Shown here: positions 1 through 32,000 of the stretch, piece by piece
How positions within the stretch are numbered: the first letter of the stretch is position 1
Layout of the letters: each line of letters begins with the position of its first letter
NCBI GenBank assembly: GCA_021498095.1
Contig: JAIZWK010000001.1
Coordinates: forward strand, 3,510,001-3,542,000
Source: Candidatus Harpocratesius repetitus
GTDB taxonomy: Archaea; Asgardarchaeota; Lokiarchaeia; Sigyniarchaeales; Promethearchaeaceae
Direction of reading: 5' to 3'
DNA length: 32,000 nt
Position numbers and translations under genes: made by a program
Notes under the pieces: generated by a model
Told to the model about the DNA's origin: nothing
Seen by the model: only the letters and a program-made list of their open reading frames with translations
Database searches by the model: none

Positions 1-347
1 GGGGGATATTATAAGAATTTTCAGTAACTTCTGAAGATTTTCGTAATCGCAAATCTTTTTTTGTCGAACTCGATTTTTTCAAAGAATTTGTTAAATATTT
101 ATCATCATGTTTATAAATTCTTCAATTTGAAGTCGATTCTATTAAAATTATTGATTTTCATACCTTGAATTTGGTACGTTGATAAAATCGACAAAAAATA
201 AGGAAGGATATTTTAGATTTGAGTCGGGAGAATTAAGATGATGAAATGAAAAAATTCGAATCTTTGAAATTTAAAATACCCTCAATTCTTTTTATGATTT
301 TCTCATTCTTATTAAGTTAAATCATCAAATCTTAACACAACTATGGC

Positions 348-905
348 TTATTTCATATTTTCTAATTCACGCTCAATGGCTAACGCTTGTTCATAACATT
401 TTCGCGCTACTTGCATGAACATTTCCTCAACATTCGTCCCATCCTTTGCAGAAGTCTCCAAATGAACTGCATTCAACCGATCCGCCAAATCTAATGCATC
501 ATCCCGTGATACACGCCGTTGCTCATCAGCTAAATCTACTTTGTTTCCTATCAGCACTAATGGTATATCTCCTGCAGCTTTTTTGAGGGTACTTATCCAC
601 CCTGGAAGTCGCAATAAAGACTCGGGTGTTGTGATATCATATACGCCGATAGCTGCTTGTGAACCCTTAAAATATATATTTCGCATACTTGAGAATTGAG
701 CTTGTCCTCCTATATCCCAAAGCATGAGCCGTATATCATTTCCATCAATTTCTACGTCTTTGATAAGAAAATTGGTTCCGATAGTTTGTTTAAGGTCACT
801 TGAAAATGTTTGTTTAATGAATCTAAAGATTAAGCTGGTTTTTCCAACATTCTGGCTACCAAATAGTGGTACTTTAAATTTATACTGTTTTCGTGGAGTC
901 GACAT
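348..905 (-). CDS. Rab-like small GTPase (Ras superfamily, Asgard eukaryotic signature protein)
   Basis: G1 GSQNVGKT, switch I TIGTNF, G3 WDIGGQ, G4 NKVD, G5 SAK; 185 aa; no C-terminal CC/CAAX prenylation motif. Confidence 0.95.
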   Translation of the reverse strand: MSTPRKQYKFKVPLFGSQNVGKTSLIFRFIKQTFSSDLKQTIGTNFLIKDVEIDGNDIRLMLWDIGGQAQFSSMRNIYFKGSQAAIGVYDITTPESLLRLPGWISTLKKAAGDIPLVLIGNKVDLADEQRRVSRDDALDLADRLNAVHLETSAKDGTNVEEMFMQVARKCYEQALAIERELENMK

Positions 906-1047
906 AATTTATGCCTCGATCAAAAACGAAGTCGATCAATTTGTGCTTGTTTATAGTATTTTTTTTTCTCCTTATAATGCTAGACTTTTTTAGAAATAAT
1001 CAAGGTAGATATATTAAATTAGAATCTATTTATAAATAATTTTTTGA

Positions 1048-1583
1048 ATACATAGAATTGATGGAGAAAAATGGATAATGGCAATGTTTGAGTACATTCA
1101 AGGATATCAACCAGATATAAAACTTGAATTGCAAGATATTGGAAAGCAGGTTTACCAACTTCATGAGCTTATGAATAACTATCGGGGAAGCTTCCTATAA
1201 AAGGTAAAGAATTCTTTATAGATCGCTTTATTTCACTTCTTTCAGATAAGAAATACACTCAAAATCGAATAATTGAAATTCAAAACTATGGGGAAGAGAT
1301 TTGGTATGTTTTACAGCGACTTCCAAAAGGATTCTGCCATGGAGACCTTCACAGTGGAAATATTTTCAAAACTAAGGCTGGTTCATTTACTTTATTTGAT
1401 TTTGATGCTTCTGCTTTTGCTTATCCAATTATTGATATCGCAACAATCTCAAATGCTACCGACTTCAATCAGCTTAAAGCAGATGCATTTGATGAGACAT
1501 TGATCAATTTAGAACGTTTTCTTTGTGGATATGGCAGAAATTTATCTAAAAGTGAGAAATTTATCTTCACTTTAAATGAATGA
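1048..1583 (+). pseudogene. Aminoglycoside phosphotransferase / type II homoserine kinase-like kinase, frameshifted and truncated
   Basis: Not in the ORF track. Frame of 1084 reads IDGEKWIMAMFEYIQG...DIGKQVYQLHELMNNYRG. Frame of 1179-1583 reads KLPIKGKEFF...LPKGFCHGDLHSGNIF...FTLFDFD...YPIIDIA (HGDLxxxN and DFD motifs). The frames join if the G4 run at 1184-1187 were G5. Confidence 0.75.
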
Positions 1584-1910
1584 CATATTATATTTATATG
1601 TAATTAAGAATGCTACTTATCAAGATTCATACATTTCAAATGGTTCAATTTTGAATTTGATTATGTATTTTGGGTTTATTTGATTAAACAATTTAAATTA
1701 ATTTCCTAAATCGATATAAAATATAGTTATTACGCGAATCAAAGTTGTATGTTGAATTTCTCATAACTGTACATAAAAAGCATAATTTATACTTTTTTGG
1801 TCATAAATATAGTAGGGATTATTAAGGAAATAGATAAATGAATAAATTTTTTTATATAAATAATTTTAGTAATTTAGAATAGCAAAAAAAATCATGGAAC
1901 AAGATCAATA

Positions 1911-2783
1911 ATGGAAGATTTTATCCAAATTTTAAATCAAGAAATAAAAATTTTTCATGAGTACTTGAAAAACAGAAAATTCGATTATTGTAATGTTATA
2001 TCAAATCGAATTATATCCAATTCTGTTATTACAAAATCCGAAGAATTTGTATTGGTAGGTTGTTTTTTAAAACAGCTGGTTTTTGATTTAAGCAGAATTA
2101 ATAATAATGAAGATAAAGATGAATTTTCAAAAAAAATAGAAAATTATTTAAAAAAAATTGAAAAAACAAATGATATAAATATAATTCTGACACGTTATTA
2201 TGATCTCATAAAAAATATTAATGTATATTTTACAACTGAAGAAGAAAAATCTTTTTATCAAAATAATCTTAAGTTTACTCATTATTCTATAGAATTTTTG
2301 GTAAAATTCCTTATTTCTGAATTAAATGAAGATAAATTTATCCATTCAATCAATAATATTTTTATCGGATTTTTAAATGAAATTGAAAGATTTCTCAAAT
2401 TACATGATTTCACTTTAAAAGAATTATTATTGAAATTTATAATGATATATTCATCAAAGCTCTATGAATATTATAGAATTTTTATTATAAACGATACTCA
2501 AAATAAAGGTTGGTATAAAAAGTGGGAGATTTATCAAGTACTAATTAAAAAAAATTTGGACGATTACTTAAATAAAGAAGAACAAGAATATATTAAACAA
2601 TCTATTAAACTTCTTTTTGAGTTATGTAAAGAATGGAGATTTATGTTTATTCGATTACTCGAACCTATACAAAAACTAAATAAAATCGAAAAAGAAGTTG
2701 AATTACCTCACGAAATAAAGGAAAAAATCCAAGATTTGGCAAAAAAAGCAATAGATGAAGATTTAGAACATAATGAGGGATAA
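1911..2783 (+). CDS. Hypothetical helical protein, first gene of a 3-gene cluster ending in a PIN toxin
   Basis: 290-aa ORF; next ORF starts 3 nt after the stop; no recognisable motif. Confidence 0.8.
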   Translation: MEDFIQILNQEIKIFHEYLKNRKFDYCNVISNRIISNSVITKSEEFVLVGCFLKQLVFDLSRINNNEDKDEFSKKIENYLKKIEKTNDINIILTRYYDLIKNINVYFTTEEEKSFYQNNLKFTHYSIEFLVKFLISELNEDKFIHSINNIFIGFLNEIERFLKLHDFTLKELLLKFIMIYSSKLYEYYRIFIINDTQNKGWYKKWEIYQVLIKKNLDDYLNKEEQEYIKQSIKLLFELCKEWRFMFIRLLEPIQKLNKIEKEVELPHEIKEKIQDLAKKAIDEDLEHNEG

Positions 2784-2786
2784 TAA

Positions 2787-3557
2787 ATGGCGATAACGTC
2801 TACAAATCAAAATAATGGATTAAATCCTACTGCTGTTATTTTAGAAAGTTTTCAATACCTCAGAAATCAGCATCCTGATATATCAATACAGCAGATGGAG
2901 ATGTTGTTTGAGAAAGAACTAATCAATCAAATTAAAATAGAAATCTGTCGTTACAATTTTCCCAAAGTTATCCCAAAAAAGGAAATACTAAAATGGAAAC
3001 TACAAGAATCAAGAACACCAAAAAAGAAAAAAGAAATCCGGGAATATCAAATCAAACATAATGAAAAGGTTCTTTTTTATCTTACCATGCAAAATGTCAT
3101 CAAATCTTCAAAAATTGATGAAAAAGATATTTCTTTTTTTTCTATCAGTAAAAATGATATTGTTGGGAAAAAGGATTCCATTATTTCCCAGTTAGATTTT
3201 TATCCAAAAGATGAAAAATCAGAAGAAATTAATAATCTCAAATCAAATATATTGAAAGAAGAAAAAACACTTCCCTTTGGTTTTAAGAATAATCAAAATT
3301 TTGCAGATATACCTAATCGATCATTAGATTTTTTTAGTTTTGCTTCAAATTTGACAGAATCAACTTTAATTTCAAGAAATCTCAATTGGGAAAAAAGCAA
3401 TGAGATAAGAAAAAAGATAACCAAATCTGAAGAAAATGAAATAATTGAAATTGATTCTATTATTGAAGAAATTATTGATTATAAACCAAAACGATATAGA
3501 TCGAAAAGAAGCGACTGTGGTTCTTTATTGGATTTAATCGATATTGCGAATAATTAA
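2787..3557 (+). CDS. Hypothetical protein (K/E/N-rich)
   Basis: 256-aa ORF coupled to neighbours; no recognisable motif. Confidence 0.75.
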   Translation: MAITSTNQNNGLNPTAVILESFQYLRNQHPDISIQQMEMLFEKELINQIKIEICRYNFPKVIPKKEILKWKLQESRTPKKKKEIREYQIKHNEKVLFYLTMQNVIKSSKIDEKDISFFSISKNDIVGKKDSIISQLDFYPKDEKSEEINNLKSNILKEEKTLPFGFKNNQNFADIPNRSLDFFSFASNLTESTLISRNLNWEKSNEIRKKITKSEENEIIEIDSIIEEIIDYKPKRYRSKRSDCGSLLDLIDIANN

Positions 3558-3578
3558 AAAAAATTTTAGGTGAAATAA

Positions 3579-4025
3579 ATAATAAATATATCATCTAAAA
3601 AAATAATTATCGATTCAGGAGTCTGGATCTCCGCATTTGATCATAGAGATAAGTATTTCAAAAAAGGAAAAGAAATATTACAATGGATAGAAAATCAAGA
3701 AGATTATCGAATTCTAATCTCAAATTTAATTCTTGCGGAAATAGCGAATCATATTACTCGAAAAATTAATCATAAAAAAACCGAAATCATAAAAAAAATA
3801 ATTAATAATGAAAAAATCGATATGTATTATGATGATGAGAAAATATCTAAAAAAGCTATTGAAATTTATGAAAAATACAATCCTGTAGGATATGTTGATG
3901 CAACAACAGCAATTTTTTATAAATTAAAGAAATGTGATTATTTGATAACTTTCGATAACGATTTTAAACTAATTAAGGGAATTACTGCTTTGGATTGTTA
4001 TCCGATTGATTTTAAAAGTAAATAA
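3579..4025 (+). CDS. vapC: PIN-domain VapC-like RNase; the real start lies upstream of the tracked ATG (3822), apparently ATA
   Basis: Frame is open from 3579: IINISSKKIIIDSGVWISAFDHRDKYF...ILAEIANH...VGYVDATT...YLITFDNDF gives all PIN acidic motifs. SD-like AGGTGA at 3568-3573. In-frame TAA at 3576-3578 and no ATG/GTG/TTG before 3822. Confidence 0.8.
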   Translation: MINISSKKIIIDSGVWISAFDHRDKYFKKGKEILQWIENQEDYRILISNLILAEIANHITRKINHKKTEIIKKIINNEKIDMYYDDEKISKKAIEIYEKYNPVGYVDATTAIFYKLKKCDYLITFDNDFKLIKGITALDCYPIDFKSK

Positions 4026-4566
4026 TCATATATTAAAAAAATTCTTTTCTGGGTTCTATATTTATCTTTTCTCGTTTCTTGTTTAATTTTATGTTTTTCC
4101 AAATTATATCAAAATATTTGTGGTTTTTCTAACTATTTTATCTGAAATCTTGCATTTTATATCCAATATCATTTGAATTTGTTTATACCAAAAAGAATTT
4201 GTTAATTATGCAATACATTTGCTTTTCATCATCTGGATAATTTAGATTTTTATCGGTATTTATAGAAAAAATTTTAGTTATATGATGAATTTGTGGCATT
4301 CTCATTAGGATTTCCACTAAACTTTAATAATATTCATAACTTGATTAAAAATATAAAAGAAAAAAAGAGAACACTTTTGATCAGCGTAAATTTGATCGAC
4401 AGATGCATTTACTCCTATCATATTTCTCATTCTAGTTTCTTGGAATTGTTTCCATTCAAATATCCTGTTATCTACATTTTTTATTATTATAATTTGATCA
4501 TATAATTGGAAAATTAAGTCCAAAACTATTATTAAGTGCTATATATTTTACTTATTCTCAAATTTA

Positions 4567-4980
4567 TTATTGTGAGCAGTTTTTTATAATTTGAAGTAAA
4601 TCCTCTTTAGACATTTGCTGTCGTGCTTTTTGGTCATTCCAAATTTTTCGATACAGATGAAGATATTCAAAAAGTTGGGGCATATCAGGTGTTAATACAG
4701 TAATTCCTTCTTCAATCACCTTGCCTCTTAAATACCATGGGATTTCCGAGAAAAACTGAATGTCGTAATTCTTTCCATAAATATCTACCCGAACGCAAAT
4801 TTCCTTATAGAGTTTAATCGGATTGTTAGAACTTTCGACAATACATAAATCAATATCACTACGGGCTGAATTCATTTCATGTACCCATGAACCGTATAAT
4901 ATCATCCCCAAAAACGAAGGATTACTTAGTAAAAACTTAAAATCGGCAGTTATCTGATCTATAATGCTTGGTTTAACCAT
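4567..4980 (-). CDS. mntA: Minimal nucleotidyltransferase (MNT) antitoxin
   Basis: GS-X10-DxD motif (GSWVHEMNSARSDID); overlaps the HEPN gene. Confidence 0.9.
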   Translation of the reverse strand: MVKPSIIDQITADFKFLLSNPSFLGMILYGSWVHEMNSARSDIDLCIVESSNNPIKLYKEICVRVDIYGKNYDIQFFSEIPWYLRGKVIEEGITVLTPDMPQLFEYLHLYRKIWNDQKARQQMSKEDLLQIIKNCSQ

Positions 4981-5393
4981 TGGGAGATCAACTCCACATA
5001 TTGGAGAAAAATTTCGGAATGCTTTTCAATTCCGTGAAAAGCAAGTTTGTCCACTATACCATTATATTCATGTACAATCCGATTTCGCAATCCATTTGCA
5101 TATTTAAGTTCTTGGAGTATTTTCTGAGAGATAATGTTACTATCACCGAGTAAATCGAGATTTGAATAATCATCTTTTGGAACTTTACCAATGTCTTTTA
5201 ATATCATTACTGAAATATCAGAAATTGCTTCTACAATAATTTGAAATGCATGAAAAATAGCGTATTTTTCCTTTTTTGGTATTTGTTGATAATCCACATC
5301 TGTGATATCATTGATCCAAGATTGCATATCATCCAAATTTTCTTCAATTATCTGAATTTTATCTAAATATCGTTCTAATCGAACTTTCTTCAT
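4959..5393 (-). CDS. hepT: HEPN (DUF86) RNase toxin
   Basis: RX4-6H motif RNRIVH followed by EY (Tyr at the position AMPylated by MntA in characterised HepT); DUF86-like FQIIVEAISDI. Confidence 0.9.
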   Translation of the reverse strand: MKKVRLERYLDKIQIIEENLDDMQSWINDITDVDYQQIPKKEKYAIFHAFQIIVEAISDISVMILKDIGKVPKDDYSNLDLLGDSNIISQKILQELKYANGLRNRIVHEYNGIVDKLAFHGIEKHSEIFLQYVELISQWLNQAL

Positions 5394-5767
5394 TAAAATA
5401 TATATAATTTTGATTTATTTGAATATAATTGAATTCGCTAAAAAGAGTTGAACAGATTTCTTCTTTTAAATTATCTTCAATTTTTATGAAGAAATAAGAT
5501 GAGTTGAAAAAATCATATTTACTATAGAAGCCATCGTTAACGATAAAGTTAGAAATGCGAATTCTATTCATATTTTTCAACGAAACCTGAAATATTGAAT
5601 AATTAAAATGATTTTCCCTATAGGATGGTAAATAATCTCTGAAGAATTCTAATTTAATCGCTTTTCAAAGGGAATTTTGAATCATGTGAAAATTTTAAGA
5701 ATCTATGTGAATTATTTCGGCTTTACCATCAATATGTTGAATGGTCAGGCTTATATCTATGTCTTTT

Positions 5768-6271
5768 CTAAAGAGTGATTAGGACACTCTTCATTAATTT
5801 CAATGTCTTTTTACTGTATCTTTTTTCTACTTGCCATAATTTCCAACATTTATTAAAATCATTTTTTGATAATAAGCCATCTTTAACCAGCTTCAAACAG
5901 AATGACCATAATTGAAATGTTGGTATTTTTAACATAGTAGATTGATAAAATAAGGCTCGATCATCAGTGATGAGTGTAACATGATCACGTAGACCGATTA
6001 TTACTAAGTCTTGATCAGCAGAATCGAAGGTTTCTAATATCGATTCTAAGAAATATTTTGAAATAACTGCCTTTCTTTCATTTGCAGATAAAGGAATAAA
6101 GATAAAATTGCTTGGAAAAAAGAGATCCAATTTATAATTTTTATATTCTAGCAACAACTTTTTAGTTATAACTAACCTGAATTTTCCGAGAATTGGGCGC
6201 AAATCAATGGAAGTTTTATGAAAAATATTTCTGATACGGAGAGAAGAGCAAGTATCTAAAGCGAGCATCAT
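5768..6271 (-). CDS. PIN-domain toxin (DUF3368-like)
   Basis: ALDTC at the N-terminus, LLEY, DSADQDL, LITDDRAL; downstream of an RHH/UPF0175 antitoxin. Confidence 0.8.
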   Translation of the reverse strand: MMLALDTCSSLRIRNIFHKTSIDLRPILGKFRLVITKKLLLEYKNYKLDLFFPSNFIFIPLSANERKAVISKYFLESILETFDSADQDLVIIGLRDHVTLITDDRALFYQSTMLKIPTFQLWSFCLKLVKDGLLSKNDFNKCWKLWQVEKRYSKKTLKLMKSVLITL

Positions 6272-6334
6272 AAGAATTTTGCCTGTATTTTCAATTTTGT
6301 GTTTTTTCGTTTTTACTTTTTTATTACGTGTTTA

Positions 6335-6661
6335 TTATTCCTTCATTAAGGTTTTAATATCATAATTTAATGCCCATTTTAGATGATCTTCCATAATCTC
6401 ATCTGGGATTATTTCCTTTGCATCTCTACTTGCCCATTCTGCTAAAAATTCATTGTATTCCAGCCCTGAAATTTTCCATGCTTTTTTAAATCCGCATTTT
6501 CCTTCCTTTAATAATTTAAAAGCGAGTTCTATACGTTTTGGGCGAATCTCTTCAAGAAAAGCTCTTCTGGCAATTTCAGCAAGCGAGACACCCGTAGATT
6601 CTGATAATATTTTGGCAATTTTCATATCATCTGGATCAATACGGAAATTTATTTGACTCAT
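6335..6661 (-). CDS. Antitoxin: ribbon-helix-helix fused to UPF0175-like HTH
   Basis: QINFRI beta-ribbon + LAEIARRAF helix; C-terminal LLKEGKCGFKKAWKISGLEYNEF; paralogue at 31053-31409. Confidence 0.8.
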   Translation of the reverse strand: MSQINFRIDPDDMKIAKILSESTGVSLAEIARRAFLEEIRPKRIELAFKLLKEGKCGFKKAWKISGLEYNEFLAEWASRDAKEIIPDEIMEDHLKWALNYDIKTLMKE

Positions 6662-6721
6662 GATATAATAAATATCAAATAAATAGATAAAATTTATTAT
6701 TATGTGATATAAATAATATCT
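6661..6721. promoter_or_regulatory. Two 17-bp palindromic operator-like sites at the antitoxin start/promoter
   Basis: TGATAT-AATAA-ATATCA at 6661-6677 and TGATAT-AAATA-ATATCt at 6705-6721. Confidence 0.5.
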
Positions 6722-6976
6722 AATAATTAAGCTTTTTATGATTTCGAATATTTAGTCTGAATTTAGAGAGATATTTGTCCCAACATCATTATTCTTAAAA
6801 ATTTAGCTGGGAAAATGGATCGACTCAAATTATTTCATGGAATTGAATGAAAATTTAGACGATTCAAAAGAACTCTTGAATATTTCTATCACTATCGAAG
6901 GATTTTTATGTGAAAATATATAACCAACTGAAGATATATTATGAAATGCATTTTACTGTGTCGGAGACGTATTTAA

Positions 6977-7414
6977 TTGGTGAAAAATTCATTAGAAACT
7001 CTATTTGTTATTCGTTCAATGATATTGGGAAGCGGAATAATTCTTTTGATATCATTTTTTCTCCCAATAATCAACACATACTCATTATTTGATTTAATAC
7101 GTATTTTCTCAGATATAAGATTAAAATTGCTCTATATGGTTCCTATATTAAATGCTATTTTTAGGATTTTTATTGCTTTATTTCTTCCAAGATTCTTGAA
7201 AAAACGGAAATTATGGCTTTATCTTTTATTAATTTTTGATATTAATATAACTACATTATTTCTAAGCGATATCTTCCAAGAACATAATCCTTACCTTTGG
7301 CAAAATGTTGCAATATATGGATTCATTTTCGCAACTGTCCTATATCTGATTGGATTTTTGAGAATACTCTTATTGGATAATTCTGAAATAAACACGCAAC
7401 CAACTTTCAATTAA
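6977..7414 (+). CDS. Small multi-pass membrane protein
   Basis: 145 aa, about four hydrophobic segments; TTG start uncertain; 19 nt upstream of the next gene. Confidence 0.6.
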   Translation: MVKNSLETLFVIRSMILGSGIILLISFFLPIINTYSLFDLIRIFSDIRLKLLYMVPILNAIFRIFIALFLPRFLKKRKLWLYLLLIFDINITTLFLSDIFQEHNPYLWQNVAIYGFIFATVLYLIGFLRILLLDNSEINTQPTFN

Positions 7415-7433
7415 CCTTAAGGAACGAATAATA

Positions 7434-8369
7434 ATGGTACATAGAAACTCTGATTTACGAGAAAAGCAAAACAAAAATACAGTTAACAGTAAAAAAGATC
7501 ATGAATCAGACATGGAAGAAAAGGTCTATATTGCATTAGGACACGAATTTCGACGAAAAATACTAAAATTAATTGGAAGAAAAGGATTTACTGGATTTTC
7601 AGATATTAAAAAATTGTTAAATGTAAGTACAGGAACGATTTATCATCATTTAGAAGTATTACAAGACTTAATAGAACAAGATGAAAGAAAAAAGTATCAC
7701 CTTTCTCCTTTGGGATTACATGCTTATCAAATTCTACAGAAGGGAGGTGATGCAATTGCATCATTGCAACTGGAGAATAAAATATTTTTGGAGCAGAAAT
7801 TAAAATCATGGCAAAGCTGGGCGCTTTTTCAACCGATTTTAAAATACTACTTAAATCATTATCAACATGGAATGATTTTTTCAGGACTTATTGTTTTTAT
7901 TATTGCAATATTAAGTGCATTATTTCACGTACAAGCATTTGTTAATATTTATCTCCCTATTTTTGAACCATTTGAATTTTTTCTTACACGCTATCCAATT
8001 ATCCAGTTTTTCAGTGTTTTTCTTGGATATATTTTTCTATTTTTCTTAGTTGAAGGTCTGGTTCGAGCGTTATTCCATAAAAATGAAAATGGACGTTGGT
8101 TATTTGTTGTGCTTTCTGTAAGTTATATTCCATTGATATTCTATCTTATCTGTATTGGGATTTTACGATTATTTCCATTAGAAATTGACACTTTTCTGGT
8201 AATAAGTAGATTACTTTTAGTTTTTTTTCAAGTTTGGGGAACAGTAATTCTAGCACTAAGCATTTCGTTGGTGAAATTTATTAAATATGAAAGGGGGCTA
8301 ATTATTGTGCTTTTTATTGATTATGCGACTTTGATGGTTCTTTTACTCTTTAATACTCCGTTTTTATAG
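7434..8369 (+). CDS. ArsR-type winged-HTH regulator fused to a multi-pass membrane domain
   Basis: ALGHEFRRKILKLI...VSTGTIYHHLEVL...YHLSPLG wHTH, then about five hydrophobic helices. Confidence 0.85.
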   Translation: MVHRNSDLREKQNKNTVNSKKDHESDMEEKVYIALGHEFRRKILKLIGRKGFTGFSDIKKLLNVSTGTIYHHLEVLQDLIEQDERKKYHLSPLGLHAYQILQKGGDAIASLQLENKIFLEQKLKSWQSWALFQPILKYYLNHYQHGMIFSGLIVFIIAILSALFHVQAFVNIYLPIFEPFEFFLTRYPIIQFFSVFLGYIFLFFLVEGLVRALFHKNENGRWLFVVLSVSYIPLIFYLICIGILRLFPLEIDTFLVISRLLLVFFQVWGTVILALSISLVKFIKYERGLIIVLFIDYATLMVLLLFNTPFL

Positions 8370-8535
8370 TACTTTTAGAAATCAGATTTTTAAATAAAAT
8401 GACGACTTTGATTCATAAAAATAATTTTTAAATGAGAGTTCATAGTAATCTTTCACACCTATCTTGCTCATCTCCATAATATCATTAATAAAGAAGGAAG
8501 ATTAATATGAAAACTCTTTTTTTTAATTTAAAGAT

Positions 8536-8928
8536 TTGTTAGATAGTAAATGGGATGAATTTGAAAAGAAAGAACGCCGTTTACTGAAAATTTACTCTGA
8601 TTCACCATATCTAATTGCAAAAAAACTAGCAAAAATTATTTCAAATAAAAGAAAGGTGTTCAACGATAAAGTTGAGAAGATTCAAAGCATAATTCCACCC
8701 AATCGAGCCAATACCAACACAATTGAATCTATTTTCGGTAGATATAGACTCTTTTTTAAGAAATATCGAAAAATGAAAGACACTGAATACTCTAAAGCTG
8801 TATTTGAAATACTAAGATTGCACCACAACCTTTCTCCACCTTATACCGGCCCAAATCAAAATATATCTCCAATAAATAGAATCGGAATCAAATCAAAATG
8901 CATGATTTCTATAGATCGATTATGTTGA
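8536..8928 (+). mobile_element. C-terminal remnant of a DDE transposase (IS6/ISH-like)
   Basis: NTNTIESIFGRYRLFFKKYRKM...LRLHHNL resembles the TNNxxE...YN C-terminal signature of DDE transposases; N-terminal catalytic part absent; ends not resolved. Confidence 0.55.
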
Positions 8929-9110
8929 ATGATTTCGTGATTTTAACAATTTAATTTGGATATCATTTTCTTCTTAAATCCCACATTCTAAAGGTAATCT
9001 AAGTCAAAAAATTGACGATACATGTAGAATCTTTGAATTAATATAATGAAATCCATATAAAAATATCAAAATCATGCTAAAAGATTAAAAAAAGAAAGAT
9101 TTTCTTTTGA

Positions 9111-9650
9111 TTAAGATCCGCATTAGGGACTAATTCAATAACAATGCTGAAATCGGGACAATTAAGTCCTGTAGATGTAAGTATAACTACACCATTTAAT
9201 CCAACAATTGAGTCAAGATCCCAACAACCTCAGTATTTGCCAGTTAATGTTGAAGATTTATCTGGATATGTATCGTTTTCAAAGAATATTTTAGGTATTA
9301 AAAATGAAGAAAATATGGTAAATGTTTTAAAATATTTAACAGAATACATTAATCCAATTGCATTAGGGGCTGTCCACAGAGCACGAGAAAAAAATGCAAA
9401 AATTGCATCAAGTTTATTAAAATATCATATGGAAGATGGAAATTTAGTAAAGAGAATTTCTGACATTGTTACAATGGGGCTCTATAATCATGCTTTCTAC
9501 ATAAGTAAAAAAGATGCTGAAGAATTAAAATTGCCAATTGAATCAATTAATAGGGAAATTGAATCTTTAATTTGGGATTTATTTTCAGAATATATGACAT
9601 TATTAGAAAAAAATTTAGTGGAAGGATGGATTAAAAATAATAAAGATTAA
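9111..9650 (+). pseudogene. N-terminally truncated SDH_sah / ClpP-like (S49-type) serine protease
   Basis: ALGTNSITMLKSGQLSPVD matches ALxADEIxM...SELGPID; HAFYISKKDAEELKLPI matches HxxxIxxxEAxxLGL; in-frame TGA at 9108-9110 removes the catalytic-Ser segment. Confidence 0.6.
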
Positions 9651-9661
9651 AAGTGATTTGA

Positions 9662-10211
9662 ATGATAGAAAATAACACAAACGGTTTAGCTTCTTCTTCA
9701 GATTTATTTAATAGTACTTCTCCAAATAATGAATATTCTACAGCTCCAGTTGATTCTTTTACTTCAAATATGATAGATCATTTAACAATCATTCCAACAA
9801 TAAAAATTTTCAATCCATGGAAATCAGACTTACAATTAAAAAGAAAAAAAAAACTTTACCGATTTGAACATTTCATACAAAGACAGTTTCCGTAAAATCT
9901 TGAATAAGCATACGAATTATAAGAAATTATTTTCTCTTCTTATTAATTTTATAGATGTTTTTTATATTTCAATACCAAATAAACCTAAAGAAATAATTTT
10001 TTCTGAATTTTATTTTCCTGGCGAAAATTATTCAGAACCAATGATGAAAATAATATACCCCAATATGCATGAAAATAAGCTGTTGGAACATAAATATTTA
10101 GTTGAAAAAGAATTTACCAAATTTCTTGCGCAGAATTCAAAGAATAAGGAAGAATTTATTGAATTAAGAAAGATTCAAAAAAAATTTAGGATAATTATAC
10201 GAAGAGGGTAG
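9662..10211 (+). pseudogene. Hypothetical protein (possible HEPN partner), probably one gene split by a frameshift in an A10 run
   Basis: ORFs 9662-9895 and 9864-10211 overlap across A10 at 9844-9853; A9 would fuse them (...LKRKKNFTDLNISYKD...). Confidence 0.5.
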
Positions 10212-10219
10212 TATATCAT

Positions 10220-10519
10220 ATGGATTTTCTTGATTTTTTCAAGATTTCTGATAAAATTATTTTATACGCAACAAATGAAAAAAATAAAGAAATCTATTAT
10301 CGAACGGCCATTAATCGTTTATATTATTCAATTTATCATCATGTAATACATTCTTGTGGTATATTCATTCCGAATTCACAAAAAACTCGTTATCATGCAT
10401 ATGTTAAAGAACAAATCGAAAATACGATGATTTGTAGTGATTATTCCGATTTAGAAGAACTTAGAGTCAATTCTGATTATTTTTTATCTGTACATATAGA
10501 TAAATCAACATTTATCTAA
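10220..10519 (+). CDS. HEPN-domain protein (UPF0332-like), possibly C-terminally truncated
   Basis: RTAINRLYYSIYH and LEELRVNSDY match the RxYY...RxxADY HEPN pattern. Confidence 0.75.
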   Translation: MDFLDFFKISDKIILYATNEKNKEIYYRTAINRLYYSIYHHVIHSCGIFIPNSQKTRYHAYVKEQIENTMICSDYSDLEELRVNSDYFLSVHIDKSTFI

Positions 10520-10601
10520 CATAAATCGAAAATATAACACTTGAATAATAATAGAAGTTTCTATGACAAAATCAGAAATTGGACAATGTAAAAACATTTA
10601 A

Positions 10602-11480
10602 TTAAAGAAGATCAATATCAATAATTTTTACTTCATCTACTTGATTGATTTGCAAAAGACGTTGCTTTGTCTCTTCAAAATCTTCAGAACCTTTCGGGTT
10701 TAGATATATTTCATAGATACATTGTCCTCCTTTTTGACAAATACCTGAAGTATAAACGAAAGGAAGACCTAATTCTTGGAAAACAAATCCGATTTTCTTT
10801 AGAGTTTCTGGACTTAGTTGACCATTAAACAAAACAGCGAATTTCACAACGTGATTTCCTTCATGCGGAATAATGTCTACCTTAAAAGAATCCTTACGGC
10901 GCTGAAATACAACAAAGTAATTTTTCCTGGTTCCCAAAAAAGATTCTAATTCCTTTACCATCTGAATAGGAAGATGTATTGCATGATCTGATTCTAATTT
11001 TCGAAATGGAATAAGAATTCCATGAGTCTGCGCTTGGCTGATGGCAAAAAATTTGGAGAGCTCATTAAACATTTTTTTCAAATATTCAAATTCTTCAGAA
11101 ATTTCAGATTCATAATTGAGAGGGGGATTGCTAATATAAAGGGCTTTGAAGATTGATGGTCTATTTTTTTTAACATTCCGGGCAAATTCATGAAAGCGTT
11201 GAGCATAAGCTTTTAAATTGGGGGATTCTTCTTCGATTATTTTTGTTATCATAACCATTTCTTGCTTTCCCCGAGCCCAATCTGATGGAATCATAAAAAA
11301 ATAGTTGGCAGTGTTTAATGTGGCGGAAAAAGCATGAGTAAAAAAACCGGGCGATGCAGTATCCATTAATCTTTTAATTTGCCCCAAATCTTCATCAGAA
11401 ATTAACTTTTCCAGTTCATTCGGAACACTATAAAGGACATCTGGTCCAATAATGGGATTGAAATAGGTTAAGATTAACAT
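10602..11480 (-). CDS. uDENN/longin-like domain protein with a C-terminal ACT-like domain
   Basis: N-terminal YFNPIIGPDV matches the F-x4-GP start of uDENN/longin modules; beta-rich ANYFFMIP...ARG...EMVMIT; ferredoxin-like C-terminus ending LLQINQVDEVKII. Confidence 0.55.
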   Translation of the reverse strand: MLILTYFNPIIGPDVLYSVPNELEKLISDEDLGQIKRLMDTASPGFFTHAFSATLNTANYFFMIPSDWARGKQEMVMITKIIEEESPNLKAYAQRFHEFARNVKKNRPSIFKALYISNPPLNYESEISEEFEYLKKMFNELSKFFAISQAQTHGILIPFRKLESDHAIHLPIQMVKELESFLGTRKNYFVVFQRRKDSFKVDIIPHEGNHVVKFAVLFNGQLSPETLKKIGFVFQELGLPFVYTSGICQKGGQCIYEIYLNPKGSEDFEETKQRLLQINQVDEVKIIDIDLL

Positions 11481-11640
11481 TTTTTCCAGTTACCTCGAAA
11501 TAATCTATTCATTCATTGTAGCCCCCAATAATTCAACAGAAAATCTGACAAAGAATAATAATGAAAGTAGTGAAGAGAAATCTTAATTCTCACACTGCAT
11601 AATGAGATCAATATGTTGCTCTCCCTTTAAAGATTGTTTC

Positions 11641-12081
11641 TTACGTTTGATGGGTTTTCAGATAAGTAAGAACCTCATGAGGGATATTTGGTTGTTGGTG
11701 AATACTTAAAGATTTGATTCGAACGAATGAAAGTTCAGGATAATTGTTTTTAAATCGGATCAGACTCTTTTTTGCTTGATCATGGTCATGCGCGCTTGTT
11801 TCCTTTCCTTCATAGTAATAGATCCGATTATGTTGCTGATCTATCAATATCACAACATTAAATGAATTAAAGTGATCTGATAAAATCCAAGAATCAGTGT
11901 TAAAAATATATAACTTGGTTGTAGATGAAAATTCATCCATTTTTTCATGAAATTCATCACTATCTGAATTATTCGCGCTTTGTGAATTATTACCACTTTT
12001 TTGACTTTCATCTATCTCTTGAGTTAGTGTCATGTTTTTTTCCTTATTTCCAATTTGTGAAAGGGCTTCCAATTCTTCCAA
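11641..12081 (-). CDS. Single gelsolin-like domain protein with an acidic disordered N-terminus
   Basis: HFNSFNVVILIDQQHNRIYYYEGKETSAHDHDQA resembles the gelsolin consensus FnSxDVFILD...IYvWxG..S..E...A. Confidence 0.55.
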   Translation of the reverse strand: MEELEALSQIGNKEKNMTLTQEIDESQKSGNNSQSANNSDSDEFHEKMDEFSSTTKLYIFNTDSWILSDHFNSFNVVILIDQQHNRIYYYEGKETSAHDHDQAKKSLIRFKNNYPELSFVRIKSLSIHQQPNIPHEVLTYLKTHQT

Positions 12082-12249
12082 TTATAAATAATAATCTTTT
12101 CTTGTGCAAGATTTCTGTAAGATACCTATAAATCCTAGTATAATATTGCTCTAACACTGTATGTAGAAATTAAAAGGAATGGAAACCCAAAAGTTATTAA
12201 TTAATTATACGCTATCCATTATATAAATATCTGATCCGAGGGCATAATT

Positions 12250-12498
12250 GTGAAATTCCGACTTGTCTTAAACACAACTACAAAAAAAGGGCACCCTGTT
12301 GAAATTAAATTTAAAATTCCACCTTCAAAACATATCGGACTGATTAATTTCCTACAGATTGCATTAGAACATGGAAATGATGTGGAATTTTCGATTGAAA
12401 AAGTTCAAGATGGGAAGCATGAACGAAGTAAAGTTCATGGAACGTTTAAACTAACGGAAGAAGGAAATAAAACCCAATCAGAAGATTCTGAAAAGTGA
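12250..12498 (+). CDS. Small hypothetical protein
   Basis: 82-aa ORF with protein-like composition, preceded by AT-rich promoter-like DNA. Confidence 0.7.
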   Translation: MKFRLVLNTTTKKGHPVEIKFKIPPSKHIGLINFLQIALEHGNDVEFSIEKVQDGKHERSKVHGTFKLTEEGNKTQSEDSEK

Positions 12499-12832
12499 TT
12501 TAATAATAGTTTAAGCAAAAATGAGTAAAAAGAACAACATGTATAATAATTTATGAAAAAAAAGATAATAATAAATCAAGCATGACTAATGGATTAACTG
12601 ATTAGTTTTTTAGAAATACTAATAATATAATATTACTGTTTATATCTTAAAATCTTCAATTTTATTCAACTCACTTAACATAATAATTCAAAAACATGAA
12701 ATTATATTAATAAAAGTAAAGCTCAAATATTGTATTCAAAATATAGTAGTTTAGAGATATTTAAACGAAAGTACGGAAAAAGAATAGAATAATAAAGAAA
12801 TAATAGAGAAAATTAGTCGATATTGATGAAAC

Positions 12833-13492
12833 ATGAAACGCACATTCCGATTACGCCCAATTTTTGCACCTATTGTCAAATTCTTAGCTAAGATTGCGAT
12901 AAATCTTAAAATTACTCCCAATTTTGCTACATGGTTAATGGTTTCATTTTCACTTATATCCTCACTTGGATTACTCTTTTTCCAGAGTTTTATTTGGTTT
13001 GGAGTTTGGATTTTTCTCACAGGGCTACTAGATGGAATAGATGGCGCTATTGCAAGAATGACTAAAAAAACCTCAAAGTTTGGAGGATTTTTTGACTCGA
13101 CTATGGATCGCATTTCTGAAAGTATTATTTTATCAGGATTGATATTATTCACACAAATTTTTCCAACGAATTATTCTCAATGGATATTACTTTTAACAAT
13201 AATTGGCTTTATATTCTCATATTTAATAAGTTATTCCAGAGCTCGTGCAGAATTAGAATTGAAAAGGAGTTTTGTAATTGATAATGATCGTTTTTCGATG
13301 AATATTGGAATCTTAGCACGCTCAGAAAGGTTATTTTATCTTTTTATTATGTCTTGTATTGTTCAGTTTACTTCCCCTCTAATTTTGCTGATATTTATGG
13401 GTTTTTATGTAGTTTTAACTGCTTGGACCTTTCTTGAGAGGTTTTTCACTTATAAATCATATCTGAATGAATTTGTTGAAACAAATGAATGA
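12833..13492 (+). CDS. CDP-alcohol phosphatidyltransferase (archaetidylinositol-phosphate synthase-like)
   Basis: DGIDGAIARMTKKTSKFGGFFDSTMDRISE is the DxxDGxxAR...GxxxDxxxD signature; hydrophobic helices. Confidence 0.92.
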   Translation: MKRTFRLRPIFAPIVKFLAKIAINLKITPNFATWLMVSFSLISSLGLLFFQSFIWFGVWIFLTGLLDGIDGAIARMTKKTSKFGGFFDSTMDRISESIILSGLILFTQIFPTNYSQWILLLTIIGFIFSYLISYSRARAELELKRSFVIDNDRFSMNIGILARSERLFYLFIMSCIVQFTSPLILLIFMGFYVVLTAWTFLERFFTYKSYLNEFVETNE

Positions 13493-13698
13493 TCCATTCA
13501 ATTTTTTCAATTCTCGCTCATATTTACAATAGAAAAGAGTTAAATCCATAGAATTAACGTAAGTCATGAAAATAGAATGTAAAGACGATCATAGAATCAA
13601 AATAATAATACTATTCTTATATAAATAATTCAAATTTTCAAATTTTGTAAAGAAATAACCGATAAAAGAATATATACAATTGAACAAATATATAATAT

Positions 13699-13756
13699 AA
13701 GAGTTGTAATCGGAAATAAAGACTCTACTTAAGTATTATTTCCAATTGTAATTCTT
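13699..13756 (+). ncRNA. 21-bp RNA hairpin in the rnc leader (candidate RNase III site or small-RNA precursor)
   Basis: 13699-13719 pairs with 13736-13756: 17 Watson-Crick, 3 G·U (on the + transcript), 1 C·A; 16-nt loop. Confidence 0.65.
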
Positions 13757-13828
13757 TACATGCTCAATCCTTAAATTGATCTTGGGTTAAATCTTATTTC
13801 AATTTTAGAGATATGGAGGAACATACAT

Positions 13829-14632
13829 ATGGCTCAAGAAATCTCTCCAGAATTTAAAGAAAAACTATTTAATTGGCTAAAAAAACAAAGAATCATAAAC
13901 ATGGACATAAAAATCTTAATTACAGCCTTCACCCATCCATCATATAAAGGAGTCTTTCCAGAAGTGGAAGATTATGAAAGACTAGAATTCTTAGGAGATG
14001 CGGTTTTGGATCTGGTTTCTGCAGAAGATTTAATCAAACACAGCTCTGCGAATGAAGGAGTATTAACAGAACGTCGAAAACAATTAGTAAATAATGAAAA
14101 TCTTTCCCAAATTTTTGATAGATTAAAGATATCATCTTTTATTCGAACTGCACCTCATTACAAGCCTTCTATTAAGGATAAAGCAAATTTTATTGAAGCC
14201 TTTTTTGGAGCTCTCTTTTTAGAGCACCGCTATGAATATTGCGTTATAGTTTGGCGACAATTTCAAGAAAAAATGGGTAAAATAAAAAAGAAGATTTATC
14301 ATGCTCCATTATCTCCTGAAGATGAACAAAATAAGGAAGAATTGAAACAATTTTATCGCTCAATTGGATTAACCCCAAAAAATGCAAAATCAATGTTACA
14401 AGAACTTAACCAAAAACAAGGATTAGATTTACCCAATTATGAATTAATTGAACATTTTGGACCTGACCATAATCCAACTTTTCGAGTAAAAGTATCAGGT
14501 ATTTTTTTCACAGGACCCCCAAAATGGACAAGATCAGCAATAGGAGAAGGTAAGAGTAAAAAAATTGCCGAAATTAGAGCTGCAGAGAAATTATGTGATC
14601 AAATCTATTTAGATTACATCCCGTTTGATTAA
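13829..14632 (+). CDS. rnc: Ribonuclease III (RNase III domain + dsRBD)
   Basis: ERLEFLGDAVL signature, ANFIEAFFGAL, C-terminal dsRBD (AKSMLQE...GPDH...GEGKSKKIAEIRAA); SD GGAGG at 13815-13819. Confidence 0.96.
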   Translation: MAQEISPEFKEKLFNWLKKQRIINMDIKILITAFTHPSYKGVFPEVEDYERLEFLGDAVLDLVSAEDLIKHSSANEGVLTERRKQLVNNENLSQIFDRLKISSFIRTAPHYKPSIKDKANFIEAFFGALFLEHRYEYCVIVWRQFQEKMGKIKKKIYHAPLSPEDEQNKEELKQFYRSIGLTPKNAKSMLQELNQKQGLDLPNYELIEHFGPDHNPTFRVKVSGIFFTGPPKWTRSAIGEGKSKKIAEIRAAEKLCDQIYLDYIPFD

Positions 14633-14689
14633 GAATAGAAATCAATGAAAGTGAAAAAAATAAAAAGGAAAATTTTTTATTAATATAAT

Positions 14690-14939
14690 AAGATCTCACG
14701 GAAAATGAACCGGAAAGTATCTGAAGGTAAATTGACCGCGAAGACTGTTATATTATTTAATTTATTCATAAGATGGTGCAAAATATAGAAATTTTGCATA
14801 AATTATGGATAAATTAAATATTATCTGTGTTCGCATTCATTGCTAGTATCTCCAGATGTTTTCCAGTTTATTTTACGAGAATTACTCTAGGTCATATTAG
14901 GATTATCTAAGAGAATTCTCTATTTTCCTGTGAGATTTT
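14690..14939 (+). ncRNA. ~250-nt branched structured RNA between rnc and ago
   Basis: Closing stem 14690-14706/14922-14939 (17 bp, 1 bulge); long hairpin ~14702-14874 with 25-, 22- and 8-bp segments; short hairpin 14877-14920; all paired by hand. Confidence 0.7.
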
Positions 14940-14959
14940 GATAAAAAAGTGGTATTGAT

Positions 14960-17413
14960 ATGTCAAAATCTCAAAATAAAGGAAGAAAATCAAATGATGC
15001 ACCTTTAGCATCCCCCTGCTGTCCACAGAAAAAGAAAATAGATCTTGAAATGAATCTTTTTCCTGTGAAGATTTCCAATCTTAAAATCAGTATATATTCA
15101 TGGTTAATTTTTCCAAAAATCGATAATTATAAAGTACAAAGAAATATTCTTGAAATTGCTTTAAGTGAAGAAGCATTATACGAATACATCATTCAAAAAA
15201 ACAAGATCTATCAAAAAAAAAGGCATCCAAATATAAAAAGAGTTGTGCTTTTTCAGAATAAAGAATTTCAAATTGAAATAAATCACCTTGAAACGGTTTA
15301 TCTTTTAGATAATCCAACACTTCAAAACGAAATTTTTGGAAGTATTTGCCAAACTGTGGGATTCGAGCAAATAGGACATAATTACTATTATTCAGCAGAA
15401 AGACAATCCTCACAACTCACACAATCTACAAAAGAATCATTAAAAAGGATATTTCCAGCAATTGAAATAGATGGAGGCAAATACTATTTAAAACAAGGAC
15501 TAACAACTGCGATTCATTCCACCAAGAAAAATTTTTCGATAGATCAAGGAAAAAATGCTATTTCAAATGTTGTTGAATTAGAGCAAACATCAAAACTCAT
15601 TCAAAAAAAGAATTTATTAGAAATAATAATGGATTTGAATAGAAAGGTTAAAGATCATCACAAGATTGAAAATTTACTCATTGGTTCAAGATTTATTACG
15701 CACTACAATAACAGAATATATACAATTCATGGAATTGCTTGGAATAAAGATCCTACTTCTACATTTCAAATTCGCTCAAAGTTGCATCAAAATTTAGAAA
15801 TCACTTTTGAAGAATACTACAAAAAGAATTATCAATTAAAAATTTCAGATCTCCATCAACCTTTAATTATTTATTATCCAATGTCTTCTCAAAAGAGTGC
15901 TACTTCATCAGGATCTCAAGATATACTCTACTTTTTACCAGAGTTTTGTCATCTTTTTGGACTATCAAACCTTGATGCTGATAATTTCAGAATTCGGCAA
16001 GAAATCACCCGAAATACCCAAATGTCACCTTCAGATAGATATAGAAAACTCAAAACATTTGTAGAGAACCAAGATATTCTTGAATTTTTTAAAGTATGGG
16101 GTTTAGATATCGATTCACGGATGATTTCTATGTCTGGAATAAAACTACCAAGTCTAGAGATACAGACTCAAACAGGTGTTTTTCCAATCAATTTTGAACA
16201 ATCAAATTGGCTTTCATTATTAAATCGCTCGCAAGTAATTGATGCTCCTGAATTAAAAAAGTGGATGATATTATATCCAAAAAAATCTATGTCTTTGCAA
16301 GAAGCAAGAAAATTTAGCAATGATTTTCAAAAAATTGCCCAACAAATGGGAATGGTATGTCGACCACCTCAATTACAGGGAGTTTTTGATATGACAAAGT
16401 TTCTGGCAATATTAAAGAAAAATCCTTCTCAACATCATATAAATTCAATCCAATTAATTCTCACAATTACCCCTAATAGGAACAAGACATGTTATCGGAA
16501 AATTAAACAGCTGTGTTATCGAGATCTGGGAATTGCCAATCAAAATGTTGTGCTTAAAAATTTAAGAGATCAAAAAAGAAGAATGCCAATAATCCGAAAT
16601 TTAGTAAGGCAAATTATTTGCAAGGTTCCAAATTTTAATACAAAATATGGCGGGGCTTTATGGAAAATCAAAAATAATTCCATCCCTGACAAAACTTTAA
16701 TTGTTGGAATTGATGTTTGGCATGGCCGTCCCGGAATAGACAAATCTATTGCCGGCATCGTCTTTTCAACTGATAAAGGCTTACATTATACAGCAAATTA
16801 TACAATAACTCCAAGAAAAGGACTGGAATTCATCCACAATTTAGGAAAAATCATAATTACACAACTACAGAATCATTATAACGCAACAAGACAATACTTT
16901 GAAAATATATTAATTTTTCGCGATGGAGTAGGAAACACCCAGTATAACAAGATTTTACAAGAAGAATTCAAGTCTATTCAACAAGAACTAACCAATTCAT
17001 CCATTTTTAGTGAAAAACATCCAAAAATTGCAATAATCTTGGTGAATAAACGAATAAATCGCCGGCTATTTCATAAAAACAAACAAGGACAGATATTGAA
17101 CCCCAAACCCGGAACTTTTATAGAAGATCAATATATAAAATCAGAATTTTCTAATTATTATTTAGTACCCCACTTTTCTCGTTTTGGAACAACCCGACCG
17201 ATTCATATTTCGGTAATTTATAACAATACAAAATACGTTAATTTCCAATTTGTTGAAATTGCAAATATTTTATGTCATTTGAATTACAATTGGGCAGGAA
17301 CAGTTCGCATACCAGCATCTGTGGAATATGCCCATAAAGTTGCCGACTTCATCGGATCAAATCAAATTACATCAATTGCACCAGAATTACTACAAACTCA
17401 ATTCTATTTGTAA
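14960..17413 (+). CDS. ago: Long eukaryote/PIWI-like Argonaute with catalytic DEDH tetrad (probably HrAgo1)
   Basis: PAZ (YNNRIY...TFEEYYKKNY...FLPEFC), MID (YRKIKQ...NQNV...QIICK), PIWI (GIDV D585, E623, RDG D655, YAHK H792, GTTRP, LCHLNYNW); 817 aa. Confidence 0.97.
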   Translation: MSKSQNKGRKSNDAPLASPCCPQKKKIDLEMNLFPVKISNLKISIYSWLIFPKIDNYKVQRNILEIALSEEALYEYIIQKNKIYQKKRHPNIKRVVLFQNKEFQIEINHLETVYLLDNPTLQNEIFGSICQTVGFEQIGHNYYYSAERQSSQLTQSTKESLKRIFPAIEIDGGKYYLKQGLTTAIHSTKKNFSIDQGKNAISNVVELEQTSKLIQKKNLLEIIMDLNRKVKDHHKIENLLIGSRFITHYNNRIYTIHGIAWNKDPTSTFQIRSKLHQNLEITFEEYYKKNYQLKISDLHQPLIIYYPMSSQKSATSSGSQDILYFLPEFCHLFGLSNLDADNFRIRQEITRNTQMSPSDRYRKLKTFVENQDILEFFKVWGLDIDSRMISMSGIKLPSLEIQTQTGVFPINFEQSNWLSLLNRSQVIDAPELKKWMILYPKKSMSLQEARKFSNDFQKIAQQMGMVCRPPQLQGVFDMTKFLAILKKNPSQHHINSIQLILTITPNRNKTCYRKIKQLCYRDLGIANQNVVLKNLRDQKRRMPIIRNLVRQIICKVPNFNTKYGGALWKIKNNSIPDKTLIVGIDVWHGRPGIDKSIAGIVFSTDKGLHYTANYTITPRKGLEFIHNLGKIIITQLQNHYNATRQYFENILIFRDGVGNTQYNKILQEEFKSIQQELTNSSIFSEKHPKIAIILVNKRINRRLFHKNKQGQILNPKPGTFIEDQYIKSEFSNYYLVPHFSRFGTTRPIHISVIYNNTKYVNFQFVEIANILCHLNYNWAGTVRIPASVEYAHKVADFIGSNQITSIAPELLQTQFYL

Positions 17414-17415
17414 AC

Positions 17416-17422
17416 TTTTTTT
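17416..17422 (+). terminator. T7 run just after the ago stop (possible archaeal intrinsic terminator)
   Basis: TTTTTTT two nt after TAA, followed by AT-rich TATA-like DNA before the helicase gene. Confidence 0.3.
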
Positions 17423-17463
17423 AATGTTATAATAAAAATATAAATATGAAAAAATGATTAAAA

Positions 17464-20400
17464 ATGTCTCTGAAAAATTATCTAAACTCGAATAATCTTT
17501 ATTATGCAAGCATTTATGGACAAAAACTAAAAAAATTAACTTATCTTTTTCAAAATATTCGGGATTCTTTTCGCCCTTATATCCATTTTTTGGACAGAGC
17601 GATTGAAGCAGAGAAAGAAAGAGAGATTTCAGCCCTTTTTAAAATAGTCAAAGACGATTTTACGGTTTCTTTTAAACCAATCACAAAAAAGTTGAAGATA
17701 TTATCAGAAGGTTTTCTCTACTGCGAAGTAGAACAAGATTGGGTTCAATTATTAAATTTTGAAGACATTAACAATAATTATGAAGAATTTGATTGGTCTA
17801 ATTGTGAGAATTTTGAAATTAGTTATATGTCCGATGATGGAGCCAAAACAATAAAAATCTCTAAGAAGAATATTATAGTTTTTGAAGACGACGGAAAAAT
17901 AGATTCTATATATCTTAAGTTCCCAATGAATTATAATGATTCTTATGATTTCTATTATAAACGCGTGAGATTGCAGCTTGAAAAAGTCATTGAAGATCTT
18001 GATCTCATTGAAATAACACATCATGAATATGCACTTGATGTAATTGACATTGAGCATGCAGATTCTCAAAATAGTGTTGTAAAAATCCACTATAGCGGAG
18101 TAATCACGCCGGATGATATTGAACATCTAAGAATTAATGGATTACCGCTTCAAAACCCAAGATTCAAACAGATTTCAGATCTTGGGGATGTTTCAAAGAT
18201 ATTCATTGAAAACAATACTGGAAAAAGACAATTACAAATTCTTAGGAAAGATTTTAAAAAGAACTGTGTATTTGTAGAATATTTCCGTGAAAAAGGCGAT
18301 TATTCAATCTTTGGAGAGGATCAAGAACAGAATCGAATAGAAGTGAAAGAACTTAGATTTGAACCTATTAAAAAAATCCAATTTTTAAATAGAGATATTG
18401 AAACGTTATTCTCTCCTCAATTAATTAATGAAAATCGAAGAGGATTAAATGAATACGCCGTAGATATTAAACCATTACCTAAGAACGGTGAAAAGGTTCG
18501 AGCAGATAATGGAAACGAATATGAATGTATTATAAATAAAAAAAAAAAAAGAACTGAATTGAAGCTGAAATTATTAGAAGAAAACGAAGAAGACATGCAT
18601 GAAATCTCAGAAAAATCACCACTAGATTATTTTTTTGAGGATGATGTGAATGAAGTAATGGGTCATAAGATTTTTGAAATAGCAAAAAATAAAAAACTCA
18701 TTTGGACAATTATTAGAAAAAATCGGGAAGAACGAACAATTTCAATCAAGATCAGCAGCAAAAAAAATTATAAAAATGTAAAATATAATCTAGAACGAAT
18801 GAGTGAAAAGAATTATCCTCTTTATCTCAATCGAAATGTTTATCAATTAAAAATGGAAAGAAATTTCATCAATAGGTTAATGAAAAAACCACTAGATGAT
18901 TATCTCCCCCTTCTCCGATTAGGGGAATCTATTAAAGCAACTAAATATGAATGGGATATTTTTAACCCTTTGGATGAAAAAAAAATTGAATGGGAAATCC
19001 TTACGGAAAATGAGCGAGAAGGAACGGAAAAACAAAGACTATTTGTAGAAAAAGCATTGAATACTCCTGATTTTGCTTTCCTCGAAGGTCCTCCTGGATC
19101 TGGAAAAACAACAGCAATTATAGAATTAATTTTTCAATTAATAAAACAGAATAAAAAAATACTCTTAGCAGCTTCAACTCATGTTGCCATTGACAATGTT
19201 CTTGAAAGAATCAAAAAGTACAAAACAGAATGGTTTAATAGGATTTTACCACTCAGGATAGGAGATAGACACAATATTTCTTCAAAAATCGTAGAATTCC
19301 AAATTGATAATCTATTAAAAACGCACAAAAATGGCTTAGATGGATTGAATTCCCTTATTTTAGATGCTTCTAATTTGGTTTGTGGAACAACCATAGGGAT
19401 TTTAAAACATCCTTGGTTTGATCGAAAGAAGAATCGTAATGTAGATCGAAAAGTCTTTCCAATGTTTGATTATTTAATTATAGATGAATCCAGTAAAACT
19501 ACTTTCCAAGATTTTATTATACCTGCATTGTATGCAAAAAGATGGATTTTAGTTGGTGATATTAAGCAATTAGCACCCTATGCTGAAAATGACTATTTGA
19601 AAAGGTATTTTGAAAAATTAACAGATTATAATAATAAAAATATATTTAATTCTCATGCTCAAAAGGCAAATTATTTGATATTTTTGTTACTACGGCGCTT
19701 TTGCGATAAGTCTTCAAAAAAATTTTCAAAAAAATTAAAATTTTCTGAGAGAATCTGTTTTCCTACTGATGAATCTACTATAAAAGCGTTTTTAGAAGAA
19801 ATAAATAAAAGATATGAGCAAGATATATCAAAGGATCAAATTTTATCTCAAAAATTTCCTATTATCACAATAATAGTAAAGGATCGAACTGCTTTAGCAA
19901 ATGTCAATCCAAAAATAATTGAGATCACTGAATCTGATTTAAAAACCAATATTCAAAAATCTCTTCTATTAGTAGCATCAGATCTTATTTTAATTGATTG
20001 GGATATATATAATAGAAAGGAAAATATTATTCCACCTCATTTTTTTGTCTTAAATCATCCTAACTGGAAAAATAGTCAACAAGCTTTTCGATGGAGATAT
20101 ATCATCGACATTAATAAAAACAAAAATAATAATTCAAAACTTTTGATCGAAAATTTTGAGCGTATTAATCAAGATCTGTCTGAAAAGAACTGGGCTTCTG
20201 AGATCTCTTGGCGATTAATTAGATCCTATGAATTAAGAGCACTTCCAGATAATGAAACTTTGAAAAGATATTATAACGATTTATCTTTTCTCCTCCCGCG
20301 AAAAGATGATATCTCTCGTTTTATTATAAATGCTTGGAGTATTTCGCTACCATCAATTTTAGAGTCGTTACAATCTGGCATTGGCGAAAAATATAGAGGA

Positions 20401-21294
20401 CATATTGAAACAATTTTAAAAACGGGATTTCCAAATGAATTATTTTTTCAAAGGCATGTGAAACTAGAATATCAATTTCGTATGCACAGAGACATTTCAA
20501 AATTTCCACGAAAAGAATTCTATGACTCAAAAGCTCTTCAAGATAGCAAATTAACGGATAGAACATGGCAATATTTTAGATATAGAAGAAATCGAACTTA
20601 TGAAAGCCGCTTTACTTGGATAGATCTCTATTGGAAAGCAAAAAGGAATAGAAATGAAAAGGAGGCTAATCGATTAATCAAAGAATTAAAAGAGTTTCTT
20701 AAATGGGCAGAATCAAATCCAATGAATAATGAAGGAGAAAATTGGACTGTTGCCTGTATAACATTTTATAAAGGGCAAGAAAGACTCATTCGTGAAAAAC
20801 TTAGACAATTAACTGGTCTTACTAACAGAACGAATATCTTTTACTATGGAAATGTGGATATTCTCCTATATACTGTAGATAAAATTCAAGGAAGGGAAGC
20901 GGATATTATATTTTTATCTTTGGTTCGCAATGCACGATTTTATAATGGCAAATATCAAGGGGGAAATTTAGGATTTATGGATAATCCAAACCGTTTAAAC
21001 GTTGCCTTAACACGAGCCAAATATCAACTTGTTATATTAGGCCATATCCTAAATTTTCAAGATCAAAACAACAGTATCCATTTGAAGAATTTAACGAAAG
21101 CAGTTACAATAGAAAAACGTGAAACTCCAAACCGTCGACAAAATAGAGAAAATTGGATTAATAGCAAATCAAATCAAAGAAAAAATCAACAATTCATACC
21201 ATTTTCTGAAAAATCCCGTCGAAAACGGAAAAATTCTAAGAAAAATCATTCAAAAATTAATAAAAATACACGTAATCAATGGAGAAGAAGATAA
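17464..21294 (+). CDS. SF1B helicase of the Upf1/DNA2/NAM7 (MOV10-like) family
   Basis: GPPGSGKTT, ASTHVAIDNVLER, IIDESS, LVGDIKQL, QFRMH, TVDKIQGREAD, RLNVALTRAK; ~500-aa unknown N-terminus and basic C-terminal tail. Confidence 0.95.
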   Translation: MSLKNYLNSNNLYYASIYGQKLKKLTYLFQNIRDSFRPYIHFLDRAIEAEKEREISALFKIVKDDFTVSFKPITKKLKILSEGFLYCEVEQDWVQLLNFEDINNNYEEFDWSNCENFEISYMSDDGAKTIKISKKNIIVFEDDGKIDSIYLKFPMNYNDSYDFYYKRVRLQLEKVIEDLDLIEITHHEYALDVIDIEHADSQNSVVKIHYSGVITPDDIEHLRINGLPLQNPRFKQISDLGDVSKIFIENNTGKRQLQILRKDFKKNCVFVEYFREKGDYSIFGEDQEQNRIEVKELRFEPIKKIQFLNRDIETLFSPQLINENRRGLNEYAVDIKPLPKNGEKVRADNGNEYECIINKKKKRTELKLKLLEENEEDMHEISEKSPLDYFFEDDVNEVMGHKIFEIAKNKKLIWTIIRKNREERTISIKISSKKNYKNVKYNLERMSEKNYPLYLNRNVYQLKMERNFINRLMKKPLDDYLPLLRLGESIKATKYEWDIFNPLDEKKIEWEILTENEREGTEKQRLFVEKALNTPDFAFLEGPPGSGKTTAIIELIFQLIKQNKKILLAASTHVAIDNVLERIKKYKTEWFNRILPLRIGDRHNISSKIVEFQIDNLLKTHKNGLDGLNSLILDASNLVCGTTIGILKHPWFDRKKNRNVDRKVFPMFDYLIIDESSKTTFQDFIIPALYAKRWILVGDIKQLAPYAENDYLKRYFEKLTDYNNKNIFNSHAQKANYLIFLLLRRFCDKSSKKFSKKLKFSERICFPTDESTIKAFLEEINKRYEQDISKDQILSQKFPIITIIVKDRTALANVNPKIIEITESDLKTNIQKSLLLVASDLILIDWDIYNRKENIIPPHFFVLNHPNWKNSQQAFRWRYIIDINKNKNNNSKLLIENFERINQDLSEKNWASEISWRLIRSYELRALPDNETLKRYYNDLSFLLPRKDDISRFIINAWSISLPSILESLQSGIGEKYRGHIETILKTGFPNELFFQRHVKLEYQFRMHRDISKFPRKEFYDSKALQDSKLTDRTWQYFRYRRNRTYESRFTWIDLYWKAKRNRNEKEANRLIKELKEFLKWAESNPMNNEGENWTVACITFYKGQERLIREKLRQLTGLTNRTNIFYYGNVDILLYTVDKIQGREADIIFLSLVRNARFYNGKYQGGNLGFMDNPNRLNVALTRAKYQLVILGHILNFQDQNNSIHLKNLTKAVTIEKRETPNRRQNRENWINSKSNQRKNQQFIPFSEKSRRKRKNSKKNHSKINKNTRNQWRRR

Positions 21295-22422
21295 ATGAAA
21301 ATAATTTTAAAACGAAAAGTATTAATTCAAGTATTTGAAATAATTGCAGAAATGCAGTTTGAAGAAACAAAACCTGCTTATCAAAAAATATTATCAATTG
21401 GGAAAACAGACAAAATTACGGCAGATTCAATTTTATTCTTTTTTTCTGAATATAATGAGAATTTGCAAAAGATTCTTGCAAATAATATTATTCGCTTCTT
21501 TAAAGTTGAAAAATTTATTGACGATTCAGGGAATCTTACAGTAATTGGGAATAATATTGTTGAATTAGGTAAAGTACCCATTAAAGAAAAAGGTAAATAT
21601 CTGATCTGGTGTTTGGAAGATCCACTTTGGGGCAAATGTTGCATTCATTTCACACGGATGGATTATGATTATAATTCTCATAAAGTTGAATATGGATTTC
21701 CTTTTAGCAATATCGAAAACCGTTCTTTTATTGACTTTATTCGAAATAACCATTTCGTTATTTCAAGGTTTATTTCAAAGGATGAAAAAATTCCTTTTAA
21801 AATACAAAGCAATTATAATTCAAAGCTTAATTTATTATGGGAAATTGATTTCAATCTTGAAGATAAAAAAGTTGAGAAATCTTTTATCAAATTGAATGGA
21901 AAAATCTTAGAAGAAGTCAAAAAAAGTAAAAAAGAAAAAGAAATTGAACCACAAGAAAAAGAATTTAATATTATTAATATTAATTCTTTGATTTCAACAA
22001 TTTTCAAAAATGCTTCATTAGAATGGGATAATTCAATTATTGGAGTGAAAATAGGATTAAATGAGATAGTAAACGAGAACTCCTATGATTCTTTTAGAAT
22101 GGATTTTCAATTCAACAATCAAACTATTTTAGATTTTGGAGATTTTTTAGATATCTCATGTGAAAACGTCCCCATCATCCCAAAAGATGAAAATGTAGCA
22201 AAAGAGTGGCTTATTTATAATCTATCAAAGATTTGCAAGAATAAATTCCTGTGGTCAGATGAATATTCAAAACATCTTTCAGAATTTCAATCAAAACGCG
22301 AAATTTTGCATTGTTTTCCAAGATTGAATATTGATCAAGAAGAATTAGCACAAATTTATAAAAATCGTAATCAAATGGAGAGATTCTGGCATCTACAAGC
22401 ACCTCTCGATTTAACATTTTAA
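21295..22422 (+). CDS. Hypothetical protein, translationally coupled to the helicase
   Basis: 375-aa ORF; TAAATG junction with the helicase stop. Confidence 0.85.
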   Translation: MKIILKRKVLIQVFEIIAEMQFEETKPAYQKILSIGKTDKITADSILFFFSEYNENLQKILANNIIRFFKVEKFIDDSGNLTVIGNNIVELGKVPIKEKGKYLIWCLEDPLWGKCCIHFTRMDYDYNSHKVEYGFPFSNIENRSFIDFIRNNHFVISRFISKDEKIPFKIQSNYNSKLNLLWEIDFNLEDKKVEKSFIKLNGKILEEVKKSKKEKEIEPQEKEFNIININSLISTIFKNASLEWDNSIIGVKIGLNEIVNENSYDSFRMDFQFNNQTILDFGDFLDISCENVPIIPKDENVAKEWLIYNLSKICKNKFLWSDEYSKHLSEFQSKREILHCFPRLNIDQEELAQIYKNRNQMERFWHLQAPLDLTF

Positions 22423-22435
22423 GGAGAAGATAGTA

Positions 22436-24724
22436 ATGAGTGAAAAAAACGATTATATTAAACCCGTACAACTTTCTTCATCAAAGTCCTATATGAATGA
22501 AATCTATGAAGATTTTTGGATGGAACTGCATTCAGAAATTGACAGTTATTCAGTAAAGCTATCAAATTGCTCGATCCTTCTACATACATTTGATAGATTT
22601 CGTCAAAAAATCCGCGAAGCAAAAAAATATGTCATCATTTTAACAGATCGTTTAGATTCGGAATATTTAATCGATGATTTGCTTGAAGCTTCAGAAAATG
22701 GGGCAAGGATTTATATTTTGATAGAAGAGCCGACAGAAATCCCAAATGAAAAAAAAAAGAATTTTATCCATAATATTAAGAAACTAATCAATAAAGCATT
22801 AATTAGGATAATCCCAAGAACTCAAGTTCATTTTTTATTAATTGATCCTGATGATAAAGATAATTCTTTTGGGTTTATTACAAATTCTAGACTTCTTTTT
22901 AACTCAGATTTATTTGATCTGGGTAAATTTTTATTACAATTATCTAGAACTCAAACTATAGAAGTATTTGATTTATTCAAATTGATATTTTGGACATATT
23001 CTGAGTTTCAAATTATACACGAAGAAGATATTGAATTTCCAAAGAAAATAGAACCATTATATAACCGTAAATCTAATTTAAAGTGGAAATACCTTTTTTA
23101 TAAATTAAATAAAGATGAGGATTTTATTAGTCAGAACCTTGCTGAAAACATTCAAAAAGCAAATAGAGAAATTGAAGGTATTTTCGAACATTTTGATCTT
23201 GATAATCAAATTATAGATGCCTTCAACTCAAAAATCGATTCTATTGATATTCACTTTAACACAACTTTTTATGGATGGAGACCAAATCATTTTTCGCAAT
23301 CTTCTCGATTGAATGTTATAACTCCGATCAAAAATGATCTTTCAATTCCGATTTTAAACGGAATTTGCATAGATAAAAAGGTAGGTATCTTATTTATATC
23401 TGATATTCCAATGGATGAAAGGGAAGACTACTTCTTACAAATCGCACTTAAATTAACTGCACCTCAAATGAAGCAATTTCAAGAATTTCTTTCATACATT
23501 AAAAAAATATCAAATTACCGCTATTTTTACCAGGAAAAACTCGAAAATATTAATCATAATATAATCAAAATTGATGATAATGGGGAGATTTTACCATTTG
23601 AGTTAGATGATAACTATAAAAAACATATTGATGACATCAACTGTAAAATAATTGATGAGTTTTTAAAAAAGAAAGAATTGAAGGAACGTGATTTCTCAAA
23701 ATATCAAGAACGGTATAAGAAAAAGATTGACTTTGAATGGAGGGTAATACCTCCTAGATTACCTGATAAATCAGAAAAAGACGATTTATATCGGCAATGG
23801 GATCAATTTTATCAATCATATGAAACATATATCACAGATCTTAAAGGATTGATTCAATATCTGATCAATTATTATAATAATAATAAGTTGATACTTATCC
23901 AACAAATTATCACTGGATATCGTCAAAAAATTGAAGAATTTTCTGATGAATTAAAAGAATTTAGTGAAATAGACATTGATCAAATTGAAATTGAAAAGTT
24001 AAGAGAAAAAATTAATCGTTTGCATGAAATTCACCAAAAACTAGTAGATCAATATAGAGATATTTTAACCAAATCAGATAATTGTAAAAGAATCGATGAA
24101 TTGAAAGAAAAAATTGAAATAATAAAACATGATTACACCGAAATTGAAAACAAATTAAAAAAATATATAGAAAAAATAAAAAAGGAAAAAGAAAACTTGA
24201 ATAAGAATCAAAATAGCTTAAATTCTTTAAAGGAAGCTGCAAAGAAATTAACGAAAAAGAAAAAAAAGGATCTTTATAATGATATTGATATTCAAAAGGG
24301 AATTATTAAGAAAATCAAAAATGAAATTGAAGATCTAGAAAAAGAACGAAATAAATTAGAAAAAAGAAAGATGCATTTTGAAAATTCAATCAAAAATAAT
24401 CAAAAAGAAATTGAAAGAATTAAAAGAACAATTGAAAATGAAGGTTTTAAAGATAAGAAAGAAATAACAACACATTCCTTTGATGAATTTATGAGAAAAG
24501 GGAGAAAACAAAACAAAAAAATAAAAAAAGAAATTGAAATGAATTTACCTGCTATCCACAACAATGTAACCGTACCTTCGGAAAAGATTCCTGAAGTTGG
24601 CATTTTATATCGGTCCAAAAAAGAGCGTTTTATTGTCATACAGAAATATTCAGAAATTGCTAAAGCAAAGGAAATTGAAAAAAAATATAAATGTAAAATC
24701 GTAGTAAACGGAGGAGGGAAATAG
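22436..24724 (+). CDS. Protein with two degenerate PLD-like repeats and a long C-terminal coiled coil
   Basis: IREAKKYVII...LIDDLLEASENGARIYIL PLD-like N-terminus; QVHFLLID (22823-22846) and ILNGICID (23351-23374) at HxKxxxxD positions; E/K-rich heptads in the last third; SD AAGGAG. Confidence 0.75.
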   Translation: MSEKNDYIKPVQLSSSKSYMNEIYEDFWMELHSEIDSYSVKLSNCSILLHTFDRFRQKIREAKKYVIILTDRLDSEYLIDDLLEASENGARIYILIEEPTEIPNEKKKNFIHNIKKLINKALIRIIPRTQVHFLLIDPDDKDNSFGFITNSRLLFNSDLFDLGKFLLQLSRTQTIEVFDLFKLIFWTYSEFQIIHEEDIEFPKKIEPLYNRKSNLKWKYLFYKLNKDEDFISQNLAENIQKANREIEGIFEHFDLDNQIIDAFNSKIDSIDIHFNTTFYGWRPNHFSQSSRLNVITPIKNDLSIPILNGICIDKKVGILFISDIPMDEREDYFLQIALKLTAPQMKQFQEFLSYIKKISNYRYFYQEKLENINHNIIKIDDNGEILPFELDDNYKKHIDDINCKIIDEFLKKKELKERDFSKYQERYKKKIDFEWRVIPPRLPDKSEKDDLYRQWDQFYQSYETYITDLKGLIQYLINYYNNNKLILIQQIITGYRQKIEEFSDELKEFSEIDIDQIEIEKLREKINRLHEIHQKLVDQYRDILTKSDNCKRIDELKEKIEIIKHDYTEIENKLKKYIEKIKKEKENLNKNQNSLNSLKEAAKKLTKKKKKDLYNDIDIQKGIIKKIKNEIEDLEKERNKLEKRKMHFENSIKNNQKEIERIKRTIENEGFKDKKEITTHSFDEFMRKGRKQNKKIKKEIEMNLPAIHNNVTVPSEKIPEVGILYRSKKERFIVIQKYSEIAKAKEIEKKYKCKIVVNGGGK

Positions 24725-25336
24725 ATTATAAAAAATCCATACGAAACAGAAGTTATAGGAGATTTTCTAAATATTAATCATATCTTAGACAGATCAACCT
24801 CAAACGGTCCAGGTCTAAGAACAGTCATTTGGCTTCAAGGGTGCCTTAAGCATTGTGAAGGATGTAATAATAGAAATATGTGGCCTTTTAAAATAAAACA
24901 AAAGATTGGAGTTAAAGAATTAATAGATCGAATTAGAAAGAATAAAGAAACGTTTGAAATCGAAGGAATTACATTGAGTGGAGGGGAACCACTTCTTCAA
25001 TGGAGAATCTTGATTCCTTTTTTGCAGGAAATAAAAAAAATGGAACTTTCAGTAATATGTTTTTCAGGGTATACATGGGAAGAAATAAATTGTGCTAAAT
25101 TTAAACTTGTACTCCCACTAATTGATATTTTGGTTTCAGGTCCATTTATGCAAAAAGAAAAAGGAAACTTACCTTTAAGAGGCTCAAATAATCAAGAAAT
25201 TCATTTTTTAACTAATAGATATGATAACTCCGATATTAAAGAGCAAAGTACTGAAATCTTGATCGATACTGATGGTAAAATTACAATCACAGGATTTCCA
25301 TCAAAAGATATTTTAGATTTTTTTTCTAATTATTAA
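24725..25336 (+). CDS. Radical SAM protein, NrdG/activase-like; real N-terminus lies upstream of the tracked ATG (24878)
   Basis: In-frame NGPGLRTVIWLQGCLKHCEGCNN (CxxxCxxC at 24842-24865) precedes the ATG; GITLSGGEPLLQ and LIDILVSGPF follow. Confidence 0.85.
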   Translation: MIKNPYETEVIGDFLNINHILDRSTSNGPGLRTVIWLQGCLKHCEGCNNRNMWPFKIKQKIGVKELIDRIRKNKETFEIEGITLSGGEPLLQWRILIPFLQEIKKMELSVICFSGYTWEEINCAKFKLVLPLIDILVSGPFMQKEKGNLPLRGSNNQEIHFLTNRYDNSDIKEQSTEILIDTDGKITITGFPSKDILDFFSNY

Positions 25337-25361
25337 AAATAACAATAAATAAATAAATAAT

Positions 25362-26969
25362 ATGGAAATGAAAATGGTAGAAAAAGAATTGAACGAAATT
25401 CGCACATTAATCAGAGCAGGTGCAACAGTAATTCAAGTTGTTTCATACGAACAACAGCGTGTTCAAGGTTTTGTCGATGCAATTGCCAAAGAATTAGGTT
25501 TAAATTGGTTTGATTGGAATTATGTGAAAGGTTTGCAAAAAAGCAATGATGGCGTTTTAGAAGCTTTTAAGCATAATTTAACTGATCCAATCGACTTATT
25601 GGAAGAAATTCTAACTGACGAATCTGAAAATGGATTGTATATTTGCCACGATTTTCATCCATTTATGAATGATAATCCTAAAATAATTCGGTTATTAAGG
25701 GAAATAATAACAACGCCATTTGAACACAAGAAAGCATTAATCTTATGCCAACCAATAAAAATAATTCCAAACGAATTACTAAAGGAAATGCCTATAGTTG
25801 AGGTGGAATTACCATCAAGTGAAATTTTAGAAGTGATTGCAGATGTTGTAAAGGAAAAATTCAATCTCGATAATCAATCCTTTGATAAATCAGAAGGGTT
25901 AATCAATGCAGCTCTTGGATTAACCACAATGGAAGCACAGTTAGCATTTTCAAAAGCAATTGTCGAAACTAACCAATTAAATGAAGAATCAATTAATTAT
26001 ATAATTAAAGAAAAGGAAAACATTATTAAAAAGAAAGGTACTTTAGAATATTTCCATCCAAATGACGATTTTGAAAGCATTGGTGGATTAAATGTATTAA
26101 AAGAATGGTTACGAAAACGTGGGAAGGCTTTTAAAAAAGGGGCACAAGAATATGGGTTGGATAAACCTAGAGGTGTATTATTATTAGGAATTCCTGGTTG
26201 TGGTAAAAGTTTAAGCGCAAAAGCAATAGCAAATGTTTGGAATTTTCCCTTACTTAGATTTGATTTGGGTAAAGTGTTTTCAGGGATCGTAGGTGAATCA
26301 GAACAAAACATCAGAAATGCACTAGATATTGCTAAGGCATTAGCACCTTGTGTATTATGGATTGATGAAATCGAGAAAGGCTTGTCAGGTGTGAAGAGTT
26401 CTAATGAAACAGATTCAGGAGTAAGTGCAAGAATATTTGGTACATTTTTAACTTGGATGCAAGAAAAGAAAGAACCTGTTTTTGTGGTTGCCACAGCCAA
26501 CGATATTAGTCAATTACCACCAGAATTATTGAGAAAAGGTCGATTTGATGAAATTTTCTTCGTAGATCTTCCCACTTTATCCGAACGCGAAGAAATATTC
26601 AGAATCCATATTAAAAAGAAAAAGCGAAATCCTGAAAATTTTAATATTCAATATTTTGCAAAAATAACTGTAGGATTTACAGGCTCAGAAATTGAGGAAA
26701 TTGTAAAAGAAGCTCTTTTCCGGGGTTTTGATGAAAACCGTCAGATCCAAGATAAAGACTTCATAGGAGCAATTAAAGATACAATTCCCTTATCAGTGAC
26801 TATGGGTACTGATCTCGGTGATTTACGTAAATGGGCGAAATACCATGCAAAACTCGCAAGTAAAGATGAATTTAATGAAGATTTAAGCGAGATAACCCCA
26901 AAAGAAGATATACCAAAATTAAAGCAAGCTAGTATTAATCCCTTCATAAAACGGAATGAGACGAAATAA
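25362..26969 (+). CDS. Ycf46-like AAA+ ATPase (degenerate N-terminal AAA + active C-terminal AAA)
   Basis: Walker A GIPGCGKS, Walker B WIDEIEK, SRH TAN...LPPELLRKGRFD, C-terminal PLSVTM...LRKWA. Confidence 0.92.
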   Translation: MEMKMVEKELNEIRTLIRAGATVIQVVSYEQQRVQGFVDAIAKELGLNWFDWNYVKGLQKSNDGVLEAFKHNLTDPIDLLEEILTDESENGLYICHDFHPFMNDNPKIIRLLREIITTPFEHKKALILCQPIKIIPNELLKEMPIVEVELPSSEILEVIADVVKEKFNLDNQSFDKSEGLINAALGLTTMEAQLAFSKAIVETNQLNEESINYIIKEKENIIKKKGTLEYFHPNDDFESIGGLNVLKEWLRKRGKAFKKGAQEYGLDKPRGVLLLGIPGCGKSLSAKAIANVWNFPLLRFDLGKVFSGIVGESEQNIRNALDIAKALAPCVLWIDEIEKGLSGVKSSNETDSGVSARIFGTFLTWMQEKKEPVFVVATANDISQLPPELLRKGRFDEIFFVDLPTLSEREEIFRIHIKKKKRNPENFNIQYFAKITVGFTGSEIEEIVKEALFRGFDENRQIQDKDFIGAIKDTIPLSVTMGTDLGDLRKWAKYHAKLASKDEFNEDLSEITPKEDIPKLKQASINPFIKRNETK

Positions 26970-26970
26970 A

Positions 26971-27168
26971 ATGAGTGATGAAAAAATTATTATTATGATT
27001 GATGAAGATGGAAAAATTCAAGCAGATGCAATCGGATTTAAGGGCAATATCTGCCTTAAGGAATTAGAAAAATTACTGGAAGGACTTCCTGAAATTGAAA
27101 AATTGGATAAAAAACCAGATTTTTATCAAAAAAATGTGAAATACAAACACAAAACTATACTAAAATGA
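26971..27168 (+). CDS. DUF2997-like small protein
   Basis: IIIMIDEDGKIQADAIGFKGNICLKELEKLLE; ATG directly after the AAA stop; usual neighbour of Ycf46-like ATPases. Confidence 0.8.
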   Translation: MSDEKIIIMIDEDGKIQADAIGFKGNICLKELEKLLEGLPEIEKLDKKPDFYQKNVKYKHKTILK

Positions 27169-27181
27169 TGGTGAGAATGAT

Positions 27182-27757
27182 ATGAGTTCCTTAATAACCC
27201 TTCGACTGCCGTTTTTTGATTTTGAGTGTCTAGAAAAAGCGATTGAGAAATCTGGACTTAAAATCATTCAAAAAACGAAAGATATCTTGCTTTCTAATGG
27301 AATTTTATTTCAAAATACTAATATTGGATATATTGCCCAAGTAAATAATGTTCAAAAAGAAATAATAAATGCAATTCAAACAGAATATGAAAAATTCTAT
27401 CAAGAAAAAGTTAAAGCTTTAAGAGAAGCACAGAGAAAACTAGAATATCTCGAAGATCAATTGAAGATGAAAATTAAAAAAATCAACAAGTTGAAACAAA
27501 ATTTTAGTGAGAAGAATCAAGAGAAAATTCAAAAAACAGTGTTAGAAATTGAATCGCTCCAATCTATTAAACAAATTCAAGAAGAAATAAAACGTAAGGA
27601 GCAAATGAAATTAAAGGAACTAGAAGAATCCAATAAAAAAAAGATAACACATATTGTCGAAAAAATCCAATCTCAAGCTCAGAAAAGAAAATATCGCGTT
27701 AAAATTTCTAAGATTGGAGACAAAACACAGTTAATATTGGTAAAACAGAGGTATTGA
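27182..27757 (+). CDS. DUF1257 (Ycf35)-like protein with inserted coiled coil
   Basis: N-terminal MSSLITL...DFECLEKAIEKSG and C-terminal IQSQAQKRKYRVK...TQLILVKQRY pattern; context with DUF2997 and AAA. Confidence 0.6.
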   Translation: MSSLITLRLPFFDFECLEKAIEKSGLKIIQKTKDILLSNGILFQNTNIGYIAQVNNVQKEIINAIQTEYEKFYQEKVKALREAQRKLEYLEDQLKMKIKKINKLKQNFSEKNQEKIQKTVLEIESLQSIKQIQEEIKRKEQMKLKELEESNKKKITHIVEKIQSQAQKRKYRVKISKIGDKTQLILVKQRY

Positions 27758-27813
27758 AATAAAAAGAAAGAAGATATAATGGATCTCTTCCATTGTTTTT
27801 TTCCTTTTTCAAT
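27753..27813 (+). terminator. Imperfect hairpin with U-tracts closing the helicase-AAA operon
   Basis: ATAATGGA/TCCATTGT (27776-27796) and ATTGAAA/TTTCAAT (27753-27813) arms; low-complexity middle. Confidence 0.3.
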
Positions 27814-27957
27814 AAAAAAATCCTAATGAAACAATTCAGAACTAAGCATTTGTGCCAAAATTTTATTACTAAGCGGAGTTTTCGTTTCTCTGTAGAATCA
27901 AATCTGTTTTATTGAGAATTTCAATGAAGACAGTTCAGACTCGTTTGTTGTGATATT

Positions 27958-29427
27958 ATGCAGAATTCCATTCTTGAACAATTACCATCCATTTTGGAAG
28001 ATTTAAAGCCTGTTGCGCGCAAAGCAGGTCAGAAAATTTTAAAATACTACGGGGACAACATAATAGTTTCGTTAAAATCAGACCAATCCCCACTAACTCA
28101 AGCAGATACTGCAGCTAATACCATTATTGTTTCCTTTTTACGTTCTCGTTTTCCAGATCATGCCATTCTTTCAGAGGAATCAAAAGATGATAAATCTCGG
28201 CTTGAAAACGACTTTTGTTGGATTGTAGATCCATTAGATGGCACAAAGGAATTTATCAAACGAAATGATGAATTTACGGTAAATATTGCTCTCGCATACA
28301 AACATCGAGTTATCTTAGGTATTATATATGCCCCAGTTTTAGAAGAGTTATATTATGCTGCCGAAGGAATTGGCACATTTTTGGAAATTGCAGATAAACC
28401 TCCAATTAAGCTGCATGTAAATAGTAAAACAACAGATCTGACCGTCGTGTCGAGTCGATCGCATAAATCGGAGAAATTAGTATCATTATTATCTCAACAT
28501 CGAGATAAAATCAAATCAGAGGTATCGAAAGGAAGTTCTCTTAAAGGTTGTTTAGTAGCAAGAGGAGACGCTGAAATTTATTATCGTTTTGGCTATACAA
28601 TGGAATGGGATACGGCAGCAATGCAATGCATTGTGGAACAGGCAGGAGGAATTTTCCGACAAATGGATGATTCAGAGATGCTCTATAACCGAGTTAATTC
28701 ATTGAATGAAAAAGGATTTTACATTTTAAATTCAATTCAAAATGCATTACACCAAGATCAAATAAAAAATCCACAAGAACAAGCGAAAAAATCACAAAAT
28801 CAAGTGGAGAATTTACAAAACCAAACGAATAATTCAAGAAATATAAAATGGCATGAAGGAAAAGTCAATCGTTCTGATCGATTATCACTTTTGGGTCAAA
28901 AAAATTTTGTTTTATGGTTTACGGGACTTTCTGGTTCAGGAAAATCAACAATTGCTGTTGCTTTAGAGCGGGAATTATTCAAACAAGGAAAATTGGCATA
29001 TCGTTTAGACGGGGATAATATTCGCCATGGATTAAATGCAGATTTAGGATTCACTCCAAAAGAGCGAAATGAGAACCTACGCCGAATAATAGAAGTATCA
29101 AAACTTTTTTATGATGCAGGAGTAATTGTTTTGGTATCTTTTATAAGTCCCTATCGTAAAATTCGGGCAGCTGCGCGCTCTGCTATCGGAAACTCCGATT
29201 TTTATGAAATATATGTAAAAGCAAGTGTTAAAACGTGTCAGCAGCGAGATCCTAAAGGCTTATATAAAAAAGCAATTGCAGGAGAAATCTCTGATTTTAC
29301 AGGTGTTTCAGCATCTGCTCCCTATGAAGAACCACTCAATCCTGAAATAACTATTGATACCGAAGAAGTTGGAGTAGATCAAGCAGTATCTATGATTCTT
29401 GAACGACTCCAAGCTGATGGAAAATAA
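27958..29427 (+). CDS. cysQ-cysC: CysQ 3'(2'),5'-bisphosphate nucleotidase fused to CysC adenylyl-sulfate kinase
   Basis: ILSEE, WIVDPLDGTKEF, WDTAA (IMPase/CysQ); Q/N-rich linker; WFTGLSGSGKST, LDGDNIRHGL, DPKGLYKKA (APS kinase). Confidence 0.93.
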   Translation: MQNSILEQLPSILEDLKPVARKAGQKILKYYGDNIIVSLKSDQSPLTQADTAANTIIVSFLRSRFPDHAILSEESKDDKSRLENDFCWIVDPLDGTKEFIKRNDEFTVNIALAYKHRVILGIIYAPVLEELYYAAEGIGTFLEIADKPPIKLHVNSKTTDLTVVSSRSHKSEKLVSLLSQHRDKIKSEVSKGSSLKGCLVARGDAEIYYRFGYTMEWDTAAMQCIVEQAGGIFRQMDDSEMLYNRVNSLNEKGFYILNSIQNALHQDQIKNPQEQAKKSQNQVENLQNQTNNSRNIKWHEGKVNRSDRLSLLGQKNFVLWFTGLSGSGKSTIAVALERELFKQGKLAYRLDGDNIRHGLNADLGFTPKERNENLRRIIEVSKLFYDAGVIVLVSFISPYRKIRAAARSAIGNSDFYEIYVKASVKTCQQRDPKGLYKKAIAGEISDFTGVSASAPYEEPLNPEITIDTEEVGVDQAVSMILERLQADGK

Positions 29428-29479
29428 GTTTTGGTAAGTTTTTGTTTTGAATTTTTATTTTAAATAATATTTTATACAT

Positions 29480-29908
29480 TTATTTTGAATACTTATAATA
29501 TTGAATTTTTGATTTAGGAAATTTCTCTTTAATACCTTCAACCATTGATTTATCCGTTGTATGAATTGAAGCACCAATTTCTTTTCCATAAATATATAAA
29601 AGAGCATCTACTGTCGATAGTTGAGGAATTTGATGCATCAATATCCCGGCGGAGATAAAATAACTTAGCTCAGTAATTGCATAAACTTCTATATTATAAC
29701 TTTTAAGTAGAGAAAAGATTATCTCTTGAATATCTAACTTCTTTTTTGATTTGATTAGCCATCTTGATACTTCTAAAATTATTGGTTGAATTGTTGCGGT
29801 TTTATATCTTTGATCTTGAATATTCTTTATTAAGGTTTTTAATTTTTGAGGGGGATTTTTTGTTAGTAGATTTAAGATTATCCCAGTATCAATTAAGATT
29901 TCACTCAT
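29480..29908 (-). CDS. vapC: PIN-domain VapC toxin
   Basis: ILIDTGII, ILEV, STVDALL, IHTTD; ATG at 29908 with GGAG upstream preferred over GTG at 29929. Confidence 0.88.
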   Translation of the reverse strand: MSEILIDTGIILNLLTKNPPQKLKTLIKNIQDQRYKTATIQPIILEVSRWLIKSKKKLDIQEIIFSLLKSYNIEVYAITELSYFISAGILMHQIPQLSTVDALLYIYGKEIGASIHTTDKSMVEGIKEKFPKSKIQYYKYSK

Positions 29909-29955
29909 ATATCTGTCTCCAAACACCACGAATTAAAAAAATAATTAATATATTC

Positions 29956-30213
29956 TTAAAAAGAAATCCTATTTTCATTTTCTATGTCTTTTTCTTTTTG
30001 GGTTTTTCTTTGATTCAGTAGTGCAACCATTTCCTCATAATCAAAAATTTTATTTTTCTCTTTTGTAAAATCGATAATTGGTTTTAAAATAATATAGCCA
30101 TCTTTTTCACTCACAATTATTTTGCTGCCATCATTAATTTTCAATTTCTTCCTAATTTTTGCAGGGATTGTTAGCATTCCTCTATTAGTAACTGTTACTA
30201 CATTTCGAATCAT
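29956..30213 (-). CDS. vapB: AbrB/MazE/SpoVT-type antitoxin
   Basis: VTVTNRGMLTIPAKIRKKLKINDGSKI signature; upstream of the PIN gene. Confidence 0.9.
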   Translation of the reverse strand: MIRNVVTVTNRGMLTIPAKIRKKLKINDGSKIIVSEKDGYIILKPIIDFTKEKNKIFDYEEMVALLNQRKTQKEKDIENENRISF

Positions 30214-30509
30214 ACTAAGTAAAATTAGAAATTGTCAGCATTTATAATTTTGCAGAGTATTTTTATATTTTCTTGTAATCTTAAAAAAAAAAAACATCAA
30301 GCATTTTGTACTATGTGTGTGGATTACTTGAATCGATGATCTATTGCTTCCACAATCCCATACAGCTTACTAACTAAAGGAACATGTCTTGCACAGTCCA
30401 CGACTTTTAGTACCGTATATGGATTCTATTTAGCAAGAGATTTGCGATTCTCAACTATGTTCGGAGTATCTCACATTTCATAAATTATCAGAGTGGGTAG
30501 CTGGTGTGA

Positions 30510-31011
30510 TCATGTTATATGTTGCAGTTCTTTTTTCCATATTTTTATTTCTCGCTTTTGGTATAATCCATTCTTTTCCCAAAATCTGAGCAATTGAGCC
30601 CCTGTATTTTTTCGTATAAAGCCGGATTGTATTAACCAAATACAGAATGAAGGTAAGCGAAAGCCAACTAACCCCCAACTTTTTATTTCCATTAATAATT
30701 CTCCATCATCAGATAATAATATTGCACCATCTCTTTTTGCACAAAAAGCCAAAGTTTGTTCTGGAAGATCAAATTCGTTGATAAATGGGAATTGTTTCTG
30801 AAAGGATATAATTTCTTTCTGTGATAAGGGAATACGAAATCCATCTTCAATCGGGATAAATTTTTGAAGGTGATAGTTGTGATATTCTTCAACAATTTGC
30901 TCTGTATACCCCCAACGAAAGTGTATAAGCACATCTCGTAAATCAATCTTAATTTCAAAAAAAAAGGTGTTGGATATACAGCCAAAGGCATGTATCAATA
31001 AGAAAAAGCAT
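30510..31011 (-). pseudogene. PIN toxin (paralogue of 5768-6271) broken by a +1 frameshift in a T9 run
   Basis: ATG 31011 gives MLFLIDTCLWLYIQHLFF* at T9 (30957-30965); T8 gives ...LFFEIKIDLR, with the same 13-residue DTC-to-IDLR spacing as the paralogue. Confidence 0.8.
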
Positions 31012-31039
31012 GAGAAATGAGAAAAAGCATGAGAAATGA
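31002..31039. repeat. Exact 19-bp tandem duplication spanning the PIN start codon
   Basis: GAAAAAGCATGAGAAATGA at 31002-31020 and 31021-31039. Confidence 0.95.
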
Positions 31040-31052
31040 TTCCTTTCTAATA

Positions 31053-31409
31053 TTATAATATCGGTTTTTTTATTTCTTCAGCATTATTTTTCAAGAATTC
31101 AGTAATATCCAGCTTAGAGAGAGCGTTCATTTCACTTTCAATTAATTCTTCAGGTAATTTTTCAGTCACTTTTCGTTTTAGACCTTCACACATAAATTCA
31201 TAATATGTTAAACCAGACATTTTAAAGGCATTTTTTTTGCTTATTTTGCCTTCTTGCATGAGATCGAAAGCAATATCAACCCGAAGCTGTTCTAATTCCT
31301 TCAATACGAAGCGCTTTGATAATTCTGCTAACGAAATATTCTTAATCATTGCAATCTTATCTAAAATTTTCTTTTCGTTTTCACCTATACGAAAGTTAAT
31401 TTGATACAT
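31053..31409 (-). CDS. Antitoxin: RHH + UPF0175-like HTH (paralogue of 6335-6661)
   Basis: MYQINFRI...SLAELSKR...EGKISKKNAFKMSGLTYYEF. Confidence 0.8.
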   Translation of the reverse strand: MYQINFRIGENEKKILDKIAMIKNISLAELSKRFVLKELEQLRVDIAFDLMQEGKISKKNAFKMSGLTYYEFMCEGLKRKVTEKLPEELIESEMNALSKLDITEFLKNNAEEIKKPIL

Positions 31410-31413
31410 ATTC

Positions 31414-31430
31414 TAGATATATAAAATCTA
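31414..31430. promoter_or_regulatory. 17-bp palindromic operator-like site upstream of the second RHH antitoxin
   Basis: TAGAT-ATATAAA-ATCTA, 4 nt upstream of the start codon. Confidence 0.4.
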
Positions 31431-31517
31431 TACACTAAATTATAAAATTTTCTTATTTTTGCTATAAAATGCTATAATCAAAAAAATTTTATAGAATTCA
31501 ATGAAATTCAATAGAAA

Positions 31518-32000
31518 TCATAATTCTTTGTCAATTAAAAACTCCTTATAACATGAAAAAACCGTTTTACCGAATTTTGTAATAGTAATTGTGGAAATGG
31601 AAGAATATTTTTCTTTATCTGGATCATTAAGCATACATTTCAACAATCCCATCCGTTCCAATGAAGGTAAAATCTTTTCTGGAACCACTCCCCAATTATA
31701 AATTGAACTGCAAACGAACTCAATAAAATCGCTCTGATCGGGAGAATATTGTGAGATATATGAAGTATAATCATATGAATAATCAACAGTTGCATCGGCA
31801 AATGCAGTTTGCAAGATTCTCCTTCCCTCTTGAGCCCATTCCGGGCGCCCTCCTGCATAAGGTGACAATAAATTCGCCCAAGGAATAACTTCCCACAGGC
31901 AAAACAGACAGATTATTATCTGATATTGTGGGGAAAGTGCCAAATATTGTTCAATCCTTTCCGTGGTTTGCAGAGAAAAACTTTCATCAATTTTGATACA
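31518..32000 (-). CDS. Hypothetical protein, 5' end beyond the window edge
   Basis: Frame stays open from 31943 to 32000 (CIKIDESFSLQTTERIEQYL...); C-terminus ILPSLERMGLL...ITKFGK is winged-helix-like. Confidence 0.7.
   Translation of the reverse strand, partial: CIKIDESFSLQTTERIEQYLALSPQYQIIICLFCLWEVIPWANLLSPYAGGRPEWAQEGRRILQTAFADATVDYSYDYTSYISQYSPDQSDFIEFVCSSIYNWGVVPEKILPSLERMGLLKCMLNDPDKEKYSSISTITITKFGKTVFSCYKEFLIDKEL

Follow-up and report, generated by a model that had tools for sequence, protein, structure and literature searches.

A GGAA box shared by two related hairpin families, before rnc and before ago, in Lokiarchaeia, with the RNase III of the locus as a plausible reader

HrAgo1, the closest prokaryotic relative known of eukaryotic PIWI proteins, is encoded in 'Candidatus Harpocratesius repetitus' (Hr; a single contig of 4.36 Mb, 31% G+C) next to a gene for RNase III (rnc) and upstream of an SF1 helicase gene. 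The HrAgo1 paper notes the rnc-ago-helicase arrangement and proposes that rnc and the helicase make HrAgo1 guides, describing the mechanisms of the neighbouring proteins as still needing experimental validation. It reports that HrAgo1 binds 5'-phosphorylated RNAs of 15-25 nt (small-RNA data from E. coli with the recoded ORF alone) and is active with a hairpin precursor in human cells, its guides being 5'-phosphorylated RNA; it does not mention intergenic RNA structures of the operon. An initial annotation of the locus had claimed that a hairpin before rnc (hairpin 1) and another before hrAgo1 (hairpin 2) share one helix motif with a conserved C·A mismatch. We found no description of either element in the literature searched, and an Rfam search of the whole window (the 32,000-nt stretch of DNA analysed, which holds the rnc-hrAgo1-helicase locus) yielded no family at gathering score, an rncO-type family included. 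A search of sequencing runs for those carrying 13600-15000 or 13690-14965 listed no RNA run; one DNA run carries the stretch and probably comes from the source sample. We determined by computation the RNA structures, how far they are conserved and covary, the box they share and where they lie relative to genes, using the following features (positions are those of the window):

13699..13756, + strand: hairpin 1, made of 12 bp, a C·A mismatch, 8 bp, a small internal loop and 3 bp
13708..13716, + strand: hairpin 1 box, 5' half, AAUCGGAAA, with C13711 opposite A13744
13739..13747, + strand: hairpin 1 box, 3' half, UUUCCAAUU
13829..14632, + strand: rnc, class-1 RNase III with RNase III domain and dsRBD, 267 aa (Pfam PF00636, PF14622, PF00035)
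14659..14681, + strand: small A/U hairpin (predicted fold) with a run of six T at its end, just 3' of the rnc stop codon
14689..14701, + strand: basal stem P1, 5' arm, pairing with 14928-14940 (pair probabilities 0.64-1.0)
14702..14874, + strand: hairpin 2 long arm, 173 nt, about 65 bp, imperfect, member of a conserved long-hairpin family
14708..14716, + strand: hairpin 2 box, 5' half, AACCGGAAA, with C14711 opposite A14865
14860..14868, + strand: hairpin 2 box, 3' half, UUUCCAGUU
14877..14920, + strand: side hairpin P3, about 17 bp, between the long arm and the P1 3' arm
14928..14940, + strand: basal stem P1, 3' arm, overlapping the conserved GAUUUUGAUA (14934-14943)
14960..17413, + strand: hrAgo1, PIWI-like Argonaute, 817 aa (Pfam PAZ and Piwi)

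The ERLEFLGD signature of the Hr RNase III is visible in alignments, and the hrAgo1 product is identical to PDB 8r3z chain A over the complete stretch of residues 1-817. The Hr genome encodes a second rnc copy (Hr2) at genome position 58393-59184, which is 68% identical and preceded by a MarR gene.

The four 9-mers on which the claim of a shared motif had been built were all present, AATCGGAAA (13708-13716) facing TTTCCAATT (13739-13747) in hairpin 1 and AACCGGAAA (14708-14716) facing TTTCCAGTT (14860-14868) in hairpin 2. In both minimum free energy (MFE) folds these arms pair with each other and a C faces an A at the same place, the pair beside this mismatch being U-A in hairpin 1 and C-G in hairpin 2, as described. 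Hairpin 1 has an MFE of -16.5 kcal/mol (z -3.0) and lies 72 nt 5' of the rnc ATG, with a GGAGG Shine-Dalgarno sequence in between. Its double-stranded length is 21 stacked positions (12 bp, the C·A and 8 bp), and 20-24 pairs in the orthologues presented below, in line with the at least ~20 bp of dsRNA of an rncO-type leader.

Hairpin 2 lies in a 327-nt rnc-ago spacer that folds at -96.3 kcal/mol (z -7.8) into a basal stem, a long arm and a side hairpin, the motif helix having pair probabilities of 0.985-1.0. By the control method, in which 60 random Hr intergenic stretches of the same length were folded (mean -0.3, sd 1.3, minimum -3.9), the spacer had a z of -8.9, and it folds better as the + strand (-90.2 vs -72.2 kcal/mol). 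In a self-BLAST inverted-repeat scan of the genome the spacer hairpin ranked third by bit score, below two AT-only palindromes of much lower stability. A MITE or repeat origin of hairpin 2 was rejected because the element is single-copy in the Hr genome.

A third instance of the motif had been placed in P1 (GGAAAAU at 14700-14706 with AUUUUCC at 14922-14928, U14929 bulged), and this part of the initial annotation did not hold. The register is suboptimal, 1.7 kcal/mol above the best fold, its pair probabilities are 0.08-0.35, and the same columns read UUGAAAA, CACAAA and AAGAGA in other loci. P1 itself has an equivalent in the related genome G017, where AUCUUAU/GUGAGAU is kept at the same place, and the stretch with the P1 3' arm and GAUUUUGAUA is 77% identical to G017 L025:3133-3187; a counterpart of P3 was not found at the same place in G017.

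We then considered how often such motifs occur in the Hr genome. The pattern AAYCGGAAA...TTTCCARTT within 200 nt, which had been put forward for a genome-wide search, occurs at 6 sites (4.36 Mb, both strands), and a hairpin fold was obtained only at the two rnc sites; we did not rely on this site count because the 9-mer pair pattern was defined from the same data. The genome contains 28 helices in which a GGAAA:UUUCC core is flanked by three pairs on either side, 5 of them with a C·A at position -1, including both sites of the rnc locus. The strict TGGAA/TTCCA helix count was not discriminating genome-wide, nor was unweighted consensus matching (65,337 genome sites with 5 mismatches or fewer), and the clustering of CGGAAA is nothing exceptional in itself (41 triples within 1 kb across the genome). 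No significant extended similarity was seen between the flanks of the two hairpins (p 0.2-0.87). A leader-type two-arm profile, trained on hairpins from other organisms (four foreign rnc-leader hairpins and the ago-upstream hairpin of locus L008), detected hairpin 2 weakly, with ~505 genome sites scoring equally, i.e. p ~0.02 for a spacer of ~330 nt. One high-scoring two-arm match, at genome position 3049080-3049288, was discarded as lying within a coding gene and having no excess structure (z -0.7).

Upstream of rnc, G017 (locus L025) and L006 have the same layout as Hr: AGAGU, about 4 variable bases, AAUUGGAAAU, a loop, AUUUCCAAUU and a pyrimidine-rich end. A covariance model (R1) was built from the leader hairpins of Hr, G017 and L006. 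On the Hr genome its sole strong match was hairpin 1 (78.6 bits), and it yielded new matches directly 5' of rnc in L029 and in L027 (L035 being identical), with E-values of 5e-4 and 2e-3 in 208 kb. The hairpin-1 family covers five Lokiarchaeal loci (Hr, L025/G017, L006, L029 and L027), with rnc as the next gene in 5/5 and the R1 matches in L025, L006, L029 and L027 located 40-130 nt 5' of it. Its pairs are kept in 90.9% of cells across the five sequences, against 41-54% when the partners are slid; four pairs have changed on both sides with compensation and one G·U pair is kept in 4/5. Applied to 151 genomes of the class, R1 gave a match beyond chance in G017 only, besides Hr. Four weak R1 matches in another family were set aside, as they were not beside rnc and their number was that expected by chance.

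In a tree of Rnc proteins, whose relatives are commoner than those of HrAgo1, the hairpin-bearing genes are scattered across the clade and the hairpin-free Hr2 and G014 form one subclade. A TATA-like sequence lies ~26 nt 5' of the hairpin base in Hr, L029 and L008, and Shine-Dalgarno motifs lie 3'; these positions fit hairpins that would stand at the 5' ends of the messages or close to them.

For the long hairpins, we searched for relatives of HrAgo1, one of which is present in 1/161 genomes of the class (G012). Word-index searches found no close relatives, and an exhaustive profile search retrieved three further ones, the environmental proteins P0003, P0004 and P0008 (a fourth candidate, P0083, was dismissed as a eukaryotic gene). 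The arrangement rnc, spacer, ago is found in L006 and on the P0008 contig, where 389 nt separate the two genes, and L008 has a trp operon, 404 nt and then ago, without an adjacent rnc. Scanning the related loci with the two-arm profile revealed box-bearing long hairpins at L006 5294-5455 and L008 5668-5832, both before ago, as well as in G017 at L025 2809-2974, 3' of rnc. These align with Hr hairpin 2 along both arms and measure 173, 162, 158 and 161 nt from first to last conserved pair (Hr, G017, L006 and L008 respectively).

The consensus fold of the long hairpins, derived from the same 4-sequence alignment on which pairs were then counted, has 37 pairs, 19 of them with compensatory changes on both sides. 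Pairs are kept in 89% of cells (37-58% when slid), and 0/500 shuffles reached any of the measures; sample sizes are small for both families (5 sequences for hairpin 1, 4 for hairpin 2). Compared with shuffled sequences, the G017 long hairpin has a z of -5.7 and the L008 region a z of -6.4. A profile built from the three foreign long hairpins placed Hr hairpin 2 first in the whole Hr genome (score 50.0), the runner-up (32.3) being its own reverse strand. A model of the long hairpins (R2), which scores Hr hairpin 2 at 122 bits, found the element in only 2 of the 151 class genomes, Hr and G017.

An ago gene was not detected in G017, a genome only 74% complete, and hairpin 2 is nonetheless kept there. 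The gene 3' of the G017 long hairpin encodes a radical SAM enzyme whose start region is 77% identical to the start of hrAgo1, and ago was therefore probably lost or replaced in G017. The helicase is absent from the G017, L008 and G012 loci. At the rnc-ago locus of G012 the hairpins are different and show no clear box.

The two families have a common basal helix, 5'-AAUYGGAA / UUCCARUU-3', which we call the GGAA box. In a MAFFT alignment the L008 long hairpin matches the short leader hairpins along both of its arms, and R2, made from long hairpins only, had as its next-best matches the leader hairpins of G017, L006 and Hr (E 0.012, 0.048 and 0.054 in 204 kb). Within the box, the GGA/UCC core pairs (G-C, G-C, A-U) are kept in 8/9 hairpins, the exceptions being G·U in L027 and C·C in L029, and the A-U pairs at -3 and -4 are invariant except for one cell among the nine hairpins. 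Exactly one non-standard pair occurs at -1 or -2 in 7/9 hairpins: both Hr hairpins and G017 hairpin 2 carry C·A, hairpin 1 of L006 carries U·U, and U·C is found in L027 and in the ago hairpins of L006 and L008. Of the 15 mismatches found among 153 cells, 7 fall on these two positions (Fisher p 3.5e-4, unchanged when counted as five independent events in seven lineages), which supports a non-standard pair beside GG as a family-wide tendency.

The mismatch claim of the initial annotation stands in this broader form. The C·A does recur in G017 hairpin 2, but it is U-A in 4/4 orthologues of hairpin 1 and hence not fixed, and the position is not constant either, since the U·C of the L006 and L008 long hairpins lies one position farther out. 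The compensation claimed for the neighbouring pair recurs, G017 hairpin 2 having a U-A beside its C·A where Hr hairpin 2 has C-G, which is a true compensatory change. The motif itself, said to be recurrent and non-random, proved to be the conserved core of two related hairpin families, one before rnc and one before ago, in several Lokiarchaeal loci. Its proposed resemblance to the proximal and distal boxes of bacterial RNase III or to the mismatched GHG is an analogy, the likeness being an adjacent mismatch together with a box in the lower stem.

The two hairpins might have come to resemble each other by chance, or have inherited the likeness through duplication, without a function of its own for the motif. 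The genome is AT-rich, unweighted consensus similarity is found everywhere in it, and the hairpin flanks carry no further similarity. We consider this explanation highly unlikely, as the box persists between loci whose Rnc proteins share only 44-61% identity, with compensatory changes at the stem positions beside it, and as the two families find each other in model searches. The shared motif of hairpins 1 and 2 is more than a chance match.

The box could also act as DNA: a transcription factor co-regulating rnc and ago would then bind it as a palindromic operator or as an element close to the promoter. Its invariance and nearly palindromic sequence (AATTGGAA/TTCCAATT), the AT-rich, TATA-like sequence close to it and the MarR gene before the rnc paralogue would all agree with such a role. 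The evidence nonetheless favours elements that act as RNA over a DNA operator, because the variable parts of the flanking stems stay complementary through compensatory changes, G·U pairs are conserved, the sense strand folds better in 7/9 hairpins (the antisense strand slightly better in the other 2, G017 hairpin 2 and L006 hairpin 1), and the spacing of the box halves differs, from 27-30 nt in the leader family to ~145 nt in the long family. We judge a DNA-level role very unlikely.

We hold with moderate confidence that the motif is the conserved GGAA box core of two related leader hairpins and that RNase III is its likely reader; transcript boundaries, the reader, the cut sites and Argonaute loading are what we infer. 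Within this RNA-silencing-like gene cluster, the box probably serves as a signal, common to both hairpins, for control or processing. In the proposed mechanism, a short hairpin (~21 bp) before rnc and a long one (~160-173 nt) before ago would each present 5'-AAUYGGAA-3' opposite 5'-UUCCARUU-3', as a rule with a single non-standard pair immediately 5' of GG, and both would act as sense-strand RNA, most likely within the 5' UTRs of the rnc and ago messages. The RNase III of the locus would be the likeliest reader: its dsRBD and catalytic dimer would bind to the lower stem of ~21-22 bp, where the box lies, and then cut. Cutting the rnc leader would lead to negative autoregulation, as with the E. 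coli rncO leader, and cutting the ago leader to control or maturation of the ago message; the cut could also release 5'-phosphorylated duplexes loadable by HrAgo1.

Reading of the box by RNase III is plausible, on the basis of gene neighbourhood and double-stranded stem length. It is the most economical assumption because the lower stems span about two helical turns, hairpin 1 is always before rnc, and there is the precedent of the E. coli leader. Bacterial-type RNase III is known to have little positive sequence specificity. An invariant sequence inside a helix is unusual for substrates of this class of enzyme, and a different reader may therefore be indicated: the conserved RNA elements could be bound at the box by HrAgo1, by the SF1 helicase or by some RNA-binding protein, ribosomal or otherwise, or could be protective 5' stem-loops or translation regulators that undergo no RNase III cleavage. 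PMC5371410 likewise presents E. coli RNase III sites as lacking a striking consensus, and the hairpins stay with either gene alone (G017 without ago, L008 without adjacent rnc). We rate these possibilities as somewhat unlikely, given that hairpin 1 precedes rnc in 5/5 loci with the two-turn stem length that RNase III needs, and that no other candidate reader is conserved across all loci, the helicase being missing in G017, L008 and G012.

A reading centred on the long hairpin would make hairpin 2 mainly a guide-RNA precursor, diced by RNase III and loaded into HrAgo1, with the box serving as a seed-type target site on the rnc leader. The long arm is an imperfect hairpin of suitable length beside processing genes, situated directly between an RNase III gene and a PIWI-like Argonaute gene, its length is conserved (158-173 nt), and HrAgo1 takes 5'-phosphorylated RNA as its guides and is active in human cells with a hairpin precursor. 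Against this, no mature guide sequence is conserved, because the stem outside the basal box covaries freely; no complementary targets beyond chance were found in the Hr genome (the best matches were 16-mers, and shuffled queries did equally well); and G017 keeps the hairpin with no ago detected in the 74% of the genome available. We find this reading unlikely. Also unlikely in our estimate is the more far-reaching version in which an Asgard 'proto-Dicer' has the GGAA-box hairpins as its native substrates, the long ago-leader hairpin being cut into 5'-phosphorylated duplexes that HrAgo1 loads, and guides and enzyme feeding back on the rnc and ago messages via the box. If true, it would describe a self-contained archaeal hairpin-RNA silencing circuit older than the eukaryotic miRNA pathways.

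Returning to RNase III as the preferred reader of the box, similar arrangements exist in other systems. The hairpins of DGCR8 mRNA are cut by Drosha, and in plants miR168 and AGO1, and miR162 and DCL1, form feedback pairs; these cases are eukaryotic and experimentally shown. As in them, messages for silencing factors would carry hairpins or sites read by the silencing machinery, and an RNase III and an Argonaute would be tied by RNA, as we propose here; unlike Drosha substrates, the Hr hairpins do not contain a basal UG, CNNC or mismatched GHG as such. Hairpin 2 resembles pre-miRNAs and long hairpin RNA precursors in having an imperfect stem of ~65 bp beside an RNase III and a PIWI/AGO-type protein with 5'-phosphorylated guides, and differs from pre-miRNAs in that its arm sequences are not conserved outside the basal box and that no targets were found. 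In E. coli, RNase III cleaves a structure within the 5' UTR of its own message, as stated in PMC5371410 (citing Matsunaga 1996; also Bardwell 1989). Like that rncO element, hairpin 1 is a stem-loop 5' of rnc with about two helical turns of dsRNA, and the proposed logic is that the enzyme cuts its own leader; unlike rncO, its sequence is unrelated, its host is archaeal, its cleavage is a prediction, and the box recurs in another hairpin, far longer, that precedes an Argonaute gene. AmAgo and the HEPN RNase Agap (PMC11162769) likewise place a prokaryotic Argonaute beside an RNase thought or shown to make guides, and differ by the HEPN type of the RNase, single-strand cuts, 5'-OH guides and DNA targets; the abstract of that paper describes no structured cis-RNA.

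The two conserved box-bearing hairpins provide concrete candidate substrates and control elements for the HrAgo1 locus. If RNase III reads the box, it would be the first cis-RNA element tying RNase III to Argonaute in archaea and would bear on the origin of Dicer/Drosha-type substrate recognition; if RNase III is not the reader, the hairpins nevertheless represent two new families of structured RNA, confined to a small Lokiarchaeal clade. As a minor observation on the spacer, the A/U hairpin predicted at 14659..14681 may act as a termination signal for rnc.

Downstream of rnc in G017, a genome of the same class, lies a radical SAM gene whose start region (L025:3133-3187) shares 77% identity with that of hrAgo1 (window 14928-14980), and this identity takes in the sequence ATG TCA AAA TC (MSKS). 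The radical SAM gene is followed by genes for bpMoxR and VWA, and the contig of P0008, an environmental HrAgo1 relative found by profile search, carries the order rnc-ago-bpMoxR. Taken jointly, this hrAgo1-like start, the adjacent bpMoxR and VWA genes and the gene order of P0008 suggest loss or replacement of ago in G017.

The element GAUUUUGAYA (window 14934-14943) is common to Hr, G017 and the rnc-spacer-ago locus L006, where it lies 20-30 nt 5' of the start codon. Its position partly coincides with that of the basal stem's 3' arm, and it terminates in a short stretch of U. At the other end of the window spacer we found the following element, which may be an archaeal termination signal between rnc and the structured spacer:

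14659-14681 (window), small A/U hairpin with a terminal T6, a short way 3' of the rnc stop codon

In L006, a degenerate extra copy of the long hairpin lies directly 3' of rnc (4236-4409; E-value 0.2 with R2, the covariance model built from long hairpins only). Two ORFs of 48 and 175 aa, neither with a match in Pfam, separate it from the intact copy preceding ago. The rnc-ago spacer of G012 is 760 nt long and strongly structured (z -7.6), and lacks a clear GGAA box. An additional 155-aa ORF comprising only an RNase III domain is located immediately 3' of ago in this genome (L005:7701-8168).

Among solved structures, the window Rnc (13829-14632) matched plant DCL4 and Drosha best, in their RNase III domains (E-values of about 1e-17 to 4e-18). 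Bacterial RNase III entries mostly ranked below these, at about 2e-14; the Campylobacter entry 3n3w had an E-value of 5e-17. A paralogue of rnc is encoded elsewhere in the Hr genome (58393-59184, outside the window; L023:4388-5191), immediately downstream of a MarR-family gene. Its protein is 68% identical to that of the window rnc and clusters in the tree with Rnc of the same-genus genome G014; its locus has neither leader hairpin nor ago.

Unusually stable local hairpins were also detected outside the window, the first of which contains a GUCGGAAG/AUUUCCGAC helix:

1859520-1859715 (genome), -59.7 kcal/mol
250009-250266 (genome), -69.7 kcal/mol

Follow-up and report, generated by a model that had tools for sequence, protein, structure and literature searches.

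To our knowledge, RNase III has a sporadic distribution in Archaea, where neither its substrates nor its control are known. In "Candidatus Harpocratesius repetitus," whose genome is a single contig of 4.36 Mb (G000), an RNase III gene (rnc) lies beside the gene for a eukaryote-like Argonaute, HrAgo1, and RNase III is a proposed supplier of guides for that Argonaute. A stem-loop of 58 nt stands upstream of rnc. The locus therefore raises the question of whether this stem-loop is a site at which RNase III acts on its own message, a source of Argonaute guides, or something else. We analyzed a 32-kb stretch of this genome (G000:C1:3510001-3542000), which we call the window; coordinates are positions in the window unless a contig is named.

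The rnc locus and its upstream stem-loop

Three genes stand in a row on the plus strand, with a structured RNA in the first gap:

14689..14940, plus strand: structured RNA between rnc and ago (MFE, -90.2 kcal/mol; z, -10.4), separate from the upstream hairpin but related to it
13829..14632, plus strand: rnc, encoding a class-1 RNase III of 267 aa with an RNase III domain and a dsRBD (Pfam PF00636, PF14622, and PF00035)
14960-17413, plus strand: ago, encoding the PAZ-PIWI Argonaute HrAgo1, second of the three genes
17464-21294, plus strand: SF1 helicase gene, third of the three genes

This order agrees with the HrAgo1 operon of "Ca. Harpocratesius repetitus" as published (bioRxiv 10.1101/2023.12.14.571608). 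The stem-loop and the DNA between it and rnc are made up as follows:

13699-13756, plus strand: whole hairpin of the predicted rnc leader, 58 nt
13699..13719, plus strand: 5' arm of the stem; its columns are 67% identical across the four lineages described below
13736..13756, plus strand: 3' arm of the stem; 21 column pairs, with 92.9% of cells paired and five pairs changed on both sides
13720..13735, plus strand: apical part of the hairpin; its 16-nt loop includes a 3-bp stem (13722-13724 paired with 13732-13734); sequence not conserved
13757..13828, plus strand: remainder of the predicted leader, 72 nt, not conserved, with a Shine-Dalgarno sequence, GGAGG, at 13815-13819

A preliminary description had placed the hairpin at these coordinates, 72 nt from the rnc start codon, and both statements were correct: the ATG at 13829 is 72 nt from the last paired base. 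The same description gave the stem as 21 bp with three G·U pairs. The 21 positions were confirmed, as were the three wobbles (G13703·U13752, G13706·U13749, and U13707·G13748), which are valid on the plus strand only. Pairing was not complete, however, since C13711 faces A13744 in a C·A mismatch; the stem thus has 17 Watson-Crick and 3 G·U pairs, or 20 pairs over 21 positions. The MFE of the hairpin was -16.0 to -16.5 kcal/mol, with z scores of -3.8 to -4.4 relative to dinucleotide shuffles. AT-rich, TATA-like DNA had also been reported upstream of the hairpin, and we found it there, as AATATATA at 13669-13676 and ATATATAATATA further down.

To judge how often such a stem arises by chance, we scanned the whole genome for stems of 21 positions with at least 20 pairs and loops of 3 to 30 nt, and did the same after shuffling the genome within 100-nt blocks. 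The genome, which has 28% GC, gave 34 raw matches on the plus strand and 42 on the minus strand (about 38 loci), and the block-shuffled genome gave 8 to 28 matches per strand. About 0.2 stems of such quality are expected per 32-kb window. Judged alone, the Harpocratesius hairpin did not stand out in a genome of this composition. It is its conservation in other genomes that sets it far above chance.

Conservation, strand, and distribution of the stem-loop

We oriented close homologues of rnc by gene and examined the DNA upstream of each. The preliminary description had suggested looking for conservation upstream of rnc in related Lokiarchaeia, and a homologous stem-loop was indeed present in three other lineages, on the rnc strand. 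The carriers besides Harpocratesius are G012, a "Promethearchaeum sp." MAG of another genus (74% complete), the metagenome contigs L062 and L072, and a GC-rich metagenome contig, L064. The spacer between the hairpin and the rnc ATG is 81 nt in G012, 36 nt in L062 and L072, and 41 nt in L064. The RNase III proteins of the carrier lineages are only 50 to 61% identical, so that silent sites are probably saturated.

In the alignment of the four lineages, the arms were 67 to 68% identical, compared with a background of 28 to 30% for the loop and flanks. Pairing was retained in 92.9% of the pair cells, versus 40 to 56% when the partners were slid. Five stem pairs showed compensatory changes, with both sides changed among the four sequences. 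The covariation score was 0.444, versus 0.237 ± 0.057 in shuffles, and 0 of 500 shuffles reached 0.444, in a comparison of only four independent sequences. RNAalifold recovered the same helix unaided from these sequences, and the consensus fold retained the 3-bp apical extension. In each of the four lineages the helix is made up of 21 aligned positions, of which 19 to 21 are paired; the C·A mismatch of the Harpocratesius hairpin is not kept in the upstream hairpins of the other three. The conserved core of the arms reads AAUYGG on one side and CCAAUU on the other, which suggests sequence-specific recognition. Such recognition would be atypical for a bacterial RNase III and could mean that another protein is involved. 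On the strength of this alignment, we conclude that the hairpin is a genuine RNA structure kept in four lineages.

The strand on which the element folds was evident from three comparisons. Across the four hairpins there are 16 G·U pairs versus 2 A·C mismatches. Plus-strand MFEs were -16, -22.2, -19.8, and -26 kcal/mol, versus -14, -12.1, -7, and -24 kcal/mol for the minus strand, and the minus strand of the L062 hairpin had no significant fold. Finally, the covariance model R1 gave scores of 68 to 82 bits on the plus strand and 32 to 35 bits on the minus strand. Together, these data indicate that the hairpin folds as sense-strand RNA.

The element is single copy and not universal. Of 151 Lokiarchaeia genomes, R1 found it in two, G000 and G012, with a single plus-strand copy in each that lies before rnc. 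A 191-nt BLAST query of the hairpin region found no second copy in G000. With filters on or off, R1 detected no element near about 25 to 30 other rnc homologues searched, and the hairpin was missing by R1 both upstream of the rnc of a genome of the same genus (G002) and at L065, the nearest relative of L064 among the homologues with DNA. A phylum-wide rnc search had contributed 17 loci, none with the hairpin, and a protein-guided scan of genome contigs returned only the two Asgard loci already known. Viral contigs contained no family member; the 84 matches to the core motif found there were palindromic chance matches, one of which scored 30.9 bits, compared with 68 to 82 for members. The four carriers are scattered through one protein-tree clade of about 44 RNase III sequences, in which hairpin status was determined for a minority, and this scatter is consistent with an old element that was lost repeatedly.

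A second rnc in G000 (G000:C1:58393-59184; L241) is a 68% identical paralogue that starts 31 nt after a co-directional 162-aa ORF. R1 found no leader hairpin at this paralogue, which suggests that the two rnc genes of G000 are differently controlled.

Several other identities for the element were considered and rejected. It is not a dispersed repeat of the MITE or REP-like palindrome type, with one copy in G000, one in G012, and none in viral contigs. An archaeal oligo-T terminator of the upstream gene does not fit either: neither L064 nor the window has a run of T after the hairpin, and the upstream gene is divergent in G012. A leader peptide was dismissed because the stem is followed only by a nonconserved frame of four codons. 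A simple search pattern, GGAAAT-N(8-30)-ATTTCCAAT, matched nearly every one of 161 genomes of the class and was uninformative.

Predicted start of the rnc message and proposed self-regulation

Upstream of the stem-loop lies a candidate promoter:

13660..13676, plus strand: predicted promoter, in which a TATA-like octamer, AATATATA (13669-13676), comes after a BRE-like run of purines, CGATAAAAG

Between this octamer and the first paired base lie 22 nt. Relative to that base the octamer occupies -30 to -23 in Harpocratesius, and the octamers of the homologues occupy -29 to -22, -28 to -21, and -31 to -24; in all four lineages the octamer ends 20 to 23 nt before the first paired base. In L064, where local GC is 45%, no octamer other than TTTAATAT is AT-rich within the 70 nt upstream. 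In Archaea, transcripts begin about 23 bp after the TATA box (PMC4247193). This promoter geometry and the constant spacing in the four lineages together predict that the rnc mRNA begins at the base of the helix, and we infer that the stem-loop would lie at the very 5' end of the message. Other TATA-like runs, at 13617-13632 and 13688-13698, compete with this assignment, as such runs do in the AT-rich genomes among the carriers, and the run at 13688-13698 would place the start inside the 5' arm. In G012, rnc needs its own promoter in the gap because the upstream gene is divergent. A purine-rich, Shine-Dalgarno-like motif lies outside the hairpin in the two homologues where it was read.

The tRNA genes of G000 provide a view of promoters in the same genome. 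A (C/G)AAAA-TTTT(T)A(A/T)A box recurs about 45 to 55 nt before the mature 5' end among 21 tRNA genes, a position that implies tRNA leaders of about 20 to 25 nt. These promoters resemble the predicted rnc promoter in having an A-rich BRE and a T/A-rich box. ARAGORN found only 21 tRNAs in G000, which suggests that it missed many tRNA genes, perhaps intron-containing ones.

The reading we favor is that the leader hairpin is a feedback site like E. coli rncO, though unrelated to it in sequence, where RNase III acts on its own message; we put this at about an even chance. Under this scheme, transcription would start about 23 bp downstream of the TATA-like box (13669-13676), which would place a helix of about two turns at the 5' end of the mRNA. 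This helix would shield the rnc message for as long as it stays intact. With free RNase III in excess, the dsRBD and the catalytic dimer would bind and cut the helix, leaving an unstructured 5'-monophosphate end. From this new end, beta-CASP ribonucleases acting 5' to 3' would remove the message, and synthesis of RNase III would fall. Two beta-CASP ribonuclease genes are present in G000. The start site, the binding and cutting of the helix by RNase III, and the sign of the effect are all inferred steps of this scheme.

Known RNase III biology offers precedents for the scheme. An idealized bacterial RNase III substrate is 22 bp long, or two turns (PMC3867540), and the four hairpins, with 21 positions and 19 to 21 pairs, match the substrate length of class-1 RNase III (about 20 to 22 bp of dsRNA with few interruptions). 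In E. coli, the enzyme cleaves a hairpin within the 5' UTR of rnc, and the resulting unstructured 5'-monophosphate end triggers decay (PMC3867540). Feedback by RNase III through its own mRNA is well documented for E. coli (PMC3867540), Streptomyces coelicolor, and Staphylococcus aureus (PMC3386247). Autoregulation of this kind had been suggested in the preliminary description, and the suggestion held up in part. In its favor, the element is conserved with compensatory changes in four lineages, occurs in single copy, folds on the sense strand, and has about two helical turns. Against it, the element is missing from most rnc homologues, including the paralogue in the same genome. If the hairpin serves feedback, the element would be lineage specific.

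The protein itself bears on whether such cutting is plausible. RNase III of the window has the ERLEFLGD motif and the glutamate of the second motif, and the equivalents of E. coli E41, D45, and E117 are present. The equivalent of D114, one of four canonical metal-binding acids, is Asn in this Asgard clade (the N of KANFIEAFFGA in the window protein); this position is Ser in L064 and G064 and Asp in the Argonaute-linked rnc of G005. Among 122 other RNase III homologues it is D in 102, G in 10, N in 7, A in 2, and C in 1. Since about 16% of homologues thus also lack Asp there, the Asn puts activity of the enzyme in doubt but does not exclude it. When the RNase III domain was compared by sequence with proteins of solved structure, plant DCL4 and human Drosha ranked first (E, 4e-18 to 3e-17), with a bacterial RNase III structure marginally behind (E, 5e-17).

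The structured RNA downstream of rnc repeats part of the leader hairpin. Its basal helix carries the hairpin core as AAC-C-GGAAA opposite UUUCC-A-GUU, with the same C·A mismatch. G012 has a counterpart downstream of its own rnc (L004:2440-2790; z, -5.1), in which AAUCGGAAC lies opposite GUUUCCAAU, and the core AAYCGGAA/UUCCARU is common to both downstream structures and the leader hairpin. The downstream structured RNA is absent from L062 and L064. As a lead, the common core would fit a single protein that binds both the leader hairpin and the downstream structure, with Rnc the obvious candidate. Long-range pairing between the two structures was considered and rejected, since the common 9-nt motif gives a helix no better than the local one.

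The same observations also fit a leader element that works independently of RNase III, which we consider unlikely but worth taking seriously. Such an element could be a constitutive stabilizer that guards the 5' end from 5'-to-3' exonucleases, or it could be bound by a different RNA-binding protein that recognizes AAUYGG/CCAAUU. The predicted 5'-terminal position would suit it, the core is conserved beyond what pairing requires and, in two genomes, is found again in the large structure that follows rnc, and one catalytic residue of the enzyme is noncanonical. Nevertheless, the hairpin occurs once per genome and only before rnc, whereas one would expect other genes to have a generic stabilizer or regulon site as well, and the length of the helix matches that of an RNase III substrate.

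It is less probable still that RNase III cuts the hairpin with a positive or neutral outcome, maturing the transcript by removal of a hindering 5' helix, as in S. aureus cspA. The helix is RNase III-substrate-like and linked to rnc, and leader cleavage with a positive outcome is documented (PMC3386247). However, the Shine-Dalgarno sequence and start codon lie 36 to 81 nt outside the helix and so are not masked by it. Positive feedback on a nuclease would also be unusual, the known rnc cases being negative.

We see little prospect for an element that acts as DNA, whether as a palindromic operator at the rnc promoter or as a single-stranded DNA hairpin through which an rnc cassette recombines or moves. 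With its AATTGG...CCAATT core, the element does contain a conserved inverted repeat adjoining the predicted promoter, and the gene contexts of rnc vary among genomes. The mismatches, though, are strongly asymmetric by strand (16 G·U versus 2 A·C), five positions keep pairing rather than sequence, the half-sites are about 30 bp apart, there is a single copy per genome, and no recombinase or transposase was noted beside any copy among the neighboring ORFs scanned. A transcription-factor operator palindrome in particular is disfavored by the lack of strand-symmetric half-site conservation, given the 16-to-2 ratio of G·U to A·C and the five covarying pairs.

A possible Argonaute link and comparison with known RNase III circuits

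A further proposal of the preliminary description was that the hairpin might be a second small-RNA precursor for Argonaute. The gene neighborhoods of the four carrier loci have nothing in common but rnc. In L062, rnc is followed by an ArsR-type regulator, an unknown gene, and a class-I tRNA synthetase; in L064, by an unknown 261-aa ORF; and in G012, by unknown ORFs. Argonaute was absent from the available flanks of the other three carriers (L004, which is the G012 locus, L062, and L064), and the query used detected no HrAgo1-like gene in G012, a genome that is 74% complete. The only other rnc-Argonaute neighborhood among the homologues searched, G005:C109:8235-11991 (L006), has no R1 hairpin; its Argonaute is 31% identical to HrAgo1 over residues 218 to 817, and the gap between rnc and ago is about 1.2 kb. 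In G000, no site had fewer than three mismatches to either arm, and counts of weaker matches fell inside the shuffled range. We concluded that the hairpin goes with rnc, not with Argonaute.

These results do not support a guide precursor, because Argonaute was not found with the other carriers, the hairpin is absent from G005, and arm targets are no more frequent than chance. A pre-miRNA-like precursor from which RNase III would release an HrAgo1 guide of about 21 nt is accordingly a poor prospect. The arms are 21 nt long, rnc, ago, and the helicase gene share one locus, and the 3' arm starts with U, the 5' nucleotide that HrAgo1 prefers (10.1101/2023.12.14.571608). The hairpin nonetheless occurs where Argonaute was not found (the L062 and L064 flanks and, with the query used, the 74%-complete G012); the one other rnc-Argonaute locus found lacks it; the genome offers no site within fewer than three mismatches of either arm, with weaker matches as in shuffles; and a class-1 RNase III has no PAZ ruler with which to measure 21 nt. 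The resemblance to pre-miRNA and Dicer substrates consists of a stem of about 21 bp by an RNase III gene and a eukaryote-like Argonaute; the archaeal hairpin differs in occurring without Argonaute, in having no targets, and in facing an enzyme without a measuring domain. A dual role, in which cutting of the leader helix serves feedback and also frees a duplex of about 21 nt that is loaded into HrAgo1, seems to us a similarly long shot. If true, it would make the duplex a self-derived proto-microRNA in an archaeon, with an Argonaute link added in Harpocratesius onto an older circuit of rnc alone.

A chance inverted repeat in AT-rich intergenic DNA can be dismissed: stems equally good do appear about 16 times per strand in the shuffled genome, but position, sequence, and pairing are kept in four lineages with covariation, which already refutes it.

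We compared the hairpin of the favored feedback reading with E. coli rncO (Rfam RF00552). A cmscan of positions 12500-15500 found no Rfam family, rncO included, that matched the hairpin region at E values up to 10, and the archaeal hairpin is therefore not a member of the rncO family. In E. coli, rncO is a post-transcriptional operator in the leader of rnc-era-recO (Matsunaga et al. 1996, as summarized in PMC3867540). Both are sense-strand hairpins in front of an RNase III gene, in a leader that is predicted in the archaeal case, and in both a cut, here proposed, would expose a 5'-monophosphate end. They share no match in sequence or structure: rncO is an irregular leader of several stems, whereas the archaeal element is a single, near-perfect helix of 21 positions at the predicted 5' end. 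The hosts also differ; rncO is bacterial, and in Archaea RNase III occurs sporadically and no role in decay is known for RNase E.

Other self-regulating RNase III systems allow a looser comparison. In the S. coelicolor absB operon transcripts and S. aureus rnc, RNase III cuts a conserved stem-loop in its own transcript and so restrains its own synthesis (PMC3386247), as we propose here. The site of such Gram-positive feedback varies by lineage, as does the archaeal hairpin. The S. aureus rnc site falls within the coding sequence and is cleaved on a single strand, whereas the archaeal site is upstream of the Shine-Dalgarno sequence. Among eukaryotes, Drosha cleaves hairpins in the 5' UTR of DGCR8 mRNA, by which the Microprocessor regulates itself. 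There, too, an RNase III that processes dsRNA targets a hairpin in the leader of a gene of its own pathway, but the system is nuclear and the hairpins are pri-miRNA-like and lie in the mRNA of the partner; no homology is implied. Neither the RNase III literature searched nor the searched passages of the HrAgo1 report describe a leader element of an archaeal rnc.

The conserved, single-copy, two-turn helix predicted on the message of the enzyme itself provides a first specific candidate for the natural substrate of an archaeal RNase III. As an RNA of 58 nt, it lets one ask whether an Asgard RNase III cuts dsRNA, where it cuts, what sizes the products have, and whether they are loaded into HrAgo1. 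If the feedback reading is true, RNase III self-regulation, so far bacterial, would extend to an archaeon.

What the first reader, a model, noticed from the sequence alone, without database searches (positions are those of the whole stretch)
13829..17413. RNase III adjacent to a catalytically intact PIWI-like Argonaute in an Asgard archaeon (proto-RNAi locus)
Seen in sequence: rnc and ago are co-oriented, 327 nt apart. The Ago has eukaryote-like PAZ/MID motifs and a full D585/E623/D655/H792 tetrad. Established: most archaea lack RNase III, and most prokaryotic Agos are DNA-targeting and not linked to RNase III. From memory, an 817-aa Asgard Ago with D585/E623 (HrAgo1) was shown to perform RNA-guided RNA cleavage, so the Ago itself is probably described. 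The open question is whether the neighbouring RNase III makes its guides.
Basis: partly seen in the sequence, partly recalled or inferred. Interest (0 to 1): 0.75.

Follow-up and report, generated by a model that had tools for sequence, protein, structure and literature searches.

The report
RNase III–Argonaute cassette in Asgard archaea
This is the already published HrAgo1 locus of the Asgard archaeon 'Ca. Harpocratesius repetitus', but comparison with other genomes shows that the RNase III gene beside this eukaryote-like Argonaute is a recurring partner and not a chance neighbour, which makes a pre-eukaryotic 'dicing plus slicing' pathway directly testable.

Summary
The Ago is identical to HrAgo1 (PDB 8r3z). 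Bastiaanssen et al. 2024 (PMC11217426) already reported the rnc and helicase neighbours and proposed testing them for guide production, so the locus and the hypothesis are known.

New results here:
1. The adjacency is not unique. rnc sits directly upstream of 3 of the 4 HrAgo1-type Agos found in 1.84 billion proteins, and upstream of a second, related Asgard Ago clade (3 of 3 assessable loci). It is co-oriented beside none of 18 other Asgard Piwi genes.
2. The genome has three RNase III genes. The Ago-linked one is a paralogue inside a 14.4-kb island that is absent from a sister species, which keeps only the core copy.
3. RNase III is common in Asgard archaea (278 of 400 genomes).
4. The 'Dicer-like helicase' is an SF1 Upf1/MkoA-like helicase. 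It belongs to a seven-gene AAA+/radical-SAM module that also occurs alone in bacteria, and it accompanies only 1 of the 4 HrAgo1-type Agos.
5. The rnc-ago spacer is one long RNA duplex (z -9.2).

Functional coupling is likely (about 0.7). Guide production is plausible (about 0.45) but untested.

The parts
13493..27957 (+). 14.4-kb accessory island holding rnc, HrAgo1 and the seven-gene module. It is absent from the congeneric genome G136.
   Evidence: tblastn of the window's proteins against G136:C80. The orthologue of gene 12833-13492 (60% identical) is followed after about 43 nt by the orthologue of gene 27958-29427 (78% identical). No flanking repeats, integrase or tRNA were found.
13829..14632 (+). 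HrRnc: class-1 (bacterial-type) RNase III, with one RNase III domain plus one dsRBD, 267 aa. It is the Ago-linked paralogue.
   Evidence: Pfam Ribonuclease_3 and dsrm. The ERLEFLGD signature and catalytic E123 are kept, with N120 in place of the usual Asp, as in Drosha RIIIDa. It is 67% identical to a second genomic copy, and that second copy is the orthologue of the sister species' only rnc.
14633..14959 (+). rnc-ago spacer that folds into one long, mostly double-stranded RNA. The core hairpin is at 14735-14840.
   Evidence: Whole spacer: MFE -95.6 kcal/mol, z -9.2, 0 of 100 shuffles as good. Core hairpin: -36.9, z -7.3. The minus strand reaches only -26.7. It is the most stable 110-nt window of the 32 kb on either strand. 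It is unique in the genome and matches no Rfam family.
14960..17413 (+). HrAgo1: PIWI-clade long Argonaute with a DEDH tetrad. Published work shows RNA-guided RNA slicing.
   Evidence: 100% identical to PDB 8r3z_A. Biochemistry in PMC11217426. Sister to eukaryotic PIWIs in my tree, support 100/100.
17464..21294 (+). SF1B Upf1-like helicase (1276 aa, MkoA-like), the first gene of the seven-gene module.
   Evidence: Pfam AAA_11/AAA_12. Best PDB matches are DNA2, Upf1, IGHMBP2 and Sen1. PADLOC MkoA 2e-80.
21295..22422 (+). Module gene P0006 (375 aa), no known family.
   Evidence: No Pfam, PADLOC or NCBIfam hit. Homologues sit at the same position in L060, L062, L065 and L066.
22436..24724 (+). 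Module gene P0007 (762 aa): a PLD-like N-terminal domain without the HKD motif, followed by a long coiled coil.
   Evidence: Pfam PLDc_2 at 25.5 bits, below the cut-off of 27. All ten best atlas feature hits are PLDc_2. In seven family members the His is variable and the Lys is absent.
24725..25336 (+). Module gene: small NrdG-like radical-SAM protein (Fer4_12). The CxxxCxxC motif lies upstream of the first ATG (24878).
   Evidence: Read from 24725, Pfam Fer4_12 scores 7.5e-35. Homologues align from their residue ~42 onward.
25362..26969 (+). Module gene: classical AAA+ ATPase (535 aa).
   Evidence: Pfam AAA plus AAA_lid_3. PADLOC IetA-like 5e-25. 54-63% identical to the module AAA proteins of L060, L062 and L065.
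26971..27165 (+). Module gene: small DUF2997 protein (65 aa).
   Evidence: tblastn with the 66-aa genes of L060, L062 and L065. Pfam DUF2997 1.7e-07, above its cut-off.
27182..27757 (+). Module gene: 191-aa protein, the last gene of the island.
   Evidence: Homologous to the terminal ~176-195-aa genes of L060, L062 and L066. No Pfam hit.

Best explanation
rnc and hrAgo1 form a two-gene RNA-silencing cassette carried on an accessory island. The most likely mechanism has four steps. (a) The class-1 RNase III, working as a homodimer, cuts long double-stranded RNA into short duplexes with 5'-phosphates. Substrates would be sense/antisense transcripts of mobile elements or viruses, or long hairpins such as the one encoded in its own spacer. 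(b) One strand is loaded into HrAgo1. (c) HrAgo1 slices complementary RNA. (d) The neighbouring seven-gene helicase/AAA+/radical-SAM module is a separate, mobile, defence-type module that repeatedly sits beside such cassettes and may assist or back them up. Only step (c), together with HrAgo1's preference for 5'-phosphorylated 15-25-nt RNA guides, has been shown, and that is in the literature. Here I show that the genes are linked non-randomly and that the linked rnc is a dedicated paralogue. Steps (a), (b) and (d) are inferred.
For: Published work shows that HrAgo1 binds 15-25-nt 5'-P RNAs with a 5'-U bias and slices RNA. Those are the end chemistry that RNase III produces (established knowledge). 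Linkage: rnc lies directly upstream of the Ago in G134 (Ago 31% identical) and in metagenome locus L008 (rnc 58% identical), and the outer flanks differ in each case. A second Ago clade shows the same pairing, often with overlapping reading frames: L060/61, G045 (overlaps of 35 and 4 nt) and G307. Counting loci, 6 of 7 assessable loci of these two types have the pairing, against 0 of 18 other Asgard Piwi loci, Fisher p = 4e-5 (related genomes are not independent). Both rnc-linked types lie in the super-clade that contains eukaryotic PIWIs (split support 98/97). The window's rnc is one of three RNase III genes. The L002 copy groups with the sister species' sole rnc (99/95), while the Ago-linked copy branches outside that pair (97/92) and lies in an island the sister species lacks. 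G134 has duplicated its linked rnc so that copies flank the Ago (100/98). The rncs linked to the L060-type Agos form their own lineage, distinct from their hosts' other rncs. All linked rncs keep the RNase III signature and the catalytic Glu. The rnc-ago spacers of the window, G134 and L008 each hold the most stable fold of their locus.
Against: No RNA data exist for this organism, so neither the products of the enzyme nor the native guides are known. Class-1 RNase III has no PAZ/platform ruler and typically gives heterogeneous short products (established knowledge). One HrAgo1-type locus (L010) has no adjacent rnc. HrAgo1 acquires guides in E. coli without HrRnc, although E. coli has its own RNase III. 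HrRnc carries N120 at a metal-binding Asp position; Drosha RIIIDa has the same residue, and so does the core paralogue. An RNase III-domain gene also pairs with a second copy of the AAA+/rSAM/helicase core elsewhere in this genome where there is no Ago, so the rnc might instead serve the module. The Ago-linked rncs of the HrAgo1 type do not form an exclusive clade.
Confidence: 0.45

Rival explanations
1. RNase III controls Ago expression and does not make guides. It would cleave the long structured leader between rnc and ago, as E. coli RNase III cleaves its own operon leader. That would separate the two messages and set the stability or translation of the ago mRNA. This rival can coexist with guide production.
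For: The 327-nt spacer is almost entirely duplex (z -9.2), while control spacers have z from +1.2 to -2.0. The fold is about 10 kcal/mol stronger on the sense strand. The leaders of G134 (z -6.8) and L010 (z -7.0) are also structured, as is a local hairpin in L008 (z -3.3). L010 has a structured leader but no adjacent rnc, which suits a cis-regulatory element acted on by any cellular RNase III.
Against: In the second Ago clade, rnc and ago overlap with no spacer at all, so a leader hairpin cannot explain the linkage there. A purely regulatory role could be filled by the core rnc copy, so it does not explain a dedicated paralogue carried in the island. No transcript ends are known.
Confidence: 0.2
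2. The RNase III is an effector or processing enzyme of the helicase/AAA+/radical-SAM module, or a parallel dsRNA-degrading defence. It shares an island with the Ago but hands nothing over to it.
For: rnc, Ago and the module occur together in the window, L060/61 and G045. In addition, L062 has an rnc fragment beside the module and G043 has an Ago beside it. A second module-like locus in this genome pairs an RNase III-domain protein with rSAM, AAA+ and an SF1 helicase and has no Ago. The module sits among restriction-modification and Abi genes in bacteria.
Against: rnc-Ago pairs exist without the module in G134, L008 and G307. The module exists without rnc or Ago in Bacillus and Terrisporobacter. 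In Asgard the helicase was found in only 4 of 400 genomes. rnc is always placed next to the Ago, often overlapping it, and not next to the module genes.
Confidence: 0.15
3. The adjacency has no function. A housekeeping rRNA-processing rnc happens to lie next to an Ago, and the arrangement was inherited by relatives.
For: RNase III is common and mostly single-copy in Asgard genomes. The rncs linked to HrAgo1-type Agos fall inside the host family's own rnc clade. In G134 the only two RNase III matches in the genome (85% complete) are the ones flanking the Ago, so that copy may also do housekeeping work.
Against: In this genome the linked copy is not the core copy and lies in an island missing from the sister species. 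The outer flanks differ in every locus while rnc-Ago stays together. A distantly related rnc (27-28% identical) pairs with a different Ago clade, with overlapping frames. None of 18 other Asgard Piwi loci has a co-oriented adjacent rnc.
Confidence: 0.07

Closest known systems
The HrAgo1 locus as published (Bastiaanssen et al., Nat Commun 2024, PMC11217426)
   Same: It is the same DNA. The paper reports rnc (RNase III + dsRBD) and a helicase flanking hrAgo1 and proposes testing them for guide production.
   Different: The paper calls the helicase DExD/H and Dicer-like, knew only one truncated HrAgo1 homologue, and states that the association had not been seen with other pAgos. Here the helicase is SF1 Upf1/MkoA-like. 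Three further full-length HrAgo1-type Agos were found. The rnc pairing is shown to recur, also with a second Ago clade, and the island, the paralogy, the seven-gene module and the structured spacer are described.
Eukaryotic RNAi: Dicer/Drosha plus AGO/PIWI
   Same: An RNase III-family enzyme is paired with a PAZ-MID-PIWI slicer that uses 5'-P RNA guides to cut RNA. HrAgo1 is sister to eukaryotic PIWIs.
   Different: HrRnc has one RNase III domain and one dsRBD, with no second RNase III domain, no PAZ/platform ruler and no fused SF2 helicase. The two proteins are encoded as an operon-like pair on a mobile island. Product size and hand-over to the Ago are unknown.
Budding-yeast Dcr1 (Kluyveromyces polysporus; PDB 3rv0)
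   Same: It is a Dicer with a single RNase III domain and dsRBDs and no PAZ or helicase, and it still makes siRNAs for an Argonaute (established knowledge). It appears among HrRnc's PDB matches (E 1.8e-07). It shows that a ruler-less class-1-like enzyme can feed an Ago.
   Different: Yeast Dcr1 has an N-terminal dimerisation domain and a second dsRBD. HrRnc is closer per domain to bacterial Rnc (single-stretch scores of 57-66 bits to Campylobacter and Aquifex Rnc, against 25-35 bits per Drosha or DCL4 domain).
Type II CRISPR-Cas9 tracrRNA:pre-crRNA processing by host RNase III
   Same: This is the one established prokaryotic case in which a class-1 RNase III matures the guide RNA of an RNA-guided nuclease (established knowledge; listed in the table of PMC5303251).
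   Different: There the RNase III is the unlinked housekeeping enzyme and the duplex comes from a dedicated tracrRNA. Here a dedicated paralogue is encoded beside the effector, and the effector is an Argonaute.
Mokosh type I defence (MkoA helicase + MkoB PLD nuclease) and its proposed piRNA counterparts MOV10L1/Armitage + PLD6/Zucchini
   Same: The helicase scores 269 bits (2e-80) on PADLOC MkoA. A PLD-like protein follows two genes later, and a PIWI-clade Ago is next door. The Mokosh-piRNA domain homology is published.
   Different: The PLD-like family lacks the HKD catalytic motif and does not hit MkoB models. The system has seven genes, including AAA+, radical-SAM and DUF2997. The module accompanies only 1 of 4 HrAgo1-type Agos and occurs alone in bacteria.

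Membership tests
HrAgo1 / PIWI-clade Argonaute | Sequence identity to the characterised protein | tested here: met
   100% identical over residues 1-817 to PDB 8r3z_A.
HrAgo1 / PIWI-clade Argonaute | PAZ and PIWI domains with a DEDH catalytic tetrad | tested here: met
   Pfam PAZ 3e-20 and Piwi 1e-62. D585, E623, D655 and H792 are conserved.
HrAgo1 / PIWI-clade Argonaute | Branches with eukaryotic PIWIs and not with other prokaryotic Agos | tested here: met
   The four HrAgo1-type proteins plus six eukaryotic PIWIs group at 100/100 in a 28-sequence tree. No eukaryotic AGO-clade or bacterial pAgo sequences were included.
Class-1 (bacterial-type) RNase III, Rnc | Single RNase III domain with the ERLEFLGD signature, followed by one dsRBD | tested here: met
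   Pfam Ribonuclease_3 at residues 50-133 and dsrm at 186-258. The signature is seen in the alignment.
Class-1 (bacterial-type) RNase III, Rnc | Four acidic catalytic residues (E41, D45, D114, E117 in E. coli numbering) | tested here: inconclusive
   Three of the four are kept. The D114 equivalent is N120 (KANFIEA). The aligned Drosha RIIIDa motif has the same residue (ANCFEA), and so do the core paralogue and L008. Activity was not measured.
Class-1 (bacterial-type) RNase III, Rnc | Reaches the NCBIfam TIGR02191 equivalog cut-off | tested here: not met
   141.7 bits against a cut-off of 166.25. It is a divergent member of the family and not a bacterial equivalog.
Dicer / Drosha (class 2-4 RNase III) | Two tandem RNase III domains forming an intramolecular dimer | tested here: not met
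   One domain only.
Dicer / Drosha (class 2-4 RNase III) | PAZ/platform ruler and a fused SF2 helicase | tested here: not met
   Neither is present in the 267-aa protein. The neighbouring helicase is a separate SF1B protein.
Dicer-type helicase (SF2, RIG-I/ERCC4-like), as implied by the published 'DExD/H' label | SF2 helicase core | tested here: not met
   Pfam AAA_11/AAA_12. Best PDB matches are DNA2, Upf1, IGHMBP2 and Sen1. NCBIfam IGHMBP2 family 4e-45.
Mokosh type I | MkoA-type helicase | tested here: met
   PADLOC PDLC03920 MkoA, 2.1e-80, 269 bits.
Mokosh type I | MkoB PLD nuclease with an HKD motif | tested here: not met
   No PADLOC MkoB hit. PLDc_2 scores below its cut-off. The His is variable and the Lys absent in seven family members.
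Mokosh type I | Two-gene architecture | tested here: not met
   A seven-gene module is conserved in archaea and bacteria.
piRNA-biogenesis trio (PIWI + Armitage/MOV10L1 + Zucchini) | The helicase and PLD nuclease are conserved partners of the PIWI-type Ago | tested here: not met
   The helicase module is next to only 1 of 4 HrAgo1-type Agos. The PLD-like protein lacks HKD.

The most novel reading that the evidence does not exclude
An RNase III-Argonaute gene pair is an ancient, mobile RNA-silencing cassette of Asgard archaea. It was already present in the Ago lineage that gave rise to eukaryotic PIWI/AGO. On this reading, the 'dicing enzyme feeds slicer' partnership, and the supply of RNase III itself, predate eukaryogenesis and were not assembled from a bacterial endosymbiont's RNase III. 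The long hairpin encoded between the two genes would be a primitive, self-encoded guide precursor.
Probability: 0.3. Interest if true: 0.9.

Novelty: already known. Interest (0 to 1): 0.6.

Why it matters
How eukaryotic RNA interference was assembled is a long-standing open question. The standard account takes the Argonaute from archaea and the RNase III of Dicer from bacteria, on the grounds that RNase III is 'rare in archaea' (PMC5303251). Two results here bear on that. RNase III is common in Asgard archaea. And the Argonautes closest to eukaryotic PIWIs, together with their nearest Asgard relatives, repeatedly carry their own RNase III gene. If that enzyme supplies guides, a minimal two-protein RNAi pathway existed before eukaryotes, and it can be rebuilt from two small genes and a spacer. 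The work also corrects the record on the 'Dicer-like helicase', which is a Upf1/MkoA-like helicase belonging to an undescribed seven-gene module.

Tried and rejected
1. **Complex prediction.** The HrAgo1 (184-817) + HrRnc job returned no verdict, score 0.00. It counts neither for nor against binding.
2. **Expression data.** No RNA holder is listed for this stretch, only the one DNA run that probably gave the assembly.
3. **Word-index searches.** The protein search with HrAgo1 found only itself and one rotifer PIWI. The same search with P0006 found nothing. The exhaustive profile search was needed.
4. **Island borders.** No convincing direct or inverted repeats at the borders, only AT-rich chance matches.
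5. **Spacer hairpin as a repeated element.** Rejected: it is unique in the genome. It matches no Rfam family.
6. **'Catalytically dead RNase III' because of N120.** Rejected as a conclusion: the aligned Drosha RIIIDa motif has the same residue, and the core paralogue has it too.
7. **'PIWI + Armitage + Zucchini trio'.** Considered, then set aside. The PLD-like family lacks HKD and the helicase is not conserved with HrAgo1-type Agos.
8. **Deep phylogeny of RNase III.** A tree against bacterial Rnc, Dicer and Drosha could not be built because no named reference sequences of those families could be obtained. Only per-domain PDB scores are given.
9. **Covariation test of the spacer structure.** Impossible: the sister species lacks the island, and the other spacers cannot be aligned to it. 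The L008 and L010 leaders share a ~30-nt block, but two sequences are too few.
10. **L062.** My first reading, 'module without rnc', was wrong. The fragment at the contig edge is an rnc N-terminus.


Full report
**1. What is in the window**

The two reading frames are exactly as described. ORF 13829-14632 (+, 267 aa) carries Pfam Ribonuclease_3 (3e-19) and dsrm (4e-13). ORF 14960-17413 (+, 817 aa) carries PAZ (3e-20) and Piwi (1e-62). They are co-oriented, with a 327-nt spacer between them. The Argonaute is identical, residue for residue, to PDB 8r3z chain A, 'HrAgo1'. The window therefore comes from 'Ca. Harpocratesius repetitus' FW102. It lies at 3,510,001-3,542,000 of a single 4.36-Mb contig. 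D585, E623, D655 and H792 are conserved in the closest relative and across 20 HrAgo1-type and eukaryotic PIWI sequences.

**2. What is already published**

Bastiaanssen et al. 2024 (PMC11217426) describe this operon. They note the rnc gene (RNase III + dsRBD) and a 'DExD/H helicase' flanking hrAgo1. They say these domains resemble those of Dicer and that the association had not been seen with other pAgos. They recommend testing both genes for guide generation. They knew only one truncated HrAgo1 homologue. They also showed that HrAgo1 co-purifies with 15-25-nt 5'-phosphorylated RNAs with a 5'-U bias and slices RNA. A 2025 Mol Cell paper repeats the description. I found no paper that tests the RNase III. 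The observation and the hypothesis are therefore known. The rest of this report is about what can be added.

**3. RNase III is not rare in this phylum, and this genome has three copies**

PF00636 matches 278 of 400 Asgard species genomes, and 72 of the 90 high-quality ones. It is usually one gene of about 250 aa. This contrasts with the standard statement that RNase III is rare in archaea (PMC5303251).

The window's genome has three RNase III genes:
- the Ago-linked copy;
- a 67%-identical full-length copy at 58.5 kb;
- a Mini-III-like, domain-only copy at 2.55 Mb.

In a 33-sequence tree, the 58.5-kb copy groups with the only rnc of the congeneric genome G136 (99/95). The Ago-linked copy branches just outside that pair (97/92). 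G136 and a second congener, G135, gave no HrAgo1 match.

**4. The cassette lies on an accessory island**

In G136, the orthologue of window gene 12833-13492 is followed after about 43 nt by the orthologue of gene 27958-29427. The 14.4 kb in between are therefore present in this species and absent from its sister. That stretch holds rnc, hrAgo1 and seven further genes. I found no border repeats, so how it was gained or lost is unknown.

**5. The rnc-Ago pairing recurs**

An exhaustive profile search of 1.84 billion proteins found only four proteins above the plateau of eukaryotic PIWIs: HrAgo1, the G134 protein, P0009 and P0010. The plateau members carry PIWI names from animals and Anaeramoeba.

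| Locus | Arrangement |
|---|---|
| G134 (same family, another genus; Ago 31% identical) | rnc+dsRBD, 760-nt spacer, Ago, then 63 nt later a second, domain-only RNase III that is a local duplicate of the first (100/98) |
| L008 (metagenome) | rnc (58% identical), 1.4-kb spacer, Ago, then a DNA methyltransferase |
| L010 (metagenome) | trp operon, Ago, no adjacent rnc |

The outer flanks differ in every case.

A census of all 25 Piwi loci in 400 Asgard genomes was scanned with profiles over flanks of up to about 7 kb where the contig allowed. It revealed a second Ago type with an rnc immediately upstream, often overlapping: L060/61, G045 and G307. Two further members are cut off by contig ends. 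Nine other long Agos and eight short ones have no rnc nearby. One (G185) has a divergently oriented rnc.

Counted as loci, that is 6 of 7 against 0 of 18, Fisher p = 4e-5. Related genomes are not independent, so this figure only illustrates the contrast.

In the Ago tree, the HrAgo1 type is sister to eukaryotic PIWIs (100/100). The clade holding the second rnc-linked type is the next Asgard group, separated from all other Asgard Agos at 98/97. The rncs of the second type form their own lineage (L060 + G307 at 100/99, G045 joining at 87/76). That lineage mirrors the Ago branching and is distinct from the other rnc copies in the same genomes. Whether rnc was recruited once or twice is not resolved.

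**6. The helicase is not Dicer-like and belongs to a separate module**

The 1276-aa protein is SF1B:
- Pfam AAA_11/AAA_12;
- best PDB matches DNA2, Upf1, IGHMBP2 and Sen1;
- PADLOC MkoA 2e-80.

Its relatives number in the thousands and are mostly bacterial. Their neighbourhoods show a conserved seven-gene module:
- AAA+ ATPase;
- the helicase;
- a ~370-550-aa protein;
- a ~610-850-aa PLD-like/coiled-coil protein;
- a small DUF2997 protein;
- a small NrdG-like radical-SAM protein;
- a ~190-aa protein.

The window has all seven, in a rearranged order. The module stands alone in Bacillus and Terrisporobacter, next to restriction-modification and Abi genes.

In Asgard it is rare: the helicase matched in 4 of 400 genomes. 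Yet wherever the flank can be read, an rnc and/or a long Ago is beside it:
- the window;
- L060/61;
- G045, a nine-gene operon with overlapping frames;
- L062, with an rnc fragment at the contig edge;
- G043, with an Ago cut by the contig end.

A second, related locus in this same genome pairs a Mini-III-like RNase III with rSAM, AAA+ and an SF1 helicase, and it has no Ago.

The PLD-like family lacks the HKD motif and hits no MkoB model. The system is therefore not Mokosh, and the attractive 'PIWI + Armitage + Zucchini' parallel (homology published) fails on a defining feature. The module accompanies only 1 of the 4 HrAgo1-type Agos, so it is not their obligate partner.

**7. The spacer**

The 327 nt between rnc and ago fold into one long, mostly double-stranded structure (-95.6 kcal/mol, z -9.2). 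The 106-nt core hairpin (14735-14840) has the following properties:
- z -7.3;
- about 10 kcal/mol more stable on the sense strand;
- the most stable 110-nt window of the whole 32 kb on either strand;
- unique in the genome;
- no Rfam match.

Seven control spacers have z from +1.2 to -2.0. In G134 and L008 the top-ranked fold of the entire locus also lies in the rnc-ago spacer on the Ago strand. The L010 leader is structured too (z -7.0). In the second Ago type the genes overlap and there is no spacer.

A duplex of this length is a textbook RNase III substrate (established knowledge). Whether it is a processing site, a regulator or a guide precursor cannot be decided without RNA data, and none is on record.

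**8. Reading**

The linkage is real and non-random, and in this genome it involves a dedicated paralogue. I put functional coupling of rnc and Ago at about 0.7.

Guide production by RNase III is the most economical mechanism, for three reasons. The end chemistry matches. Budding-yeast Dcr1 shows that a ruler-less enzyme can feed an Ago. Cas9 systems show that prokaryotic RNase III can mature guides. But it is untested, and I put it at about 0.45.

Three rivals remain: leader cleavage to control Ago expression, a role with the helicase module instead, and chance adjacency. The last is now unlikely. A complex prediction gave no verdict.

**9. Verdict**

The locus and the hypothesis are already known. 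Together these turn the published suggestion into a well-defined experiment.

Noticed in passing
window 17464-27757; also L060, L062, L065, L066, L067: A conserved seven-gene module found in both bacteria and Asgard archaea: AAA+ ATPase, SF1 MkoA-like helicase, a ~370-aa protein, a PLD-like/coiled-coil protein without HKD, DUF2997, an NrdG-like radical-SAM protein, and a ~190-aa protein. It matches no named defence system as a whole. In bacteria it sits among restriction-modification and Abi genes.
   Followed up: partly
window 24725-24878: The CxxxCxxC motif of the radical-SAM gene (CLKHCEGC) is encoded upstream of the first ATG/GTG/TTG (24878), in frame directly after the stop codon of the preceding gene. 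This points to a non-canonical start (ATT/ATA at 24725-24730) or some other way of reading through.
   Followed up: partly
G000:C1 ~2,540,000-2,550,665 (loci L003, L114), minus strand: A second module-like operon in the same genome: Mini-III-like RNase III domain protein (228 aa, motif LALIGDA), a 191-aa protein, rSAM, AAA+, about 3 kb of further genes, and a large SF1 helicase. There is no Argonaute.
   Followed up: partly
phylum-wide: RNase III (PF00636) is present in 278 of 400 Asgard species genomes but nearly absent from some families (0/19, 0/12-like tallies). This revises the textbook 'rare in archaea' and bears on where Dicer's RNase III domains came from.
   Followed up: partly
window 906-6976: A second stretch of about 6 kb is absent from the congeneric genome G136. 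There, the orthologue of gene 348-905 lies next to that of gene 6977-7414. This is another indel in the same neighbourhood.
   Followed up: no
L007 (G134:C109) 7701-8168 and 6804-7460, minus strand: The HrAgo1-type Ago of G134 is followed by a 155-aa RNase III domain without a dsRBD, a fast-evolving duplicate of the upstream rnc. After that comes a 218-aa protein with no family match.
   Followed up: partly
L008 5430-5470 and L010 9790-9830: The leaders of the two sister Agos share a ~30-nt conserved block (GG..GG.T.GGT.CGTTTCCACTT...TTTTT) directly after hairpins that are otherwise unrelated in sequence.
   Followed up: no
window 13683-13792: A smaller hairpin (about -19.7 kcal/mol) lies upstream of the rnc start codon. 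The upstream region as a whole is not unusually structured (z -0.3).
   Followed up: no
L066 (G079:C297): In this Asgard copy of the module, the helicase is split into two reading frames and the PLD-like gene into three. The cause is either decay or assembly errors.
   Followed up: no

Follow-up and report, generated by a model that had tools for sequence, protein, structure and literature searches.

The window analysed here, a 32,000-nucleotide stretch of DNA (G000:C1:3510001-3542000), lies in a closed genome of 4.36 Mb with 31% GC that is rich in hairpin-forming repeats. The 817-aa protein encoded in it matches PDB 8r3z ('HrAgo1') over all 817 residues (E = 0), and we therefore identify the locus as the HrAgo1 operon published for the Lokiarchaeon 'Candidatus Harpocratesius repetitus'. 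The genes follow one another in the order rnc, a 327-nt spacer, hrAgo1 and a gene for an SF1 helicase (Table 1), and run searches listed the locus in one DNA sequencing run and in no RNA run. No closer prokaryotic relative of the eukaryotic PIWI proteins is known than HrAgo1, which acts as an RNA-guided, RNA-cleaving slicer. The HrAgo1 paper noted the flanking rnc and helicase genes and proposed a Dicer-like, primordial guide-generating role, leaving the natural substrates and the physiology open; its published small-RNA data were obtained in E. coli from a codon-optimised gene that lacked the native spacer. No intergenic or hairpin RNA is mentioned in that paper, either as a preprint or in Nature Communications, or in the few later HrAgo1-citing papers in the searchable literature; the initial annotation of this DNA had likewise known of no description of the RNA.

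Alignment shows that the Rnc encoded at the locus keeps the catalytic motif ERLEFLGD and the downstream catalytic Glu. At one acidic position it carries an Asn, as does Drosha RIIIDa in the same alignment. The initial annotation had placed the RNA between RNase III and Argonaute, and the spacer is indeed adjoined by a gene for an RNase III with its catalytic motif kept and by the gene for an RNA-guided slicer. The genome also encodes a second rnc paralogue (genome positions 58393-59184), which is 68% identical to the window rnc.

Table 1 Genes and predicted RNA features of the HrAgo1 operon, in positions of the window.
Feature	Start	End	Strand	Description
rnc leader hairpin	13699	13756	+	20-bp stem with one C·A mismatch and a 16-nt loop; ends 72 nt before the rnc ATG
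rnc	13829	14632	+	Class-1 RNase III (RNase III domain and dsRBD), 267 aa; Pfam PF00636, PF14622, PF00035
P1 5' strand (switch strand 1)	14690	14701	+	Pairs with 14928-14939 (12 bp); two C-G to U-A compensatory changes relative to genome G017
Long imperfect hairpin	14702	14874	+	173 nt, about 66 bp; pair probabilities 0.87-0.99 in every context
P3 hairpin	14877	14920	+	Second domain within P1; in the MFE structure, pair probability about 1.0
Alternative ago start hairpin	14923	14986	+	14923-14929/14980-14986 and 14931-14943/14961-14973; MFE -17.7, z -4.4
P1 3' strand (switch strand 2)	14928	14939	+	Also used by the alternative start-codon hairpin
hrAgo1	14960	17413	+	PAZ-PIWI Argonaute, 817 aa; Pfam PAZ and Piwi
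Near-copy of the P1 3' strand in the ago ORF	15059	15077	+	Has 11 nt identical to 14923-14933; predicted to pair with the P1 5' strand at -13.8
Helicase gene	17464	21294	+	SF1 (Upf1-like), third gene of the operon; Pfam AAA_11, AAA_12; described in the HrAgo1 paper

Fold and rarity of the spacer element

Folding of the + strand at positions 14690-14939 gave an RNAfold MFE of -88.9 kcal/mol (z -10.2). None of 200 dinucleotide shuffles folded as well, a comparison that the initial annotation had proposed as a check. The - strand of the same stretch reached -72.2 (z -9.15), and the entire 327-nt spacer had a z-score of about -9.2. We show that the + strand MFE structure contains 86 Watson-Crick and nine G·U pairs, with P1 closing a three-way junction that holds the 173-nt imperfect hairpin and P3. 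Every helix that had been paired by hand in the initial annotation is present in this structure, including the 20 Watson-Crick pairs, three G·U pairs and two mismatches (C·A and A·C) of 14702-14726/14850-14874, the GCGAA/UUCGC pairing at 14738-42/14830-34, the distal helix 14750-14771/14803-14824 (20 Watson-Crick, one G·U, one U·U) and P3, while the apical stem is placed at 14776-84/14791-99. P1 had been described as 17 bp long; its 12-bp core was reproduced, but the extension over 14702-14706 is weak (pair probability 0.18), and one extended register, with C14927 bulged rather than U14929 as first drawn, scores -85.0 versus -88.9 kcal/mol for the MFE structure.

Folded alone, the long hairpin reached -61.6 on the + strand versus -48.6 on the - strand. 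Its base consists of the helices H2 (14702-10/14866-74) and H3 (14712-23/14853-64), with a C·A mismatch (14711/14865), itself conserved, between them, and beyond H3 follow a looser middle part, a distal AU-rich helix of 30 bp and an apical loop of 6 nt (14785-90). P1 stacked on H2/H3 is predicted to yield a near-continuous helix of roughly 38 bp. The pair probability of P1 was 0.88-0.93 when the spacer was folded alone versus 0.02-0.03 when the coding flanks were added, a context in which the long hairpin and P3 kept pair probabilities of at least 0.95. In these models P1 is thermodynamically fragile and alternative pairings are predicted to win once the coding flanks are present, which counts against the cis-regulatory reading developed below.

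The initial annotation had taken an excess of G·U pairs on the + strand as favouring selection on RNA. Three A·C mismatches, which would be G·U if read on the - strand, stand against nine G·U pairs on the + strand, and the asymmetry thus leans to the sense strand as proposed, although it is not significant by itself. Rfam covariance models gave no match at E <= 1 across 14000-15500. A small ORF in the spacer was considered and rejected, the only candidates being chance ORFs of 24-41 aa, and a bacterial-type promoter and terminator scan, a model type not applicable to archaea, returned nothing useful.

A search of the 4.36 Mb genome with the element returned no match other than the element and its reverse complement. 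This single-copy state excludes a MITE, the alternative that the initial annotation had named, or another dispersed palindromic repeat; a pattern of target-site duplication was likewise not seen. The rarity of the fold was estimated in two ways. In a grid sample covering 27% of the genome (9,600 windows folded), no window scored as well as the locus once energies were corrected for GC, and the windows with comparable raw energy all had 50-59% GC. In a whole-genome palindrome scan followed by folding, whose prefilter may overlook heavily gapped structures, the locus ranks fourth of 475 palindrome-centred windows. It is the highest-ranked single-copy sequence among the top 40 that were checked for copy number: ranks 1-3 and most others are members of a single repeat family with about 100 copies, and ranks 5-7 are repeats of 37-211 copies.

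The rnc leader hairpin and related loci

A second hairpin lies upstream of rnc (Table 1). It folds at -16.5 (z -4.7) on the sense strand versus -15.0 (z -3.4) on the antisense strand and carries the AAUCGGAAA/UUUCCAAUU helix motif. The whole rnc leader was rejected as a structured region (z -0.4), and the significance is limited to the local hairpin. We found a homologous leader hairpin in a related genome, G017 (L042:1717-1773), with 21 bp including five G·U pairs, ending 83 nt before the rnc ATG and folding at -22.2 (z -7.1) in the sense orientation versus -12.1 with 12 bp in the antisense orientation. In the alignment of the two leaders (two sequences, 21 pairs), 95% of cells are paired versus 34-55% in slid controls, with two two-sided and four one-sided changes; a shuffle control is uninformative with two rows. 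The leader hairpin is absent from the other 11 rnc loci, and a scan of the genome collection (species representatives) with the leader core found, among archaea, only G017's own contig.

The helix AAYYGGAAA/UUUCCARUU occurs both in the leader hairpin and at the base of the spacer hairpin, and the G017 leader hairpin carries it too. The pair AAYCGGAA…TTTCCART occurs 11 times in the window genome, which equals the chance expectation, and the motif alone is therefore not diagnostic. In two of these 11 motif pairs the half-sites are paired within a strongly stable hairpin, and both of them flank rnc.

RNase III is common in the phylum (a match in 198 of 400 genomes). An HrAgo1-type Argonaute was found only in G012 (31% identity) among 160 other genomes of the class. 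We folded the downstream spacers of the 12 rnc homologues whose spacers are long enough, and three proved structured, namely those of the window (z -9.1), G012 (z -5.7) and G017 (z -4.4). The other rnc paralogue of the window genome and most rnc homologues are without leader or spacer hairpins, and any autoregulation would therefore not be general to Asgard rnc. A class-wide BLAST with the spacer returned short AT-rich chance matches only and missed G017, and a metagenome scan with the rnc alignment found relatives of at most 37% identity, none of them adjoining an Ago gene.

The rnc of G017 is 58% identical to that of the window and is followed by a 501-nt spacer that matches the window spacer in three collinear blastn segments (E 9e-5 to 0.014, in a small search space). 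The G017 element has the same layout of P1, long hairpin and second domain (-88.6, z -6.3), the second domain being larger than P3 (about L042:2968-3130) and closed by a 21-bp stem. Its antisense strand folds slightly better (-93.9 versus -88.6 for the sense strand), which counts against the cis-regulatory reading. When the 34 basal positions of P1, H2 and H3 were mapped onto G017, 23 were unchanged, the C·A mismatch included; four had changed on both sides and three on one side, all seven still being paired, one was an inserted G·U pair and three were broken. The basal helices and the switch strands are thus conserved, and in the distal hairpin the sequence has diverged with a long hairpin retained. 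The genes that follow the G017 element encode a radical-SAM protein, an unknown protein, bpMoxR and a VWA protein, and an OLD-family nuclease is encoded close by. A search of the G017 genome (74% complete) for a Piwi gene was negative.

In G012 the order is rnc, a 760-nt spacer, ago and then a mini-RNase III gene. This spacer, which holds several hairpins of 20-30 bp, has z -7.6 on the sense versus -3.6 on the antisense strand (inner 436 nt, -7.0 versus -6.2), and no sequence similarity between it and the window spacer was detected. In G307 and G205 the genes of the co-oriented rnc-Ago operons overlap, and there is no spacer between them. By these comparisons the element travels with rnc and not with Argonaute: both hairpins are kept with the rnc orthologue of G017, and with compensatory changes, and they are missing from the ten other rnc loci, G012 having an analogous structure. 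The covariation is suggestive rather than statistically established, because it comes from only two homologous sequences and one analogue.

Alternative pairing at the ago start codon

The 3' strand of P1 has a second predicted partner. In the alternative ago start hairpin it pairs with ago codons 1-9, which makes this hairpin and P1 mutually exclusive, and the prediction places the Shine-Dalgarno-like (SD-like) region in a loop and the U and G of the AUG in pairs. The predicted energies are -19.6 kcal/mol for the P1 duplex versus -17.7 kcal/mol for the start hairpin. Start regions as stable as this one occurred in only two of 1,200 long ORFs of the genome (0.17%; mean -6.5, sd 3.2). The ago ORF also contains a near-copy of the P1 3' strand, which, given its modelled duplex, is a possible decoy partner of the P1 5' strand.

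The other two structured loci offer the same kind of choice. An equivalent start-codon pairing in G017 joins GAUUUUGAC with GUCAAAAUC, and start-codon pairing would account for the conservation of ATGTCAAAATC (leader plus first four codons) before unrelated genes. G012, whose sequence is unrelated to that of the window, has a closing helix of 15-17 bp, and the 3' strand of this helix overlaps an 11-bp perfect complement of ago codons 5-9; in the alternative loop its SD sequence is partly paired. We show that the closing helix ends 20-24 nt before the AUG in all three loci (window, G017 and G012). One strand is therefore predicted to have a choice between two partners, and pairing with one of them would cover the translation start, as in an attenuator- or riboswitch-like expression platform with mutually exclusive helices.

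Regulatory reading, alternatives and known systems

The association of the element with rnc and the competition between its closing helix and a start-codon hairpin together point to cis-regulation. We consider the locus best explained by an archaeal form of RNase III-linked cis-regulation that includes an explicit switch where ago begins, and we give about an even chance to an RNase III-responsive module that combines rnc autoregulation with control of ago expression. In E. coli, RNase III regulates itself through rncO, and the translation or stability of phage lambda N, T7 and adhE mRNAs is controlled by RNase III sites. To our knowledge, no RNase III-dependent cis-regulation has been described in archaea.

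Under such regulation, the two dsRNA elements that bracket rnc would be substrates or sensors of Rnc itself. The 20-bp leader hairpin could let RNase III feed back on its own mRNA, as rncO does in E. coli, and the 250-nt branched element might serve as an intercistronic processing or control module separating the rnc and ago cistrons, with P1 stacked on the long hairpin (~38 bp) offering a target of RNase III size. As long as P1 is intact, the ago start region would stay open; if the element were cut or unfolded, switch strand 2 would be freed and the hairpin could close over the ago start codon. Such closure might alter translation, the stability of the processed ago mRNA, or both, and would tie Ago output to RNase III activity, with small RNAs released from the hairpin as possible by-products. 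Either P1 or the start hairpin could be the 'on' state as far as sequence can tell. We infer that the spacer is transcribed and that RNase III cleaves it, and the direction of the regulatory effect proposed here has the same status.

Several features fit this regulatory reading. Double-stranded RNA of at least about two helical turns is predicted on the sense strand of an RNase III-linked transcript, and the sense strand folds better in four of five hairpins. The modelled stems (20-21 bp) would be of the right size for a class-1 RNase III, and Rnc has both the catalytic signature and a dsRBD. Judged by its predicted structure, the element is a plausible RNase III substrate, and of the terms used in the initial annotation, 'RNase III processing site' fits better than 'pre-miRNA'.

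The other proposal of the initial annotation, a cis-encoded Argonaute guide precursor, fared less well. In that scheme RNase III would dice the long hairpin, and perhaps the 21-bp leader hairpin, and the 5'-phosphorylated small RNAs would load HrAgo1, so that the operon would possess a hard-wired pre-miRNA- or hpRNA-like source for regulation or self-priming. A long imperfect hairpin does lie exactly between the gene for an RNase III and that for an RNA-guided, RNA-cleaving Ago; such a precursor calls for a stem of at least about 22 bp, and the 173-nt hairpin has about 66 bp. The leader stem is of guide length, and HrAgo1 binds 15-25-nt 5'-phosphorylated RNAs and, in human cells, functions with a miRNA hairpin precursor (HrAgo1 paper). 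The second HrAgo1-type locus, in G012, likewise has a long spacer with its several hairpins. Against this, the sole sequence homologue, in G017, precedes a radical-SAM/MoxR/VWA cluster in a genome (74% complete) in which no Piwi was found, and the element does not co-occur with Argonaute across genomes, two other co-oriented rnc-Ago operons being without a spacer. It is also the distal 30-bp duplex that diverged between the two genomes, in contrast to the basal helices and switch strands. No significant extended complement of the hairpin was found elsewhere in the genome and none in the phage collection, and one 21-nt segment of the 5' arm had no exact match in viral contigs. We therefore consider a guide precursor unlikely. 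A self-contained proto-RNAi module, in which Rnc would cut the operon hairpins, the small RNAs would load HrAgo1 and the same cleavage would set rnc and ago dosage, much like Drosha-DGCR8 homeostasis, is in our view also unlikely.

Two further readings dispense with RNase III or with RNA altogether. The structures may form a 5'-UTR or intercistronic RNA that acts as a leader or insulator by itself or with another factor, for example as an exonuclease stabiliser, a protein-binding platform or a riboswitch-like sensor that uses the P1/start-hairpin switch. The three-strand switch needs no RNase III, and a conserved TATA-like TAATATAA just upstream of P1 in both genomes, together with the T6-T7 tract after the rnc stop codon, makes an independent transcript conceivable. 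We nevertheless hold this leader to be improbable, as the element is specific to one rnc lineage and its helix motif recurs in the rnc leader; long near-perfect dsRNA would also be odd for a ligand sensor, and no Rfam match was found. A DNA-level feature without RNA function, such as a palindrome or cruciform, a protein-binding inverted repeat or a mobile-element relic, would suit the good folding of both strands, the missing strand bias of the downstream element in G017 and a genome with many hairpin-forming repeats, and the presence of the modules of the two genomes before different gene cassettes suggests recombination. Such a feature is hard to reconcile with the single-copy state, the lack of a target-site duplication pattern, the nine G·U against three A·C, the better sense fold of four of five hairpins and the G017 leader (21 bp sense versus 12 bp antisense), and the branched architecture and codon pairing make sense for RNA only; we regard it as very improbable.

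Our results identify conserved candidate dsRNA substrates encoded in the HrAgo1 operon itself and offer a model, P1 versus the start-codon hairpin, that can be tested by mutation. They also add a caution to the idea of guide generation for HrAgo1, the RNA being linked to rnc rather than to Ago. If the proto-RNAi module were true, its hairpins would be the first dsRNA substrates and the first sources of guides known in nature for an archaeal RNA-silencing pathway, and the pre-miRNA reading, a minority possibility, would likewise matter greatly.

Among known systems, AmAgo-Agap is alike in that a prokaryotic Ago is co-encoded with an RNase proposed or shown to supply guides; there, however, a HEPN RNase acts on single-stranded RNA, the guides are 5'-OH and 5'-A, the targets are DNA, and no dedicated structured RNA is reported (PMC11162769). 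Eukaryotic pre-/pri-miRNAs and hpRNAs resemble the element as long imperfect hairpins with G·U pairs and mismatches that are linked to RNase III and a PIWI/AGO-type slicer, but the putative guide region here is not conserved, the hairpin would lie inside an operon transcript, and its sole sequence homologue is not Ago-linked. In Drosha-DGCR8 cross-regulation, the Microprocessor cleaves pri-miRNA-like hairpins in DGCR8 mRNA. That system likewise pairs an RNase III enzyme with a hairpin embedded in the mRNA of an RNA-silencing component, and if the spacer hairpin is cleaved, the likeness might extend to pathway dosage control and a possible by-product small RNA. The present hairpin differs in lying between rnc and ago in a prokaryotic operon and in having a homologue in G017 without a silencing gene downstream.

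Further parallels are bacterial and phage RNase III sites. Like E. coli rncO, the leader hairpin places about two helical turns of dsRNA in the RNase III gene's own 5' leader, and by analogy the enzyme would cut its own mRNA; unlike rncO, it is archaeal (Asgard), has no sequence relation and no Rfam match, and is accompanied by a second, much larger element downstream of rnc. The RNase III sites of phages T7 and lambda and the E. coli adhE leader are also structured dsRNA between cistrons or in leaders, with internal mismatches in their stems, and cutting them reorganises the translation-initiation region or leaves behind a hairpin with a stabilising effect. Compared with them, the element described here is much larger and branched, with P1 around the 173-nt hairpin and P3, and it adds an explicit three-strand alternative pairing with the first codons of ago.

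RNase III copies and rnc-Ago arrangements

Neither the leader hairpin nor the spacer hairpin of the window rnc is present at the second rnc paralogue of the same genome, the downstream region of which has a z-score of ~0. In the rnc tree, this paralogue groups weakly (support 83/85) with the sole rnc found in a genome of the same genus (G014), suggesting that the Ago-linked rnc may be the accessory copy of the two. We noticed that at the only other HrAgo1-type locus (G012:C109), a mini-RNase III of 155 aa, comprising the catalytic domain alone, rather than a helicase comes after Ago, and a divergent ESCRT-III/Snf7 gene lies upstream of rnc. In two other Asgard genomes (G307:C4, L139 1760-4922; G205:C143, L140 2693-5765), rnc and Ago are co-oriented and overlap each other by 17 and 35 nt, respectively, and this gene layout implies translational coupling instead of a structured spacer.

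Coordinates of RNase III paralogues, repeat copies and genes at the other HrAgo1-type locus
Feature	Contig	Coordinates	Remark
Second rnc paralogue	G000:C1 (source genome)	58393-59184	68% identical to window rnc
Third RNase III-like frame	G000:C1	2550012-2550293	weak
~100-copy repeat family, example copies	G000:C1	centres 275786, 3262335, 514622	
~100-copy repeat family, tandem copies	G000:C1	about 1859460-1859776	
Mini-RNase III and ESCRT-III/Snf7 genes	G012:C109 (L011)	7701-8168 (-) and 12620-13258 (+)	

Gene neighbourhoods of the hairpin-bearing rnc

In G017, the homologous rnc-plus-hairpins module is followed (G017:C157, L042 3168-10889) by a radical-SAM gene, one unknown gene and the bpMoxR and VWA genes; an OLD-family nuclease (AAA_15 and TOPRIM) is encoded nearby, and the neighbourhood is conflict-system-like. 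The window past hrAgo1 likewise carries helicase, PLD-like, Fer4_12/radical-SAM and AAA+ genes. Its Fer4_12/radical-SAM-like ORF (24878-25336) spans just 152 aa counted from the first ATG, and its alignment to the Pfam model starts at model position 28, which is consistent with a true start upstream, at a non-canonical codon.

Candidate RNA partners in the genome and within ago

Outside the window, the source genome harbors a dispersed repeat family of ~100 copies that, compared pairwise over 300 nt, are roughly 87-100% identical. They form strong hairpins with marked strand asymmetry (e.g., -69.6 vs -47.7 kcal/mol), ranking above nearly all other hairpins in this genome, and further hairpin-forming repeats occur in 37-211 copies. 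Such repeats could be dsRNA sources or targets for an RNase III/Ago pathway. Within the ago ORF, we also observed a near-copy (15059-15077) of the 3' strand of P1, the closing helix of the spacer element; it has an 11-nt exact repeat in common with 14923-14933 and bears another UUUCCAAU half-motif at its end. This segment could act as a decoy partner of the P1 5' strand, with a predicted duplex of -13.8 kcal/mol.

Catalytic residues of the window RNase III

DCL4 and Drosha head the PDB matches of the window RNase III (13829-14632); their scores are close to those of bacterial RNase III. Around residue 120, Asn (ANFIEAFFGA) replaces the second-to-last catalytic Asp of bacterial enzymes, and the HMMER alignment places an Asn at the same position in Drosha RIIIDa (ANCFEALIGA).

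Follow-up and report, generated by a model that had tools for sequence, protein, structure and literature searches.

A seven-gene cassette behind hrAgo1 in 'Ca. Harpocratesius repetitus': a candidate composite of a helicase-based unit and a radical SAM/AAA+ unit

Three described gene sets share parts with the locus studied here. In Mokosh type I (MkoA + MkoB), a UPF1-like, COG1112-type helicase is followed by a PLD-fold protein whose active site is required for defence (10.1101/2022.05.11.491447), and domain homology of MkoA and MkoB to the piRNA pathway has been reported (PMC11291487). In the CnuH-CnuE modules of Type II/III CoCoNuT and their stand-alone relatives, the gene for a UPF1-like SF1 helicase precedes that for an elongated wHTH-effector protein. 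Two PLD domains occur in Type III-C; coupling of the CoCoNuT partners through coiled-coils has been proposed, RNA is the predicted target, and UPF1-like helicases have roles in RNA surveillance (PMC11090510). The third set is cyanobacterial: Ycf46, Ycf35 and DUF2997 are core genes there, and DUF2997, ycf35 and the ferredoxin gene fed7 (Fed7) form a cluster (PMC4284462).

We analysed a window of 32,000 nucleotides that contains the published HrAgo1 locus of 'Ca. Harpocratesius repetitus', in which seven co-oriented, densely packed + strand ORFs occupy positions 17464-27757. Upstream, and outside the seven genes, lie two context partners on the same strand: an RNase III gene (rnc, 13829..14632; RNase III domain and dsRBD, Pfam Ribonuclease_3 3e-19, dsrm 4e-13) and the published hrAgo1, a long, eukaryote-like PAZ-PIWI Argonaute (14960..17413; Pfam Piwi 1e-62, PAZ 3e-20). 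Within the 50 nt between Ago and helicase are a T7 run and an AT-rich stretch resembling a TATA box, so the cassette need not share a transcript with hrAgo1. A preliminary description of this DNA had given intergenic gaps of 0-25 nt; the tight packing stands, with a measured range of -14 to +25 nt. The TAAATG coupling was found at the helicase/adaptor junction, and GGAG-type SD motifs ahead of three genes. At the 3' end, the proposed hairpin and U-tract were retained in part: the T-rich tract (~27793-27809, + strand) is clear on direct reading and makes a plausible archaeal terminator, but the hairpin is weak, and a bacterial-type terminator scan called neither. The region does lie between Ago and TA modules, flanked by HepT/MNT (4567-5393) and PIN (29480-29929) genes; the context in the window is TA-rich only, and the next gene 3' of the cassette is a housekeeping cysQ-cysC fusion. 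PADLOC returned no named system for the full cassette, as had been anticipated, and no paper describing it was found.

The first three genes resemble Mokosh and CnuH-CnuE. The MkoA/CnuH-like helicase (17464..21294, +; 1276 aa) was confirmed as a UPF1-like SF1 enzyme by Pfam (AAA_11, AAA_12) and matches PADLOC MkoA at 2e-80, its nearest solved relatives being DNA2, UPF1, IGHMBP2 and SEN1. It has a basic tail and a beta-rich N-terminal extension of ~500 aa, for which a fold search with the AF2 model (pLDDT 75) gave no clear match. Unlike the Mokosh type I helicase, it bears no Ser/Thr kinase domain in a Pfam scan. Another difference from Mokosh is the gene that separates helicase from PLD protein (21295..22422, +; 375 aa), a winged-helix adaptor of a family, 'Unk375', that has no Pfam model and comprises at least 999 representative clusters in a profile search. 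In the loci examined, this gene invariably follows the helicase gene. Its AF2 model (pLDDT 89.4) has a long beta hairpin next to an N-terminal wHTH (residues 25-93; VIA Z ~8, rmsd ~2 A over 63 residues), which matches the 'elongated wHTH' of CnuE (Bell et al., PMC11090510).

The third gene (22436..24724, +) encodes a 762-aa protein for which the PLD fold proposed earlier is upheld as a sub-threshold PLDc_2 match (25.5 bits, Pfam cut-off 27), but both catalytic HxK motifs are lost. It contains a coiled-coil insertion of ~250 aa and a small conserved C-terminal domain, and residues 485-710 give SMC/Rad50/JetC-like coiled-coil matches. In the alignment, no HxK motif is present in any of 11 cassette copies, versus two in stand-alone PLD proteins. 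With its catalytic site degenerate in every cassette copy examined, the protein is unlikely to be the anti-phage effector that the preliminary description had in mind. This loss separates the cassette from Mokosh type I as well as from CnuH-CnuE, from which it also differs by encoding the wHTH and PLD proteins as separate genes. No McrBC-like CnuB/CnuC genes were found among the ten window proteins scanned.

The four remaining genes, which Mokosh type I does not have, form a second unit, and this unit is also absent from the CoCoNuT description ('radical SAM' has 0 occurrences in PMC11090510). The radical SAM gene (24725..25336, +) follows the PLD gene with a 0-nt gap only if it starts at ATT 24725 or ATA 24728. 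The first ATG (24878) falls 3' of the CxxxCxxC motif, and translation probably starts at the ATT/ATA behind a strong SD, GGAGGAGG. The domain call was confirmed (Fer4_12 7.5e-35), and the best family matches are the glycyl-radical activases NrdG (1.7e-32) and PflA (2e-20). Like them the enzyme is small, and its ~190-200 aa include no further substrate domain; its subfamily keeps CxxxCxxC, GGEP and, N-terminal and ahead of the cluster, NGPGxR. We take the latter to resemble the DGxGxR motif typical of glycyl-radical activases. However, the enzyme scores below the NrdG trusted cut-off (TIGR02491, 112.5 bits versus 126.1), and the earlier remark that it lacks a cognate enzyme was borne out: the genome contains no class III reductase partner for it, true NrdD being absent with a weak partial NRDD match only. 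The two PFL-like glycyl-radical enzymes of this genome each have their own activases, and the neighbours of the radical SAM gene include no recognisable glycyl-radical domain.

These profiles bear on whether the enzyme could instead modify RNA or a nucleotide, in a QueE-like or viperin-like manner, on substrate delivered by the helicase. Weaker QueE and viperin model matches exist (pVip 0.0015), and the other recognisable activities of the archaeal loci (RNase III, Ago, the NYN of a paralogue) are all RNA-directed. Yet activases are by far the best matches, NGPGxR is kept, there is no additional domain to hold such a substrate, and the DUF2997 gene usually lies immediately 5' of, or overlaps, the radical SAM gene. 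We consider nucleic-acid chemistry doubtful, and activase-type action on a protein is the reading followed below.

Of the other members of this unit, the AAA+ ATPase (25362..26969, +; 535 aa) was confirmed by Pfam (AAA 7e-32 plus lid). It belongs to the Cdc48/FtsH classic clade, with Cdc48/p97 D2 as best solved relatives, and had been labelled Ycf46-type. It has its own N-terminal domain of ~230 aa. Among 80 genome loci of the radical SAM subfamily, this domain occurs together with DUF2997 in 21, DUF2997 is nearby in 23, an AAA+ gene in 24 and the full cassette in 8. The DUF2997 ORF (26956..27168, +; 70 aa) was likewise confirmed (PF11211, 31.1 bits, cut-off 24.1), with a likely true start at ATG 26971, one base past the AAA+ stop, and its alignment has a single invariant Cys. 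The last gene (27182..27757, +; 191 aa) was missed by Pfam as a DUF1257 (Ycf35)-like protein, but profile-profile comparison supports the assignment (hhalign against canonical DUF1257, probability 91%, E 1e-6): both ends align, around a coiled-coil insertion of ~90 aa. Neither DUF2997 nor DUF1257 shows a glycyl-radical motif. Cassette DUF1257 proteins measure 169-200 aa, versus 125-139 aa elsewhere; the PLD protein too is longer in cassettes, and the added parts of both are coiled-coil-like in the window.

As in the cyanobacterial and plastid ycf46-ycf35-DUF2997 neighbourhood, the DUF2997 and DUF1257 genes go together, and in many loci a similar AAA+ with N-domain accompanies them. The cyanobacterial cluster as listed in PMC4284462 differs by having no radical SAM or helicase gene, and the cassette DUF1257 by its coiled-coil insertion. 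Also related are bacterial operons of AAA+, lid-less Hsp70, DUF1257, DUF2997, radical SAM and WD40 genes, whose radical SAM enzymes belong to the subfamily seen here (37-47% identity) and which share the DUF2997/DUF1257/AAA+ partners. A bacterial cassette has the helicase and all seven gene families; no paper on either bacterial arrangement was found.

The set recurs in both archaea and bacteria, in at least five archaeal and at least nine bacterial copies. The archaeal-type, low-GC copies are G079/L079, L073/L068, L074, L076/L163 and L162; the others are L080, L082, L084 and L086 (Myxococcota), L083 (Rhizobiaceae), L085 (Ca. Kuenenia), L087 (Rickettsiales) and L165-L167. Bacterial carriers span Myxococcota, Rhizobiaceae, Rickettsiales and Planctomycetota, and archaeal carriers include Asgard. 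What is conserved is the gene set, so the preliminary description's own test, conservation elsewhere, does not refute a real set, although the gene order varies between copies. Each unit is also found separately: helicase and adaptor without unit 2 in 12 further genomes of the 400 Asgard genomes searched, with a PLD protein (499-530 aa) detected in 8 of the 12. Unit 2, for its part, stands by itself or beside Hsp70/WD40 genes in many bacteria. This could suggest that the two, a Mokosh-like trio and an AAA+/radical SAM module, are unrelated and only neighbours in a variable region. Such a juxtaposition is highly improbable given their co-occurrence in no fewer than 14 loci across archaea and bacteria, three different gene orders with genes of both units interleaved, and HxK loss and longer PLD and DUF1257 proteins specific to the joined state. 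The genes are better described as one recurrent set arising from the fusion of two separable units than as a single invention.

A housekeeping or stress role in RNA-protein quality control, combining a Ycf46-like stress operon with an RNA-surveillance helicase, would agree with the conservation of DUF2997 and DUF1257/Ycf35 in cyanobacteria, the surveillance roles of UPF1-like helicases and the cysQ-cysC neighbour. For unit 2, the cyanobacterial core genes fit physiology better than immunity. The distribution makes this unlikely for the whole cassette: only 2 of 400 Asgard genomes carry it, the two other genomes of the genus lack it, the G079 copy is broken by insertions, gene order is shuffled, and one genome has two divergent paralogous loci. 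In addition, stand-alone relatives of unit 1 match defence models (MkoA 1e-76 to 1e-82, DrmC/MkoB); the stand-alone PLD proteins scanned match PLDc_2 and weakly MkoB/DrmC, and those aligned have intact HxK.

The cassette could also make the guide RNAs of HrAgo1, in a pre-eukaryotic piRNA/siRNA-like pathway in which RNase III dices, an Armitage/MOV10-like helicase and a Zucchini-like PLD process precursors, and the rest is accessory. Wherever the upstream flank of an archaeal cassette is resolved (the window, L073 and L162), an RNase III gene lies next to the cassette, and Argonaute accompanies two of these three; there, rnc-Ago lies directly 5' of the cassette although the Argonautes are 21% identical and the internal gene order differs. 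In the HrAgo1 paper, guide generation is put forward as a possible role of the flanking helicase (PMC11217426), and the piRNA-pathway homology of MkoA/MkoB points the same way. However, both HxK motifs are missing, so the PLD protein cannot act like Zucchini, and the helicase is SF1 UPF1-like, not of the SF2 Dicer type. Moreover, a Piwi domain was found in none of seven bacterial carrier genomes, L162 has cassette and RNase III gene with no Argonaute within 4.8 kb upstream, and G134, the closest HrAgo1 relative, lacks the cassette even though rnc-Ago and a second RNase III gene are present. Guide biogenesis is therefore rather unlikely, and in general the cassette would need no Argonaute. An RNA-surveillance-type helicase with a dead nuclease partner, a radical SAM enzyme and an unfolding ATPase makes, on sequence grounds, a new RNA-directed conflict system more likely than a Dicer-like guide maker.

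We give about an even chance to the seven genes being one copy of a conserved, mobile composite of a Mokosh/CnuH-CnuE-like sensor (helicase, adaptor, PLD-fold protein) and an effector, the AAA+/DUF2997/DUF1257/NrdG-like radical SAM module. The helicase unit would sense foreign or aberrant RNA, probably with double-stranded features because of the recurrent RNase III neighbour in archaea. This unit, its nuclease lost, may relay the signal to the second unit by way of the PLD scaffold and its coiled-coil contact with DUF1257, as their co-occurrence suggests, the radical SAM/AAA+ unit having presumably replaced the nuclease as effector. The activase-type enzyme would install a radical or a modification in another protein; the best candidates are DUF2997 and DUF1257, usually encoded right beside it. 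The Cdc48-like AAA+ might unfold or remodel a target, with arrested growth or an inactivated target as the outcome. The Harpocratesius copy lies directly behind rnc-hrAgo1 and may act together with these genes.

Some variation surrounds this core. In metagenomic variants L170 and L171, AAA+, helicase and adaptor genes are adjacent, with the radical SAM gene undetectable. A second, paralogous locus in the Harpocratesius genome, L065, for which no paper was found either, also has the RNase III gene, and a NYN RNase is fused to its helicase; CARF-like neighbours, by sub-threshold matches, are present at L162.

The seven co-oriented genes at 17464-27757 (+ strand) are a real and conserved composite cassette made of two separable units. 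The first comprises a helicase, an adaptor and a PLD-like protein, and the second a radical SAM enzyme, an AAA+ protein, DUF2997 and DUF1257. Both the ORF listing and the junction sequences bear out the co-orientation reported in the preliminary description, and the junctions also contain the TAAATG coupling (21292-21297) and the SD motifs noted there, the latter of GGAG type. The packing is tight as described, with actual gaps ranging from -14 to +25 nt rather than from 0 to 25 nt. The terminal hairpin proved weak, and a hairpin terminator after the last cassette gene was dropped since a terminator scan made no call; a T-rich tract lies 3' of this gene (~27793-27809). At the other end, the 50-nt spacer between hrAgo1 and the helicase gene (17414-17463) contains a T7 run, then an AT-rich, TATA-like stretch ~25 nt before the helicase ATG. 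A separate promoter is therefore possible, and the cassette may have its own. The source genome is a single Asgard contig of 4.36 Mb, and the published HrAgo1 locus of 'Ca. Harpocratesius repetitus' FW102 falls inside the window (G000:C1:3510001-3542000).

One junction deserved attention. No ATG, GTG or TTG precedes the CxxxCxxC motif of the radical SAM gene (window 24710-24880), which directly follows the in-frame TAG of the PLD-like gene and a strong GGAGGAGG. The most likely start, behind GGAGGAGG, is ATT 24725 or ATA 24728 (AUU/AUA): a protein begun there matches Fer4_12 at 7.5e-35, and the match is truncated if translation begins at ATG 24878. Read-through of the TAG, producing a fusion of the PLD-like protein and the radical SAM enzyme, is unlikely, since every relative encodes them as separate genes, with DUF2997 standing between them in two archaeal-type loci (L073, L076). 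The radical SAM orthologues have ordinary starts.

Gene 1 (17464-21294, + strand) encodes an SF1 UPF1-like helicase of 1276 aa with AAA_11/AAA_12 domains and a PADLOC MkoA match at 2e-80; its nearest solved relatives are DNA2, UPF1, IGHMBP2 and SEN1. Judged by its sequence, the protein is of the SF1 UPF1/DNA2-like type and not of the SF2 RIG-I/Dicer type. The paper on HrAgo1 mentions only rnc and a 'HEDxD/H helicase' as flanking hrAgo1, and likens both to Dicer domains (PMC11217426). Its authors call for experiments on guide generation, and point to the flanking helicase in particular as an enzyme that might produce guides in the manner of Dicer (PMC11217426). From the domain assignment, this Dicer-like description does not fit the protein encoded at 17464-21294. 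The first ~500 residues of the helicase fold into several small beta domains in the predicted model (pLDDT 75), without a clear counterpart among known structures. Foldseek found no match to this N-terminus in the PDB at E <= 1e-3, and a VIA-wide comparison of the 530-residue model, taken unsplit, gave Z <= 5.8 at best, with small beta barrels, translation-factor domain II, Gar1/RimM and Sen1/Setx. No kinase family was present among the Pfam hits of the helicase at E <= 0.01.

The next gene encodes an adaptor of 375 aa, without Pfam or PADLOC hit, for which an AF2 model of high confidence was obtained (pLDDT 89.4). Residues 25-93 of the model form a winged helix (Z ~8, rmsd ~2 Å), with a long beta hairpin at its flank. 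Taken as a whole, the fold resembles clusters of bacterial hypothetical proteins in the ESM Atlas (TM 0.72), and Foldseek against the PDB returned nothing at E <= 1e-3. A word-indexed homology search with the 375 residues detected no homologue, and an exhaustive profile search was required; it retrieved no fewer than 999 representative clusters, including 321 with E <= 1e-30, and there was no named protein in the sample checked.

The third protein combines a sub-threshold PLDc_2 match with an SMC-like coiled-coil, which in the window copy is inserted between conserved blocks. At both sites, the catalytic HxK motif is absent in the window protein, as in all 11 cassette copies examined.

A helicase followed by an adaptor and a PLD fold recalls two known systems. 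Mokosh type I combines a helicase carrying a Ser/Thr kinase domain with an active PLD nuclease, and loses defence when the PLD active site is mutated (10.1101/2022.05.11.491447). The cassette shares with it a UPF1-like (COG1112) RNA helicase. However, no kinase domain was detected on this helicase, the N-terminal model is beta-rich, and the PLD-like protein lacks the catalytic HxK. With two of the three defining features missing (the kinase domain and a competent PLD nuclease), membership in Mokosh type I was rejected. In CoCoNuT systems, CnuH-family helicases are typically followed by 'an elongated wHTH domain fused to a variety of effectors' (Bell et al., PMC11090510), which in Type III-C include two PLD domains (PMC11090510). 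The cassette gene after the helicase has a wHTH with a flanking beta hairpin, and we set it beside CnuE by this description only; the candidate effector, an inactive PLD protein, is encoded by a gene of its own. Scanning ten window proteins gave no hit to McrB/McrC-type (CnuB/CnuC) families, and CoCoNuT membership was rejected as neither an McrB-like GTPase nor an McrC-like partner was found among them. The piRNA-like trio of PIWI, Armitage/MOV10L1 helicase and Zucchini PLD was also compared: the first two components are present in the window, and the active Zucchini-type HKD nuclease is missing, HxK being lost. In papers on Asgard defence systems, Mokosh and Argonaute appear as separate entries (PMC11291487), and our literature search found no paper linking the gene families of the cassette. 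As a whole, the set also matches no named system in PADLOC.

We then turn to the second unit. Gene 4 encodes an NrdG-like radical SAM enzyme; the CxxxCxxC and GGEP motifs of its core can be read from the translation and do not vary across the aligned subfamily. A genuine NrdG, i.e. a class III RNR activase, was rejected on two observations: the protein scores 112.5 bits against TIGR02491, below the curated cut-off of 126.1, and no cognate NrdD is found. The window's genome, a single contig 93.6% complete, has no convincing NrdD, the only trace being a single weak NRDD match of 32.6 bits, which is partial and covers positions 280-403/562 of the profile. Its two PFL-like glycyl-radical enzymes adjoin their own larger activases, and apart from gene 4 there is just one small NrdG-like gene, which belongs to a second, paralogous locus. 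The subfamily retains NGPGxR together with CxxxCxxC and GGEP, motifs which point to a putative activase with a loop of a protein as its substrate. The DUF2997 and DUF1257 partners show no evident glycyl-radical motif; an invariant Cys occurs once in the DUF2997 alignment.

The radical SAM subfamily includes 266 homologues at E <= 1e-10, and its bacterial members accompany genes for DUF1257, DUF2997, AAA+, Hsp70 and WD40 proteins. Among 80 loci from species-representative genomes, 23 have DUF2997 in the vicinity, 24 have AAA+, and 8 contain the complete cassette. Ten loci from Clostridia, Mollicutes and Bacteroidota genomes (L106, L109, L112, L117, L118, L126, L133, L136, L137 and L151) carry the same subfamily with a ~1500-aa SF1 helicase ORF about 5 kb upstream of it, and no DUF2997 was found in them by profile. 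They may represent a third helicase/radical-SAM architecture.

Of the remaining partners, DUF2997 was recognized by PF11211 (31.1 bits, cut-off 24.1). DUF1257 (Ycf35) gave no hit with the Pfam model itself; it was recovered with hhalign, by comparing a profile of the cassette copies with a profile of Pfam-annotated DUF1257 proteins (probability 91%, E 1e-6, 73 columns), and the C-terminal block of DUF1257 is also alignable with cassette gene 7. Gene 5 encodes a Cdc48-like AAA+ protein, recognized by the generic AAA domain, with an N-domain of its own that co-occurs with DUF2997; the likeness to Ycf46 comes from the preliminary description.

Conservation of the cassette elsewhere, on which its interpretation had been made to depend, was found for the set of seven families, which recurs in archaea and bacteria, and not for gene order, which varies between loci. 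The order of the window is kept in an Asgard genome of another family (G079, locus L079). In L073/L068, it is rnc-Piwi-AAA-helicase-adaptor-PLD-DUF2997-radical SAM-DUF1257, and in L074, from a Helarchaeota MAG, the genes form two divergent operons; all seven families are also present in the archaeal-type loci L076/L163 and L162. Bacterial carriers are found in Myxococcota, Rhizobiaceae, Rickettsiales and Ca. Kuenenia, and three low-GC metagenome contigs (L165-L167) likewise contain the full set, all in the order AAA-helicase-adaptor-PLD-like-DUF2997-DUF1257-radical SAM. Identity to the window proteins ranges from 26-37% (adaptor) up to 46-60% (AAA+). The G079 cassette (G079:C297) is interrupted: a ~317-nt element with 39-nt terminal inverted repeats lies in its PLD-like gene (6221-6537), and a ~195-nt insert with in-frame stops separates conserved helicase residues (~2125-2330). 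These inserts look like MITE-type insertions. Sequencing errors would also break frames, and the insertion bounded by 39-nt inverted repeats favours a mobile element over that explanation.

The two units also occur apart. Among 400 Asgard genomes, the adaptor was found in 14 and DUF2997 in 19, both together only in the window's genome and in G079. The other 12 adaptor genomes contain helicase-adaptor loci, followed in 8/12 by a PLD protein of 499-530 aa. PLDc_2 domains, along with weak matches to MkoB/DrmC, were seen in those scanned, two intact HxK motifs in those aligned, and the two stand-alone helicases scanned match MkoA at 1e-76 and 1e-82. These helicase-adaptor(-PLD) loci are a Mokosh-like or CnuH-CnuE-like module. 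Both HxK motifs are kept in the PLD proteins of stand-alone trios, which measure 499-552 aa versus 600-884 aa in cassettes. DUF1257 proteins measure about 169-200 aa in cassettes versus 125-139 aa elsewhere, with a coiled-coil insertion in the window copy and the other aligned archaeal copies. Where the units are joined, then, the nuclease is dead and one protein per unit is longer, both extensions being coiled-coil-like in the window. Because loss of HxK and longer proteins accompany joining, we infer that unit 2 would have replaced the nuclease effector of unit 1, and that the coiled-coils of the PLD-like protein and DUF1257 could physically couple them. Four metagenome loci of ~57% GC (L170, L171, L173 and L168) have the series AAA+-helicase-adaptor, after which comes a protein of 659-688 aa that lacks HxK; no DUF2997, DUF1257 or radical SAM gene was detectable downstream.

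Of the links between prokaryotic and eukaryotic Argonautes, HrAgo1 has been studied best. The L073 Argonaute is just 21% identical to it, and the closest relative of HrAgo1 among the 400 genomes (31% identity) is in G134, where the cassette is absent; there (L161, G134:C109, 7704-12024), rnc lies upstream of Ago and a second RNase III-domain gene (176 aa) immediately downstream. No Argonaute was found within 4.8 kb upstream of the L162 cassette, and a Piwi domain was found in 0/7 bacterial carrier genomes. The cassette is thus autonomous, given rnc-Ago without it in G134, the L162 copy without a nearby Ago, and the bacterial carriers without Piwi; Argonaute is an occasional partner. In G079, an L073-like Argonaute lies on a separate 3.8-kb contig. 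The constant archaeal neighbour is RNase III, not Argonaute: its gene accompanies 3/3 archaeal cassettes with a resolved upstream flank, as well as the paralogous locus. In L162, it is divergently oriented and encodes 228 aa without dsRBD, an architecture resembling that of the RNase III protein in the second Harpocratesius locus; two CARF/Csa3-like genes (sub-threshold Pfam hits) are also upstream, all three genes falling within 208-4314. The HrAgo1 locus now reads differently, its flanking helicase opening a seven-gene cassette also found in bacteria without any Argonaute.

The second, divergent and paralogous locus of the window's genome (L065/L075, G000:C1:2526000-2558000, minus strand) encodes, in order, an RNase III-domain protein without dsRBD (226 aa), a DUF1257/DUF2997-like fusion (189 aa), a radical SAM protein (193 aa), an AAA+ protein (539 aa), a 1028-aa protein, a UPF1-like helicase fused to an NYN RNase (1327 aa) and a 1253-aa protein.

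Taken at the level of gene content, the most likely reading of the cassette is that of an RNA-directed conflict system which arose from a Mokosh/CnuHE-type module, its nuclease replaced by the radical SAM/AAA+ unit. It is widespread and experimentally tractable, with the nuclease of a Mokosh/CnuHE-type system systematically dead and an orphan glycyl-radical-type activase and an unfoldase systematically present; it also provides a practical way into the question of what DUF2997, DUF1257/Ycf35 and their AAA+ partner do. A bolder reading, which we consider improbable, is that an RNA-sensing UPF1-like complex gave up its nuclease and acquired instead a machine for glycyl-radical-type protein activation, wired in Asgard to RNase III and a eukaryote-like Argonaute. 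The machine would consist of the orphan activase, small DUF2997/DUF1257 substrates and the Cdc48-like unfoldase, and in the Asgard version would form with RNase III and Argonaute one pre-eukaryotic RNA-silencing or immunity pathway. If true, this would be a radical-chemistry effector arm unlike any known in immune or RNA-silencing pathways.

Other genes of the window include a Ras-family small GTPase gene (348-905) and a HepT/MNT toxin-antitoxin pair (4567-5393). Directly 3' of the cassette lies a cysQ-cysC fusion gene (27958-29427), and a PIN-domain gene with DUF6290/UPF0175-like antitoxin genes is found at 29480-31409.
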